Shown here: positions 1-64,000 of the stretch, in pieces
How positions within the stretch are numbered: position 1 is the first letter of the stretch
How the letters are laid out: the number at the start of each line of letters is the position of its first letter
Origin: Lama guanicoe
Lineage: Eukaryota
DNA length: 64,000 nt
Direction: 5' to 3'
NCBI GenBank assembly: GCA_013239625.1
Contig: MU053823.1
Location: 689,565 to 753,564 of the forward strand
Made by a program: the position numbers and the translations under genes
Notes under the pieces: generated by a model
The model's input: only the letters and a program-made list of their open reading frames with translations
Database searches by the model: none
What the model was told of the DNA's origin: nothing

Positions 1-1478
1 TTCCCTCCAGCGAGGTCTGAATAGGCTCTACCCAAGGGCACTTTCATGTTTATTGGGAAGTGAAAAGGGAGTCATTGCTTTCGATACTGGAACTTGTGCA
101 CAGAGACTGCAAGGGTTTTTTAGAACATTAAATAGGATAAACATTCAAAATATTAAAATATAAAATAGAGGGAGAGTGAAAGGGAAATCAATGGCAGACA
201 ACTGTGGTCAGCTCTTGAAACAGAAATGGCAGGTGTGTCCTTGGTCGCAGCTGGGGACTGTGGGCTCTAGCAAGATTGCAGGTGTCAGCCACATCCCCAG
301 CCCTGTGATAATTTCTCTTCCAACTTTAGGGGAGTAGCTACCTGCAATTATGTTATCTGCTCCCCTTTTAATCTTCTAGTCCTTCTAACACTGTTATAAC
401 CGAGTCCTTGCGGTAAACACCCTGTCTAAAGTACCTACAGTGGTTTCTGTTCTCCTGGCTGGTCAATGACTGACTGGGGGAACAGTCACTGTACTGACTC
501 TATAGGACCGTTAGGAGTAAATAAGTTAATACACATAAAGCACTTAAAACAATACTGGCACATAGGCATTCAACAGATGTTAGCAATTATTATGTCAAAA
601 AATGAATGTGCCTTCCAGTTGTCTATTATAGCAAAACTGTTTTCCCACCTTGGACATGTAAATAATTTCCACAATGTCCCCTTCTCATTTGTTAAGTCAC
701 ATCCCTTCTGTCAAATCAAATCCTAACCCATAGTCCTCAAGGATGGAGATGAGACAAACTCTCTACTCCCTGTGGTTTAGCCACCTAGTCATACACACAG
801 TTATAGTAAAACCAAGTAGGAGCACAAGTTGAAGAACAAAGTTGCCCAGAAATTAAAATAATTCCGTTGAAAGACAAACAAAACAAAACAAAACAAAACC
901 TGTTAATCCCATCACCATCAAAAATATCTATGCACTGATGCCTGGATCTTGAAAGAAACCAGCCAAATTTGGCATGATGAATCATTCAAATCTGAGTGGC
1001 TTAAAGAAAAGTTAGCAAATGTTGCTTCTTCTATTGATTTACAGATTATTGATTTTCTATTATAGTACGTATCCAGGGCAGCCAAGGAAGGGAGATTGGA
1101 GGGGAAGTAAACTGAGTGTTTCATGAACACCCTTCGTGACTTTAGTTCCGTAAAACTTAAAATGAACAAAGGACAAGGCTTCAGTCTGTGTTCATCTAAT
1201 CAAATGAGAAGCCATAGGGACTTTTTTGTGGGGGACAGGATTCACGGCTACTGAGAGATAGATGGTTCTCACAAATGTAGGTCTAAATAACTTTCTGAGT
1301 AAATTTTGATGGATTTTTTAGGTTAGCTATCTTATTTGTTCAGTATTTAGAAAATGTCTTCTCCATTTCCTTTCTCCTTTGCCTTTTCTTCCCCATTTCA
1401 TTTCCACTAGAATAGGGGCAAAGAAGGTGGCATGACGTAATGGTACTCGGTTGGAAAACTACCCAGTTTTTCTTTCTG

Positions 1479-2329
1479 TGTAGAGAAACCCGCAGGTCCC
1501 CATTTCCTGTCTCCATTTACTTTCCCACAGCTGACACTTCACTTTGACACTTCTGGTCACCAAATGTGTGTTTGTTTGTTTGTTTGTTTTTCCCCATCAT
1601 ACAATTCTGTGATGCCAAGTGGGTGTTCCACAATTTAACTGAGTCCTGACACTGTCTACCTGGAGACAGCATTGCATCCCACAGGTTAAAGGTGAGTGCC
1701 ACAAAACTGCTGCTCAGCTCAGGTGCCAATCTCAAGCAGTAGGTAGATCCCCAGGTCACCCACCACTTCTGTCTGTCTTGGCTACAAATCTGAGGTCCCA
1801 GGACTTCCTTCCCCTGGGATGTGATTATTTCCTAGAGTGGCTTATAGACTCAGGGAAATGCTCATTAAGTTCACTGGTTTATTAAAGGATATGATAAAGG
1901 ACACAGATGAACAGTCAGGTGAAGAGATACATGGGGCGAGGTCTGGAGGGTCCTGAGTGCAGGAGCTTCTGTCTCAGCGGAGTTGGGGTGTGTCACCCTC
2001 CCAGTACATGGATGTATTCACCAACTTGGAAGTTCTCTGAACCCCATACTTTTGGGATTTTTATGGAGGCTTCATCACACAGGCATGATCAATTATTAAT
2101 TCCATTTCCAGCTCTTCTCCTTTCTCAAGAGGACTGGGGTGGGACTGAAAATTCCAAGCTTCTAATTAAGGCTTGGTCTTTCTGGAGCCCTCACCCAGGA
2201 GTCATCCTGGGGCCTGTCCAGAGTCACTTCATTAGAACACTCTTAACACTAGGAAATTACAAGGGTTTCAGGAGCCAGAGGCACAGATCAAGATACATAT
2301 TTTTCTTATTATAAAGCACAATCTTACCA
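1479..2329. mobile_element. Solo LTR, MER21-like (ERVL)
   Basis: TG...CA ends and recalled family blocks (GCATCCCACAGGTTAAAGG, CTGGTTTATTAAAGGATATGATAAAGGACACAGATGAA). Subfamily from memory. Confidence 0.65.
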
Positions 2330-2827
2330 TACTCATTTCAGATGAAATGTCTTTCTACATTGGTTACATTTGTCAGTCATTTAGGGAAAAATGGTGTTAG
2401 AATGCTAACTCCATCTTAGTTATTATGTTCTCTGTTACGTAGCTTCTGAAATTCTAAAAACCAATGTGTCAATGTTATCGTTACCTAAACAAACATGATA
2501 AGTCTTATTTCAAATGTAAATTAATATTACTAAAAAATTAACAATAGTAATAACTTACACCTCGAAGACTTAAGTACCAGACACTGGGCTAAGTGCTTCA
2601 TTGGCTGTATGTTATTTAACTCTAACTATATACCCCAGTGATGAAGTAGATACCAATATTAGTACCTCATTGTCAAAAAAGACACTGAAGTGCAGAAGCT
2701 GATGAATTATCCAAGTTGTGGTTACATCCACACCACGATGTAAATGGCAGATTTAGAAACAAGACAGCCAGCCTCCGGAACCTTTGCTCTCTGCCCCCAT
2801 GCTGATTAGCCCTTTGACTGTTAATCT

Positions 2828-3587
2828 AGTCTATTCTCTGTAATTATGATGGTTACGCTCTATAAAGTCACCAACAACACTGAATTAGCAGACATCGAAC
2901 CACTGCTGTGAGGAGAAATACAGGGTAGTTTCTTCCAACTTCTGGTCACTGCATTTTGGTCAACTGATTAATGTATCATCTTGTTTTTATTAATTTACTT
3001 ATTTATTATTTAAAAATTTTTTGGGGGGGCAGATTTATTTATTTATTTATTTATTTATTTAATGGAGGTACTGGGGATTGAACACTGGACCCCATGCATG
3101 CTAAGCATGCTCTCTACCACTGAGCTATACCCGCCCGCTACATCTTGTTTTATATGTGTTTCTGTTTAAAGACACCTTATTTAATCCATATTGTTGATTC
3201 ATGAACATTGACCTCTTCTCCAAAAGCACTGTGATTCATACCTGAGTGAGACTAACTAACATGTATTTTCTCTGTGAGGCACCTCTCAGCCTTCAGCACT
3301 ATGCTTGGGAGTCATTTTAAACAGCAAAATCACCTACAAAAAGCACAAAAATGTGAACTTGGCACTAAACAGACTGTGCAAAGGACACTTCCTTACAGGA
3401 TGAAAGATGAAACAAGAAGTCGACCTTGATTGACAGCTGAGTATGCACATGTCTGGTGATTCAAAATTTTTGCCACCCTGTGCGTAGCTGGGAGTGACTG
3501 TGAATATTGATTTGGGGGTTACAAATAAATTTTAGTAAATAGGCGATCACAAATACTGGAGTCCATGAATAACAGAGATATACTGTA
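2828..3587 (-). mobile_element. MER82-like Tigger DNA transposon relic interrupted by a SINE
   Basis: Recalled MER82 blocks (TATAAAGTCACCAACAACACTGAATTAGC; TTGGGGGTTACAAATAAATTTTAG). The nested SINE is flanked by CATCTTGTTTT repeats. Confidence 0.6.
3010..3136 (-). mobile_element. tRNA-derived SINE (camelid Vic-1-like)
   Basis: Reverse complement has A box TAGCTCAGTGG, B box GTTCAATCC and an (AAAT)n tail. Confidence 0.85.
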
Positions 3588-4189
3588 TTTGCTAAGATCC
3601 TTGTATATTCTGTATATTTTCTGGATGGAGAGGTTAGGGCAGAACTGCATATTGGTTAAGGACCTGGGCTTGGAGACACAGATCTATGTCTGCCACTTGT
3701 GATGGACAAATCACTTAATCACACTGTATTAGTCTCTTTACCTAGTAAGCAGGGTAATAATAGTAGTTACCTGTTGCACACAAGCATGTAGAATGGCACC
3801 CAGTACTTAATAAATGCTAGTCATTACTATAACTCAACCAACAGGGGCAGGAGTCCTAATCAGACATGCAAACATTTAAGTGTAACGTATAGGCAGCTGT
3901 TATGTTGGTATCAGAAGTTTAAGGTTTTCTCTCCTGACACTTCAATACTGGATGAGAAAGTCAATGACCTTTCTGTACCTCAGCATATTTTTAAATAAAA
4001 ATGGGGATAATACAACATACTAGGCAAGATTGCTGTGAGAAATAAACGCAATAGCGTAAGTGAAAGCATTTTGTAATCTGAAAGGCGCTATGTAAATATC
4101 AGGTAATATCATCATGTTTACTGTTGAAATCAATGACTAACAACTTAGTTGCTTCACATATCACCTTTTTAAAAAACTAATCATTTATT

Positions 4190-4325
4190 TTTTGTTGTTT
4201 TTGTTTTGGGGAGAGGTAATTACGTTCATTTATTTACTTATTTATTTTAATAGAGGTGCTGGGGATTGGACCCAGGACCTCCAGTATGCAAAGCATGTGA
4301 GCTAGCATCAAGATAGACTCTCCCC
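4190..4325 (-). mobile_element. tRNA-derived SINE (Vic-1-like)
   Basis: GAGGTGCTGGGGATTGGACCCAGGACC with AT-rich tail. Confidence 0.75.
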
Positions 4326-4351
4326 TCTAGAACTTTTGAATTGTGTAGCTC

Positions 4352-4365
4352 CTGCCCCCTAGTGG
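4352..4365 (-). promoter_or_regulatory. CTCF core motif
   Basis: CTGCCCCCTAGTGG, i.e. CCACTAGGGGGCAG on the minus strand. Confidence 0.6.
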
Positions 4366-5566
4366 TACGCAGAGATGAATTCCCACCAAGACATTTTACA
4401 TTTTCTTAAAGAACACTTCATCCTTGCAAAGAAAAAAGGAAATCATCATTCACTTAACAAACAAAAAAATGTATGGAGTTCCTACTATAGTCTGGAAACT
4501 ATGATAAATTCTGGATAAATACAAACATGTTTCTTGCCCTTGGAAAACAGACATACCTAGAAACAGTCGAATGCAATGTGATAAGAACTTAAACTGAAAT
4601 ATAAAAAATGTTGTGGGAGCACAGAGGAGGGAGTCACTAGTTCTATTTAGGGAAGCTGAGGAAAGCTTCTCAGATAAATTGATATTTAAATTATACCTGA
4701 AGGCATTTTACCAAAGAATGAATGGGAAGGGCATTTCAGTCTGTGCAAACATGTTGGTGTGTTTGGAAAATAATAGCAGTGTAATCAGATCAGTTAGAGA
4801 GGACATTGAGGGTGAGAGTGAGGAAGAGGGGTTGAGGAAAGTGGCTCTACATGAGTCTGGAAGGAAAAGTTGGGGCAGATTATGAAGATGCATCTAGTTA
4901 AGGTGATTAGACTTCACTGTGTAGCCAGTGGTGCATTTGTAAGATAACTGTTTCAAAAAGCAGAGTATAATGCACATAACAATCTTAGTACATGTCCTAA
5001 TTATCAAAAATACTCTAGGTCTTTCTTCATTATTTTTTTTTAACTGTAAAATGGTGAGCAATGTTAGATCCTTTTTTACTTTTTCACTGTGAGTCAGGAT
5101 GCATTCGTGGGTCTTAAAATCAATTTTGTGTGTTGAGAACAACATAAAATAGAATAAGAACATAATAAAAACTATAAATTGCCATCACTTTTAGTAAGGG
5201 TGTCATTTTGGAAAACTTTTTTTTTCAGTGATACTTATTTGTGTATATATGGGTACACTGGGTTCTAATATAAAATATGCCCTTACTGTGGGTAATGATT
5301 TTTCAAAAAGACTTGAAAAAAACTACTAAGTAATGTCTAAAGGATTCTCCTAAATTAAAGTTCCTACACTTCTATTATCTTCTAATGATTGACTGATTCT
5401 TCTGAAGTAAATCTCATTAATTTAATTTACAGGTAGTTGGAAAAGGTTCTAGGTAGTCTTTCAATGGAATGTATAAATCGTTAAAAAGTTTGAGGTCTAC
5501 CTACATGTACTGACATAAAAAGGTGTCTTGATGTATTGTTAAGTAAAAGGCAAAATGTGCACAGGC

Positions 5567-5738
5567 TGTATAATATGATGACATTTGTGAAAATTCATAG
5601 ACTCACATATACACCCATACTTACAAATGCATAATGCATAGAAAATGACAGAAAGAATATTGTATAATATGATGACATTTGTGAAAATACACCCATACTT
5701 ACAAATGCATAATGCATAGAAAATGACAGAAAGAATAT
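5567..5738 (+). repeat. Tandem duplication, 94 + 78 bp
   Basis: 5567-5660 and 5661-5738 are identical except that the second copy lacks TCATAGACTCACATAT (16 nt). Confidence 0.95.
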
Positions 5739-5819
5739 ACAAAAAATTGTTTACAGTAGTTAAGTCAATGAAGAATGAAAGGAAGGTGGATCCTAAGGAG
5801 CAGGGTGGTGGACTCTAAA

Positions 5820-6650
5820 ATTTTTAATATAAATTTTATTTAGTTATTAACTCATATGATAAAATGCATGCCTTTTGAGTATGCATTTTCTTGAGCCTTG
5901 ACTAATATATACACTTTGTGTAACCAACACCAAAATCAAGATATAGGATATTTCCATCACTCACTCTTCCCTCAGATGGCCTTGTATCTCTTTCTATTAA
6001 ATTCTTCATCCTCTTTGGCATCAGGCAACCACTTAATTTCTGTTACTGCAGATTAGTCTTTTTAAGAATTTCATATACATGGAGTCATACAGAGTATATT
6101 CTTTTGGGCCTGACTTTTTGTTGTTCTTGTTCAGTATAATGTTTTTGAGATCTATCCATATCATTGTGGGTATTACTAGTTTAATTTTTTAAACTGCCAT
6201 CCCTGAGTATTCGTATTTGACCCTCTCCACTGCTATACTGTTTATCTTACTACTGTCGTATGTCAGTATGACAGTGTTCTATTACAGGGATACACCACAG
6301 TTTGTTTATCAGCTCACCTATTGATTGACATTTAGTGCAGTTTCTTGGTTTTGACCATTTACAATTTACAAAACTGCTATGAACATTTGCATGTATGTCT
6401 TTCTGTGAACATATATTTTACTTTCTCTTGGCTAAATATCTTGGAGTAAAATGCTGGGTCATATGATAAACGTGTGTTTAACTTTTAAGAAAATACAAAG
6501 CTTTGTTTTCCAAAATGGTTGTGCCCTTTTAATTCCCCACTAGCAACGTATGAAAGTTGCTCCACATTCTTGACAGCATTTTGTCGTTATCAAGTTTTCT
6601 TTTAAGCCATTCTACTAGCTGTGTTGTGTTCTAATTGTAGTTTCAAATAC
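5820..6650 (-). mobile_element. Old LINE-1 3' end (L1MB/ME-like)
   Basis: Typical antisense L1 3' blocks (ACTGCTATGAACATT, CTGGGTCATATG, TTCCAAAATGGTTGT). Confidence 0.75.
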
Positions 6651-8189
6651 ATAATATGTAAGTATATATGGCATAAAATTGTTAATAATATAGAGATGTG
6701 GAAATTTCACTTTTCATTTTATACACTTTTAAACTCTGAAGTTTTTTGCAAAGTATACGTAGGGTCCTGAAATTGGGGGATTTGGGGAAATGCCCAAGTT
6801 CAATGATTAGACTGAAATAGAAATTTTGTATTATTCAACAATTATTATTGCCTACTATGTGAAGGGCCTCATGCTGGGTGCTAAAAAAGAAAAGTTCCTG
6901 CCTTTATGGAGCTTATGATTTAGTGGGAGATATTCGAAGAAGAATAACACATTAGGTAAAACAAAAAGGTGTAACAGAAGCAAGCAAGTGGAAGCATTAG
7001 AGAAAGTTCATCTAAAGCACTCAACAAAGCCACAAGAGGTTATTATCTGAGCTGATTATGTGACCATATTAATTAGTTTGCCAAACTGACAGGATAGGGT
7101 AGAATGTTTAAGGTAGAAGGTTTAATGCATGAAAGGTATGAAGACTATGAAGAACATGGACTATCCAGGAAACCATAAGCAGTTCAGGATTACTGAAATT
7201 TTAAGTGAAAGTTTATTTTAAAAAAAAATCTTGAATCCTTTTCTATGACCTTAGTATCTATATATCTATACTTACTTATTTACTATCTTAAAGCATCCTA
7301 TCCTAATGGATAAGCCATTAACCAGTTTGTTGATAAGACATTCATGTCGTTTCCATTTTTTCACTATTACAATGTAATAATTATTGTATATATTTTCTTG
7401 CACATATAAAAATTTCTCTAAAATAGCTATTAGTGGATTTGCTAAATTGAAGGTAACGATGCACAGAATTTTGATCAATTCTGCTAAACTTCTCTTCCGA
7501 AATGATGTACAAATTTACAATCCTGCCAATAGTGTATGAGAGTAACTAATTGCCCATATCGTTACAAGGGCTAGATATTATAAATCCTTTTGAATCTTAA
7601 GATATCACTTTGTCATGCACAGTAGACAAACTAGAGACAGGTTTTCAACTAGTCAACATAAAAAAGTGGTGAAGTCCTCCACTGTTGTTGTCATTTCGTA
7701 TCTCGATTTTCCAGTTGCTGTCCGTGCTAATCAAATCATTAACGTGACAGTGTTGTGGCAAATTCACATTTGGAGCCTACAAGGAACATATTTATGGAGA
7801 GAGTTCAGTAGGATTTATTATTATTATAGAACTGGAAGCAAGTAACAGCTATTAAAATAAATGCTTTCCCAATTGGTTAGGAATTGAGTAGATCCCATTT
7901 ACAGTTTAACATGGTCAAAATTTCCAAAAAGTTAACCAGAATACACACTGAAAGTGTGGCAGATTATTTCAACAGGTACCGTTCTGGAAACTCCTAGATA
8001 AAAAGATGCGATTATAAGGCGATGAATCAGGCTGGGCATTTTTGACGTTTAGACTCTGGAAGGTTAAAATCCACGTTTACAACTGGGTCATACACTTCCT
8101 GTACGTAGTCAGTTTGGGTTTACCGACGGATGGGTACCCCTTTTCTGCTGGGAAACTAGGGTTAAGAAATGACTCTTAGAAGAAAAAAA

Positions 8190-9050
8190 TTCGCCAGACT
8201 TCAAGATGGTCGTCGTCCTCCCAAAGGACCGCGCGCACCTGCCGCGGAGCAAGATGGCGCGTTTCCTCATCACTTCTCCAGGATGGAGATTTCCTTAACG
8301 TGAATCACGCAGTTGGAGGGCATCCCTGCCATTACCCAAGATGGTGAGTCGCGCAATCTCACCGTTTCCAGATTTCAACATGGCTCCCTCAAGCCGCGCC
8401 ACCGGAGCTTAATCTCAGGAACCAAGCTCAACTCGCGCGGAAGTAGCGTCAGCGGAAGTTGTTGCGTAACGCGACGCCCCGCCCCCACGCCCGCCCCCGT
8501 CCCGACGCCCCGCCCCCGGCGGCGCTGAGAGCAGAGCCAAGATGGCGGCCGAGCTGGAGTACGAGTCTGTGCTGTGTGTGAAGCCCGACGTCAGCGTCTA
8601 CCGGATTCCGCCCCGGGCCTCCAACCGCGGTTACAGGTACTGACTCCGAGGCACTACGGCGCACGCGTGCCGGTCGGGGATGACACTTCCCTCCTCGGGT
8701 AGCACGCTGCCTGTCCCTGCCACTGCCAGCTCTGGGTTGTCACCTTGCTAGCCTCCCCACCTGGATTATTATCGCCCTGGTCTGCTCTTCCCCGATTCTG
8801 GACTGCCATCATCCTTGTTTCCTCCGCTTAACAAAAAAAATTACCCTCCTGTGTCCTCCCACTCCTCCTCCCCCGGACCCTCTAGGTTCCCCATCTGCTC
8901 CCCATCATTCACGTCCAGTCTTGCCAGCTCCACCGCCGGTCACCTTTCGTTTCGCTCTTCCCTGCGTCCTTCAGCTTGTCACCCTCATCTCCCCTTCCTT
9001 CCCTCGCCGTCTCACACACGCTTCCAAGACCCCGTGCGCATCTGTGGGTA
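8190..9050 (+). promoter_or_regulatory. CpG-island promoter of NECAP1 with YY1-, ETS/GABP- and Sp1-type motifs
   Basis: CpG-dense stretch around exon 1. CAA(G/C)ATGG at 8202, 8250, 8337, 8376 and 8538; tandem GCGGAAGT at ~8437 and ~8452; CCCCGCCCC boxes at 8477-8517. Confidence 0.85.
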
Positions 9051-12000
9051 ATCATTGTGTTCTTGGCTCCTCTCGGGATGAGCTCATTTTTCTTTTGTGC
9101 TGTTCAGTCTTGCCACCAAATATCGTCTTCCATCGTATGGTTTTCCCTTCAGCTCTTTTGCCAGTGAGCAAAGGTTAAGATCCTAAGTTTTCCAACGCTT
9201 GTCCAGTCCGTTACTTTTCAGTGTCTTTTCTCTGTGGCTCTGTAGTATTTGCTGCCTCCCTTCTCTCTTAACTTCTCCTATAGCCTTTGCTTCTAGAGTT
9301 AACGCAGCATTTTCTTTGTAGGGTTAACAAACCACCTTGTAATCCCATGACTGTGAGGGTCTTTGGATGCTGTAGGAAGTTGTGAAGTCATGCAGTCCAA
9401 AGAGTTAACATAACTCAGTGGGTTACCTGTTTAAAAATACGGTCATGAGCCCTGGCAACTTAACAGCTATATGATTTGGGACAAATTTCTTAACCTCTCC
9501 AAGCCTAAGTTTTCTCATCTGTAAAATACGAAAAAAAAGTTGATAATAAAACCTGCTCTAGCTGTGTATCCTGTAGAAGTTTTTGGAGGGGTTATTAAAA
9601 TCATGTAATAAGTGTGAAAAAGAATTTAAAATGAATTTCCTATAAAGAATTTAGGAAAGAGTAAAGCAGTATATAAATATAAGATACTGTTTTTATTTCT
9701 CTGACTCACATCACCATCATGATTTTCCTCTTGGCATTTATTGTTACCTTCTCTGAAAAGGTATCCTTTCCTTATGTCCATTATTTTGCCTCCTTACTAG
9801 AGGTTCCTTCATCATGAATCAGTATCTCTGTGCTTACTGACCTGTGCACTAGACCCTGGGGGTTGTACCCTTTGGCACAGAGGTAGTCCTAATTTCAGGC
9901 TTTCCATCGGATTCCCAAATTGATGATGAATAGGAATCTACATATTTTTGGATGGTAGTCGCAGGTACTAATATGTGTGAGTCAGCTGAGACATCTCCTT
10001 CCTTGGGAAGCCCTCCTGGATCTTCCATCCTGGCTTAGGTGTGGTCTCCGTGCGCTTCCGTAGCACCTGTGCCTGTCTCTATCCCGGTGCTGCTCCTTCC
10101 GCGTTGTAATAGATTGTTTGGTCTCCCGTGCCTTCAGACTGGACTCTGAACACCTTGAGGTCTTTTTAAACTTTGTATTCCCAGGGTCTAGCAGTTTCTG
10201 GCACATAATGAGGCCTCTGTAAATGTTGACTGAAAGAAGAAATTAGTAGATTACACTTAATTATAACAATTAGCACTGATTGAACTGTTAAATAAGGTAA
10301 AAAATAGCTCATGACGTCCAACTTTAGGAGCTAAGACATCCTAAGGGATATGATACACATTGAAGTGGCATTCTGTTCTTTTTCTTCTACTTTATTCATT
10401 TTTTTTTAATGAATGTACAGGGGATTGAACTCAGGAATTGTGCATGCTGAGCCCCCCACTCTACAGCTGAGCTGGACCCAGCCCCACTTCAGGCTATTTA
10501 AAAGACCTTTTTCTCTTACCCATCTACAGCCTCTACCTTCACTTCCGGGTTTATCCACAACCTTTATCCTTGTGTCAGTAACTGCACTGAGCCATCAAAG
10601 TGATTTCTTAATTTTCCTCTTTTTCTTGTTACCATTCTGTGTTTTCCATGCTTATTATTGGCATCTTATGCTATCAAAGGAGTTTTACATCAGCCACTCT
10701 TCACTTGAAGAGAGCAGAACTGAGTTTGAGTTGTGATTCTCCTTGATTTGCTGGGTTACTTTTGGCAAGTTACTTAACTCTTTTGAACTTTAGTTTCCTC
10801 ATGTATAAAAATGGATATACTGTTACTAACTTTGCAGGATCCTCTCACTTAATTTTTACCAGAATGGGCATAATTCCTGGCACATAATAGATGCTTGACA
10901 AATAGTACTTTTCTGTGTTTTTGTCTGTGTCGTCTATTCTGTTGTTTACCAGAACCCATTTTATATTATGAGCATGATTTACACTCCAGGCTGCCATTAA
11001 AGGAAAAACTCAACTTTATAGGAAGCAGGAGAGAGAAATGCTTTCTTTGAGTGACTAATAAGCTCAGAGGGAGTAACTGACTTTGATTCTCCTAGTGTAT
11101 GTAAGCTGTTGCTTCCCAGACTCTCAGTGACCAGACTTACGGAAGGAAAATTTAGGTTGATGCCAAACTTATAAGTGGTTAGAAAATGGTTTCCCAATCT
11201 GTAAAACTGTTTTTTTAAATTCATTATTACCTGCTTCCCCAGCTAAATCAGTATTAAACTCAATAGTGTGTTTTAATGTAATGAACAGAATGCTGGACTT
11301 TGAAGTTAGGGATCATTCCTTACTGTGCTGTTGTCCTTTTCTTCATCTGGAGAGAGGTGTTAGGTCTTTCATGCCTATTTCATACGACGGCTGTAAGAAT
11401 TTATTGCCAAGTAGATGAAAATTTCTGAGGTCAGTTTTGAAGACCAGTAAAACCAAGATTTCCTCAGGCTAGGTCTGGGGTGTGGGAGAGGAATTAAGGC
11501 TCAGGATGGAGGGAAACTGCTACCATGAGCATCCATTCACCTACTGAGAATTTGTTACACATTGGCCACTAGATACACAAATAAGCCAAGGAACCTGTCC
11601 AGAGAAACACATCTAGGCAGGCTTGTTCCTAATATTTTCAGTAGACCATTTACACTCTGTCTAGCTGGTGGTGGTATAGTGGAATAAGTAACAGCTCATT
11701 TAAAAAATCTAATAGACAGGGACCTCTAGGGCGCTCTCGTCTGGATCAGATTCAGGTATTGAAGGTCTGTGAGGCAGGGCATCAAGAGAGAAGGGCATGA
11801 CAAAGATTTATCTTATAAATCCTATTCAGAACCTGTGCTAATTAAAATTTTCATTTCATCCTTTTCACCTTTTGCCTTCCATCTTGTTCAGCTTTTTAAA
11901 ATTTTGGTGTACTTTCTGGGTTCAATCCCCAGTACCTCCATTAAAATTTTGGTGTACTTTTACTGTTACCTTCCTAACCTGCAAGTATTAGTCTTCAGGT

Positions 12001-15000
12001 TCCCAAGGGATGAGTTGTCAGTAACTTTTACTTTGCCCTCCCTTTTCCACACTGCTGGCAAAACAGTATCACAAGTGCAGTGTTTTGTAAAATTGGTCAT
12101 AATGTCTTAGGTTAAATAATGTCTTAAATAATGTCTTAGGTTTCATTCAAATTCACTTATAACACAAATTTTAAGCATTCAGTTTTGTAATGTTTCCATG
12201 GACATTTGTATCACTAGTTCACATGTCTTTCCTGCATTCCAGTCATATATTCAAATGCATACTCGGTTACACATCTCAGACTCAACGTATCCGAAACTGA
12301 ACTCCCAGTCTTTCTTCCCAGACATGTTCTACCTGTAGCCTTCCTCATCTCAATTATCGGCAACTGCTCTGTTCAAGGTAGAAACCTTGGAGTCATCCTT
12401 GACTTAATCTCTGATTTCTCTCTCTCTTCTGCCTCACATCCAATCTGTTAGAAAATCCTGCTGCCTTTACTTTAAATATATCCACAGTCCAGCCACTTCT
12501 GCTACTCTGTCTTCCTGGTCACCACCATGAGTCTCCTAGATTACTCTTAACTAATCCCCCTGCTTCAGCACATTCCTACACCCCTTCTATTCGCAGCAAA
12601 GTAATCCTTTTAAATAAAAGGGAGGTCAGGTCACACCCTGCTTCAACCTGTAAAGCCTCCTCTTTCACTCAGAGTAAAAGCCAGAGTCCTTCCAGTGGCC
12701 TCCAAGGCTCTGCGTGATCAGCTACTCCCCCACCTCATCTGTCACTTTAATCACCATGGCCTCCTTTCTTTGCACTTGCTGTTTCCTACACCTGGAATGC
12801 TTCCCCCCAGAGATCTACACGGGTAACCCTCACTTCCTTCACATTTTTGCTCACATTTCCCCCTGTAAATAAGCCTCCCCTGACCACCCTCTTGAGTGCC
12901 GCAGCCTATTCGCCTTCCCACTGCCTTCCGCATCGCCCTGTTCTGCCTCTGCATTTTCTTTTTACTTTAAATGCTTACCACTGTCTTAAATATTAATTCA
13001 CTTATTTTTTTTTAAATTATCTATCCTCTGTTAGAATGTAAGCTTCATGAGGGCTTTATTTTGTTCCCTCATGTATCCCAAGCACCTGGAACAGTGCCTG
13101 CAGCTTAATGCACACTCTGTAAATACTGGTTGAATTCAGTGAAAGGTAAAATGTTCAGGGCTTTGGGAAGGCTTCTGTTACCCAGCGTATTTCATTTAGT
13201 GGACTTCGTTGTTCCTTGATCAGTAAAACACTATTATGTAAATTACCATCTGCAGTATGAAAATAGTGTCATTATGATACACTTTTAATTGCTTTCATTT
13301 GTACTTTTACATCTTTTCATTGATGCTTATTGGACTTCAGAATCCTCAAGTGGTAACATTTCTTCTCTGTGCTTTGGACTGTATGTAACGTGAGGCATCT
13401 GTGTAGAGGGGGTCGTGGGCTACTCTTTTTGATTACTTAATAGGTAGAAGGAGTAACGATCCAGAACAGGGAATTAGAAACATGGCAAATGATTATGGGT
13501 AGGTTTTTAGTGTATTAAAGATGTGGATCTGAGGCCTGAGGCTTCCCATTTTCCTACCCTAGGGCATCTGACTGGAAATTAGACCAGCCTGATTGGACTG
13601 GCCGCCTCCGAATCACTTCAAAAGGGAAGATTGCTTACATCAAACTCGAGGATAGAGTTTCAGGTAACTTGTGCTGCTGACCCTCTAACATATTAAGGTG
13701 TTGGTTTGGTGTTCCTTTCAAAGCACCTTCAAACTGGGGACTAGAGGGGAAGTACTTGTTAACTGAGTTTCAGAGTTTTGCTTCCTTTGCTCACAGAAGT
13801 CTTTTTCTTACCTGTCAGGGGAGCTCTTTGCTCAGGCACCAGTAGAACAGTATCCTGGCATTGCCGTGGAGACAGTGACAGATTCCAGCCGCTACTTTGT
13901 AATCCGGATCCAGGATGGTACTGGTAAGGATCAGGGACTTGAGTGGGATGAGCCTAAGGAAGTAGTTCAAGCATTTCAGTGAAGGCGCATCCCCATGCAT
14001 TTATGCCATTTCTGTTTACTAAATTTTCTCCCTTTTCTTTAAATTTAACTATAGTTGCTAAGGGGGAAGGATTAACATGTTGTTTATAATAGATATGAAT
14101 ACAAGTTCAGAATGTGGTATTAAAGATAGATATAAATAAATCAAAATGTATATCTAACCAAAGAATTGACACATACTGCCTGCTGATTGTTTGTGGTGAT
14201 GTTTGCTGGGACTGTCTTAAATCACCTGTGTTTATGGTGATCAGTATCTTTTCTCCATAGTCTGTGTCAGAGGTTGGCAAACTTTTTCTGTGAAGACACA
14301 GATAATAAATATTTCAGGTTTCGTGGGCCGAATGGTCGCTATTGCACCTACTCAGTTCTTTTGCTCTAGGGCAAAAGCTGCCGTGGATAACGAACGCGTG
14401 AACGCAGTGGTGTGTTTGTGCTCCAGTAAAACTTGATTGACAAAAACAAGCTGTGGCAGCGTTTGGCCCGCGGGCTGTCGGCAGTTTGCGGACCCCCGGT
14501 CTGTGAGACAGCGCGTCGCACTCACGGACTTGATCCGGCTAGGGTGACCGCTGTGTTTTCGTTGGGCAGAGTGCGCTGCTGGGTGCTTCCTGCTCTGAGG
14601 ATTCCTGTCTTTCTCACAGGGCGAAGTGCCTTCATTGGCATTGGCTTCTCAGACCGGGGCGATGCCTTCGACTTTAACGTCTCTTTGCAAGATCACTTCA
14701 AGTGAGTGACGCTGGTCCTTAGTTGCCAGGTTAAGTGTTTTGGGACTGCTGCTGCTCAGTTGAGTGGGCGCTCTCTTACCTCCTGGCTTCTTTATTTGAT
14801 AAACTAGTTCGTCACGGACATAGATCTTCCCCTCCACTGTTTTCTGGCACTGTCTTTGTACCCATCCTTTCCTTGTAGCTGGGGTGTGTTTCTGATCCCT
14901 GTGCAGCCGTTGGAGATGATGCCTTTGTTTCTTCCTCTGGAGACGGGCCCTTGCTTCTAGGGGGCAGAGGGGGGCGCGGCAGTACCGCAGGGCTGCGCGT

Positions 15001-18000
15001 GAGCTGTGTGGGGAGCTCTGTGCGTCTTGTGCCCGGGCGGCTGACGCGTCCTGTGCCCCTTGCGGCATTTCTTCAGCCCGTTTGATTTTGGCCTCCCACC
15101 TCGGGCAGGCGTGCCTCTGCGCTTCTGCCTCGGGACTTTCTGACATCGTGGAAGGCCCCCAGTTAGCGAGGGGGCAGCCTGGAAGGACCGAGGAGTTAAC
15201 GGCACCTCGGGGTCAGCCCTCAAGCGCGGGGGTGGGGACTTGTGGCTCGGTGCCCTCTTGGAGGGGCAGGTTTAACCTGCGTCTCGTGTGGTTCCTCGTG
15301 GTGTTGAGCCCGGTTGCCCTCTTTCTTGCTTTCTTTTCTCACGTTTCATGTTCCCTTTCTCTGCTTTCTGGAATCATGTTTCACATAAATTAGCTACATT
15401 CAAATTTGTCAGACCCTATTTTCAGGGAATCCCAATTAAAATAACATTCTCTTTTACTGAAGGTGGGTAAAGCAGGAATCTGAGATTTCCAAAGAGTCTC
15501 AGGAAATGGATGCTCGTCCCAAGCTGGATCTGGGCTTCAAGGAAGGCCAGACCATCAAGTTGAGTATCGGGGTGAGTGTGGTTCCCCCGCCTGTCCTTGT
15601 ATTTCCGTAAGCCGATGACTTCTCTTTTGCTTTCTCTCACTCTCCTCCTTTTTTTCCTTTGTAGAACATTACAACCAAGAAAGGAGGTGCTTCTAAGCCT
15701 AAGACTTCAGGGACCGGGGGTCTAAGCTTACTGCCGCCCCCACCAGGAGGCAGAGTCACCATTCCCCCACCGTCGTCCTCAGTTGCTATCAGCAATCATG
15801 TGACTCCACCACCCATTCCGAAATCTACTCATGGAGGTAGCGATGCAGGTGAGTCTCTCCAGGGCTTTTTAAAAACTTCACCGTTTTTCATTTTGTTTTT
15901 TGGGGGGTTGGTAATTAAGTATTTACTTATTTATCTATTTATTTATTTTTCTAACTGTTTATCTGTCTATTTAACTATTTATCTTGACTGCCTGTCTCTC
16001 TCTCTCTGTTTGTCTATGGAGGTACTGGGGATTGAACCCAGGATCTTGTCTCTACCACTGAGCTAGGCCCTCCCTCCTCTCTAGTGCTTTAACTTTGAGA
16101 AATCATATCTTGGGTTTTAATTGGGTAGCACCCATTTGCCAAGGAAAGTGTTGTGGTTTTGCTATAAATGGGCACTTTGTCCTGACAGGTGATTTTGGCA
16201 GCCTCTAGCGAGGGGTTAAAGCTTTCCTAGGGAGCCGAGAGTCGTGGTTCCTGGTGGGTTCTCTGGCAGGAATTGGGTAGTTAGTAAGAAGGCTGTGTCC
16301 TTCGTGTGCCTTGCTGAAATGCTAGGAGGCCTGAGAGTCAGGCGGACCAAGGTTGTGGTCCTGGTGCTGCTACTTTATGTCTGAATGTGTTTGGTAACAT
16401 CGTTTAAGATCTGTGAGTCTCCACGTCCTTGCCTGCAAGCAGGAGACGTAAAACCACCCCAGGACCGTGAGGGTGGAATGAGGTGACGGCACCGAGCACA
16501 GGGCTTGTGAGGCAGAAGCCATTCAGCACGTGTTGTTTCTTCATCCTTCCCATTTCTCCCCAGGGGCAGTCGAGAGGAAGTGAGACAGCATCTGATTTAC
16601 GAGAACATTTTCATTTTTCCTTACTGTCTGGTGGGATAAAAGAATAGATAAAGTTATTTCCACTTAAAGAATGCAAACCTAGGACTTGGGAGGGAATTTT
16701 CCTAAGATTAGAGAATCAAGCGTTAGAATCTAGGAGTTTTGCCTTTTATCTTTAATTAATTAACTATAATTTAATTTAATGTAACTTAAGGTTTAAATTA
16801 TATCATTAGTCATTTATAATGGATGGCTGAGAGCCAGCTTTCTCTTTCTGGAATTTTTGAGCTGTAAGTGGTTACAGTCTACTTCTTTTGTAAGTGCTGC
16901 CAGAAGGCACTGAGGAGCATATCTAAGATTTATTTATTTACATTTTTTTAATTAAACCTTTTATTTTGAGGTAATTGTAGATTCACATGCAGTTGTAAAA
17001 AAAAATAGTACAAAGAAATCCCACGTACCTTTTACCTCGTTACCCTCAGTGGGACCATTTTGCAAAACTGTGATCGAATAGCCCTGCTAGGAAACTGACA
17101 CTGATACCGTTCACTGGTCTCACTTAGATTTCGTCATCTCTGTGTATTCTCATTTGTGTGTATGTGTATTTACAGCTGACCCTCGAACAACGCAGGGTTT
17201 AGGCACACTGACCCCCACCGTGCAGTCGAAAATCTGTGTCTGACTTCACAGCTGACATCTGCAGGGTCAGCCAGCCACAGATCATGCCATACTGTACTGC
17301 GTGTTTACCGAAAAAAACCCATATATAGCGGACCCCCACAGTTCAAACCCGTGTCGTTCAAGGGTCAGCTGCTGTTCTCTGCAGTTCTGTCGTGTGTGGG
17401 TTCCTGGATCCGCCCCTGTCCCCTTGGTGAGGATGCTGAACAGCTCCACCACTGCAAGGGTCCCTGGTCACCTTTTTGTAACCATACCTCCCCAGCCCCG
17501 TCCCCCCACCCCCAGTCCCTAACCCTTGCTGCTCAGTCACTAGTCTGTTCCCCATCTCTAATTTTGTCCCTTCAGGGCTGTTCTGTAAATGAAGTCACAT
17601 GGCGCATAACCTCTGGGGTTGACTTTTTCCACAGCCTGAGTCCCTTGAGACTCTCGAGTTGTGTGTATCAGCAGCTCGCTCCCGTTGACTGCTGAGTGCT
17701 GCTCCACGCGTGGGTGTACCGCGGTGCCTTCAGTCATCCCCCGTGGAAGAATGTCTGGGGTGTTTCTAGTTCTTGGCTATTATAGATAAAGCTGCTGTGA
17801 ACATTTATGTACAGATTTTTGTGTGAATGTAAGTTTTCATTTCTAGAATTTTTGTAATGTTTCCCCTTTTCTTTTTCCTTTTCTCACCTCGTGTTCAGAT
17901 ATCCTTTTAGACTTGGATTCTCCTGCTCCCGTCACAGCACCAGCAGCAGCTCCAGTTTCCGCAAGCAGCGACCTGTGGGGGGACTTCAGCACCGCACCCA

Positions 18001-18375
18001 GGTATTAGCACAGGGGAGCCAGCCTGCTCCCAGCCACGAATGGGGTCTGCGTGCGGCCAGGTGCAATCTCTGGCGTGGGGAAGCAGAGCACTCGCAGGGC
18101 ATTTGGAGCCTTCGGTAGGAATCCTGGGTGAGGAGGTGGAGGAGCCCCGGGGCGGGGGGATCAGCAGGCTGCAGGGAGAAGCCTGATGGGTGTCTCAGGC
18201 CCAGGTGAGCAGCTGCTGTGAGGTGTAGTTTCAGGGATTCTGAACAGAGATTTCCCGCAAACCTGAAGGAACAGCGTTCCTGTCCTAATACGCCTTTGGC
18301 CTTCTCTCTGTTCTCCTGCCTTGCAGCTCTGTTCCAAGCCAGGCGCCACAGCCATCCAACTGGGTCCAGTTCTGA
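8542..18375 (+). CDS. NECAP1: NECAP endocytosis-associated 1 (adaptin ear-binding coat-associated protein 1), 8 coding exons, 275 aa
   Basis: Exons 8542-8636, 13563-13663, 13819-13923, 14620-14701, 15463-15571, 15665-15848, 17899-18001, 18327-18375. All introns are GT-AG, phases are compatible, total 828 nt. Translation [54 protein letters not shown]...[16 protein letters not shown]...DLWGDF...SNWVQF* shows the PHear domain, KEG motif and C-terminal WxxF motif. Confidence 0.98.
11916..11942 (+). mobile_element. Doubly truncated SINE fragment with target-site duplication
   Basis: CTGGGTTCAATCCCCAGTACCTCCA between perfect direct repeats TTAAAATTTTGGTGTACTTT (11896-11915, 11941-11960). Confidence 0.85.
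12200..13140 (+). mobile_element. LINE-2 3' relic
   Basis: L2 hallmarks ACCTTGGAGTCATCCTTGACT, AGAGTAAAAGCCAGAGTCCTT, TAGAATGTAAGCTTCATGAGGGC, AAATACTGGTTGAAT. Confidence 0.75.
14268..14498 (+). mobile_element. MER58A-like hAT-Charlie MITE
   Basis: Terminal inverted repeats CAGAGGTTGGCAAACT...AGTTTGCGGACCCC with near-matching 8-bp flanks GTCTGTGT / GTCTGTGA. Confidence 0.8.
15885..16075 (-). mobile_element. tRNA-derived SINE (Vic-1-like), internally deleted
   Basis: ATGGAGGTACTGGGGATTGAACCCAGGA...TCTACCACTGAGCTA. Confidence 0.8.
16950..17845 (-). mobile_element. Old LINE-1 3' end (L1MB-like) with nested Tigger-family MITE at 17173-17371
   Basis: L1 blocks (TTGTAGATTCACATGCAGTTGT, AAAGCTGCTGTGAACATT). 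MITE has ~26-bp TIRs CAGCTGACCCTCGAACAACGCAGGGTT / AACCCGTGTCGTTCAAGGGTCAGCTG, preceded by TA. Confidence 0.75.
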
Positions 18376-20020
18376 AAAGCAGCCACAGGACATTAAGGAC
18401 AGACTTGAAGAACAGAGATGACCTGAGGGCGCCAATCTGTGAGGGAAGTTAGGAACCCCTTCCCTCCCCAGAGCCAAAATTACTGGACAATCTTTGTCAC
18501 AGCTGCTCCATTGCGTTCAGGCCGGTTTGTGTCCCTCCCTTACAATCATCCTCCGCTGTACAGCCGAGAAAGCATTTCTTACCTCCTGCTCACTGTCAAG
18601 GCGGGGGAAGAGCAGGTCTTATCGCGCTTGTGGCTGACCGCAGGGCTCGGAGGGCCAGGGTCTCTTTGAGGGGGAATGACCTCTAACATCTGTAACATTC
18701 TTCTCCATCTTTAAATTCATTACCTGATTTTCAGAATCATCTCATGACCCTGTGTGCCTCTTTGTGAAGCCCTGTTTAGCGATTTCAGGGGAGACAAACA
18801 CCTTGAGACCTTCTTTTCCATTAACCCAAGACTCTAAACATGGACAGACCTCAGTGTTTACAGCCTGAGAATTTTGATAGGGGCGGGGATGAACAAAGAC
18901 CCGTTTCCTGGGTCTCTGCCGTATGGCGACCCTCAGGCTCATCCTCTTCGGGGAGCGTCCGGTGCGGGTGCAGCCCCGTTGCCCTCGTGTGCTTACATGT
19001 CTCTTCCTACGATAAGAGGGTTGTGTTTGCTGCATAGTGCACCATCTTTGATCAGCGGGGGTCTCGGATGATGGGGCTTCGAGGGTCTGTGTTTTCCCAG
19101 TTACATTCAGAGAAGCATTTACAGTCTTGCAACTCCGTCCGGCGGCTGCATTTGGAGCACGGCGTTACGTTGTAACAGCCGCATCATCTGACCTAACATT
19201 GAAGGGTTTAGGATTTTTAACCTGATTTGTAGAGCAGAGAGGTTGAAAGCACTTAACTCTTGTTCGGTACCCACATTGCCTTGCTGCCTGAGTATCTGGC
19301 CCCTTTCCATGGACGTTTATTTTTTCAGTCCACTAGCTCCTCAGTGGAAAGCTGCTATGACATGTATTGTCACTTCTGAAGGGAGCTGAAGAGCCATGGC
19401 TTTGGCTGTGATAAGTTTTACCGAAATGATGGCTTTGACACCCAGGGCATCTCAAAGGCAAGTTGCTCTCCCACCACTTTCCCTTCCCCCATCCCACCAT
19501 TCCTTTTACAGTGCTGTGAAGGAGTTCCCGTTCCTAGGTGAATGGGCACCATCTATCTTGTTTGTTAATGGGGAATTTTGAGGGTAAAATGGGAAGACAC
19601 CATTTCTTCCCTTAGCTCGTGTTTGGATGTGTACACCCTGGCTGAAGGGAGTCCTTACGTTTAGTTTCAAAATAGATTCTCTCGCTCTTGGATTTCCTTC
19701 TTGACTCTTTTTAACTTTGGGTCCATTTTTCTTTTTTCCGTTGCTTCCCGTTCCAGGCAGCTCTATTCTTACAGAGCCATGGCAGGACATTTAAAAATTC
19801 CAATAGAAAACACTAAAAGGAAAGTCTGTAGAATCACTAGTGACTAACTACTGGGAACCTATTTTCTCAGCCTTCCTCTATGTTGTGTTCTTTGTATTCT
19901 CAAGATGATAATATATTATGTATTTGAATTGCTGAAAAACTGAAAATGAAGTTTAAGATATATGTATATAAAGCGTATGCTGTATTGGTGCAATAATGGT
20001 AATTAAAAATATGAAAAAAG
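18376..20020 (+). other. NECAP1: NECAP1 3' UTR with candidate poly(A) signals
   Basis: Follows the TGA at 18373-18375. AT-rich terminal block 19780-20020, ATTAAA at 20002-20007, alternative AATAAA at 20107-20112. The true 3' end is inferred. Confidence 0.6.
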
Positions 20021-22152
20021 GTAGTGTCTCTTTGATCTTTTAATTTACCTGTTTCATTACCTTTTTTTAAGGATTTAATTGACCCGATAGAGATGGGCCA
20101 GTAGGCAATAAAAGGACATTTTGTATCTATTACTCTGTTTTAAGAAATAGAGCTTTTAAGAGGTCAGACCTCTGTGCTCATGGTTCTGGGCCCGCAGAGT
20201 GCTCCTTGTGGAGAGCACTTGTATTTATTATTCATTTGCTGGTACAGTTAATTTCATTTGCTTCAAATTATCTTCACAATCTAGGCCGCCTCTCACGTCC
20301 TACTACCCTGCTCAGCGTACATGAGGGGAACAGTGCACGAGGTGGAACTAAAGTGGGAGGCGTGGGCTTTGGAAGCCAGAAGGATCTCAGGATTCTCATT
20401 CAGTGATTGTCACGGAGATGTATCAGAACGATGTATGTTTGTTTGTTTGAATTTAAAGTACCATGTACTGCTCTCTCCAGAGTCTAACTTCCCCCTTGGC
20501 CCTCCCGGGGAAGGACTTGGATGGCTTCCCGACCCGGGACCTGAGGTTGTGAGGCACTGTCACCGACTGGAGCGTATCCTCGACCTCAGGTTTTGTTTGG
20601 TGGAAAATGCAAACAGTGATTTTCCCAGCTCAGCCCCCTCAGTGAGGCTCTGACACCTGCCTTCTTCACGGCTGTAACGTGAGCCCTTACTCCCGCTCTC
20701 GCCTCCGGCCTGATGAGCCAGATAGTCGGCTTCCTCTAGCTGCCCGATTCAGCTTGTGTGTTGCCACCAGAATAATCTCCCTGAAACCAAGCCCTGCTCA
20801 CGCCCCTTCCTCCCCCACTGATTGTCTCATGATCTTCCTTTGCTTGCAGATTAAAGTCCAAAGTACCATTTCATCCTCAACTCTCAGTTTCCCCCTTCAC
20901 TCAGTAGGCTCCAGCGCACTAGGGTGCTGGTCATTCTTCAGGTGCTGCCAGCGCCGTGGGCACTGGATGCTTGCAGTTCCCTCTGCCTAGAATGCCTTCC
21001 CTTTCTTCCCGGCTCATTGAAACTCCCCCACTCCGGGAAAGCTAGCCTAAGTGCTGCGATGCCCGCAGTCTGAGAGATGGTCTCCTTGTTTTGTGTGGGT
21101 TGCTGTTGAAATTCCCTTGCTTAGTAGTTTGTAAGCTCTTTGATACAAGGACCACGTCTTCATTTTTACCTACTCAACAATACTTCCCGTGTACCTTTCT
21201 AGATGGTAGATGCTCCTTAAATACTGGTTGAATTAACAGTGATTTCAGCGGAGAGAGACTGGAAATGAGTAAGCTGGGTGTTTTCCTTTTATTACTCAGC
21301 CTCGTTTTGGTTGTTCCTAGCTGCAGGGCGGAAGTACCCCTCATATGCTTTGTCATTGTTGCAGAAGGTCTCATTTATATACTCCAGAGTCAGTGAACAT
21401 TCGAGACCAAGAGAGGAGTGATGAAGACAAATTTTACTTTGGTCCATAGACCCTATGGCCTGAGAAAAGGAAAACGGGGCATCATGGAGCGCAGCGGCTG
21501 ATAAATTTGGTAGCTTACTATCTCACTGTGATGATCACAACTGGCTAAGATTACAGTGCACTCTGGTTATGTTTTAGTTTTTCCTTTTCTTTTTTCTTTT
21601 TTTATAGTCATTTCTGTTGCTGCCTCTTAACTGTACATGAGGAAAATACATACGGTCTGTGACTGGAGACCTCATCCTTGGGAGCTCCCCAGTAGCCACA
21701 TGCTCTTTTGAGAAGGAAAGGGAAAAGGGAGAATTACATTTACTCGCAGGTCCCCGAAGCCTGGGGAATGGGTAGGCTTCTTACGGTTTTCACAGCAACC
21801 GTGGTTGAAACCACATGGCATTTACTTCAGAATTTTGCAAGAATTGTCATTTTCAGCCCCTTTTTGAAAGTTATCAAGATACGGGGGGTGGCATGTTTTG
21901 TAAAAAGCTCTAGTATACTCGAATTGCCTACCTCTGAGTCAGGAGTAAAATTTATCCACTGAGACCTCTTGTCAAGCTAAGATTACTGTCACCCCGTAAG
22001 TTAAACACAATAATGCACTAACACCCCCTATGGATGTTTTTGCTTGCTTTTCACAGTTCTCTTTTTTCTTACTATGTGTGCTCTAGTGCTGCACCTATGA
22101 AAGGAAGAAAAGAAGGTCATTGAATCAGTTTCTGGTGCATAGCCGCATGGGA

Positions 22153-22166
22153 CCACTAGAGGGCGG
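22153..22166 (+). promoter_or_regulatory. CTCF core motif with upstream-module-like sequence
   Basis: CCACTAGAGGGCGG preceded by TGCATAGCC, within a locally CpG-retaining patch. Confidence 0.65.
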
Positions 22167-22604
22167 GCTCCCCCGCAACTCCAGCGCAGCCTAGGAAATA
22201 CCGCTCAGCTTTCCCGGCTGGAGAGGCACAAATTTTGCTCTGCCGCTTATTGGCTTTTTGACCTTGGACGACGTAACTTTCGTTTGCCTCAGATTCCTCG
22301 CATTGCAAAATGAAGATCAGAGTTTCTACTTTATAGAGTAATTGTGAGAATAAAATAAGCTGAGAAGCCCTCCTTCCCTTTCTACCTACCTATCTCTATC
22401 ACAGTATTGTGTGCTGATAACACTTTAACTTTGATTGCATACAAAAAATTTACCCTTTGTATTCCTCCTTTTGTGTTTCTTTCTTTTTTTTTTTCTTTTT
22501 GCCCATGAAGTTGATGTCGTCTGGTTCCCACCTCTCTGCCCTTTATTGTCACTTTTTTTTTTTTGCCTATAGAGTCTGTAAATCTGTTCATTATATATAT
22601 ATTT

Positions 22605-22935
22605 TGTGGGGGGAGGGGAGGAAAGAAAAGAGCAGCTTTATTGCCTTGCCTGGCAAAGGGAGTCACAGCAGGCTAATGCCTTAGAGACTGTGAGCCCATC
22701 TTAGGATTGGGGTCTTGAGAGGTTTTATAGAAAAACTGGACGGAAGAGAAAAGGTGATAACAATCAGGGCGTTTTACAGGGAGCGCCATTCATCTTAACT
22801 TCCATGGATCTTCAGGAGGAACTCCGGAGGGTCTGTCCATTCTTCTGAGATTATCAGCCTGTTTCTTCCTCCCTGGAGCAGAGCCTCTGGGTGAATGTTA
22901 TCCTCAGTAAAGACTGAATCAGAGAACAGTTTTGC
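22605..22935. mobile_element. ERV LTR fragment
   Basis: AGCAGCTTTATTGCCTTGCCTGGCAAAGGG...GGCTAATGCC resembles recalled ungulate ERV1-type LTRs. Confidence 0.45.
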
Positions 22936-23889
22936 ATCAGGGAAGTCTGTTTGTTCATTATATTTTTAACCATTACTCTCTAAAGCTTATCAAAGTAATT
23001 AGAGCAATTTAAAATTCAAATAATCCCAGAAGGTTTATAACTGAAAATTATGGAAGTCTTGATTATTATTCTTTGTGGGAGTTTAATGGAGGCATCATAA
23101 ACCAGCAATGGAAAAACAGAACAGTTTTGATTCTTCCAATAACTGATATCAACTTATCCCTCTTTTTAAGAGCAGGGTCAGAGGAAGAACAATATGGCAG
23201 TTGGTTTTCTTAGTTCTTTTCAATAAACACCAGTCTTTTCCAATAACTGGCTGTCAAGTCCAGCCTCTGGAATGCCAGCCCGAGGGCCTGTCAGGGCTGC
23301 TGATGCTGCCCCGTCTGCTTGCCTGCCACACTTCGTGGGCTTCTGCCTCTTGGGAGCACCTGGTGTCTGTGTTGTGTGCTCTCTGTGCGCGCAGTTCCGG
23401 CCCCTGCTCCGGGTTATGATGGGCCCGCACACAGCGCCCTCTCGTCTCCATTCAGTGATTCTATCTCATCCCTTCTGGATATGTTCCTTCCTCTTTAACT
23501 GAGGTGTCTCTCACAAGCTAGACCACTGACACCTCTTTTTGATCATCTCAGTGTCCTCGGTACCTCCTACCAGGAAGCATTTCTAAGTCCCTTTCTTGCT
23601 CTCCTGGAACAGGGGGTGGTAAGGGTCTCAGGGTCTGTCACTATTGCCATCTCAGCACAGGGCACTTCTCGGAGCATCAAGCCAGGAGAAACCCCACTGA
23701 GAATGGGTGCTTCGCCTTGCGTTCCAGATTTACTCAACTCTCCGAGAAACTGATTGCAGCAATAACTCTGATTGGTCCACACCTTCTTGTAGAATTTGTA
23801 GCTTCTACACTGACCCTGGGCTTGACAATGAGAAATGCTTTGACCAATGAAAGACAACCTAATGTGAAGCAAGCCCAGGTCTGAAACAT

Positions 23890-24186
23890 GCGTGTGCACT
23901 GAACTTGCCCTCTAGCTTCTCCTGGACCCCTGCTGGAGGATGGAGGCCACAGGGAGCCGACGTCCGCTGTCCCAGTTGGGGTCATCTTAGCTGCGTGCAT
24001 GTCAATCTGGCATCTGACCATAGAGACATGAGCTGAAATCAGCCACACCTGACTCAAACCAGAACTACCCAGCTGAGCACAGCCTAACTTGCCAAACTCT
24101 CAGGAATTTGAGCTAAATAAATTCCACAAATGGTGGTTGTCTTAAGCTACCAGGATTTGAGATGGTTAGCAAAAGGTAATTGATAC
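23890..24186 (+). mobile_element. MaLR (MLT1-type) LTR 3' part
   Basis: CCAGAACTACCCAGCTGAGCACAGCC...TAAATAAA...GGTTGTCTTAAGCTAC...TAATTGATAC. Confidence 0.65.
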
Positions 24187-24434
24187 TCTCACAAGTAATT
24201 CTATTTTGTAAAAAAAAAGAAGAAATGTAACAAAACAGAAACAGAGTCATAGATAGAACAAACAGGTGATCTTCAGAGAGCTGGGGTTGAAGGAGATTCA
24301 GCTTTCTTATAAATTTCTTTTTTCTTTAGGAGATTTTAGTAGGCTTATTTTTATTATTGGCCAATGAAAAGACTTAAGACACAGGTTACAGAGAAAACAA
24401 GAAGTATGAGATTGACAACCTGAGAAGGATTAGA

Positions 24435-26522
24435 ATGGAATCTAAACATGTTGTGACTTAAGTGGACAGCCGTACCCTTAAAAGGAAAGGTAAGTATGCC
24501 TTTGACTGTAAAAGAAACACAGATTGAGCGTCCGATCCCAGTTTCCTAAGGATATCACCTTCCGTAGGTGATCAGTCAGTAGCCTGGAAGTCTGGGTGTT
24601 ATCTGCCCACGTGGAAAGAGTCCTTTGGCTACTGTCCTTGACCACAGCCTAGCATCCAGGGAGCCACAGCAGCGCTCCGGGGAGAAGGGCAGACCTTTGG
24701 TGTTGGGCTGGACGTGCTCACCTGTGGGCACTTCCGGTTTACTTGGGTTTTCTGCCCTCCGACGAGCATATTGCCACAAATCTGAGTTCTTTACTTGCTC
24801 CACCAAAAGGAGAAGCTGTGGGTCCTCCCTGAGTCGCTGGATTGTTGCCGTGGTTGTCATCCTGTTTGTCTACACCGGTTTCATCACTACTGTAGCTGGT
24901 GTGCATCTTTCCTTTTCCTGCCTCTTGCAGATGCTTTTTTTAGTGTAGTCCAGTCATAACTTCCATACTAGAAACGTTCGTTTGTTTGTTTTTTTCCCAA
25001 CTTGCTTTCCTTATTTATTCATTAATTTGTATTTCTTTCTTTCTTTTTCTTTCTTTAATGGAGGTACTGGGGATTGAACCCAGGACCTCTATGCGTGCTA
25101 AGCACACGCTCTACCGCTGGGCTACCCCCCCCCCCCCCCCCCCGAGGTGTGTTCTTACTCCCTGTGAATCTGTGCTTTTCGCTCCTCTGTCAGTTGGTGT
25201 TTATTAGGGGCTTCTTATCTGATGAAATGCCCTTCTTTTCTCAGAGGAACTATAATCCAGTGGTTAACAGAACGGCTTCCCCGCCGCGCTCTCTAGACCT
25301 GAATTCCAGTCCTAGCGTACCCTCCGTGGGAGCTCAGGCAAATTTTTACCTTTTCAAAGACTTGGATATGTTACTTGTAAAAGTGGGGAAATAATAGTAC
25401 ATACTTCATTTTGTGAAGATCATACAAGTTAATTTCTGTTTGGTATTAGAACAGTGCCTGGCATGTCAACAAATGTGAGCTATCACTGCTTTCGAGGTTT
25501 TTTCTTATAATGCGCCGAGGTCATCGCTGGCATCAGCTGGTACTCATATTCTCCCAGGTGTATTGCTTGGGTTACTTCCGTGAACTCTTTTTTAACTAAC
25601 GGGATTTTTTATCCTTCCCACCAAGCTCTCTGTAGCAGTCTAAATCTTTGTGTATGTGTCCTTTTGAAAAAATAAAGTATTTCATTTTTTGATCAATCCT
25701 TGAAGTATTTCCAACTTTGGAAACTATTAATACAGTCTATCTTCTTCATTAATTTCAAGGGCACATGAAAAACTCTTAGTGCCATCCAACGTGTGTGTGA
25801 CTCATCTTTCTTCATTTAATGTAAGAGTTCTGTTGTAACTATGGTCTTTTAATGAATTATTTTACATTTATATGCTCTTTAATTATGGTCAAATATAATT
25901 TGGTCATCAAAAAAGAAATGATGGTTTAAAAGAACTAGGTGTTACTAAATGTGCTAAAAATACTCATTTTGTAATTTTAATTTTTTGTTTTCTTAGGATT
26001 TTATAAATTATGCCCTTTAGAAAAATATATACATCAAAATCCCCATATTGTATCTGTAGTTTTTTGATGCTATGTACATAAAATATGACACTTTCCTTGG
26101 TCCAAAATTTCACTAACCAGAATTCTGTTATGGGCACTTCAACACAGCTTGAGGAAAATGGCACAATATGATCTTGTGGTGCCTTCTGAATCATCAGAAA
26201 GATTAAATTATGCTTCATATATATATTCGTTTTTACTGTGTTTCTTTGAAAACTCTCAATCTTTACTCATGAGTCATTGGACTAATTTCTTTGACCTGTT
26301 AATTTGAAGTCTTATTGCATTGCTTCAGTTCATGAACTACAAACATTACTCTTGGTTGGTTTTTTACTTCCAAATAACTTCTGTGATCCTGCTGGCACTA
26401 CTATTAGAGGCATTTTGGTCTCATTTGCGTGACTTCAGTATAAGAACATTTGTGCAAAAGAAACTATTTTCCTGCACAGTAATAACATCAATGATGGTGA
26501 CTGTTCCTACAGCACAGCGTAC
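24435..26522 (+). pseudogene. Decayed Dectin-2-family (CLEC4-type) C-type lectin pseudogene, exons 1-4
   Basis: Exon 1 24435-24489 MESKHVVT*VDSRTLKRK with AAG|GTAAGT phase-1 donor. Exon 2 ~24806-24898 RRSCGSSLSRWIVAVVVILFVYTGFITTVA (93 nt, same size as CLEC4D/E exon 2; expected acceptor reads AA). Exon 3 from 25997 GFYKLCPLEK...F*CY. Exon 4 ~26374-26522 *SCWHYY*RHFGLIC matches the WSCCPxxWxxFxxxC spacing. Confidence 0.6.
25020..25143 (-). mobile_element. tRNA-derived SINE (Vic-1-like) with poly(C) run
   Basis: ATGGAGGTACTGGGGATTGAACCCAGGACC...TCTACCGCTGGGCTA followed by a long C run. Confidence 0.85.
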
Positions 26523-28654
26523 ACCGGAATGGTCAATGATAGCTTTCAAAGTTTCTTAAAATAATTTGCCTAATTTTATTTTTATGACCCCCTCATTGAG
26601 GATGGGGAGAAGAAAGAACAGAATTGTGCTTAGGGATAAATTTCAAGTGTTGATGTACAGTGTCAGGAGTGGCGGGTGTGGCAGACACCTAAAGGTCCAG
26701 TGAAAGATCTGCATAATGAGTCCAACTCAACCTGTAAGACCTTCTTGTTAGGGATCGGTCTATGAAGCACCCATTCTTGTCATCCACTCCTTTCTCTAGC
26801 CTTTTCCCACTGTGTTTACCAATGTCGACCTCCTGCAAACTCAGTCTTGCTTAGTTTTTGTGTTGACCTGAGCAGTCATACAGGACATCCGCTCCTCTAA
26901 TTTGTAGGGCTGAAATGAATTTTGCTGCTCAAAGACTTGGTATCTCCAGCACAAGTTATTTGCCATGTCTATGAATTTTGAAGTTCTTTACCCTGTCTTC
27001 ATAATACACTCCCTCCTCACACCAATATACCCATTTTCATCCGTTTCATGTGATTAGGGTTCTGGCCCAGTTTTTCTGCCCTTAAGTCTGGCTCTGGTTT
27101 CTCGTTGAGTTTTAGATCCTGTGCTGGAAACTGCTCAATTGGCACTCAGTCTTCTCCTTTCCAATCCCCTCCTTTGGCTGTTCTCTGTACCTGAAAACAT
27201 GTTATCAAGACTCTCAGTGTTATTACTTGTCTGATTTCAAATATGACCAGTGGCTTGAACATTCTCTGGCTGAGTCCTGCTGACTCCGGATTTTGATTTC
27301 CTCAGAGACTGATAATATTTTCAATCATGGCTATGTTAGACGTGCTTTCTGGACATTGTATAATTGATTCCTCATTCTCATTCCTGTGCTATAATGCTCT
27401 CAAAAGAGAGGTTAGCTTTTGCCATTGTAATCCTTTAATTTCTAGTACTGACTTATGTACTCTTGCCAGTTTGGGTAGTGTGGAACAATAGGAAGAATGC
27501 AAACTCTGAAATCATAAAGGCCTATTGTCAAAATATGCACAGGATGACGACTCAAATAGTGCAAAAGTGTTCATGATGGAAAGCAGGTCTCTCACACCAT
27601 CCTTCCCTACCCTAGCCCTATAGTCCTATCGTGCAGAGGTGAATTGTTTTAGCTGTGGGTTTTTTGTTTTGTTTGTTTTTTTTTGTCTTTTGTTTTTTAC
27701 TTTCTGGTGATTCCCCCCCTCCCCCCATGAATCTAAATAACACTAGTATCTCCATTTCTGAATATTATAATCTGGTACTCCTTGCTCCCCTAATTCTTTT
27801 TCATTTTCTATCTTCACCTTCTTTCACATTTTGATAATTAAATGGTGATTATTATTATTACCTTTAGTTATTAATTGATTGGTTACTTTTGTACCTCTAA
27901 ATAATATTTTTGTTCATTTATTTTTTGTGTTGTATCTCTACTGAAATGAAAATGGTTGCTCCTACACTCCCCTCACCTTTCTTTTCACTTGTACTTCTTA
28001 CCTTTTGTCAGCCACACTTCTGACTTTACCTCGTCAAGTTTGTTAACCTTTATGAGTTCCTGTGTTTTGTACAGAGGCTGACTCAAGGCAAAAAACTTCT
28101 AGATGATCATGAGTCTCTTGGGTCAAAGGATGGGCTAAGATTATGTTTGCTTCTCTGGGTCCCACATCTCAATTCTGATTTGTTCAAAAGAGATGGCTCC
28201 TATCACTAAGGTCAAATGGAGTCTGTTTGCTTAGATTCCAGAAGTTAGTTTAACTAAAGCCACATTTTGATTTGCTTCCTGAATTGGACTCTACTTATTC
28301 ATATAGCTTCTTTTCCTGGTATTGCTAATTCCTTTTTCTTGGATAATTTGTTTCTGTTAAACTCTTGTTTTTCAGCTCTTCCAATTAGCCTGTCTATTAC
28401 ATGGTGCTCAGTTTTAATCTGGTTTTCTCAGAGCCTTCCTCTGCTCCTCGGTACTGGACTCATGGTTCTCTGCACCTGTTTGCAGAGCTCATCTATGGAC
28501 GTCCCTTCCTGGCTCTCCTGGTTTAGATCTTTTTTGTTTTTTTTTAATACTGTTGTCTTTTTGTTGTTATTACAGTAGGTATAATTCTGTATACAAACTT
28601 AGGTGCGCAATTAATACCACATTCTTTTCCAAATGTTAAAATTTTATTAATTTA

Positions 28655-30895
28655 AAAAAAATTGAGATATCATTTATTTATGGCATTATGTAAGTTTCAC
28701 ATGTACAACATTATATTTCAACTTCTGTATACACTACAGCATTCTCACCACTAAAAGTTTAGTTTCCAGCCGGTAACATAAAGATGACCCCCCTTACCTA
28801 TTTTACCCTTCCCCTCTGGTAACCACTACCCTCTTTTCTGTATCTATGTGTTTGTTTTTGTTTGGTTTGGTTTCTTTCTTTGTTTAACATATAAGTGAAA
28901 TCATACAGTATTTGTCTCTCTCCATTTCACTTACTTCATTTAGTGTGACACCTCAAGATCCATCAGTGTTGTCACAAATGGCAAGATTTCATTTTTTACG
29001 GCTTAGTAGTATTCCATTATATATACACATTTTTAAAATTTTTCTTTTTTTTAAATTGAAGTATAGTCAGTTTACTATGTTGTGTCAATTTCTGGTGTAC
29101 AGCATGATAGTTCACACATCTACATACATATATTCGTTTTCATATTCTTTTTCATTATAGGTTACAAGATAATGAATATAGCTCTCTGTGCTATACAATA
29201 TAAACGTATTATTTATCTATTTCATATATAGTAGTTAGTATCTGCAAATCTCGATCTCCCAATTTATCCCTCCACTACGTCTTTCCCCCCTGGGAACCGT
29301 AAGTTTGTTTTCTATGTCTGTGAGTCTGTTTGCTTTATAAATAAGTTCTTTTGTGTCTTTTTTTTTTTTCTAGATTCCACATATAAGTGATATCATATGA
29401 TATTTGTCTTTCTCTTTTTGGCTTACTTCACTTAGAATGACGATCTCTAGGTCCATCCATGTTGCTGCAAATAGCATTATTTTATTCTTTTTTTTATGGC
29501 TGAGGAGCATTCCATTGTATATATATATACCACAACTTCTTTATCCAGTCATCTGTCGATGGACATTTGGGATGTTTCCATGTCTTGGCTATTGTATATA
29601 GTGTTGCTATGAACATTGGGGTGCATGTATCTTGTCAAATTAGAGTTCTCTCTGGATATATGCTGGATCATATGGTAAGTCTATTTTCAGCTTTTTAAGG
29701 AACCTTCGTATTATTTTCCATAACGTCAGCACCAAACTGCAATCCCAACAACAGTGTAGGAGGGTTCCCTTTTCTCCACACCCTCTCCAACATTTATCAC
29801 TTGTGGACTTTTCTGGCCATTCTGACTGGTGTGAGGTGACACTTCACTGTAGTTTTGATTTATGTTTCTCTGATAGTCAGTGATATATAGCATTTTTTCA
29901 TATACCTATTGGCCATTTGTATGTCTTCATTGGTGAATTACTTGTTTAGGTCTTCTGTCCATTTTTGGATTGGGTTGTTTATTTTTTTGTTTTTAAGTTG
30001 TATGAGCTGTTTATATATTCTGGAAATTAAGCCTTTGTCAGTCATATCATTTGCAAGTATTTTCTCCCATTCTGTAGGTTGTCTTTTTGTTTTTGTCTGG
30101 GTTTCCTTTGCTATGCAAACCTGCTTACAAGTTTAATTAGGTCCCATTTGTTTATTTTTGCTTTTATTTCTATTGCCTGGGTAGACTGCCCTAGGAGAAC
30201 ATTGCTAAGGTTTTTGTCAGAAAATGTTTTACCTATATTTTCTCCTAAAAGGTTTATAGTGTCTTGTCTTATGTTTAAGCCTTTAAACTATTTTGAGTTT
30301 GGTTTTGTGTAGGGGGTGAGAGGGGTGTTCTGTGCTGAGCCCCGGGGGGATAGCTGGTTAAGAAGTGTTTCACTGTTTGCTACAGTCCTTGACCTCAAGC
30401 TCCACTGGCCACCAAAGCCAGGCAATAGAGGAGTGTATCCCGTGGGTGAAGTGATAAAGTCTTGGTGCCAGATGTGTGTTCAAGCTCGTTCTAGAAAGAC
30501 AGTGGTGACTCAGATGGCACCTGCTGGTCTCCCTGGGCTCTGAGGAGGATAGAAGTCTGTCCCAGTTGTGTGCTCAATTAAAAGCCTGACCCTCAGGCAG
30601 CAGCTCTTAAAGTTTGCCAATAGGCCTCTTTCTGGGAAGGAATGGGAGATAAGCATTTCTGTCTCTTGCTTCTGTGTTGGCTTTGGTGGGGTGGGGAGTA
30701 GCGCACAGTTGATTGAGAACTCTTTCTTTGTCTGCTGCAGTCCTGAGGGACCCATAAATGCAAACCTCGGTGACCACTAGAGATGAGCAGTCAAAGGTTG
30801 TATCCTTTGGATGGCAGCCACGAAAATCAGGGAGCCAGATGTGTGCGCAAGCTCCTTCCAGGAGATGCTGGCAACCTGGACTGGAGCAACTTCAC
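28655..30895 (-). mobile_element. Composite LINE-1: older 3' end (28655-29030), younger 3' UTR + ORF2 end (29040-30312), L1 5'-UTR-like segment (30316-30895)
   Basis: Two successive T-rich-headed antisense L1 3' ends. ORF2 antisense blocks run to GAGTTTGGTTTTGTGTA, then switch abruptly to a GC-richer, internally repeated segment (GCCAGATGTGTG.CAAGCTC at ~30467 and ~30834). Confidence 0.75.
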
Positions 30896-31153
30896 ATTCC
30901 CTCTTCCTTTGCCTTAACAAGTTTATTTTCTCCCATCAGAAGATTTGGGGATTTAAGCAACAGCTCCACCACCTTTTCCTCAACTCCTCAACAAAAGTTC
31001 TGTGTCTTTACAAACATTGCTGTGTAGATTTAAAGCTTTTGCTTATTGCTCACATTGTCTTTTGTCATTTTTCATACAACTTATTCAGTTCCGAGAACTT
31101 TCTAGGGCAGGTTTACCTTAAGAACGTAACTGCCTTTGAAAATTCAGTTCTCA

Positions 31154-31250
31154 GGGGAGGGTACAGCTCAGTGGTAGAGTGCATGCTTATTGTGCATGAC
31201 GTCCTATGTTCAATCCCCAATGCCTCCATTATAGAAAAAAAAAAAGAAGA
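31154..31250 (+). mobile_element. tRNA-derived SINE (Vic-1-like) just upstream of CLEC4D exon 1
   Basis: GGGGAGGGTACAGCTCAGTGGTAGAG...GTTCAATCCCCAATGCCTCC + A tail. Confidence 0.85.
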
Positions 31251-31703
31251 AAATATAATATTCAGGAAAAGAAAACCTTGAGGAAAATTCTGTTTTTTAT
31301 TGGGTTCAATTATTATTCTTTTAGGGCACTGCTAAATTTTTTGTTTGAACGACTAAAAACAAATTAAGAAATTTTACATGACACATTGGTCTGGTTACCT
31401 CAACGTACTTGTGAAAATTTCTACTGTTTCTGAGTGTTGCTTTCTCAATTTCCCTTTTCCTTTGCTCCAAACCAGAGTGAATCAAAGGAAACCTCAGTCT
31501 TTGAAAAGACTTCTTCTTTTCAGTTGTCTTTTATACGGGAATGTTCTAGTCTTACCAGAATAGGTAAGCTTAATGTTCAACCTCAAGAATTTCTAAATGT
31601 ATGTATGTTTTATTCACAGAAATATACCCTGTGGAAAAAATATAAACAGCTGCTCAGGCTACTGGTTCTCCCAACTACTGGACCATAAGAGATTTAGCAC
31701 ACA

Positions 31704-34700
31704 GTAGGGCAAGAAGAACCACAAAATAATCGTGAGTACTTTTTCCCCTTTCAAGTTTAACGAGGGCATACTTGATTATGACAAATATTTTAAAATATGA
31801 ATTGATGACAGTTGTAGTTGTGAAGATTGAAAGATGATGGGGAAAAAGAGGTTGAGGGATGTGAAAATGATTTTGGTAAAGAGGAAGGACTTAGATTCAT
31901 ACATTTGGAGTACCAGTAACTTGTTTATGAAATGTAAATTGGGGCAAGAGAGGAGAGAACGTCTGTAAAAATAAGATGAAAAAAAAGAAAGTTGGGAAGA
32001 TTCTTTTTAAGGGAAGAGGGAGAAGAAAGATACAGAAAACACATTGGCTGAGGCAGCAGTGTGTCTGAGGCTCTTACTTCATCTTCGTTTATGTTTTACT
32101 TAAGTGAAACAAATGAATTTGTATTATAAGAACATTAAAAAATAGCTTTGAGAAATATATAGAATGAATGCAGAAATATGTAATTTAAAAATTAATGTTT
32201 CACTTCATCGCATTACGCCACCCAAATTTCATTGACATCATGATGTACAATGGTCCTGAAAACCACCTTTTTGTGTAACAATATGCTTGGAGATTTTTTT
32301 TTGCCAGTACATACACATATAGTTGATTATCTTAATTGCTGTATAGACTTCCATCATGTGGATTCACCATAATTTAGAATCTCTGTTCTTGATGGTACGT
32401 ATCCAACTATTAGATTCCAGGGATTTTTTTTTCTATTTCCAAAATTACTGCAATGAATATTCTTTTTATAAATAAGTTATTTCTATAGGGTGGATATCTA
32501 GAATTGAAATTATGGCAAGTGTAATGCATTTAAAATTTGATAACTGGGGGGAGAGTATAGCTCAGTGGAAGGGTGTGTGCCTAGCACTGGGTTCAATTTC
32601 CAGTACTTCCACCAGAAATAAATGAATAAAAACATAATTACCCCCCCAAAACCCCCAAAATAAAAACAAAAACCAAAAAAAGAATAAAACAAATGCAGTA
32701 CTTTAAAAAAATTGATAAGTGCTTCTAACTTGATCTGTCTAAAAAGCTTTCTAATTTACTATTCAGCAGTGACATTTATTTCCTTACTGAGTGTTTCCCT
32801 CTGTCTCACCAATACTATGTATTTTCAATTTACTTTAAAAATTCTGATATATGAAAAATCACACCATAATAATATTTTGGTTTACATTTCTCTGAGCACG
32901 CTTCTTGTTTGTTTAATGGATTTTTAAAATAATTTCAGCAAGTTAGATTTTCAGCAAATTTCCTGCTCAAATGTTTTGCTCAGTTTTCAAATTGTTTTTT
33001 GAAATTCTTTATACAGTCTGGATATTAATATTGTGACAAGATTTTTCTTTCATATATTCCTTGTGTTTTAACATTATTTGTGTTATTTAGAAGTTTTGAT
33101 TTCTATGTCCCCAAATTATCAATATTTTGTGATTTGGGGGTTTTGAGTCTTGGTTATAAAAAGCCTGTCCTTATTCAAAAACTCAAAAAAGTTGTTTACG
33201 TTCTTCTTATTTCTTCCTTATTCATCGGTGAGCTCTGAAATTGATTTATTTAGGAAAAATCTTTAAGCTCTCCTCCAGATCTGAAATATTTTGGACAATC
33301 CATCCTTAGTTTGCTCCTTGGTAGAATTTACTTCCCTGGTTCTGGTAGCTAAGAACGAGACAAGCTAGTTCTCTTGTTTTTGTACAGGAGGAGGCGGCCA
33401 GCACCCCCGGCTGATCCCTTGGGCCATGGCTACTGTTCTCATCTCACTTCTAAGTGCCTGTTTTATTGCAAATTGTGTGGGTAAGTTATTAGCAAAAGTG
33501 GAACTCTCCTTGAATTATTTACCCGAGCAACTTTTATAAAGTTGCTCTGAATCTTTTGTTATCTTGATTTTCTCCCACATATCAATCTGTAATGATTTAA
33601 AATTCAGGGTCTTGGATTTAAAATTCAGAGCTACATGCTTGACCTTCTGTTCTTTTATGATGCTGCTTTGTATCAGGCAATGAAAGATGGAATTTAGACC
33701 CTTTTCAATACATGTGAAGGTTGGTGACCGTTATTAAGTGGTAAAAGTGAAGCAGAGCACAAAGTACTTTAAAAGCCATGGCATGGTTACCTTTAAGAGA
33801 AAGGGTGGGAGTTGAGTTTGGGCTCCGACAGCCACCTGGGGTGTTGGCAACACTGTGTTTCCTGAGCCCATCATTTTTACCCGGAATACTCGCTTTACAA
33901 TAACTTGATAAACTGTACACTTATGATTTCACTTCTTTAGATTTGGTTATATTCCAAAGTAAAAATATTTAAAAGATAAATAAATGTGTCAGGCTCATAG
34001 AACTTTGCAAGACTATCCCAGTATTCACCAAAAATCTCCACTCTAACACAAATTCTGATGGGAAAAGATGCTTAAAAGCACACGCACATGAAGGTTTGCA
34101 AAACTACCCCCACAAAGCACAGAATGGACCATGTGATGTGAAAAATATTAATCTTCAACAATTCCTCTCAACCAATACATCTGGAATGGGGACAAAGGAG
34201 CTGCGAGGGAAGAACAGAGAACGTGGGGGCTTTACTAGGGCAAGAGCAAGTTTAGAACAGTTGGCCCCGTTTCCCTAATTGAGTCATTTTATAGGGAAAA
34301 AAAATTAAGTTTTCTTCCTCCTCGACAGTGACTTATCACAACATTCTACGCTGTGAGAGAGTCTCGGGGGTGTTCAAGCCACCAAAGTACTACCCAAGGC
34401 TGACATGTGTCGCAGGGAAATCAGCACTGAAAGTTACAGGTAACAAGGAGCAAAAGAGAGTTTCTTTCTTATTTCTATTTCCATTCACATTCATAATCTG
34501 ATTTAAAATAATTTGTTAATAAGCCCGAGAAATTAAAATAACGTAAGATGAGAATCTGGCATGAGAGTGAACACCAGTAAATTGAGACAGAATTCTTCCT
34601 CATGATATAATCAGTGGAATGATTAACTGGAGAACAGAACACATTTACGGGCCCTTTTTGGCATCAGAAACATAGCATCAATTCCATTTTCTTTTCAGTC

Positions 34701-36899
34701 AGATATAGCATAAGGACTGTTTCCTCTGAGAATGTATAGCTTTGCCAAAATGTCTGTATCTCCTTTATTATTCTGGAGTTTGTAAAGGCTCGTTTGGGAG
34801 AATGAGGGGAAGTGCACGAGAGTTTTAGCAGGTTCTTTGCCTCCGTCAGACAAGATGTCCTGCAAGAGGCTTTATTATGGAAACACTTTAAATGTGATTG
34901 TAAATGGATGTAAGGACTGAAAAATGACCATGCCTTCTGAGAGAACAGCCTGTAATTTTCTCACAGTCGCTATGTGATTCAGATACTTTTGTCTAGAAGA
35001 TATTCAGAAATGTAATTTTCGGGATTTTTTAAGGGTGGACAGAGTGATTTCAGTAATCCTGGTTTTATCCTCATAAATGTTAATCGGACATGAGGCAGTG
35101 GAATAGTTATGCAATGTGCTACAGATGATGTGCTCCTGTGCAACTATTTTTATTTCGATTCTCACAGGAGAGGGAGCCTGGCATTGCTGCCCTGCTGGCT
35201 GGCGAGCCTTTCAGTCCAGCTGCTACGTTCCACTTACCGACAACAAGACGTGGGCTCAGAGCGAAAGGAACTGTATAGGGTTGGGGGCTCACCTGGCCAC
35301 CATCAGCACAGAAGCTGAGCAGGTCTGCTGGGAGGCGCACATCAGTTTCTCTGCTGGTTTGAATCTCTTTGCAGAGAAGGAGGAATTTCTCTGCTCTGCT
35401 GTGCCTGTGTGCCTTTGCTTCATCTATTCCATCCACCTGGAAAGACCTTCCTTCCTCTCTCACTTCTCTTCTTATGGCCAACCTCTTCTGGTCTTCCATG
35501 ATTAGATTCATGCATTATTTCCTCCAGAAAACTACCCGACCATCCTCCCTACCCCATCCGCCCTGTTCTAATTTGGAGCCCCTCCCGGGGTGCTCTGTGC
35601 ATCGTGGGAGCGTGGCCCTTGCTCCAGCGTGTGCAATCGTCCTTTCGCTACTCCAGCTCTTCCAACGACTCCTCCTCTGTGGAGGGCTGGAGCCACGCCT
35701 CACGCATCTTTGCATCTCCAATGGCCTGCACGGTGCTAGGCACACTGCATAGATCTTAATAAATGTTCAGTGGTAAGTAAATAAATGAATGATTCATCAG
35801 GACTGAAATGGCTTCTCAGGATAAAACACAGGAAAAATAATTCAAGTGTATGGTTGTCATTCTAAAAAAAAAATCTCAAGGTAAATTCAATTCTGAACTG
35901 AAACTTATTTCCTCATGTAATATATTTCCATGTCCGTGCCAGGACTCAGATTCCACTCCTTTCTTGGTTAGCAGGGTTTCCTGGATTCCGTGTTCATGGC
36001 TTTGTGACCTACAGGTTCACCAACTCTTTGAATAAAAAGGAATTTAATGAAATACACGGTTAATGAAGGCAATTTTAAAAACAAAAGTTCCTAAAAATCC
36101 AACCCTGTTAAGCACTGGGCTAAGTGACTTGAAAGCTGAGCTCAATCTTGCACAGCAATTCTGTGAAGCTGCGGCGTTGTCCCTTTTGGAGCTGAGAAAA
36201 CTGGGGTTTGGTGAAATTAAAGCACTGATTAATAGTACACGATGAATGTCAGAAGCAGATTTGAAAACAGACCTGGTGCCAACGCACTGGTGCTTAACGA
36301 GTAATTTATTTGATCTCTTTCCTCTTTTTCTAACATAACAGCTTTCCCGTGGTAAATACAAATATACTTATAATAATTCACATTTTTATACAGAACTTTA
36401 TTACTCAGTTTTTGGATAAACGGTTTTCCTATTTCCTGGGACTCACAGATGAGAACCTTGAAGGCCAGTGGCATTGGGTGGACAAGACACCGTTCAACCC
36501 ACAGATGGTGTGAGTATACAGACTGGGGTGAAGGAGCTTTATAGGCAAAGGTGAGAAGACAGCAAGGGGAATTCATCCTGGGGGAGCACACCCCCGTAAG
36601 GAAGACTGCTCAGAACAGAGCACTGTGTGCTGAGTGGCCGCCACACCAGGATGCAGCTCGAAACTGTTCCCCAGGAGCACTTTCCTTGCTTTGCCCTCTG
36701 CCCTATTTTACACACACACACACACAATTTTTTTCATTCCAGATTCTGGCATGAAGGTGAACCCAGCAACTCTCAGAGAGAAGACTGTGTTGTCCTTGTT
36801 AATGACCAAGACAAATGGGCCTGGAAAGTTGTTTCTTGTAACGTTGAGACAAGTAGGATTTGCAAGATACCTGGAAAGGATTCAGCTAGAAACCTGTGA
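31704..36899 (+). CDS. CLEC4D: C-type lectin domain family 4 member D (MCL/Dectin-3) orthologue; canonical start lost, probable start at 33426 (about 197 aa), or incipient pseudogene
   Basis: Exons 31704-31731 ([11 protein letters not shown], donor GTGAGT), 33388-33480, 34329-34439, 35168(or 35171)-35322, 36394-36509, 36743-36899, all GT-AG and in frame. [35 protein letters not shown]...[83 protein letters not shown]. Lies tail-to-tail with CLEC4E as in other mammals. Confidence 0.9.
32546..32712 (+). mobile_element. tRNA-derived SINE (Vic-1-like)
   Basis: GGGGGGAGAGTATAGCTCAGTGG...GGTTCAATTTCCAGTAC; degenerate TSD AAAATTTGATAA / AAAATTGATAA. Confidence 0.85.
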
Positions 36900-38614
36900 A
36901 GGAGTCCTTGTGATGAGGACAGGAAAGAAGAACCAGTTAGTCTAGGGCAGGATGTTCGTGTGTCACTGGAACGGAGACAACATTCTGGGTCATAGAACAT
37001 TTGCAGCCGTGATGGCCGTATTTATTTTTGTTTAATTCATTCAAGATGTGTTTTTGTGTAAGTAATCATTTTTTAGATCTTTTTTTTCTACAAGGATCAG
37101 TTTTATCAACTTTGCTTTCTTGAGAGTATTTCAAGGTATTTACTTTTCAATTGGCGTGCATTGATTACATACCTAAGAGGGTTTGAATGGTGCAGTCGCC
37201 AAGTCATTGTTTCCTCTGCCCCCGTTCTCAGCTCTTAAAATTCAAAGGTGGACTATTTCAAGTGGTAGTGGTGTACCGTTTTTTTTTAAACCCAAATATC
37301 ACAAACCCTTTAAAGGTTTTAAACATTTTTATTGTTTGATGCTTCATTTCAGACTTTTTAGTAGTATCAGTCATTAGATTGACAACCCATGAGCAAAATA
37401 CTTTCGGAACAGCAGGATAGTATAGTTGGAATTATGGTATGGCTCAGGTAAAAAACAAAATCTATTTGCCTTTCAAAAAAATGTACTTCTTATTCTACTC
37501 TAAACGTCTTCCCAGAGCAGGGGGTCTCAAGCTGACAATTTCCTTTTGAGTGGAAAAGTTCCTTACAGGCCACCGTAGCTCCTCCTGTTGTATAGCTGAG
37601 GGAATGAAACCCTTGGGAAGCCAAAGGGCTCTCCTTCTCTCAGCTAGTTCATGATAGAAACAGGATTATGGCTTAGATGTATCTTGCATAGCAGGTGAAA
37701 TGTATTCACTTTGACATTAGGGGAAAGTCACTGGGGGTGACATGGCCTCTTGGCCAATAGATAGATAATAGCTCTTATTTATTCATGTAACATCGTATTA
37801 GTGTTTCTATACTTTTAATTGGAATCAGAAAAAAAAATTTCAACCCATTTAGGTGAATTGTTAGCATGTTTCTTTAGAGCTATAAAGCTATGGTTTAAAC
37901 TAGCAAGGAAGTCCTTTTCACAAACTGAAGTTATGCTTTTGTGATGTATGTGGTGTTAATTGTGATGCAGTCACATCCAACATCAACAAAATATGGTGGT
38001 TCTTTCTTAAAATTTTCAGTTTGCTGATGTTTCCTGCATCTAAGCTAAAAAAAATTGCAAGTGACAACTTTTTAACCTAACTTCCTTACCACTGTCTTCA
38101 AAAAACAATACTGATTTTTTATAAATTAGTGATTTTCTGAGTCTGGAATATTAACGTTTGATTGGTTGTGTGTGTGTGTGTATGTATTTAAAGCAGTACC
38201 AAGTGACTTTGTGTTTGCCATAAATTACACAGCACAAATCTATAAAACTTGTTGAAATAAATTTATGTAAATGATAGTAGGCTTTGTATAGCTAATATTA
38301 CCCATTTTTAGTTTGTATAAACTGTATTTAGGTAAAGGTTCAGTTGTCAATAAAATGTGGCCTCTTTGTGACTTTATACACCTGTGTCTACATCCATACT
38401 TCTAGCCTATTTCTCCCAATGTTGACCATTTTTCATTCCCTCCAGTGGCTACCGCCACAGACCAAACTACCATCTCTCCTACCTGCATTATTGCAACAGC
38501 CTTCTGGCTGGTCTCCCTGCGTCCACCCTTGCTCCTTTTCAGTCTATTCTCAACTCTCATGGCAACTCTACCATTCTTCCAGTTTCTTTACGACAGCTGA
38601 AGTAGCACCAAGTG

Positions 38615-38697
38615 CCTTTAATGGAGGGACTGGGGGTCAAACCCAGGACCTCATGCATGCTAAGCATGTGCTCTACCACTGAGCTATATACCTTCCC
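38615..38697 (-). mobile_element. tRNA-derived SINE (Vic-1-like)
   Basis: ATGGAGGGACTGGGGG...CATGCTAAGCATGTGCTCTACCACTGAGCTAT. Confidence 0.8.
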
Positions 38698-39374
38698 ATC
38701 AGAGGGATGAGAATTTTACGAGTGAGAGAGAGAGAGAGGGAGATTCTTGTTTTTTATGACCATGGAGAAATTATCAAATTATCTAAAATGGAAAAAAGCA
38801 TTTTAGTATAAACTGTATTTGGAAACTATTAGATAGAAGTAGAACCTACACTGTTTAGAAACATGGAACTCAACAGAAGAAACATCTGAAGAGTTGACTA
38901 TGGTTGCCTCTTGGACACGGGCATCAGGAGTTAGCCAAAAATAGCTATTTCCAGTTATAACCCTTGTAGAAGATTTTGGTTTTTTAAACAATGCACATGT
39001 ATGCACAGAGTATGTGAGTTTATTGATTAATTAATCATATTAACATTTAGAAAGAGATGCTTAAGCATCACTTAATAAAATCAATAAATTAGTGTACAAA
39101 CAAAGGAGTAAAAGGAATTTAACAAACAAGGAGTAAAAGGAATTTTCTGCAGAGGGTCCACCCCACACCTACAGCAACCATTAAAAACTTAATGGTAAAT
39201 CACCAGAAGTGTTTTCTTTAAAGTCCAGAGCAAAGCAAGGATGCTCACTGTAGCCGCGTCTATGTAGCAGTGTATTGGTAGTCCCAGCTAGCTTAGAATA
39301 ATCAGAAGAACTGGAAAGAAAAAACCCAAACCGTCACTATTTGTAGACCACACCTACCCAAAAGAAATGTAATA

Positions 39375-40605
39375 CAAATAAACAAATGTGAGCCAGAATA
39401 AACAAGTGACGCCTAATTAAATGTATAAGCTTTTGTGCAGCAAAAGAAACTATAAACAAAATGAAAAGACAACCTATGGAATGGAGAAAATATTTGCAAG
39501 TGATGTGACTGACAAAGTCTTAATTTCCAGAATATACAAACACCTCATACAATTCAATAGCAAAAACAAATAAACAAACAAACAAACAACCCAATCAAGG
39601 AAGGGCAGAAGACCTAAACAAATATTTCTCCAATGGAGACATACAAACAGCAAACAGACACCTGAAAAAATGCTCAGTATCACTAATTATCAGAGAAATG
39701 CAAATCAAAACTACATTGAAGTGTCTATCACCTCACACCAGTCAGAATGGCCATCATTAAAAAAAAAATCCACAAAGGTTAAATGCTGGAGAGGGTGTGG
39801 AGAAAATCAACCCTCCTATGCTGTTGGTGGGATTGCAATTTGGTGCAGCCATTATGGAAAACAGTAGGGAGATTCCTCAAAAAACTAAAAACAGACTTAC
39901 TATATGATCCAGCAATCCCACTTCTGGGCATATATCCAGAGAAAACTCTAATTTGAAAAGGTACACGCATCCCAATGTTCATCGCAGCACTATTTATAAC
40001 AGCCAGACATGGAAGCAACCTAAATGTCCATCGACAGATGACTGGACACAGAGGTTGTGGTTTGTATATACAATGGAATATTACTCAGCCATAAAAAAGA
40101 ATGAAATAATGCCATTTGCAGCAACATGGATGGACCTGGAGATCATCATTTTAAGTGAAGTAAGACAGAAGGAGAAAGAAAAATGCCGTATGATATCACT
40201 TACATGTGGAATCTAAAGAAATGAGACAAAAGAACTTATTTACAAAACAAATAGACTCACAGACATAGGAAACAAATTTATGGTTCCCAGGGGGGACAGG
40301 AGGTGGGTGATGGGATAAATTGGGAGTTTGGGTTTAGCTACTATACTGTACTACTATTACAAGATAGAAAGCTACTATGTATAAAGTATATAGTACTATA
40401 TACTACTGTAGATAAAATAGATAAACAATAAAGTCCCACTATATAGCACAGGGGACTATATTCAACACCTTGTAATAGCTTATAATGAAAAAGAATACGA
40501 AAAAGGAATATATATATGTATAACTGAATTACTATGCTGTACAGTAGACATTAACATTGTAGATCAACTGTACTTCAATTTTTAAAAAGTTAACAATAAA
40601 AAAAA
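39375..40605 (+). mobile_element. 5'-truncated LINE-1 (ORF2 C-terminus + 3' UTR)
   Basis: Disrupted ORF2 end ...[12 protein letters not shown]...[47 protein letters not shown] followed by 3' UTR and A tail. Confidence 0.92.
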
Positions 40606-42251
40606 TTAGGGGCCAAAATAAATCTTAACAGTGGTTTATTTGAGGAATACGGTCTTGGGAATATGAATGATTAATTATTCTTTTATTTTTTGTAATGTTC
40701 TGGGTTTTCTGGTTCTTATGTATTTGTGTAGCCCTATTTATAAAATGTTATATTTTAAAAGTTTCAACTGGATGCTCTGCTTCTTAAAGAAGAATTTTCC
40801 AGATAAATAATCTAGGTTCCAATGACCTTTACTCTAACCACTAAACCCTTAACAATTGTTTCTTTCCTTGCCAAACTTTGAAGACAAAGTTGGTTGTATA
40901 ACCTAAATCCTAAGTAAATGGGGAAATAGCACACATTAATATTTTTATGTCTTTCAATATTGAAATAAAATTTAAAATAATTATAGCCAACTGAAGTGTA
41001 ACAACAATGAATAAAAAAATTTATCATGTTTTCAATGTTCCCTAAATTGATGTTTACAATATGAAAAAAGAAATTAGAAATATATAATTTATTTAATATA
41101 GAAATATATAATTTATATAAATAGAAGATATATTTATTGAATTACTTTCAGGTTGAATGACTTGTTTTTAAAGGCATATTGACTTCAAAACCACAGATTG
41201 TCACTTTTGACTAAGAGAAATAAATGTTTGTAAAGAAAGCTAACATATGCACTTGTTCTGTTGAATTTTCCCATTCAGTGATTACATGTTAATTACAACG
41301 TATGAATTTTGAGGGTCTCGTTATGGGACTGTGCGCAAGAAACATGGTTATAAAATCTGCTGTGTTACTTACATATTCTTGAATAAACTTATTGGTACTG
41401 ATAGACTATCATGCAGTAAGTGGGCAGGCTTGAGACAGGTAAGTGTCAAGTTGAATATTCTCTTAGAATAATTTGATTGTTGGACTCTGGCTCTGGCTGA
41501 GCAATAGATATAAATTCAGGTGAGACCCAGTTAGCCAACGGAAGGGAACAGAGAGGAAGGTGAGTTTCTGGGACGAGAGGACTGGAGGACAGTCTCTTTG
41601 GAGCTGATTGTTAGCATCACCTTTCTAAGAAGGGGCAGTAAATGCCTTTGGCCAGGAAGTCCACCCTAGTCTCTTGAGCAGGAATAAGTTTCATGACTTG
41701 ACAGTGTTTCCTACTTATTGTGCAGGAGAACAAATTGAGGATATACTCTTGAGTAGGGGGTAAAAGACAGTATGAAATCAAGAAGAGAAGACAGAATTTT
41801 CAGAACTAGAAAGAAGACAAATTGACAGAGCCCAAATTCAGGTGATTGTTTAAAGGCACTTTCCAAAATTCTCTTCTTGGCTGGATTCTGTACTTGTTCA
41901 ATGTCCCTGTATTTTCGTATGAATACTCGCAAATGAAGCAAAAGTACCAAAAGACATTCCTTTCTTCTCACAGCATTGCCAGAGAAACTTGGTAAATTCT
42001 GAGAAACCCCAAGACTGATGTAGAGAACAACGCACTTCAGTCAGTATCATGAATTATATTTCATTCAAAACTACTCATTTTTATTGATAGCAAGGCAACA
42101 AATACTTAATGATGTCCTTATAAAGTGCAACGCACGCTTTTCTCATATTGGAGCTGTGCAGCTGTTTGTTTACGCTCTTGTTACATAGTTCAGTTATGAT
42201 TCTCAGTTAAATATTTAAGTTATGCCTTCTGTGTTGGAGATTTTTCTTTGT

Positions 42252-45200
42252 TCAATTATTTCTTTCTGGCATTTCACAAATCCAATACATACTGAAGAAA
42301 CAGGTTACGTCATTCCAACTTTGCTTCGGGTTTGAAGAGTCTCTTATGGTGGCACAGTCCTCCACTGTAGCTATGTTGTTGGGCTCCCCTATGTCCCAGA
42401 AGCTGAAAGAGACACGGGAGATTTACAGGAGGTGAAGGGACCCATTTACGAGCCAAATCCCATTTGTGTTATTTAACATCACAACAGTTTGTGAGGTAGG
42501 TAATATAATCTCCTCTTTATTGATGAAGAAAAGGAATCTCTGAGGAGCTAACCAGTTTCTCTATGTCATAGAGTTTGTGAGTAACGAAGCTGATCTGGGT
42601 CTTTTTAACTTTGTACTCTGAATCGGTCCCTCGTGGCTTTAGACCCAGAATGATATGTTATGGGACAGACTGGTATCCTGATGGATTTCTTTCCTTCACA
42701 CTCATATCTCCTACGACATTTGGCCCCCTTTATTCTACAGAGTTTGCCTTAACTGAGGTGCATACGTCAGTGGTGTTACAGTGCTGGAGTGAAACAACTC
42801 TTTAAAGGATCAGAGCCTCCTACTTTTACACCGTAAGAATCTCTTATCTTTCTCAAGTCACTGCTTTTGTCTCATTTACTACAGTTTGGGGGCATAAGAC
42901 CCTGCATCGCACCCTTTGCCTCTCCTGCATTTCCAGTGAATTAGTGTTCAGTTCCAAGCCCCTTCTCATTTTCGTCTGTTATTTCCCATTCATTCTTGAG
43001 GGAGTTCCAGGAAATGGGGGAAGCAGACCCTGATGCCTCTCTTTTCCCTCTTCCTCATCAGCTCTTTCCCTTCTTGCAACTAGTATCACCATGGGTGGGC
43101 ATGAACATACCTCCTGGAACGAAGGCTGTTCCGAGAACTCCCGTCAACTGCAGGCTAACATTAGGATTTGGGGCAATGTTACAGTTCTCCTACAAGAAGG
43201 AAATTACCTGAGATCCTTTGTGAAAGGTGTACCATCTACCCACTGCCACTGACCCTCGGTCACCTGGTCCGTCAGTCCAATATAAAACTCTTTCTTTTTA
43301 GGTTTTGTAAGGAAAAGGAATTCCTATGGAAGATACATACAAAAATTAGGAGATCCATTATTCCAGTGCTGAACAAATGTTGAAGGTAATTGTTATTAAA
43401 AGAGAGAAGGTAGGATCTGGACCAGAGATGATAGAAAAATGGGCCTGAAATTGTAAGATCATGGAAGATTATCTCCTGATTTGTTTTATTGTGCTAAAAC
43501 ATATGTACCCTAAAATTAAACCAATGAAAAAGAACCATCAGCAGAGAAGGAGGTTCTCAATAACTCATTCAAAGTTTATCTACTGTTATTGACAACACAA
43601 AACTTTATAAATCAGAACTTAAAGATAATAGACAATTTTTGCTCGCTGTCTTTCATATGACATGTTCATAAACATAATGGTCATTCTAAAATGAAGTCCC
43701 AGCCCTCTTTTTTTCCAGGCTTACTAATAAATGAGCTGAATGTGGGAATTTCATTTTTTTAGTTTCTTCTAGTAGTGAAAATATATTAAAGTTGGTATTG
43801 ACTTACAGAAATAGTAAGACCAGCATGTATTTCAGTAAATTTTTTTTAACACATAGTAATTGTATGCCCAATACTGGACACGTGACTGGAAAACAAGATG
43901 GCTCCTGTGACGGACACTGGAGGAAGCTGTACTCTCATTACCTGCTCCTCTAGCGAGTTGATAACCACCAGATGACTCCCCATGCTGGAGCAGTTTTTTA
44001 AACTTGCTGTCCAGGTCATGGTGTCAGTAGAAAAGAAGTAACAGCTAGACTGAAAATGCACCCAGTTCAATGGACAGCACTTCTTCAGTGAACCTGGAAG
44101 GAGAGAAGTTTCCGTGAGAGCCCCACATGAACTGGGTAAGACAACAGAAGCCTTCTTCGGGGCCAATAAAGCTCATCATTTACAGTCAGAAGTCTTGGAA
44201 CCCCTCATTCATGCCCCATAGCTCACCGTCTAAGACTTGTAGTTAAGTCCTATGTCAACAAGCACAGACAGCAATTTTCTTTTTTTTTTTTTTGAGACAT
44301 AATCCTTATTTTCCAGATGTCAGTGCCAAACACAACCATACATACAATCTGCCTCGGTTATGCTATTGGTATGGAACCCTATTATCTGTTCACAGACTGC
44401 CAAGGTCAGAGAAGTTTATGCATTTTATCTGAGTGACCTGTAAGTAACCATCTCTCGTGTTGGCCTATCAATGTACCCTCAACAGAATCTCCAAACTGCT
44501 TGTCCAGATGGGATCAAGTTCTTAGAATGATAGCATTTAAGCCTTTGAAGTTTCTTAAAAATAAATTGTCCAATCTCTCTTAACTTAATGGTGAGGACAT
44601 TATAGCCCGGAGAAGGAAGTCATACTCCAGTCTCATGGGGCATTTTGTAAGGCTTGGAACAAGACTACGTGGAAGAGTTTAGGGGTATGCTTCTGAGGTA
44701 TTTCCAAATTTCCTCCTCTGTGCTTTTTTTTTCCAAGCTCATTTTGGAAGCAGGTGATGAGTGAAAAGAAAAAGGGTACCACTGGGAATGACAGCTTCCT
44801 CTTCTAGATTTATTGTTCAGACATATAACTCAAATTTATTCTAAAAGTTTGCTATAATGTCCCCAAGAATTCCTGTCCCAATGCTAACTGACTTTCCAAA
44901 GTTCTAATCCTGTCCTCTTCCCAACTCCTCATTATTCTCTGACAGTACAGGCAAGATTTTGTATTTTGCTTTTGAAAAACAGAACCTAATCTGATTACTT
45001 TACTTATCCCCCAAATCAATCTAGAAACCAGAAAACGTTGATATGTAAATTTTGATGTCCAAACTTGAGGGCTATTATACTTGATCCATCATTATAGCAG
45101 GAGAGCTCCATTAAATCCTCACGCGGCTGGACCTTTTTCCCATCACAAAGTTGAAAGATGTGATACGTCACTGTAAGGAAAGGAGCACAGTTAGTGTTCA

Positions 45201-46739
45201 TTTCTCTTGAAAAAAACACATTTTATCATTTTTGTTGCCATAACAAATGTACTAATAATTATATTTTCTTACTGTCTACTTTTCCTCCAGCTTGGAGAGG
45301 AGATGAGATTTACTTACCCAAAGAAGGAAGAGGGAATTCACACTTCATGGTTTTCCTGATTTATGAAAATGAATATACTTTATTTCAGGCCCAGAGGCCC
45401 AAAGAAAACAAATGTGTTTGCAGTCTCTCTTATGCCAAGTCTAACCTCCCAACCCTTCCTTCCAAAAAGTGATTTGTTGTGTCCCTGGCTAAGATGTCAT
45501 ACAGAAGGTTACACTAATGATAGGGCTACAAAGGCAGAGGACTCAGGGCCACTAAGGAGGTGGAAGATGTGTACCATGAAAAATGTGTCTCAGGTCATTG
45601 AAATTTGGTAACAGCTTTGTGCTAGCTGGAGTTTCTGGCTTGAGGAATAACCTGGAGATAAATAAGGGGAAAAGTGGAACAGAAATACCCTTTGTGGGAG
45701 GAGGGAACCCATAGGCAACAAGGAAGAATTTACTCCTAATATTCACCAGGGAGACTGAATTTGACCTTCAGAACTCACCAACACATCTGGCGATAAAACA
45801 GACACTGAGCAGTAGGATGGAGACCCCAGCAACAGTCCATAAGAACACCTGGGAAGAGAAGCATCCATTCTCTGCAGAAAGACACAAACATGGTCAGTCT
45901 TCCCTAGGAAGATACAAAAGAGATGTAAGAAATTCGTATTCAACCTTGCTGGTTTCCTTCTACTCCCTTTGTCTATATTGAGTAATTCTCAAACTTCGGC
46001 ATGCATCAGAATCATTTGGAAGGTTTGCTGAAACACAGGTCATGGGGTCTCACGTCCAGACTTAAATATTCATTAGAGCTGGTATGGAGCCAACAAGTCC
46101 CCAGGAGCTGCAGATGCCGCTGGTCTGGGGATCACACTTTTAGAACCGCTCAAATAATCCATCCCTGCTCTTAAGACTCTGACTCATGAACACGGGCAAA
46201 TGTGCAGTTCTTCCTTTCTAACCCTCTCAAATTTTTTCCTCCCATCTTTCCCTATCTTTCTCTCTCCCTTTCTCCATCTCCCTCTTCCCTGCTTTTCTTG
46301 CCTGTCTCCTGTTCTCCTCTTTTCAGTGTCTCCTCTTCCAAGCCCTTCGTAAATCAATCAGATAAAACATTAACCATCTAGAAGCTCCTCTCTTGCTCCC
46401 TTCCAATATGCATTTTACAGACGAGGAGAGCAAGTTCCAGAGATGTGAGGTGACTTGCCCAGTGGGACACAATAAACTATACAAAGGGTAGAAACAGCAG
46501 TCAGGTAGCTCTCCCTGAACTCAATCTCCAGCAACCCCTCCTATGTTTCACTTAGTCTTCTAACCATTCCCTTATTTTCCTTGCTTTCATTCTCTGTCTC
46601 TGTTGCTCCTGCTTTACTTTTCTCTTGTCCTGTCCTCAGCATATCCATCATCCCTTCCAAAAAAAGGATCCTTGAAAGAAAAGGGATAGTTGCAAAGTTT
46701 ACCTGTGCGTTGGGATGCTGATGATTTGGACGAGTTCAT
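42252..46739 (-). CDS. CLEC4E: C-type lectin domain family 4 member E (Mincle), 6 exons, 212 aa
   Basis: Minus-strand exons 46739-46703, 45871-45779, 45170-45081, 44093-43942, 43323-43208, 42402-42252; total 639 nt. [52 protein letters not shown]...[16 protein letters not shown]...[55 protein letters not shown] and the transmembrane Arg41 used for FcR-gamma coupling are intact. Confidence 0.97.
45982..46150. mobile_element. MER5A-like hAT MITE in CLEC4E intron 1
   Basis: TTCTCAAACTT..GCATCAGAATCA...GCTGGTCTGGGGATCACACTTTTAGAACC. Confidence 0.7.
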
Positions 46740-46929
46740 TCTTTCTTTCTCTTTCTCTCTCCTTCCTCCTCTGTGTCTCTCCTGTCTTTCTCTCCTCAGT
46801 TTCTGAGTCCGAGAGTGTTTTGTTGACAAGATTCAAAGAAAATGAATCTGAAAGTTGAACACTTCATCTGTGTTTTAGGAAGCTCAACCCCAAGACATGA
46901 GAAAATTAACTTGTTCTGTGGCTGTGTGT

Positions 46930-46980
46930 TTAATCAGGATTTCCTTTCTTGCATAAGGAGGACGAGGGAGTTTACTGGGC
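46930..46980 (-). promoter_or_regulatory. CLEC4E proximal promoter motifs (C/EBP, ETS/PU.1-like, NF-kB-like)
   Basis: TTGCATAA at 46949-46956 abuts TTCCTTTC at 46941-46948; GGGAGTTTAC at 46966-46975; about 200 bp upstream of the ATG. Mincle is an established C/EBP-beta target. Confidence 0.55.
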
Positions 46981-49900
46981 AACAAGTCCATCTCCTCACT
47001 CCACGAAACAACAAAATGGGGAAATGATGAAATGGTAAGCTTCCACAAACCAAGCTGACCTTGGGGAGCTATGATGGGCTTAAAAATGTTGTTTTATTTT
47101 GGTGCTTTCTTCCAGGCCTAACTGATGCCTGATTTTTTCCTTAACACTTGTGGAGCCCACCTTGCACTCCCAAAGTGACTTTGATCTTTACTACGACACA
47201 TTTGTCAACTTAAGAGGAGACAAACTCCAAGTCTTCACAACACTTAGCACAGAGCCGGGCACACTGTGTATGAATTTATACCCCAGCAATGTGAATTTCT
47301 TTTTGTCGTTTATGTTTTTTCTTCCCCTTTCATTTGCAGCTCTTGAACAGTCTACGTGGATTTATATGTCTTTCATCAAGTGCTGACCACTAGGCTGTTT
47401 TATCGGTCCACCTCATGCCCAGCCTCATGCAGTGTGACTACGCACTGTGGGCCTCAGCTCAGTCTCTCACATCATAACGCTTCTGAAGCTTCAGAGGCTC
47501 AGCGGGTGGTTTAATTCCATTGTTCTGAATTATTTCGGGATCTTTATTTTATATTGGAGCCTATTTCTTCTAATGGAGGAAGTGAATTTGAATGTTAGAA
47601 GAAGCAATTTCAATTAGACATTAGAATATAAATCTTTTCCAGGCTAGTTGGATATAGTAATGTCCCGTTACTATCAAATACTTAAGAATAAAATCAGCTG
47701 GTCCCAGCTGACTTAAGTTCACATTAGTTTTATATATGTAAGTATATATATATATATATCTTCTTGTAATCCCCACCCACAGTGAGTCATAGACTTCTCA
47801 TGTGTTAGAAAATATCTCTGTTCTTAAGGGACTTTTTATTGTTTCAGTGTATCCCTGTTCTCAAAGGGACTTTTTATTGTTTCAATTCCCTCTGCATTCT
47901 CCATTTAATAGTTACATAGGTTTATTAAAGAATGTTTAAAAATTATACACACTTATATTATAAACATAAAATATACATATTTAATGGCTTTTGACCAGTA
48001 AAAAGAAAGAAATTACTTAGTGGGTGAATTAATTATATGAATTATTATATGAGGAATCATAGTGACTACAGTCAATTATTTATTAATTATGATCAATCAG
48101 CAGGAATCAATATTAATAAACAAATTTGCATTAATAATTTAACAAATATATAATTAGATAGTAATAATTCATAGTCATGTTTCCAGCCAAAATATGTGTA
48201 TGATTTTATTCTTCGTTTTATCACTTTTTCCCAAACTATAAAAGTAATGGTTTTATGGTTTACAATATGAGAAAAATATGACACGTAAAAGACCGCCCAT
48301 CGACCCTCAGTGCACTCTTCTGAAGTCAGTCACAGCTGATGGTTTCTTGTATATACTTTGAGAGACTTTTTAAAAGTTTATATATAGTGTAATTTCTGTA
48401 GTATATTGTTCATTCACTTTTATCCAAATAAGATCATACCATGCATGCTTCTGTGTTTTGAGATTTACTTTTATATTCATCAGTGTATTTGGACATCTTC
48501 CTAATTCTGCTGTTTACGTTCTTTCATAGTTTATAGACCAGGTACTTCTGAAGGATATTCAAATAATTTCTAGTTTGTTCTCCCTCTAACAAATGATGCA
48601 ATGACTACCTTTATTTGTATCTGCAGGTGCACACTTTTTGGCTCAGTGATACACAGCCAAGGGTTAACATCAATGTTTGGCTTGAGCCTTCAGAAAGTAA
48701 CATTCTGGGATATAAAATCAATCTAAAATGTCATCTGAAAGCAATTATTTTCATTATGACTTAATATTGAAACCTTATTAGGTAAATGTAACGCAGGGAC
48801 ATTACAGGGTGGGAACATTAGTTACTTGTCAGAGCAGGCGGTACTTTCTTGTGGTCACTATGCCGCAACTTTTCCATATGAGACAAACACTTCTTCATTG
48901 TGGGAGAGCAGAGAACCAGATATGTTTGGATATTTCACTTTTCTTTAATCCTTTCTTATTCATACTCTTTAACAACAGCCAAGCATACTTACTGTAACAA
49001 ATATGATTTTTCATGAATTTTGTTGAACAAGATTCTGGAATTTTTCTCCCTTAATGAAATTTTGAGGTGGCAAAATGGATACTCTGCTGTGAATTTATCT
49101 TTGTAAGATGTGAAAAATTCCCAGATAGAATTCATCTTAAAAGATTTATAACCTAAACGGAAATTAAGCAACAAAAATGATTTATTTTATTTTTAAAGAT
49201 TCTGATGTCTAACAAAGGTATTCTGCAAAGATGAGAATGATGATATAATTAATTTCTATTACATTTGTATTCAAATTTTATAAATGTGTGTTAACTATAT
49301 ATCTAAATTTTTATGGATGATTTTATTAAAGCTATCTAGATATTTCACTTTTTAAATATTTGTACCTACTATAAATTTCCCTATTAATTTTATAATTTTA
49401 AAATAACTTTTATAATAACTACTACTTAATATTAGTTATACAATTTTTAAATAAAGTTCTTGATATTTGACTCTGTATATAAATTTAACAGCTTTTCCAA
49501 AAGCATTATTGTAGTATTTTATTCTTTTTTTGGTAGCATTTTTATTCTTGACAATATATGTAGATTTATATTTCATCACACTGCAAGGAGTTTCAATATA
49601 GAAATCACATAAAGAGATTTTTTGATTCAATTTATAGGTCAAATACTTGGTTATATTTAAACAAAGACACAAATATTAACAATAAATCCAAACAAATGCT
49701 AAGTCTGTATTATTGATATTGATTAAATAAGACGATTACCTGTGTGATTACATGAGCAATAATGACACACATGTCAAGGGGGTCCAAGAATGACCTACAG
49801 GCAGACATCCAGCTACTTAGCCTTCCACATGCTGAGGTCTTTGTTAAAATGCAGATTCTGGCTGATAAGGTAGCCTAGAGCCACAGGCACATTCCCTACC

Positions 49901-50195
49901 TTTGTATGCTTGTTTAATTTTAGTCCCCAGTTAAATTGCTAACAGGAGGCTCGCCTTATGCAAAAGTATGCATTTTTAAAATTTATAGTAGATAACAATA
50001 CATTGTCATTTAAGACTTTTATACCAAATTACATGCTCACCTAATGGTAAACAACATGCAAGTTTCTCTAAATCCTTACCAACACTGGGCACTATCAACA
50101 TTTAAAATATCCAGTCTGAGAGGCAGAAAATGCTATCTCAAACCTTTGGTTTTTTCATTTCATTAACTACAAATGACGTTAATCTTTTAGTTTAA

Positions 50196-50352
50196 GGGGG
50201 GAAGGTATAGCTCAAGCAGTTGAGTGTATGCTTAGCATGCGTGAGGTCCTGGGTTCAATCCCCAGTGCCTCCTCTAAAAAAAAATAAGTAAACCTAATTA
50301 TCTCCCCCCACCAAAATAAAAATGAAAATAAACTGAAAATGAAACAAAAAAG
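50196..50352 (+). mobile_element. Full-length tRNA-derived SINE (Vic-1-like) with TSD
   Basis: A and B boxes present; flanked by ATCTTTTAGTTTAA / ATCTTTTTAGTTTAA. Confidence 0.9.
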
Positions 50353-51024
50353 ATCTTTTAGTTTAATTTGTTTATCTTTATTTTCTTAGAAACTGTTCAT
50401 AATTGCAGATAATTTTGGGGAGGGTATATTTCATCTGTTCCTTACCGATTTGTAAAAGTACTTTACATACTTAGGAATTATCCATATATTATTCATACAT
50501 GTGGCAAATATTTCTCCCAGTTTGTTGTCCTTGGCTTTATTTATTTATTTAGTGGTCGAATAGAAGCTTTTATTTTATTAATTCTAAGAACTTTTCATAC
50601 GGTACCTTTCATCACCTGTATCCCACATTAAGTTAAAAAAAAAGAGAAAACTTTGTTTTTCTTTTCTGTTTTAGGGTACGTTTCCTTTGCTCTCCAAACT
50701 GTTTCCTCCAATTTTAGCTGACAAGATCAAGACTTTGTGTCCCTCTTGCCATATTCTTACTTTGACTGTGAATTTCTTATGGATCAACCTTTGAATGAAA
50801 ATGCTAACATTTCTCCTAAAACAAAGCAACATGTCCTAACCACAAACTAGTCCAAAACCACATATAGAGGGGCAATCACGGACTGTAGAATGTTGGAAGG
50901 GACTTTTTAATTACTGATGAGAATGAGACATGGCAGTTATTCCTATATTGTACAAAGGGAGAGACAGCAGACCACTCACAAGTCTGGGGATATGTGAAGG
51001 GACCCATGAAGTTGAGAGTTATCC

Positions 51025-51870
51025 TTTATTCATTCAACAAACACTTATTGATCCAGGTGTTATTCTAGGTGGCAGGAATACTGACGTGACAAAGCAGACA
51101 AAAACCCCTACCTTCATGGCAGATATTTTCGAGTGGGTGGAGAAACAATGGGTAACACCACAAAGAATTTAAGTAAACTACAGAGTATCTTAGGCGATGA
51201 TAAATACTATAGAGAAAAAATACAGCAGGAAAGGAAATAGGAAATCTCTACTCGGAAGGGAGGTGAAATTTTAAATAGGGCGGTCAAGGAAAGTCTTACT
51301 GAGAAAGAGATCATCAACTCGACAGAAGAGGCAGAGGGAACACAAAGCCCCAGGTCAGAAGCAGACCGGCAGGTCTGAGCAGCAGCCAGAGGAACAGGCA
51401 GGAAGTGGAGGAGGGAGGGGCGGAGCAGGGAGGGGCAGAGCAGCCGCTGCTGAGGTCCAGGAAGTAACGAAGCGCAGCATCTCAGAAAGCTTTGTCGACT
51501 GTATTTGAGACTCTGGCTTTCCCTCTGACTTAGGTGGGAAACCACTGGAGGTTTTGCATAGAGCAGTGTCCCAATGTAGTTTTTTTTTTTTTACCTTTTA
51601 ACAAGATCACTCTAGCTGCTGCATTGGGGGAAAATAAACCAAATTGCGGAAGTCATTTATACGTTTACTGTAATGATCCATATTACAGATGAGGCCTTAT
51701 CAGGCCAGGTGGCAGAGTAGAAGGCAGTAAGAAATTTTAAAATGCCAGATGTATTTTGAAGGCTAAACCAGTAGGACTACTGATGAATAGGTATGAATTA
51801 TCAAGGAAAGAAAGGAGCTAAGGAGAACTCCAACAGTCCAGCCCTTTGGCTTGAGCATTTACAAGGTTGG
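51025..51870 (-). mobile_element. LINE-2 relic
   Basis: ATTCATTCAACAAACACTTATT start; AAGATCACTCTAGCTGCT and ATGTATTTTGAAGG blocks. Confidence 0.7.
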
Positions 51871-52643
51871 GGTTGTCCAACTGGCCATATGGTACCCATC
51901 CCTCATATATAAGAAGGGGTCTGAACAGAGAGGGATATGTAAATATTCCATCCGCCTTTTTAAAAGTCATTTGATCTTTTAGGAGACAGCCATATATGCA
52001 AATGGCTAAAAGCTTATTTCTCAACCAAGTTTTGTATTAATTTTTAGAGATTTCCCTGGTTCTCACAGTCTGTTTTGTTGATCTTAATTTTTAGTTATTG
52101 TAGCATGGTTGAATTTTATCTATTCTTTTTTTTTTAGTTTCCTTTTTATCTATTTACCTCTCGTCTGCTACATGAGTTTCATAGCCTTCGGCTAGATCAG
52201 TATGTCCTTAGGACATACTCTTCGGTCTCTATACCGCTGTATGAGTACAGGACAGGGTCCATTTGTTCACTGCTGTTTGCTCACATGGATCACGCTGACT
52301 TGTTTATAATTGTTGCCCAATAAATGCCGAAATTCTGAATGCCTGTGTAGATCACATAGGTATTTTAGTGGAGTGGTATACGACGCTTGGGGAAACTAGC
52401 CAGGCAGCTTTTCCTTTTTGTCAGATTTATCACGTTTATTGTCTAAGAACACAACCTCATTTAGGTGCTCATAGTTAACGCGTACTGATCATTCATGCCA
52501 ATTGGAGACTTGATTCTTCAAGGCTCTACTTTTCCATCCCGAAGTGGTTAGCTAGTGTCTGGCAGCAGGAAGTGGTTTCCCTTTAATTCGTTTCTCAGCT
52601 CCTTGCTCTAATCAAGGCAGCGCTACAAAGGGTGACGTGAGGG

Positions 52644-52747
52644 CGGGGTTACCAGACAGCATACAGGATACCCAGTTAATTTTGAATTTCACATAAACAG
52701 TGGAACTGGCTGTCGTGCATTTTTATTTGCTAAATCTGGCAGCCCTC
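52644..52747. mobile_element. MER53-like hAT MITE
   Basis: TIRs GGGGTTACCAGA...TCTGGCAGCCCT with internal CAGGATACCCAGTTAATTTTGAATTTCA. Confidence 0.65.
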
Positions 52748-53092
52748 TACCGGGGGACACCTGTGCTCCTGTTCACAATGATTTTAGTGTCACACTGAGA
52801 GTTAACAGAAAAACAGGTTCCCAACAAAATCCTTGTTTGGGGGACCTTACAAAACAGCACGGCAACATTTAGAAAATTAATCTCCCTGACGGTAAAGTGT
52901 GCTCCCCTCCCCCGCCTCTGGTTAAGTGACACCAAAATCTGAATCTGGCTGCTTCATGCAGGAGGCTATCAGCTCCACTTTGTAGATTTTCTTGGTTAGG
53001 TGAGCCTTCCTGCCACAGTGAATTTCGCTATGTCTGTCCTGCACGGGAACCCACGTGATGGGACCAGCGAAGCCAAGCATTACAGGGTTGCA

Positions 53093-53106
53093 GTGCCCTC
53101 TAGTGG
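53093..53106 (-). promoter_or_regulatory. CTCF core motif
   Basis: GTGCCCTCTAGTGG, i.e. CCACTAGAGGGCAC on the minus strand. Confidence 0.65.
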
Positions 53107-55053
53107 ACGTCTGGTTTCCCACAGGGACCAAGGCCTCGGGCTGCCCTGAAACAGCTCCATTCCCCCCTCCCCCTCCACTGCTGTCCTGTCGGGCTGCGCG
53201 TCCTACCAGTTTAAGGAGACAGGAACTAGGAAATCTGAATGTCAGAGACCAAAGTAATTCTTAACTTTGCTTCAACATTTTCAACTTCATATAATCTTTT
53301 TTATTTTTTACAAAATGGGAATCACAATGGCTTCCTTATCAATTTGTAAGGAAGTTTTGATGGTTATTGAGGAAACGGACAGGTGAGCCTCTAGCACTGT
53401 TCTAGCTAAACTTCAGATAATTTGGACTCCAATGGATTTAGTGAATGGCTGCCTTGTGCCAACTGATGTTTTAAGAACGTTGAATGCTATGGAATTGAAC
53501 AGAATAAAGGAAATGATGAGGAGAGGATAAATAGCAAATCTTTCCACCAATTCTCTGTTTTTCTATTTTCCCTTCATCATCATAATTAATGCTACTAACT
53601 TCTTATGAAAAGACTCCTTTATAGAAGAATGTTTTATTTTACCAGAATTTTTTTTACCGTCTAAAATGCGAGAATATGGTATGATATCCGTGGGCGTGGG
53701 CGTAGTATTCTCAGATCCTCATAATAGAATGATTTGTTCCTTTGTCCACAGATTATTTCAAAGACTCAGGACAAGTTGTGACATGGGTGAACTCTCTCCT
53801 TTTTTCTCTCCTTTTAGTCCCTCTCATCTATTTTTCGAGATGCCAGTTATTTTGTGATGCCCTGACAACTTCTTTCATAATGGAAATGGATACCTTTCCA
53901 AAGACATTTAATTCTGTCATAAAGTTGGTTTTCTAATAGTGAAATTTTAGTCATTTGGCCACAGAGAATGTATGTCTACCAGGAATTCCTGAGTGACACC
54001 ACTGAGCTAAGCACATACCTGGTGCGTTAACAGTAACAATACAACAGCAATTGTATATTGTGCTGCGAAATTGTAGTTAGTTCTTGCTCGGTAATAATGT
54101 CTAAACACGTTTCTCTTTGGGCCTGGTTTTGCCTAGAGAGGGTTTTTGGATTTTTTTTTCTGTTTGTTTGTTTTTACTAATTTGGGGTTAAACAAATCAA
54201 CAATCTCAACCAATAGGCTCTTCCTCAAACTTATATTTTGTGGGGTTGGGAGAAGATGAGTTATCTCGTTATAGTTTTGCTCTTGTTCAGAGAGAGAGAA
54301 TTGTTTCACAATTAACTTGTGCTTCAACAGAAATAGTACCTAGAATATTTTTCTGTTGGGAGTAAATTTACCAATCAATCAGGCTGAACCATTTAGTCTA
54401 AAAAGTATTTGCCTACTTTTTTTTTCATTGTCCTATTGGATTGTCCATGGTTTGACTGAATTTACTACATGATGACTTTGGATTGGCGATTCAAAGTTGC
54501 TCGCCTTGAAATTGTACTTTGTGACCTTTTTTGACTTCACTCAGCATTGGCTGCCAAGCAGCAATCTGAAACTTCAAGCGTGTTGAAGCTTGCCGGAAGA
54601 AATCCAAATTCCCAGTCACATCTCTCCCCTGGCCTCCTACTTGCCATCAGCAGTGGCCTCCCTTTAGAGGTTTGGAATCTTCCAAACATATTTTTATCCA
54701 CTGTCTCTATTGTAACTGAAGGCAGGTGCAGACCCACAGGGCAGAAACTTTTTAATGACTGTAATTTTTGTCTGAAAGCGAAAGAATAAAAAAAAAAGAG
54801 TAAAGTTAACTAAGTGGTTAAAAGTTTTCATTAATAACAGTGGAAGTCACAGGCCCTGTGGGAAGTACCAGCTCCTGCATCCGTTTTCAGCAAAGTGCTC
54901 GAGAATATTCTCAGAGGAGGCGTATCCTTAGGCATAATTATGAAGTTGCTAAAGTTTGTTTCAGCAGAATCATCACTGTCATGGTTGCCTTTCTGATTAT
55001 TAGCAAGCGTTTTCCCAGCCCTGGCTGGAAACTTTATTTCTGTTCTATACCTT

Positions 55054-55259
55054 TCTTTTTCTTTCTTTTTTTTAATATACATTTTTATTGAAGTAGAGTC
55101 AGTTTGCAGTGGTATGTTAATTTCTGGTGTACAGCACAACGCTTCAGTCATACATGCACGTACATATATTCGTTTTCATATTCTTTTTCACCATAAGTTA
55201 CAACAAGGAACTGAGTATAGTTCCCTGCGCTCTACAGTGTGAAGTTCTTGTTTACCTGT
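55054..55259 (-). mobile_element. Short 5'-truncated LINE-1 3' end with 17-bp TSD
   Basis: Same 3' UTR as 29040ff and 40430ff; flanked by TTTCTGTTCTATACCTT at 55037-55053 and 55260-55276. Confidence 0.85.
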
Positions 55260-55649
55260 TTTCTGTTCTATACCTTCTAATGCCTCGTGGACATGCAGGC
55301 CCTGTCTTTTGAAGCGACACCCCACGCCCCAGTCTCTACATTACTTTAAATCAGAACCCACAAAAGGAAGCCTTTATATGAAATTAAACTAAATTAAATT
55401 AAGCCTTTAAATCAGAATAATCGACTGTATGTTTCTGTTCCTTCCAGGCTGTGTCCACAGACTAAGCTGAGATGTTCTCTGTGACAGACACAGAGGTACC
55501 CACGTCCAGCTTAGGACAGGCCCTCAAAGCACTAATCCAAGAAGTTGTAGGGACGTCAGTCATGCTGATAGGTTGGTAGGAAATCAAAGTTTTTCCACTG
55601 AAGCTTGCTTGGGCACCTACTAACTCATATTCTTTTCATTTAAAAAAAC

Positions 55650-55955
55650 TTTATTACTTTTTTATTTTGGGGGAGGAGGTAATTAGGTGTTTATTTATTT
55701 ATTCGCTTATTTTTTAATGGAGGTGCTGGGGATTGAACCCAGGACTTTGTGCATGTTAGGCACGTGTCCTACCGCTGAGCTACACCCTCCCTCCCAACTC
55801 ATTTTCTTTTTAAAGGATATCTTTTTTATTTTTACTTTTGGCAGGGGAAGGAAATTAGGTTTATTGATTTATTTTTAGCGGAGGCACTGGGGATTGAACC
55901 CAGGACCCTGTGCGTGCTAAGTGTGTGCTCTACCACTGAGCTCTACACTCTCCCT
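55650..55955 (-). mobile_element. Two tandem tRNA-derived SINEs (Vic-1-like)
   Basis: Two GGAGG..CTGGGGATTGAACCCAGGAC...CTACC.CTGAGCT units at ~55650-55795 and ~55825-55955. Confidence 0.85.
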
Positions 55956-57089
55956 TTTCATTCATGTTCTTTTTGTTGAAGTCTGCTCCTCTCGCACATG
56001 CTGTTTGCCCTCTCCCCAAGTGCCCTGCGCTGGCTGTGAGCTGACTCTTAGAAACCCGTTGACATGTCTGCTTCTAAAGAGATTTCCCACTGAGTAAAAG
56101 ACAGAAAATTGGGTGAATATGAATCATGCCTCACATGCACCATCCTTTCCTGTGAAACACCATCGTTATTGCAACTTCTAATTATAGTTCCTTCTGCAAA
56201 CCACTGTAATTCTAGGTCCTGGGATATGATCTGTTACGCCAAGGAGACAGGAACAAAGAGACCGGTCCTGGGGTTTAGGTCTTCCTGTGGGAAACACAAC
56301 AGAGTGTTTCATTTACAAGATACAACACATAGATTTTTCTTGCACTTTTGAGCTGTCCACTCATGAGAGCTCATAATCTAAATTTTAAAAAGGAAGTATC
56401 TCTAGGATCTTGAGACTCTCTGGCAAAATGTGAATTTAGATGATCAGAGGAAGGAAGGAAAGTAAAATTTAAAATATGTGGTAGCACACAAATAAAGTAT
56501 AAAAAATCCACTTTATCTTTTTCATAAACTTAGCTGAAAGAAACAGTATATAAATGAAGAAAAACAACGAGAACTAACTTCTTTTGCAAGCCTTGTCACT
56601 AGCCAGACGTACATATGAAAGTGACCGAATATTTGAGTAGATACTTGGTTTTTGGAAAGTATTACTAGTCGTATTTTACAGATTAAAATATTGAAGCTTA
56701 AAGAACTAAAATGATTTGGCATATATCATAGAGTTAGTTGGAACTGCCCAGATTCAGGGCAGGAGACCTTGAACTCTGTCCTAGCCTGCCTTTAGTGAAA
56801 CCTTGGTGTGTTATATTGTTGCTGTGAGAAGGTAAAATAATAATTATGCCATCAAGGTCCAACACTGGTGACAAATATAGAGGTGATGGCAAAGGAGTTG
56901 GCTAAGAGTAATAAATAATTTGCTCTCTCCATCTTGCTGTGGTTTATTAGGGATACAGATGAGGTCAGACTCCATACAGTCATTTTATTTAAAACCTGTC
57001 AGTTATTGATTAAGGATAAAACTACCTAAGCAGACGAAGTATCCATTTACAAGCTAATGTTGGATCAGTCCACCCTCACCTAATATACT

Positions 57090-57870
57090 GTGCACGTTCT
57101 TTGTCCAGTCATTGTTAATGGATACTTAGGTTGTTTCCATGGATTGACTATTGTAAATGATGCTATCTTTTCAAGTTAATGTTTCCACTTCCTTTTGGAT
57201 GGATACCCAGAAATGGAATCGCTGGGTCATATGGTGGTTCTGTTTTTAATTTTTTTGAAGAAACTCCATACTGTTTTCCATGGTGGCTGTATCAATATGG
57301 TACAATGTGTCTGTACCATTACAGTCCCATCAGTTATCCACAAAGATTCCTTCTTATCCATATCCTCATCAGCACTGGTTATTTCTTGTCTTTTTGATAG
57401 TAGCCATTCTACCAGGAGTGAGGTGTTATCTCATTGTGGTTTTGACTTGCCTTTCCCTTCTGATTAGTGATGCTGAGCACCTTTTCACGTACCTGTTGGT
57501 CATTCACGTATCTTCCTTGGAGGAATGCCCATTTTTAAATTGGATCATTTTTGTTGTTGTCGCTTCTATTTTTTGTTTTTGTTTTTTTGCTGTTGAGTTG
57601 TATGAGTCCCTTGCATATTTTGGCTATTACTCCTTTATCGGATATATCATTTGCGAATATTTCCCCATTCTTTGGGTTGCCTTTTCATTTTGTTGAAAGT
57701 TTCTTTTGCTGCACAGACACTTTTTTATTTATTTTGTTGCTAGTGTTTTAGGTGCCCTATCCAAGAAGTCACTGCCAAGACCCATATCCAGGAGCTTTCT
57801 TCCTACGTTTTCTTCTAGGAGTTTTATGATATCTGGCCTTACATTTAAGTCTTTAATCCATTTATAGTTA
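57090..57870 (-). mobile_element. LINE-1 ORF2 3' fragment
   Basis: Antisense ORF2 blocks (CCCAGAAATGGAATCGCTGGGTCATATGG, TTTAAGTCTTTAATCCATTT). Confidence 0.85.
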
Positions 57871-59803
57871 CTATTTCTTTATTCAGACAAACTTAAAGAT
57901 TCTACTGATATCTTTGAGAAGATAGGATAGAAGGCCTGGGAGTTAAGCTGTCACCGTACTCCCTAATACTTATCACCATCTCATATATATTTTACTAACC
58001 GATTCTGATTTTTTGTTATCTCTCCCAACTAGGATACAAATTCCACAAGGTCAAAGGTTACTCTTTTTTTTTCTTTTTTTGTCACTGTTGCTTATTGCTG
58101 TATTCCTAATGCTTAGAACAAAGTTATGATAATAACTAATGGTCATAGAACAAAATTACGTCAGTAACTAACAGGTATAGGGTATTTACCATATGCTTTG
58201 TAACTAGGATGACTATGTAATTTATATTGCAAACTGGGACTGTTTTTAGGCTAAAAGGGAGGTTCTATTAATAATTATGAAAGGACAATTGGCATCAAGA
58301 GTGTCTAAGGTGAACTAGGACTCACGGTTACTCTGTGTACATCTGTTCTACACAAATTGTACTTGTGTTTTACAATTATTTCCTCATTTAATCTTCATTA
58401 CAACGCTTGAGGTGCTTACCATTGTTATACCCATCCTGCAGATGAGGTAGGTATCATTGTTGTCTCAGTTTTACAAACAAGGAGACCATCGCACAGAAAG
58501 ACTAATTGTTTAGTTACGGCCACACAACGAGTGTATTGAAAAGCCAGGATTTGAACCCAAGTAGTGTTCTGGTCTCAGGGGTCATGATCACTCTGATATA
58601 TTAACTTGAAAAATATCTGTGGCTTAAAGAATAAGCCACACTCTCTCTGATACCCTCTGTAGTTTCAAGTACTCTCCACTGGGACACTCGAAAGAGAGAT
58701 GACTCAGGATTTTTTCCTATAAAGCATAGAATAGCTCCGTGATTCATGGATAGTTCTGTACAAACAAGAGAAAAACCCGGGTGCTTAGTGTGAGATGGTA
58801 TATACTAATAGCAGACTCATATATTCATTTATCCCAATGCAAGAATTATATTCTGACTATGGATAAATATAAAAACAGATACAAGTTAATTGAAAACAAT
58901 TTTATATTTACTATATAAAATGTTTGGTTAATTATTTGGATAACATTTTAATCCCATTTACTAGAGCTCTTTTTAATAGAAGATGAAGTCTATCCCATGT
59001 GATCCACTTCCAAGGACATGTGCAGTGATTGAGTATCTCAGGTGTAGAACTGATGGAAGAGAAATGGGAGTGAGCTAGAGGGAGAAAGATAGATTCTCAT
59101 TTTTCCAGTTTTTGAGACTAACACAGTCACTGTCTCAAGATCACTTTTACTGACTTTCTGGAGAAAATTTCCTTCAAAACTGTTTAATTTTGTTTATCAG
59201 CTGGTGTATGTCCAGATCTCTCTGTGATGAAAAACATTAATAGCTACATTCACAGCATCGGTGCTTTTTTTCTTCCTTCCCAATATACAAAATTACATTT
59301 GTTCAGGACCTTCAGAAAACAGGTATCTGGCTCAGGAGAAAGGACAGGACACTGATGTTTTTTAAATCCTCTTCTCACCAGGAGACCAAAAAGTTTAACT
59401 TCCTAACATTTTTATATGAATTATATTCACTTTTTTTCTAGAGCTCTGAAAGAACACCGTGACACATAATGGGCAACAGTTTTAGTCTGTTATCCTCACC
59501 TAGGAAATCTCGGCAGAGAAGCACAAATAAACAACAACGACAAAGATGGAGATTTCACTATAGTTCCACTAAAGAGGAACGATGTGGTGAATTTTCGAAA
59601 GTCCACGAACTTTGGAGTCAGACCCTGAACTTTGGCTGTGTAATCTAGCTTGTTTTTTTCATTAAGCCTGTTTCCTCACCTCTAAAATTTATGATAAAAA
59701 GACTATCACGGCCGTAGCAGAGCGATCAAGGTTGGTATCACTGAGTAATATGTATCGACATCAACTGCCAGTGGATGCGGTGCCCTGAGGAGAACCACAC
59801 CAG

Positions 59804-59940
59804 CTTGCGCATCCTCTCCACTGCCTTGCCACTGCACATCCTCCCCCCTGTGCATCCCCCCCCACCCTGCGCAGCCTCCTCACTGCGCAGCCTCCCCCCT
59901 GTGCATCCTTCTCACTGCGCATCCTCCCTACTGCGCATCA
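59804..59940 (+). repeat. Degenerate ~16-bp C-rich minisatellite (CACTGCGCATCCTCCY)n inside an old L1 3' relic (~59750-60340)
   Basis: About 8 units of CTG(C/T)(G/A)CA(T/G)CC followed by C/T runs. Confidence 0.8.
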
Positions 59941-61894
59941 CTTCAAACTTATCATGAGAAACCATAAGGAAACTCACACTGGGGCACACTCTACAAAGTA
60001 ACTGATGAACACCTGTCAAAAGTGACAAGTCAGAAAGGCAAGGAAGAACTGAGGACCTATTTCAGTTTGGAAGGAACTAAGGAGGCAGGACAAAACTAAG
60101 TCCAAGATGCAATCTTAGATTGGATCCTGAAGCAGAGAAATGATGGAATATCTGGTGAAATTTGAATCAGTTCTGTATTTAGTTAATAGTATTGTACCAG
60201 TACTATTATGTACCATATTATGTACTATAATTTCTTACTTTTGGTAAATATTTTATGGTTATATAAGATATTAACATTAGGAGAAGCTGGGTAAAGGTAT
60301 ATGGAACGCTGGGCTATTTTCACATTTGAAAAATAAGTCTCAAGTTATCTTTTTTAAAAGTCTGTTATGAAGACTTTTAGGAATAAAATATCCTGGGAAA
60401 TCTTTAGTTTGATTTTTATTTTTACTGCTCTTAATGGAGCCTAGTTTGTTACATCAGTGAGCCATCAGGGCTATCTTGTTTGCAGGAACTTGCCAGAGTT
60501 ACTTTTTACTTTTTTTTTTTTTTTAAACTTTCCTAACTTACTTGGCCTCTTGAGCCAGGCCATAATCTGAATTGCCAGGGGCCTTGGTTTTTTTGACAAT
60601 CCAAAGGAGAGTACAGCTCAGAACTCTTCTGAAGTCTTAGGCTTAATGAGGACGTCAGCATACCCCTGGAGGTTTGCATTAAGTCCAAACATATTTTTCA
60701 CCTATTACTTCCGGACTAATTGGAGGCAGGTGTGGAACCAGAGGCCATTAACTTCTCAAGGACTAGAATTTCTGGTTGATAGTGAAAGAGGAGAGAGGTG
60801 ACGCCAATGCTAATGAATGGACTCAAACTTTTCATAATAACAATAAAAGCAAAACCCCCTTTAGGAGATGCCTGGTTTGACATCTGGTCTCAATATGGTA
60901 TCAGGAGACCTGTGTTGCTCAGCACAATCATAAAGTTGCTAAAGTTTGTGACAGCAGCACCTGCTCCCCATCACTGTTCTGCTGGTCCACATCTGATGCT
61001 TCGCCCAGTTCCCTCAACCATACTATGCCCATTCTTTGCCAGCCCCCCTCCAGCCCCTCTAGTGGAACTCCACAGTTAGCCCACCTTAAGATAAATCTGT
61101 TCTTGTAATTATGCAACATTGTCCTCCCTAACTCTTCTTCCATAACTTCATACGATGCACAGCTTTGTTAGAAATTAACAATGATTTTCCTTTTATATAT
61201 TCTGCTATTATATTTAGGAGATGCCTTTAAGGCCCAAAGAAGTGATTTTTAATGGTAGGATGTAATTTACTCTGACATGTTGATTGAGGGAGAAATTTTT
61301 GATCCTGTAAATGTCTAGAGGCAATCCTTCCCAGGAATGCAAGAGCTGGGACGTCCTAGGTTTATAATGCTGTCTGTGTCATTGACCACCTGAAGATTAG
61401 CCTGATTTCCCACCTGCTAAGAGGACACTGCACCTTCCAAAATATTGTGTCTGATAAACATGAAGTTAGATTCTGATCTTATATCATTTATAATGACTCA
61501 GAGATCCAATAATTTAATTTTAGTTGTCAATATAGCCCAAATATTTCTAACTTATATTTTTCAGTGTGTAATAAATGCAGGTCCAGATATTTCAAGATAA
61601 TTTATCGGGTTGGTAATTAGGATACACACAGTTCTGTCGAGAGTTTCTGGCCTTTTAAAACTCTTACAAAGCTGAGTGCCATGTACTCAAAACATTGGAA
61701 TTTCAGATTAGTAATAAGTATTTTTTGCTAATCTGATCTAATCCCATCATTTTATAAACAAAGAAACAGAGAGAATAAGAAATTTACCTAATCACATATT
61801 TAATTTGTGGTCTAGAGGCAGCTAGAACAGAGAACTCTAGATGGCTAGACGTTCTTCCCACCATAGCCGCACCATTTACACATTTTCTTTAAAA

Positions 61895-62315
61895 ACCTTT
61901 AACAGCTTCACTGAGGTATATTTGATATAACAGAACTGCACATATTTACTGGGTACAATTTGATGAGTCTGGACATAATGCAAACACCTATGATGCTATT
62001 ACCACAGTCAAGGTAACAGACACGTCTAGCACTGCCCAGAGTTTCCTTGTGTTCCTTGCTCTGTGTCTGTGTGGCCAGAGCATTTAACGTGACATCTACC
62101 TTCTTAACAAACTGTGACGTGCACAGTGCTGTATCGTTCACTACGCCGTTGCTGTGGCACAGCAGACCTCTGGAATTTGTTCATGTGGCATGACTGAAAC
62201 TTGACACCCATCGAACAACAACTGCCCATTTCTCCCACTCTCCAGCCCCTGACAACTTATATTGTAGTCTTTGCTTTTATGAGTCTATTTTAAGTGCCTC
62301 GTGTAGTGGAATTAG
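61895..62315 (-). mobile_element. Old LINE-1 3' end (L1MA/MB-like)
   Basis: CTGAGGTATATTTGATATAAC...CAGCAGACCTCTGGAATTTGTTCAT...CTGAAACTT. Confidence 0.7.
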
Positions 62316-63361
62316 TATTTTACGTAATCCTCAAATCAACTTTGTAAATAATACATTTTTATTATGTTTTTTTTTTCTGTGCAAACAAGGGTACTGAGGT
62401 TGAGAGCACTTGTTTAGCTTGCTTGCTTAGCTTACTCAGCTGTTGATTGGCAAAGCCAGAATCCAAATTATGGCAGTCTTTGGATTATTCGAGTAAATGG
62501 AATATAATCTATAATAACTTTATAATCTATAACAGATTTGGAGTATTTGGAGTAAATGGGGTATAATCTATAATCTATAAAAATACTGAATCACTATGCT
62601 GTACACCTAAAGCTAATATATTGTAAATCAACTATACTTCATTAAAAAAAAAGTCTAGCAGTTGGGTGGAGCATGAAGTGTGATGTACTGAGAGATCATG
62701 GTCAAAAATGAGACTGGATTGCTAAACAGGGACTTAGGTTAGTAGGGTTTTGTACATAACACTAAAACAGTTTCTTAGAAAAATGAGGAACCAAAGCCCG
62801 GACGTGGCGAAACAAGGTTTGCCACAGAAAACCTGTGGCAACAGTGTGGAGGATTGGGGGGGGTGGGTAAGTCAGTGTTAGGCAACAGCCATTGACATCT
62901 AAGTGAGATATAATTGTGTGATAATAAGGAGTGAGAGTGGTGATGGGGAACATTTCGCAGATGTTAGACCTGAGGAGAATTTACCTACATATGGCAAGTT
63001 CATAACATGATAGATATTTAATTTCAACTGAGAAGATATGATTTAGATATTTCTGAAACAGACCATGGAGATCATTGAGTCTGCATCTTCTATTGCTGTG
63101 TCCCTAGTTAGAGGCACTTGGGATCATCTGAAGCATAATCCATAGCTGCCATGAGAGGAGGAGCTTGCGGGGAGAGCGGACCCATCACCAGAAGGGAATC
63201 CTGCCAGTTCACTTTGTTGACTCTGGACAGAGTTCAAAACAACTCCATACGTTACCAGGGAGTCTCAGGCTGCCATTCAAGTACTCCCTGTCAATGCCTG
63301 ACTCTGTGAATACATGTCCGTACAATACTCTCTGATCTCATGTTCTCAGTTGCTGTTTATT

Positions 63362-63555
63362 CTACGACGAGCCACCTTTATTCATAAGGAACCCCTTCTC
63401 TTGCTCTTTGAAAATCCATATGATAATTCCCTGGTCCCCAAATATATTCATACCCCACTGATCACAGCTGAGACTGGATTTACAGTTCAAGTCTTCCACC
63501 AGTGTAAGAATCTTCAATTGTTTTATGAAGAATTTGCTTCTCAAATTTTAATCAC
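63362..63555 (-). pseudogene. Putative relic of a Mincle-like terminal CRD exon ('relic A')
   Basis: After the acceptor TGCAG| in phase 2: *LKFEKQILHKTIEDS (cf. [15 protein letters not shown]). Then, after a frameshift, QWGMNIFGDQGIIIWIFKEQEKGFLMNKGGSS* (cf. WGWNDxxC-x7-CK and the recalled human Mincle end LNKGKSL*). Confidence 0.45.
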
Positions 63556-64000
63556 CTGCACATGTATGATGTCAGCCTGCTGAAACTAAGATAGAAGTTG
63601 CTAATACTGAAATAAAGTGTCAAGGGAAATATAGTTCAGTTACAGAAATGTATTTGCTACTTTTGTTTTCTTCCTTTCCCTGTTCTCAATGCGTATCTGA
63701 AACTCAGTCATTTCCTCTGAAGCTCTAAGAACATACTATTTCCAGTTTTTCTAATTCATTTATCTTCTCTACTTATACTAAGTATTTGACATTTGCTTTC
63801 TTTGAAACACCTGCATTGAGGTTCACTTAAGTATTAAGGAAACTTTAGAAGAGATTATTTTAAGAACATTGTAAGTTGTAGCAGCTACTATACGAATACA
63901 TTAAAGAAGCTATAATGTTTGATCAACTGTTATTTCCCACTGTGTCCCTCCCTCTAAAATTCTCAGTATGTAAATTCTCTTAACTTTAATCCTAAGTTAT

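Follow-up and report, generated by a model that had tools for sequence, protein, structure and literature searches.

Absence of intact CLEC4A and CLEC6A exons between NECAP1 and CLEC4D in a camelid assembly points to a probable germline deletion

Introduction

Does the camelid Dectin-2 cluster still hold CLEC4A (DCIR) and CLEC6A (Dectin-2) and, if not, how did they disappear? Dectin-2 recognises high-mannose glycans of fungi and mycobacteria, DCIR restrains dendritic cells, and camelids are widely immunised for nanobodies. In our literature searches, neither the camelid case nor a loss of DCIR in a placental mammal turned up. We analysed a window of 64,000 nucleotides (the whole stretch of DNA under study), with zero N throughout, in which the following features frame the question:

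8542..20020, + strand: NECAP1, intact, 8 coding exons, 275 codons
8542-8636, 13563-13663, 13819-13923, 14620-14701, + strand: NECAP1 coding exons 1-4
15463-15571, 15665-15848, 17899-18001, 18327-18375, + strand: NECAP1 coding exons 5-8
20020..31703, no strand: expected site of CLEC4A and CLEC6A, with no intact exon of either
31704..36899, + strand: CLEC4D (MCL), 6 exons, 219 open codons, EPS/WKV motifs
31704-31731, 33388-33480, 34329-34439, 35168-35322, 36394-36509, 36743-36899, + strand: CLEC4D exons
42250..46739, - strand: CLEC4E (Mincle), 6 exons, 212 open codons

Results

NECAP1 exhibited an open frame from 8542 to 18375 with GT-AG splice sites, its exon 2 had NECAP1 as best PDB match, and the 3′ end of the gene is probably signalled by an ATTAAA at 20002. 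From this end (20020) to CLEC4D codon 1 (31704) we measured 11,684 bases (~11.7 kb), free of N, which bears out the gap-free spacing of ~11.5 kb given in an earlier, sequence-only reading. NECAP1, CLEC4D and CLEC4E retain what we take to be the human order and orientation.

That reading had also claimed that no exon with EPS/EPN and WND motifs lies between 20020 and 31500, and a six-frame motif scan and profile scans with working controls agreed on this point: the motif scan turned up no C-type-lectin exon here, the EPS, EPN and EPD triplets of this range lying in non-lectin surroundings. From the window, 3,466 stop-free peptides (12 aa or longer) went into the HMM scans, and 604 of these overlap the interval. 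A profile of CLEC4D alone, built from 29 of 50 proteins selected by length (195-240 aa), recovered the three CLEC4E lectin exons as a control (E 1e-20 to 2e-5) and gave no interval match below E 1.7. A CLEC6A profile built from ruminant and hippo CLEC6A (12 of 17 stored named sequences) recovered all six paralogous lectin exons (E 1e-17 to 3e-4), while CLEC6A lectin-domain exons with EPN and WND were not found in the interval, where its best match had E 8.1. For the lectin part, the best interval score with the CLEC4D, CLEC4E and CLEC6A profiles was 2.8 bits. Lectin-domain exons of CLEC4A, tested via paralogue profiles and Pfam only, were likewise not found in the interval; since CLEC4D exon 4 alone scored 39.9 bits against human DCIR, compared with the interval best of 2.8 bits, an intact DCIR exon should have been visible. 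Pfam Lectin_C matched both control exons but none of the 60 interval frames scanned, out of 61 with a length of at least 60 aa; four sub-threshold Pfam matches in the interval were attributed to chance.

Searches for other parts of the genes gave a similar picture. Using tblastn with peccary and ruminant-like stalk peptides, identified through PDB matches, no Dectin-2 stalk exon was matched below E 0.3 anywhere in the window. With the transmembrane profile, the best interval score for a CLEC6A transmembrane exon was 6.6 bits, equalled by 17 of 40 shuffles. When the interval was compared by blastn with the remaining window sequence, only repeats and short chance matches came back. Two further candidates were dismissed as chance: a DNA match to CLEC4D exon 3 at 27992-28132, which outscored all 60 shuffles by half a point and came from one of 11 exon tests, lay on the wrong strand, and a frame at 22761-22907, scoring 10.2 bits with the CLEC4E transmembrane profile (one of four profiles), was equalled by 1 of 40 shuffles.

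The sensitivity of the profile scans was gauged by planting exons. Intact exons were recovered in 25 of 25 cases and paralogue exons in 23 of 25 at 10% decay, 11 of 25 at 20% and 3 of 25 at 25%. Heavily decayed remnants could thus escape the scans, and the absence stated here refers to intact exons; in this form, and for CLEC4A on the strength of the paralogue tests, it is confirmed that the NECAP1-CLEC4D interval of this camelid assembly has zero intact exons of CLEC4A and CLEC6A. The part of the interval at 20100-28560 is real, shared DNA, since its sampled words were present at 0.79-0.94 in 19 of 24 listed runs (9 studies, 6 organism labels); word sharing shows presence, contiguity being a separate matter. 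The word search was confined to 20100-28560, with the LINE-like block described below outside this range, and the remaining five runs (no share or no index) were given zero weight.

We then compared the two lectin genes that are left. CLEC4E retains EPN, WND and the transmembrane arginine, with Mincle as its best PDB match; judged by its open frame and motifs it would be a calcium-dependent sugar-binding C-type lectin. By the same motif test (EPN/EPD and WND) CLEC4D would not qualify, as EPS and WKV replace these motifs in the window and in all four parsed camelid records, which cover four species. Both the intact Mincle and the altered MCL of the earlier reading thus hold up. One CLEC4D exon of the window was a 100% match to an alpaca record, which identifies the window as camelid. 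The D of WND is kept in 14 of 16 parsed non-camelid MCL records, among which EPS, KPS, WKD and WSD also occur; motif drift in MCL is common in mammals, a point against the explanation favoured below. CLEC4D codon 1 reads GTA in the window. An upstream ATG exon could explain where CLEC4D is annotated to start, but of the two ATGG|GT sites in 20300-31700, 8 and 10 kb away, neither was supported.

Database records of other camelids were also consulted. CLEC4E, CLEC7A, CLEC10A and CLEC12A are named in a dromedary gene table with 19,300 or more rows; CLEC4A and CLEC6A are not, but CLEC4D and CLEC9A are missing from it as well, so the table is incomplete. NECAP1 and CLEC4E carry the gene numbers 105098179 and 105098182 in the dromedary NCBI series, which leaves only two in between; CLEC4D would take one of them, and the other might belong to a locus resembling CLEC4A or CLEC6A. 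This numbering does not include every gene, because CLEC4E and RBP5, with at least three genes between them, are just two numbers apart in the same sense. Protein searches returned no camelid CLEC6A, but only 2 and 5 candidates were scored and the latter search missed human CLEC6A itself, so they carry no weight. A search of 50% representatives yielded mostly multi-domain lectins and CLEC4E fragments, with no identifiable CLEC4A or CLEC6A. A metagenome scan for mammalian CLEC6A DNA gave one unrelated locus at 30% identity, and the supplements of PMC7468183, PMC6598621 and PMC9855979 contained none of six gene names.

Discussion

The explanation we consider likely is that one or more germline deletions removed CLEC4A and CLEC6A at this locus, probably in a camelid ancestor, and left Mincle as the only receptor of the cluster with a standard calcium/sugar site. 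Besides the interval scans, the shared runs and the incomplete dromedary records, outgroups speak for it. The cattle cluster comprises CLEC4A, CLEC6A, CLEC4D and CLEC4E (PMC10235688), and CLEC6A proteins exist in hippo and in ruminants, cattle included; PMC8395819 and PMC3658956 describe a pig that retains CLEC4A and lacks CLEC6A. From cattle (both genes) and pig (CLEC4A), the artiodactyl ancestor would have carried both genes here, so that in camelids DNA was probably lost, which is more than decay. The deletion that the sequence-only reading had called lineage-specific is accordingly favoured by the outgroups, while the adjective needs a qualifier, because loss of Dectin-2 recurs in pig, dog, rat and marsupials.

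Three features lie within the interval:

24800..24899, + strand: hydrophobic stretch, possible remnant (E 0.25-1.7; shuffles reach the same score)
25030..25140, - strand: presumed tRNA-derived SINE, of which the window has many copies
28620..30900, - strand: composite block, LINE-1-like by a label and outer limits that we assume; candidate breakpoint or misjoin site

The LINE-like block is the leading breakpoint candidate. Its segment 29046-30162 shows 75% identity to an opposite-strand copy at 39391-40588, its sequence character seems to shift near 30320, and it gave no Pfam match. The block could also mark a join made by the assembler within a repeat, in which case a misjoin or collapse would have shortened a locus that truly holds one or both genes. 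A convincing target-site duplication of the block was not found (the best words shared across its ends span 7-8 bases), which speaks for such an artefact, as do the spare dromedary gene number between NECAP1 and CLEC4E and the precedent of early pig assemblies, which lacked the Dectin-2 cluster although transcripts existed (PMC3658956). We nevertheless regard a misjoin as quite unlikely: the window is free of N, the genes on either side are complete, other copies within the window are no more than 67-81% similar to the block, which would make it an unusual substrate for collapse, and the incomplete dromedary lists hold no CLEC4A or CLEC6A name.

A stepwise history, in which the genes were inactivated and then partly deleted so that decayed pieces persist, would have the same functional result. 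The stretch at 24.8 kb is the obvious candidate for such a piece: it aligns in register with the transmembrane exon of the family, has its GT end at the same place, and is the top non-exon match of two full-length profiles (E 0.25-1.7); within the interval, CLEC4E exon 2 DNA also matches best here, in the right register and orientation. A peccary gene model that fuses Dectin-2 transmembrane and stalk exons to an MCL lectin domain is a hint of incomplete loss in a related lineage, and at 25% decay detection was low. However, 8 of 60 shuffles equalled the exon 2 score, 15 of 40 and 13 of 40 equalled the stretch under the two profiles it tops, and it is absent from the CLEC6A profile matches and has no atlas match, so we rejected it as a proven exon remnant. 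Since recovery at 10% decay was nearly complete, a young pseudogene would probably be visible. Stepwise loss is in our view unlikely. Finally, a rearrangement might have moved at least one of the two genes, still intact, to another place in the camelid genome. Gene order around the Dectin-2 cluster differs between human and other mammals, which counts for relocation, but two dromedary annotation-based tables, both incomplete, contain neither name, and the three genes of the window presumably keep the human arrangement; we hold relocation to be very unlikely.

If deletion is the correct reading, the sensing of high-mannose glycans of fungi and mycobacteria through Dectin-2/FcR-gamma is predicted to be gone, as is the DCIR ITIM brake, and MCL would be kept, if at all, as the partner chain of Mincle, its lectin role lost. 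A bolder statement, plausible but leaning towards doubt, would make camelids a placental lineage that lacks Dectin-2 and DCIR, with MCL now a non-lectin partner chain (its start codon lost in some animals) and a near-single-receptor, Mincle-only cluster. DCIR1-deficient mice show autoimmunity and better control of tuberculosis (PMC11624271). A livestock family that lacks both receptors would amount to a natural double knockout, and adjuvant choice would be affected, Dectin-2 ligands being predicted inactive and Mincle ligands active. Loss of Dectin-2 alone is a known recurring event; what would be new is the loss of DCIR together with the eroded MCL, a modest result for comparative immunology until the deletion is confirmed.

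Among known systems, the rat carries several DCIR genes. Rat Dectin-2 is a pseudogene and the dog lacks Clec6a (PMC10234441 and PMC13076529), and like camelids both lineages retain MCL and Mincle; the rat pseudogene is recognisable, whereas in the camelid interval no remnant passed a test and DCIR is apparently absent too. Rats live without Dectin-2, for which PMC10234441 suggests redundancy among fungal receptors. Cattle share CLEC4D and CLEC4E with camelids as members of the same family, in contrast to the two of four genes that have no intact exon at the camelid locus. The pig is likewise an artiodactyl without CLEC6A, and its MCL has lost the N of WND (WKD); unlike camelids, with EPS/WKV and no DCIR exon seen, it kept CLEC4A as well as EPN and D in MCL. 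In marsupials the Dectin-2 cluster is reduced to Clec4e (PMC13076529), so that Mincle is the sole conventional member there as it would be in camelids; marsupials, however, lack Clec4d and split off before the placental gene set, whereas camelids carry an open, altered CLEC4D.

Search for lectin genes between NECAP1 and CLEC4D

The sequence-only reading had proposed that intact CLEC4A (DCIR) and CLEC6A (Dectin-2) are missing between NECAP1 and CLEC4D (MCL). The features of the locus are listed below.

NECAP1: 8 exons, 275 codons, open frame; ATTAAA at 20002
24800-24899: hydrophobic stretch whose alignment to the transmembrane exon of the family is in register; GT at the matching end position
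Within 28560-31700: composite LINE-1-like block, with 75% identity to another copy across 1.2 kb
CLEC4E (Mincle): 212 codons, open frame; EPN and WND present

The top match of CLEC4D was the human MCL structure and that of CLEC4E was Mincle. The CLEC4D exon at 35170-35322 was 100% identical to an alpaca record and 94% to a dromedary record, and 3 of the 219 positions in the joined CLEC4D model differed from the alpaca protein, which marks the window as South American camelid DNA. The window contains no N, and the distance from 20020 to CLEC4D codon 1 (31704) is 11,684 bases, which bears out the short, gap-free spacing previously described for this interval (20020-31703).

Translated in all six frames, the window gave 3,466 peptides that lack stops and are 12 residues or longer, and 604 of these overlap the interval. 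A CLEC4D profile built from 29 of 50 proteins, picked by length, recovered all three lectin exons of CLEC4E, a paralogue (E 1e-20 to 2e-5), and its top match over the 604 interval peptides reached only E 1.7. Dectin-2 probes were obtained by way of a peccary model, the N-terminal part of which resembles the human Dectin-2 stalk, and this route led to named CLEC6A proteins from ruminants and hippo (12 of 17 used for the CLEC6A profile). The resulting profile recovered all six paralogous lectin exons in the window (E 1e-17 to 3e-4) and gave no match better than E 8.1 in the interval, while Dectin-2 stalk peptides produced no match below E 0.3 in the whole window. The Pfam family Lectin_C matched both control exons and none of the scanned interval frames with 60 or more residues (60 of 61). 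Sensitivity was assessed by planting CLEC4E exons in 20401-31500 and searching with a profile lacking CLEC4E, success being at least one exon at 12 bits. Intact exons were recovered in 25 of 25 trials, decayed ones in 23 (10% decay), 15 (15%), 11 (20%) and 3 (both 25% and 30%); against this threshold, the top score for the lectin part in the real interval was 2.8 bits. DCIR was covered in the interval through paralogue profiles only; since human DCIR scores 39.9 bits against CLEC4D exon 4 alone, an intact DCIR exon should be visible. The profile, stalk-peptide and Pfam scans, with working controls, thus confirm that intact CLEC4A and CLEC6A are absent from the locus, and an underlying deletion is likely. 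Judged from these scores, exons of either gene that are intact or belong to a young pseudogene are unlikely in the interval, and old, heavily decayed remnants may be present.

Probable deletion and alternative explanations

The expected gene order is NECAP1-CLEC4A-CLEC6A-CLEC4D. In the available sections of the sources, the cattle cluster comprises CLEC4A, CLEC4D, CLEC6A and CLEC4E (PMC10235688), and the pig has CLEC4A transcripts and lacks CLEC6A (PMC3658956; PMC8395819), which indicates that the ancestor carried both CLEC4A and CLEC6A at the locus. We consider it probable that a germline deletion, which would have removed both genes, took place, probably on the camelid stem. Stepwise decay that left remnants behind is unlikely; it would suit the steep drop in recovery of planted exons at 25% decay, and the one candidate remnant, the stretch at 24800-24899, is unproven. 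Its DNA score was reached by 8 of 60 shuffled queries, its profile score by 15 of 40 and 13 of 40 shuffled intervals for the two profiles that it tops, and it was missing among the CLEC6A profile matches. A strong GT donor (AAG|GTAAGT) lies at 24380-24490, about 310 bases upstream of this stretch, and could be chance or a piece of the same remnant.

A misjoin in the assembly is rather improbable. Words sampled from 20100-28560 were present at 0.79-0.94 in 19 of 24 listed runs (9 studies, 6 organism labels), one of the 19 possibly being the assembly's own source, and the DNA of this stretch exists in many animals; word sharing reports presence only, is blind to a single misjoin and leaves 28560-31700 outside its range. 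If the breakpoint is real, the composite LINE-1-like block in that region is the leading candidate for it; if there is a misjoin, the block is its likeliest place as well. It showed no supporting Pfam match and no convincing target-site duplication. Relocation of one or both genes is more doubtful still. A dromedary kidney expression table with at least 19,300 Ensembl rows (PMC8222267) names CLEC4E, CLEC7A, CLEC10A and CLEC12A among the rows listed and neither CLEC4A nor CLEC6A, which is weak evidence because CLEC4D and CLEC9A are missing as well.

Dromedary NCBI gene numbers, drawn from the supplements of PMC8222267 and PMC9508118, follow the chromosome (GDF3 ...174, NANOG 175, NECAP1 179, CLEC4E 182, RBP5 185, C1R 187). 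Between NECAP1 and CLEC4E there are two numbers, 105098180 and 105098181; as CLEC4D would use one, the series cannot contain CLEC4A and CLEC6A together. One of the two would be CLEC4D and the other is spare; both were absent from the supplement files searched. The series also omits genes: two numbers separate CLEC4E from RBP5, between which at least three genes lie. Together, the tables and gene numbers lean mildly towards a possible loss common to Old World camels.

Erosion of CLEC4D

That MCL is altered and Mincle intact was upheld: the CLEC4D motifs are EPS and WKV not only in the window but also in four camelid records (alpaca, dromedary, Bactrian and wild Bactrian), and CLEC4E retains EPN and WND in its 212 open codons. 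Loss of EPN/WND residues strips a C-type lectin of most ligands of its sugar-binding calcium site, and camelid CLEC4D is predicted to have lost most of them. Among 20 parsable records of 29 selected, 16 were non-camelid; 14 of these 16 kept the D of WND, and EPS, KPS, WKD and WSD were also seen. MCL motifs thus drift in many mammals, camelids being the extreme among the sequences compared. WND has become WKD in pig and warthog, WKV in camelids and WSD in musk deer; pigs and camelids are the two artiodactyl groups here seemingly without Dectin-2. Wild and domestic Bactrian CLEC4D have arginine in place of a near-invariant cysteine of the lectin domain (CRP for CCP), an added sign of relaxed constraint on camelid MCL.

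Codon 1 (31704-31706) reads GTA in the window, and 7 of 7 camelid protein records begin MGQEE. No in-frame ATG occurs before Met23, which has a strong context and lies within the transmembrane exon. The GTA could mean that this allele has lost its start, that the assembly is wrong at this point, or that an upstream exon is spliced to the AG before codon 2. The end of exon 3 (34436-34439) apparently offers more than one usable donor, which fits camelid isoforms in which the end of the stalk varies by two or three residues. Chacoan peccary models join open Dectin-2-like transmembrane and stalk exons to an MCL lectin domain, so that either annotation has produced a chimera where part of CLEC6A is deleted, or the fusion gene is natural. 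Mincle is the partner of human and rat MCL (PMC10234441; PMC11624271, available parts), and by analogy this pairing could be the reason for selection on a CLEC4D without a sugar site.

Comparison with known losses

No paper on the camelid locus or on placental DCIR loss was found in the literature searched; genome-wide gene-loss tables in subscription journals or bioRxiv supplements, which lie outside it, may already list the camelid loss. Within the available text, term searches found no mention of Dectin-2-cluster receptors in a 2026 camelid immunity review (PMC13343275), of "dectin" or "NECAP1" in a camel NK-complex paper (PMC6614441) or of "camel" in a veterinary lectin review (PMC7403975); the accessible part of PMC4473062 held nothing further on the question. 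Dectin-2 with FcR-gamma senses high-mannose glycans and DCIR acts as an ITIM brake (PMC11624271, in part), and both functions are predicted to be lost if both genes are deleted. In the sections available, the dog is without Dectin-2, the rat has a Dectin-2 pseudogene and marsupials retain only Clec4e (PMC13076529; PMC10234441); the pig likewise lacks CLEC6A, but retains CLEC4A (PMC8395819; PMC3658956). Of the proposed lineage-specific deletion, the deletion remains likely and "lineage-specific" has to be qualified, Dectin-2 loss recurring in pig, dog, rat and marsupials. Gene loss in the Dectin-2 cluster is already known and recurrent, and the unusual part here is the probable loss of DCIR.

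Follow-up and report, generated by a model that had tools for sequence, protein, structure and literature searches.

A fossil transmembrane exon of a short-tail Dectin-2-cluster lectin between NECAP1 and CLEC4D in Lama guanicoe

A single transmembrane exon (exon 2), lying between NECAP1 and CLEC4D in Lama guanicoe, is the only demonstrable relic of a Dectin-2-cluster lectin at this locus. The window that was analyzed, a 64,000-nucleotide stretch of contig MU053823.1, carries NECAP1 (+), the relic, CLEC4D (+), and CLEC4E (–) in that order, and the relic thus sits within the NECAP1–CLEC4D–CLEC4E cluster, the location of the Dectin-2 cluster (group II). We give about an even chance to the view that exon 2, possibly together with a first exon, is the orphan 5′ end of an old short-tail paralogue distinct from the living CLEC4A, CLEC6A, CLEC4C, CLEC4D, and CLEC4E. 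The death of this paralogue likely preceded the split between camelids and ruminants.

The CLEC4E gene of the window differs from Vicugna pacos P0284 by one residue, in exon 2, across the six exons compared, and a 50-residue CLEC4D exon is 100% identical to a V. pacos protein and 94% identical to that of the dromedary. Because 87 to 96% of the words of positions 24300–27000 were present in 14 DNA runs (six studies and five coded organisms, one possibly the source), this segment is not an assembly artefact; in three RNA runs the fraction of words was 0.05 to 0.14. By eye, what we take to be a camelid-type SINE and an MIR-like element lie in intron 2 of the relic (about 25058–25140 and 25245–25480), and a presumed LINE-1 fragment lies between the relic and CLEC4D (about 28700–30900).

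Table 1. Positions in the window of the relic, of the exons proposed for it, and of the neighboring genes
Feature	Position	Strand	Remarks
NECAP1	8542..18375	+	Upstream landmark; N-terminus and NITTKKGG exon match monotreme NECAP sequences
Possible first exon	24435..24489	+	55 nt from ATG; in-frame TAA at 24459; donor GT at 24490
Exon 2 of the relic (fossil transmembrane exon, short-tail Dectin-2-cluster type)	24806..24898	+	Open frame RRSCGSSLSRWIVAVVVILFVYTGFITTVA; donor CTG/GTGTGC at 24899; acceptor broken
"Exon 4" of the preliminary description	26384..26520	+	Weak CRD-like spacing, at chance; probably no real exon
Exon-5-like stretch (…EWRVWQTP…)	26586..26713	+	At chance; begins 65 nt past "exon 4"
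CLEC4D (MCL)	31704..36899	+	Downstream neighbor; codon 1 is GTA; WND changed to WKV
CLEC4E (Mincle)	42252..46739	–	Intact; six exons match V. pacos P0284

The identity of exon 2 was established with profiles. Our alignment of 81 proteins, named or placed (25 CLEC6A, 7 CLEC4C-like, 16 CLEC4D, 26 CLEC4E, 4 DCAR-like, and 3 turtle), was cut at exon boundaries, and the resulting profiles, which allowed for codon decay and tolerated frameshifts, were used to scan the DNA. Exon 2 scored 28 to 37 bits on five profiles and 24.5 to 37.2 bits across all seven, with a z of 9.5 for the joint profile (40 shuffles) and 2.0 for the CLEC4C profile. Over the whole window it ranked third, after the true exon 2s of CLEC4D and CLEC4E, on four profiles and second on the turtle profile, and it exceeded the next background match in the 64 kb by 7 to 17 bits. 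For the pan, CLEC6A, CLEC4E, and turtle profiles, its score was reached by none of 500 column-permuted and none of 500 block-permuted versions; for CLEC4D the counts were 1/500 and 3/500, respectively. A reversed profile gave 13 to 17 bits. At the DNA level, exon 2 aligns ungapped, with its donor in register, to the window's own exon 2 of CLEC4D (42/93 nt) and of CLEC4E (48/93 nt), which for scale match each other at 53/93 nt. Its best 19-residue hydropathy (2.52) falls inside the family range, and it has the sequence and phase 1 junction of a group II type II transmembrane exon. The preliminary description of this DNA, made from the letters alone, had allowed that significant lectin similarity might be lacking; the similarity of exon 2 is instead specific to the family. 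In a sliding HOXD70 comparison with the CLEC4D and CLEC4E loci, exon 2 was the sole in-register match, the other strong match being a shared SINE on the opposite strand. Because the introns of the relic showed no similarity to those of either gene in this comparison, exon 2 is not a recent duplicate.

The exon is nevertheless broken at its acceptor, as position 24806 lacks an AG and the sole AG available gives an 89-nt exon (24810–24898) in phase 0. The 93-nt transmembrane exon of the preliminary description therefore holds as to family, but 93 nt is an alignment register and not a splice-site length. The CF pair conserved in 79 of the 81 family members has become GF. The Trp at codon 12 and the F-I four codons ahead of the junction are placed as in CLEC6A, CLEC4E, and the turtle short-tail genes. 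On a profile of DCIR-type exon 2s (four rows, none laurasiatherian), the exon scored 17.5 bits, under the null mean of 20.2, and it is not the long-tail transmembrane exon of CLEC4A/DCIR. Nor does it carry the transmembrane arginine through which CLEC4E/Mincle engages FcRγ (available part of PMC11624271), reading FITT rather than FITR or FIAR.

Exons 3 to 6 of the relic are at chance, with neither a stalk exon nor three CRD exons bearing EPN and WND, and across the window clear matches to exons 4 to 6 belong to CLEC4D and CLEC4E only. The four collinear exons originally described are thereby reduced, as both the third and the fourth lie at chance. For the third, which had been given without coordinates, a search that included a DCIR-stalk reading yielded a single candidate (acceptor at 25997) equalled by 89 to 466 of 524 null windows. 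The fourth, described as keeping the WSCCPxxWxxFxxxC spacing, reads stop-SCWHYY-stop-RHFGLIC; both Trp positions are indeed stops, but neither the second Cys nor the Pro is kept and one frameshift intervenes. Its position is the best plus-strand global placement of exon 4 for six of seven profiles. The region's best exon 4 score, however, was matched by 26 to 100 of 100 shuffles, and the chain of exon 4 and the exon-5-like stretch, which the preliminary description had not recorded, by 22 to 40 of 40 shuffles and by 7 to 13 of 17 real windows. Fixed-window ranks (top 2 to 42 of 518 for exon 4 and top 1 to 205 of 524 for exon 5) come from windows picked by eye and are no fair test. Pfam assigned no family to the three frames of 26340–26779, phmmer with exon 4 against the PDB returned no match, and none of 11 CLEC4D and CLEC4E exons aligned to the DNA of 20000–31500 exceeded 60 shuffles. 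Other candidates also failed: 26600–26720 as exon 6 is unsupported by the profile scans, splicing of the relic exons to CLEC4D exon 3 is out of frame with the sole AG, and the likeness to an N-terminal extension in one shrew gene model, at 20 bits, is no better than chance.

These scans had ample power. A CLEC6A exon 4 decayed in simulation to a divergence (d) of 0.5 still scores 33 bits, with 0/66 as low as the observed 4.0, and the exon 4 of an outside paralogue at d 0.3 scores 43 bits, with 0/60 as low as the candidate. At d ≤ 0.4, simulated exon 4s fell to the candidate's 4 to 5 bits in 0/66 (CLEC6A) and at most 1/60 (turtle) cases. The candidate would need d of about 0.6 to 0.8, but for exon 2 a decay of about 0.2 from an outside paralogue suffices (turtle exon 2s decayed to d 0.2 matched the relic score in 49/90 cases). 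Since these two ages conflict, the lectin exons were likely deleted and the exon 4 motif is likely chance. We conclude that the lectin exons are likely absent and not eroded.

The first exon of the preliminary description was reproduced in every particular, from start codon and in-frame stop to donor and phase 1 junction, and translates as MESKHVVT-stop-VDSRTLKRK. Its donor (AAG/GTAAGT) scores 12.2 bits on a splice matrix and is the top donor in the 13.2-kb gap between NECAP1 and CLEC4D. Besides one NECAP1 donor, seven other sites in 128 kb (both strands) reach at least 12.0 bits, so the chance of finding one within 1 kb upstream is about 5 to 6%. Positions 24435..24489 are thus moderately supported as a genuine exon. 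A GTG at 24462 could equally be the decayed start, as plausible as the ATG at 24435, and would give a 28-nt, Tyr-free exon; the exon is dead under either start. It shows no similarity to the exon 1 of any paralogue, scoring under all simulated decayed exon 1s of every family (0/180, 0/70, 0/140, 0/250, and 0/30), including all 180 CLEC6A exon 1s decayed to d 0.15.

The stop in this exon had been read as a tyrosine turned into a stop codon in a possibly inhibitory receptor. On this reading, the locus would hold a pseudogene with four exons, derived from a paralogue that bore an ITIM or from CLEC4A (DCIR) itself. In its favor, a single substitution separates TAA from Tyr, the stop comes after V-T, the exon, at 55 nt, exceeds the exon 1s of mammalian short-tail genes in length, and CLEC4A-type genes adjoin Necap from monotremes onward (PMC13076529, available part). 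Against this, TAA 24459 has seven sense neighbors, among which Tyr accounts for 16 to 22% of origins (about 18%, given codon usage and transition bias), and Gln, Glu, or Lys is a more likely source. The ITIM consensus is (I/V)xYxx(V/L); the residue at +3 of V-T-stop-V-D-S is Ser, and the candidate exon contains no such motif. Compared with four ITYAEV-type first exons it scored 7.0 bits (null mean 17.4), and neither exon 1 nor exon 2 matched the DCIR type, for which the comparison set comprised only rodent, shrew (exon 1), eagle, and alligator sequences and no laurasiatherian CLEC4A. Exons 3 and 4, as noted, lie at chance. Exon 2 belongs to the short-tail class (93 nt), in which the members are adaptor-coupled, and this points to an activating or adaptor-coupled ancestor; according to the available part of PMC11624271, Dectin-2-cluster members besides DCIR signal via adaptors such as FcRγ. 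We regard the inhibitory reading as largely refuted and very improbable.

A possible but rather unlikely explanation is that camelid CLEC6A (Dectin-2) survives in the relic as a 5′ stub, CLEC4A and the 3′ exons of CLEC6A having been deleted and exon 2 having evolved unusually fast both before and after the loss. CLEC6A gives the best mammalian profile score (34.8 bits, against 30.1 for CLEC4E, 28.4 for CLEC4D, and 24.5 for CLEC4C), and the relic occupies its syntenic slot and strand just upstream of CLEC4D. Many differences from the CLEC6A consensus are single-base changes, and shrew CLEC6A has S4-C5-W12 in common with the relic (11/28 identity). Ruminant CLEC6A exon 2 is fast-evolving (branch 0.4–0.67), and decay starting from the deer exon reached the relic score in 4/200 simulations at d 0.1 and 20/200 at d 0.15. 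However, deer, cattle, and sheep have an intact CLEC6A, and the standard exon 1 is present in a hippo model, so a camelid stub could be no older than the camelid branch, which, as a background value, is about 0.1 to 0.15 substitutions per site. When 11 laurasiatherian CLEC6A exon 2s (back-translated proteins, 88 replicates per level) were decayed, the relic score was reached by 0%, 2%, 1%, 10%, 31%, and 59% at d 0.1, 0.15, 0.2, 0.3, 0.4, and 0.5, so that at d ≤ 0.2 the divergence expected of a loss on the camelid branch matches the relic in only 0 to 2% of cases. Decayed CLEC4E and CLEC4D exon 2s reached it in 0% up to d 0.2. Global alignment to the exon 2 of ruminant, horse, and rhino CLEC6A is also low (21.5–25.5), the candidate exon 1 is unlike that of CLEC6A (0/180), and, given a cattle order that we take to be NECAP1-4A-6A-4D, two deletions would be needed and not one.

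Phylogeny, which the preliminary description had proposed as a check, could be run on exon 2 and placed it differently in two trees. In an 82-row tree the relic fell on the CLEC6A/CLEC4C side, beside gundi CLEC6A and other long branches; in a 26-row tree (25 of the 81 proteins plus the relic) rooted on turtles it fell outside all mammalian genes, with the turtle rows nearest. AU tests on 32 columns rejected no placement (p 0.27 with CLEC6A and CLEC4C, 0.42 with CLEC4D, 0.064 with CLEC4E, and 0.085 with deer CLEC6A). Mean identity was highest to turtle sequences (0.38), followed by CLEC4E (0.34), CLEC6A (0.28), CLEC4D (0.25), and CLEC4C (0.21), but the turtle affinity may reflect long-branch attraction, and the turtle profile holds three sequences only. 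Exon 2 is probably too diverged to be a CLEC6A remnant that postdates the ruminant split, but on these 32 columns the AU test does not reject such an origin (p 0.27). The earlier view that the relic is not simply CLEC4A or CLEC6A is thus borne out in part: exon 2 scores below simulated young remnants of CLEC6A, CLEC4D, and CLEC4E, and exon 1 fits none of the families, but the AU tests exclude none of them. Descent of the relic from a gene like CLEC4C (BDCA-2) that cetartiodactyls lost early seems very unlikely, given the lowest profile score among the families; such proteins do occur in a bat, beaver, tenrecs, and manatee, and the available part of the PMC13076529 supplement scores CLEC4C as absent in its cattle block, which would allow a longer decay. 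Least probable is a chance hydrophobic open frame beside a splice donor. The tblastn E-values are only 0.001 to 0.05 in 13 kb, Pfam assigns exon 2 no family, and no database homologue was found, but the permuted and reversed profiles, the distance from background, and the register with the exon 2s and donors of both CLEC4D and CLEC4E all stand against it. CLEC4O was also considered; it lies on human chromosome 19 and is unrelated by position (PMC12559834, available part).

Searches for an intact orthologue were weak tests: a 43-residue query gave seven candidates and no match, and the Atlas gave no usable match. Among representatives, matches were crowded by multi-domain lectins, and two metagenome scans for mammalian DNA near NECAP1 each returned zero.

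Of the known systems, CLEC6A shares with the relic the 93-nt phase 1 register of the transmembrane exon, a W-x-V-A-V motif, and the slot and strand upstream of CLEC4D; it differs in identity (relic mean 0.28, against 0.63 among CLEC6A sequences), in keeping CF and an acceptor, in its exon 1, and in having neck and CRD exons. CLEC4E and CLEC4D share the DNA register of exon 2 but not the introns, Mincle has the arginine that the relic lacks, and both genes are present separately in the window. The top pairwise similarity (up to 42–44% over 31 residues) is to turtle short-tail "CLEC6A-like" lectins (P0192, P0251, and P0276), which have in common with the relic a basic-Cys tail, LSxW ahead of the transmembrane segment, and a longer exon 1 (46–49 nt, as inferred); these genes are intact, unlike the relic, and the kinship may again be long-branch attraction. 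CLEC4A and monotreme Clec-like9 likewise adjoin NECAP1, but the relic lacks their I-x-Y-x-x-V ITIM and long tail, and its exon 2 is of another class. The available part of PMC13076529 describes a monotreme cluster of three genes between Necap and C3ar1, with an ITIM-like motif in Clec-like9, and reports CLEC6A as absent in dog and a pseudogene in rat. These are likewise lineage-specific losses in the Dectin-2 cluster, but the rat pseudogene aligns full-length to human CLEC6A at 66%, whereas the relic is one exon at about 28%. Mincle-like FcRγ-dependent receptors date back to fish, according to the part of PMC11929736 at hand.

The relic sits where the genes for DCIR and Dectin-2 are expected but not found. 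Profile scans detected no CLEC4A or CLEC6A lectin exon in 18400–31600 (NECAP1 to CLEC4D) or in the rest of the window, and the 120 of 503 protein matches listed included no CLEC4A or CLEC6A from a camelid, which is weak evidence. Cattle have both genes (PMC13076529, available part), and these results suggest loss of DCIR and Dectin-2 in camelids. We found no paper on the relic or on camelid CLEC4A/CLEC6A loss in a literature coverage that excluded most subscription journals and bioRxiv supplements; the main text of a paper on the camel NKC (PMC6614441), in the part available, does not mention CLEC4, CLEC6, or NECAP1.

Codon 1 of the neighboring CLEC4D gene (31704–31706) is GTA, whereas Met opens each of the seven camelid protein models seen (alpaca, dromedary, Bactrian, and wild camel). 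An in-frame stop lies four codons upstream of this GTA with no intervening ATG; a null allele or an assembly error is possible. In exon 6 of CLEC4D (about 36820–36835), the Ca2+-binding WND is WKV in the six camelid models that reach this exon, with EPS for EPN, and some Camelus models change CC to CR in exon 4. From these residues, camelid MCL may have lost sugar binding. Exon 5 contains no frameshift. Elsewhere in the protein set, an ITIM exon of DCIR type is joined in P0246 (a Suncus etruscus model) to exons 2 to 6 of Dectin-2; this is either a fusion made in annotation or a naturally occurring, inhibitory chimera of Dectin-2. P0238 (Pipistrellus nathusii) is a short-tail lectin with a CLEC4C/CLEC6A-like N-terminus and a DCIR-like lectin domain, recalling rodent DCAR. 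The CLEC4C-like proteins of tenrecs, manatee, and beaver speak against a primate-only view of CLEC4C, and the ruminant Dectin-2s P0234, P0329, and P0330 have a tail about six residues shorter than that of other mammals and a fast-evolving exon 2.

In the history that we favor, an old short-tail duplicate near NECAP1 would have died early. While alive, it would have encoded a type II lectin of the Ca2+ type whose short tail, free of Tyr, signaled through an adaptor such as FcRγ, like Dectin-2 or Mincle. A deletion likely took its neck and lectin exons, perhaps the same one that removed CLEC4A and CLEC6A from the interval. With a stop in the candidate exon 1, an acceptor that makes exon 2 an 89-nt, phase 0 exon, and no lectin exons, the remaining fragment would yield no spliced and translated product, and the relic itself is a non-coding fossil with no present function. 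We entertain, as a doubtful extension, the more specific view that the mammalian Dectin-2 cluster once had a sixth short-tail member, now extinct, of which the relic is what remains. This gene would have split off ahead of the separation of MCL, Mincle, and Dectin-2 and retained turtle-like features. If so, the fossil beside NECAP1 should be recoverable across placental genomes, perhaps intact somewhere, and the camelid cluster would have been pared to Mincle and a WND-less MCL, without DCIR and Dectin-2.

If the relic is a separate old paralogue, the Dectin-2 cluster would gain a lost branch in its history, now read as CLEC4A, CLEC4D, and CLEC4E (monotremes) with CLEC6A and CLEC4C (placentals) added. 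To camelid immunologists, the lack of CLEC4A and CLEC6A lectin exons between NECAP1 and CLEC4D and the changes in CLEC4D are more useful than the relic itself: provided that the missing genes do not lie elsewhere in the genome, camelids would be a natural test of life without the fungal and glycan sensors DCIR and Dectin-2.

Follow-up and report, generated by a model that had tools for sequence, protein, structure and literature searches.

The window analysed here, which is the whole stretch of 64,000 nucleotides taken from the forward strand of Lama guanicoe contig MU053823.1 (assembly GCA_013239625.1, positions 689,565 to 753,564), carries a CLEC4D gene on its plus strand (Table 1). In the spliced model the gene is made of six exons with AG/GT borders throughout, amounting to 660 bases, or 219 codons closed by a single terminal TGA. 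The translation of exon 4 is 100% identical to CLEC4D from Vicugna pacos, an NCBI model that carries a precomputed PF00059 domain, and 94% identical to the Camelus dromedarius protein; the remaining named top matches to this exon are all CLEC4D proteins of other mammals. The coding exons 2 to 6 all map by tblastn to the alpaca protein P0001, residues 2-10 translated from exon 1 are the same as in P0001, and per-exon identity to the alpaca CLEC4D is 98-100%, exon 3 excepted.

Table 1. Features of the CLEC4D region and its neighbour (positions in the window)
Feature	Position	Strand	Description and support
Upstream ORF, out of frame, 36 codons	31597..31707	+	ORF list
TAG in frame, 9 bases upstream of the lost start codon	31695..31697	+	Sequence; frame checked against the spliced model
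GTA replacing the initiator ATG (derived allele with start loss)	31704..31706	+	Sequence, spliced model, run contigs, proteins of relatives
CLEC4D exon 1, coding part (before the start loss)	31704..31731	+	28 bases, GTA GGG CAA GAA GAA CCA CAA AAT AAT C, then donor GTGAGT
CLEC4D exon 2, tail end and hydrophobic membrane anchor	33388..33480	+	AG/GT borders; tblastn 100% to P0001 residues 11-40
ATG, predicted start of a 197-residue product	33426..33428	+	Exon 2, in frame, context GGGCCATGG
CLEC4D exon 3 (stalk)	34329..34439	+	AG/GT borders; tblastn to P0001
CLEC4D exon 4 (C-type lectin domain, first part)	35168..35322	+	AG/GT borders; protein match
CLEC4D exon 5 (C-type lectin domain)	36394..36509	+	AG/GT borders; tblastn to P0001
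CLEC4D exon 6, end of the lectin domain, stop TGA 36897-36899	36743..36899	+	AG/GT borders; tblastn to P0001
Neighbour CLEC4E (Mincle)	42252..46739 (approximate extent)	-	Mincle-like anchor and lectin ORFs, tblastn matches

The neighbouring CLEC4E gene is in a tail-to-tail arrangement with CLEC4D; it has kept its ATG (46739) and encodes an Arg inside the anchor. Since exon 4 matches CLEC4D and a Mincle-type gene is found on the opposite strand, the locus is, as judged from its sequence, the camelid MCL/Mincle pair. Six exons are reported as a trait of the genes of the Dectin-2 cluster (PMC3406680) and CLEC4D has this structure here, together with a lectin domain whose best match is CLEC4D and a position adjoining CLEC4E. 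It is in this alike to CLEC4D of other mammals (also named MCL, Dectin-3 or CLECSF8), a six-exon type II C-type lectin adjoining CLEC4E, and it also shares with them a short tail devoid of signalling motif and an anchor without charged residue. No CLEC6A-like exon was found by tblastn upstream within the window. We also considered a second copy of CLEC4D and rejected it; exon 1 is present only once in the whole 2.05-Gb genome, and thus no second copy is seen.

The gene differs from CLEC4D of other mammals in that its codon 1 is GTA and in that the only start left removes the tail entirely. Indeed, the codons for the uncharged anchor and for the short conserved tail are present, with GTA standing at the place of Met1. 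Of the 57 non-camelid orthologues aligned, 54 have Met1, as do the three camelid proteins of the same alignment (3/3). The in-frame TAG in front of codon 1 leaves no room within exon 1 for a start further upstream in this frame. GTA itself departs from AUG at two positions and is therefore no near-cognate start, and we rejected it as a start codon. Altogether, while the locus is a CLEC4D orthologue, its GTA allele cannot encode the canonical protein, and the 28 bases of exon 1 that formerly coded are predicted to belong to the 5′ untranslated region in this allele. A first-pass annotation made from the letters of this DNA had already described these elements, namely a CLEC4D gene with GTA where Met is expected, a TAG at 31695 that blocks any upstream start, an open frame downstream and a first in-frame ATG (GCCATGG, at 33426) where the membrane anchor begins. 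This description agrees with our results: exon 4 is identical to the alpaca CLEC4D, positions 31704-31731 read exactly as given with GTGAGT next, the TAG is in frame 9 bases upstream, the 219 codons separated by GT-AG introns run to one terminal TGA, and the ATG of exon 2 is in frame.

The two changes fall within one codon of a draft assembly of 55,231 contigs, and an assembly or sequencing error in an animal that truly carries ATG had to be considered. We compared the contigs of four public DNA runs (X1, X4, X7 and X12, labelled as organisms A, B, C and D) over positions 31500-37000, that is, 5501 bases. The contigs of X1 (depth 34) and X12 (depth 6.8) show no difference from the window at 31704 and 31706 and thus read GTA. 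These two runs come from two differently labelled organisms and two studies, and each differs from the window at other sites. For practical purposes the X1 and X12 contigs rule out an assembly error, which we regard as extremely improbable.

By contrast, the contigs of X4 and X7 (depth 11.7 each) have an A at 31704 and a G at 31706 and so read ATG; both additionally read A at 31658. GTA is thus found in two of the four runs in addition to the window, a count that reflects the presence of the allele in contigs and neither zygosity nor frequency. X1 differs from the window by 14 letters and 4 gaps over the 5501 bases, and is therefore not the same haplotype; X4 differs by 32 of 5501 letters (about 0.6%) and X7 by 31 letters. 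The window, X1, X4 and X7 are distinct haplotypes. Between the sites 31569 and 31704 the listed variants show all four combinations, and since diploid contigs can switch phase, these combinations allow no inference on recombination or on the age of the allele.

The relatives give the direction of the change. Met1 is present in all seven camelid proteins compared (two alpaca, two C. ferus, one C. bactrianus and two C. dromedarius models), and in all seven the residues that follow it are those that the window encodes after GTA. GTA is a genuine allele and, as the seven proteins of alpaca and Camelus all start with Met, it is the derived state. The statement of the first-pass annotation that CLEC4D has lost its start codon is right for the GTA allele, which is real, but it describes the state of an allele or lineage and does not hold for all relatives, as two of the four runs have ATG and the seven camelid proteins have Met1. 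At about 0.6% divergence, two differences in one given codon are expected in approximately 1 in 10,000 cases under independence. From this expectation we conclude that the double change from ATG to GTA probably arose either at once, as a multi-base event, or through a further hit in a codon that was already dead. South American camelids have been divided into a guanaco/llama and a vicuña/alpaca lineage, with introgression described as heavy and recent (PMC7331169), and because of such introgression the GTA allele could be typical of one lineage and yet be present across organism labels.

With the former start removed, the ATG of exon 2 becomes the first ATG in any frame of the spliced sequence, counted from 31640; no other ATG occurs in any frame between 31640 and 33426, and this ATG would therefore be the first in the spliced message. 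The first-pass annotation had credited it with a perfect Kozak context. The context is strong, with G at -3, CC at -2/-1 and G at +4, but it falls short of the full consensus, having TGG at -6 to -4. When codon 23 was compared across 80 representative CLEC4D proteins whose N terminus is canonical, Met was found in 7/7 camelid and in none of the 73 other mammalian representatives, which have I, F, V, C, L, T or S there. As judged from these sequences, Met23 is an old residue restricted to camelids that predates the split between Old and New World camelids. The back-up ATG was thus not created together with the start loss, since Met23 is common to alpaca and Camelus (7/7). Among 118 representative CLEC4D proteins, no natural N-truncated form that starts at the anchor was found.

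The position of this ATG leads us to favour the following reading, in which our confidence stands midway between doubt and acceptance: CLEC4D has undergone a real and derived loss of its start codon from ATG to GTA, and ribosomes likely begin at codon 23 to give a protein of 197 residues that lacks the 22-residue cytoplasmic tail. A scanning ribosome would find no earlier AUG and would for this reason initiate at codon 23 (33426), where position -3 is a purine and position +4 a G. The message would be expected to escape nonsense-mediated decay, as neither the frame nor the last-exon stop is altered. The short product would open directly on the 19-residue apolar anchor and both arginines of the tail would be gone. 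By analogy with truncated signal-anchor proteins, it would probably still enter the ER with its lectin domain in the lumen, and would then likely be cleaved by signal peptidase and released, or be retained, in place of the normal surface display. Such release or retention would make the GTA allele a hypomorph or a loss of membrane MCL, which is normally the partner of Mincle.

Several features of the predicted product bear on its fate. Provided that translation starts at 33426, an apolar segment lies at the very N terminus with no preceding positive residue. The best 19-residue hydropathy window of the short product is formed by residues 1-19, with a mean of 2.23. The net charge of the N-terminal flank goes from +2 to nothing, and that of the C-terminal flank amounts to +1 when 15 residues are counted and to +4 when 25 are. 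Under the bare small-residue (-3,-1) rule, candidate cut sites are found after residues 10, 11, 12, 17, 20 and 27. The tails of all 80 canonical mammalian CLEC4D proteins contain 1-5 Lys/Arg, and the CLEC4D tail plausibly matters. Indeed, the transmembrane and cytoplasmic part of CLECSF8 is reported to be enough for signalling (PMC3406680) and the surface expression of MCL and Mincle to be mutually supported (PMC11624271); for these two reasons a phenotype would be expected.

The first-pass annotation had proposed that MCL may be tailless or secreted, or alternatively that the gene is an early pseudogene; of these ideas, secretion is well precedented by corin. The closest precedents come from experimental truncations of type II proteins. 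Corin whose sole tail is the initiator Met is described as absent from the cell surface (PMC11756421). Corin charge-loss mutants were N-glycosylated, and therefore kept the type II orientation, and they were secreted, likely after cleavage by signal peptidase (PMC11756421, Li et al. 2025). The corin mutant and the short MCL are alike in being type II, in having only the initiator Met before the anchor and in lacking a positive residue at its border; they differ in that the corin forms are engineered protease mutants whose outcomes were measured, whereas the truncation of CLEC4D would be a natural one, predicted from sequence. In an invariant-chain hybrid, a positive N terminus was one of three segments that set how the signal-anchor functions (PMC2115136).

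A second comparison is offered by the asialoglycoprotein receptor H1, which like the short MCL is a type II C-type lectin whose signal-anchor was moved to the N terminus by deletion of the cytoplasmic domain. Schmid and Spiess 1988, as cited in PMC2139883, dealt with cleavage of the H1 signal following N-terminal deletion. H1 cut to four N-terminal residues was however glycosylated, membrane-bound and type II (PMC2139883, Wahlberg and Spiess 1997), an outcome that differs from the release or retention considered likely for MCL. Since the four-residue H1 stayed anchored, a tailless MCL that remains anchored in the membrane is also possible. Long apolar N-terminal signals with reduced N-terminal charge, or with a more positive C-terminal flank, were reported to insert partly in an inverted orientation (PMC2139883); by analogy, inverted insertion of the short product could place the lectin domain in the cytosol.

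A more far-reaching version holds that the camelid Met23 pre-adapted the gene, and that the start loss in a haplotype of llama/guanaco type turned MCL into a soluble decoy lectin, released by signal peptidase, which binds cord factor or Mincle and retunes anti-mycobacterial inflammation. We consider this scenario to be rather unlikely.

Initiation at codon 23 would be unnecessary if another start rescued the tailed receptor, either through an alternative first exon or an upstream transcription start that supplies an in-frame ATG, or through a non-AUG start before the anchor. In other mammals, predicted isoforms do join different N-terminal exons to exon 2 (e.g. P0022, P0069, P0070 and P0087), and an in-frame CTG is found 5 codons before the ATG at 33426. 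However, when seven alternative N-termini from models of other mammals were compared with the window by tblastn, nothing convincing was found upstream, the best relevant E-value being 0.07. One match was good, that of the horse model P0101 (E 4e-7), but it aligns to the frame of the out-of-frame upstream ORF, which ends here in a TAG (31705-31707) created by the GTA allele itself; from its position, this ORF would be relevant only if transcripts begin upstream of 31597. Moreover, all seven camelid models use the same exon 1, GTA is no near-cognate start, and the CTG, flanked by C at -3 and A at +4, is followed 15 bases further on by a strong AUG. A rescue of this kind thus appears very unlikely to us.

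The remainder of the gene is sound in the window. In comparison with 57 full-length non-camelid orthologues, 49 columns were conserved at 90% or more, and residue 1 is the sole deviation of the window protein. Examined as a unitary pseudogene, the window has no stop, frameshift or lost splice site, and no stop, frameshift or splice-site change is among the differences listed for X1 or X12. Compared with the alpaca model, residues 61 and 199 differ, both at sites that are variable among the DNA runs. In one contig of X7, a 1-base insertion behind 34339 (exon 3) would cause a frameshift at codon 44 and a stop at residue 50; in one contig of X4, N103K removes the only N-x-T sequon. The X7 frameshift hints that CLEC4D may simply be decaying in this group.

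These variants bring us to the strongest rival, and a strong one, namely that the GTA allele is a plain null and a first step of pseudogenisation, with a message that is silent or poorly translated, or a product that is degraded, so that little or no useful protein is made. We see this as a serious possibility that nonetheless falls short of being probable. The allele is young, the haplotypes differing by 0.25-0.6% over 5.5 kb, and its open frame is therefore uninformative on constraint. The X7 frameshift and X4 N103K are possibly damaging variants in related runs, and the coding differences listed outside codon 1, of which there are at least five, comprise 3 residue-changing and 2 silent ones, too few for a rate test (dN/dS). 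Neither a Lama protein nor a 197-residue camelid form was present in the protein collection (109 near-length, 5 shorter, and 6 + 1 cluster-member matches), in which all close relatives are alpaca or Camelus models from NCBI. Other mammals have also lost members of this lectin cluster, rat Dectin-2 being described as a pseudogene (PMC10234441). On the other hand, the first AUG counted from 31640 lies in frame within a strong context, and transcription of the gene should therefore lead to a protein. The window is also free of stops, frameshifts and splice-site changes, as are the differences listed for X1 and X12; all 49 highly conserved positions except residue 1 are kept, and the X7 insertion is supported by one contig only. 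We place initiation at codon 23 ahead of a plain null. Runs X16-X20, recorded as RNA, and X15, guessed to be RNA, contain 5-23% of the sampled words, a share that by itself is no evidence of expression.

Literature searches that paired CLEC4D with camelids, or with start codon and pseudogene together, turned up no paper. Start-loss variants whose next AUG lies in frame yield a protein shortened at its N terminus instead of no protein. A lost start codon followed by an in-frame AUG downstream is a well-known lesion, and the CLEC4D instance is a new case and not a new kind. Compared with the general class of start losses, the truncation here removes exactly the cytoplasmic side of a signal-anchor, and for this reason the main question is one of topology and release and not of activity. 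The GTA allele is thereby a clean natural test of a type II lectin stripped of its whole cytoplasmic side. If it is a simple null at low frequency, it would be an ordinary loss-of-function variant.

The MCL/Mincle heterodimer is reported to sense mycobacterial cord factor in mouse and human (PMC11624271). Mice deficient in MCL are described as more heavily burdened with M. tuberculosis, and in humans a CLEC4D polymorphism has been linked to pulmonary tuberculosis (PMC11624271; PMC4334100). A natural start-loss allele carried by some genomes of South American camelids but not by others would offer a ready-made comparison between animals that have normal membrane MCL and animals that lack it. 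The comparison would be relevant to mycobacterial disease in llamas and alpacas, and possibly to adjuvant responses in animals that are widely immunised to produce nanobodies.

The out-of-frame upstream reading frame at exon 1 of CLEC4D (see the table) ends in a TAG stop that is present in the GTA allele only, that is, where codon 1 of CLEC4D reads GTA for ATG. The same frame is used by a predicted horse isoform, P0101 (E 4e-7).

Features in and around CLEC4D in the window
Feature	Position	Strand	Description
Upstream ORF	31597-31707		36 codons, out of frame with CLEC4D; ends in TAG
tRNA-derived SINE	32545-32640		intron 1 of CLEC4D
CLEC4E (Mincle)	42252-46739 (approximate)	minus	tail to tail with CLEC4D

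Coding variants were also found in the two DNA runs that keep the ATG. In the contig from run X7 (organism C), one extra A lies behind window position 34339 in exon 3; as read from this single contig, with a depth of 11.7, the insertion would cause a frameshift at codon 44, with a stop following at residue 50. Run X4 (organism B) carries a C>G change at 35244 in exon 4 that replaces Asn103 by Lys and abolishes the sole N-x-T glycosylation sequon of the protein.

CLEC4E, the gene of the known partner of MCL, has an intact start codon at 46739 and an Arg within its anchor. On the other side, the 31 kb that precede CLEC4D (window 1-31000) gave no CLEC6A (Dectin-2) exon in a tblastn search with two CLEC6A proteins; in human, CLEC6A is the upstream neighbour of CLEC4D. 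A block of richer GC spans window positions 8000-24000. Within intron 1, the SINE is a member of a highly abundant family of repeats, since across the four DNA runs the summed contig depth over it reaches 8,000-37,000.

The lectin domain begins with C-C-P in the proteins of alpaca, dromedary and the window, but with C-R-P in the Camelus ferus/bactrianus models P0052, P0054 and P0056; their Arg replaces a cysteine that the other orthologues viewed conserve. The window protein differs from the alpaca (Vicugna pacos) model at two residues, with Tyr for Cys at 61 (window 34389) and Ser for Ala at 199 (36834). Residue 61 is Cys in all four runs, and Tyr in the window and Camelus. Variation at these two residues among the runs does not track the organism label, a pattern consistent with shared polymorphism or introgression.
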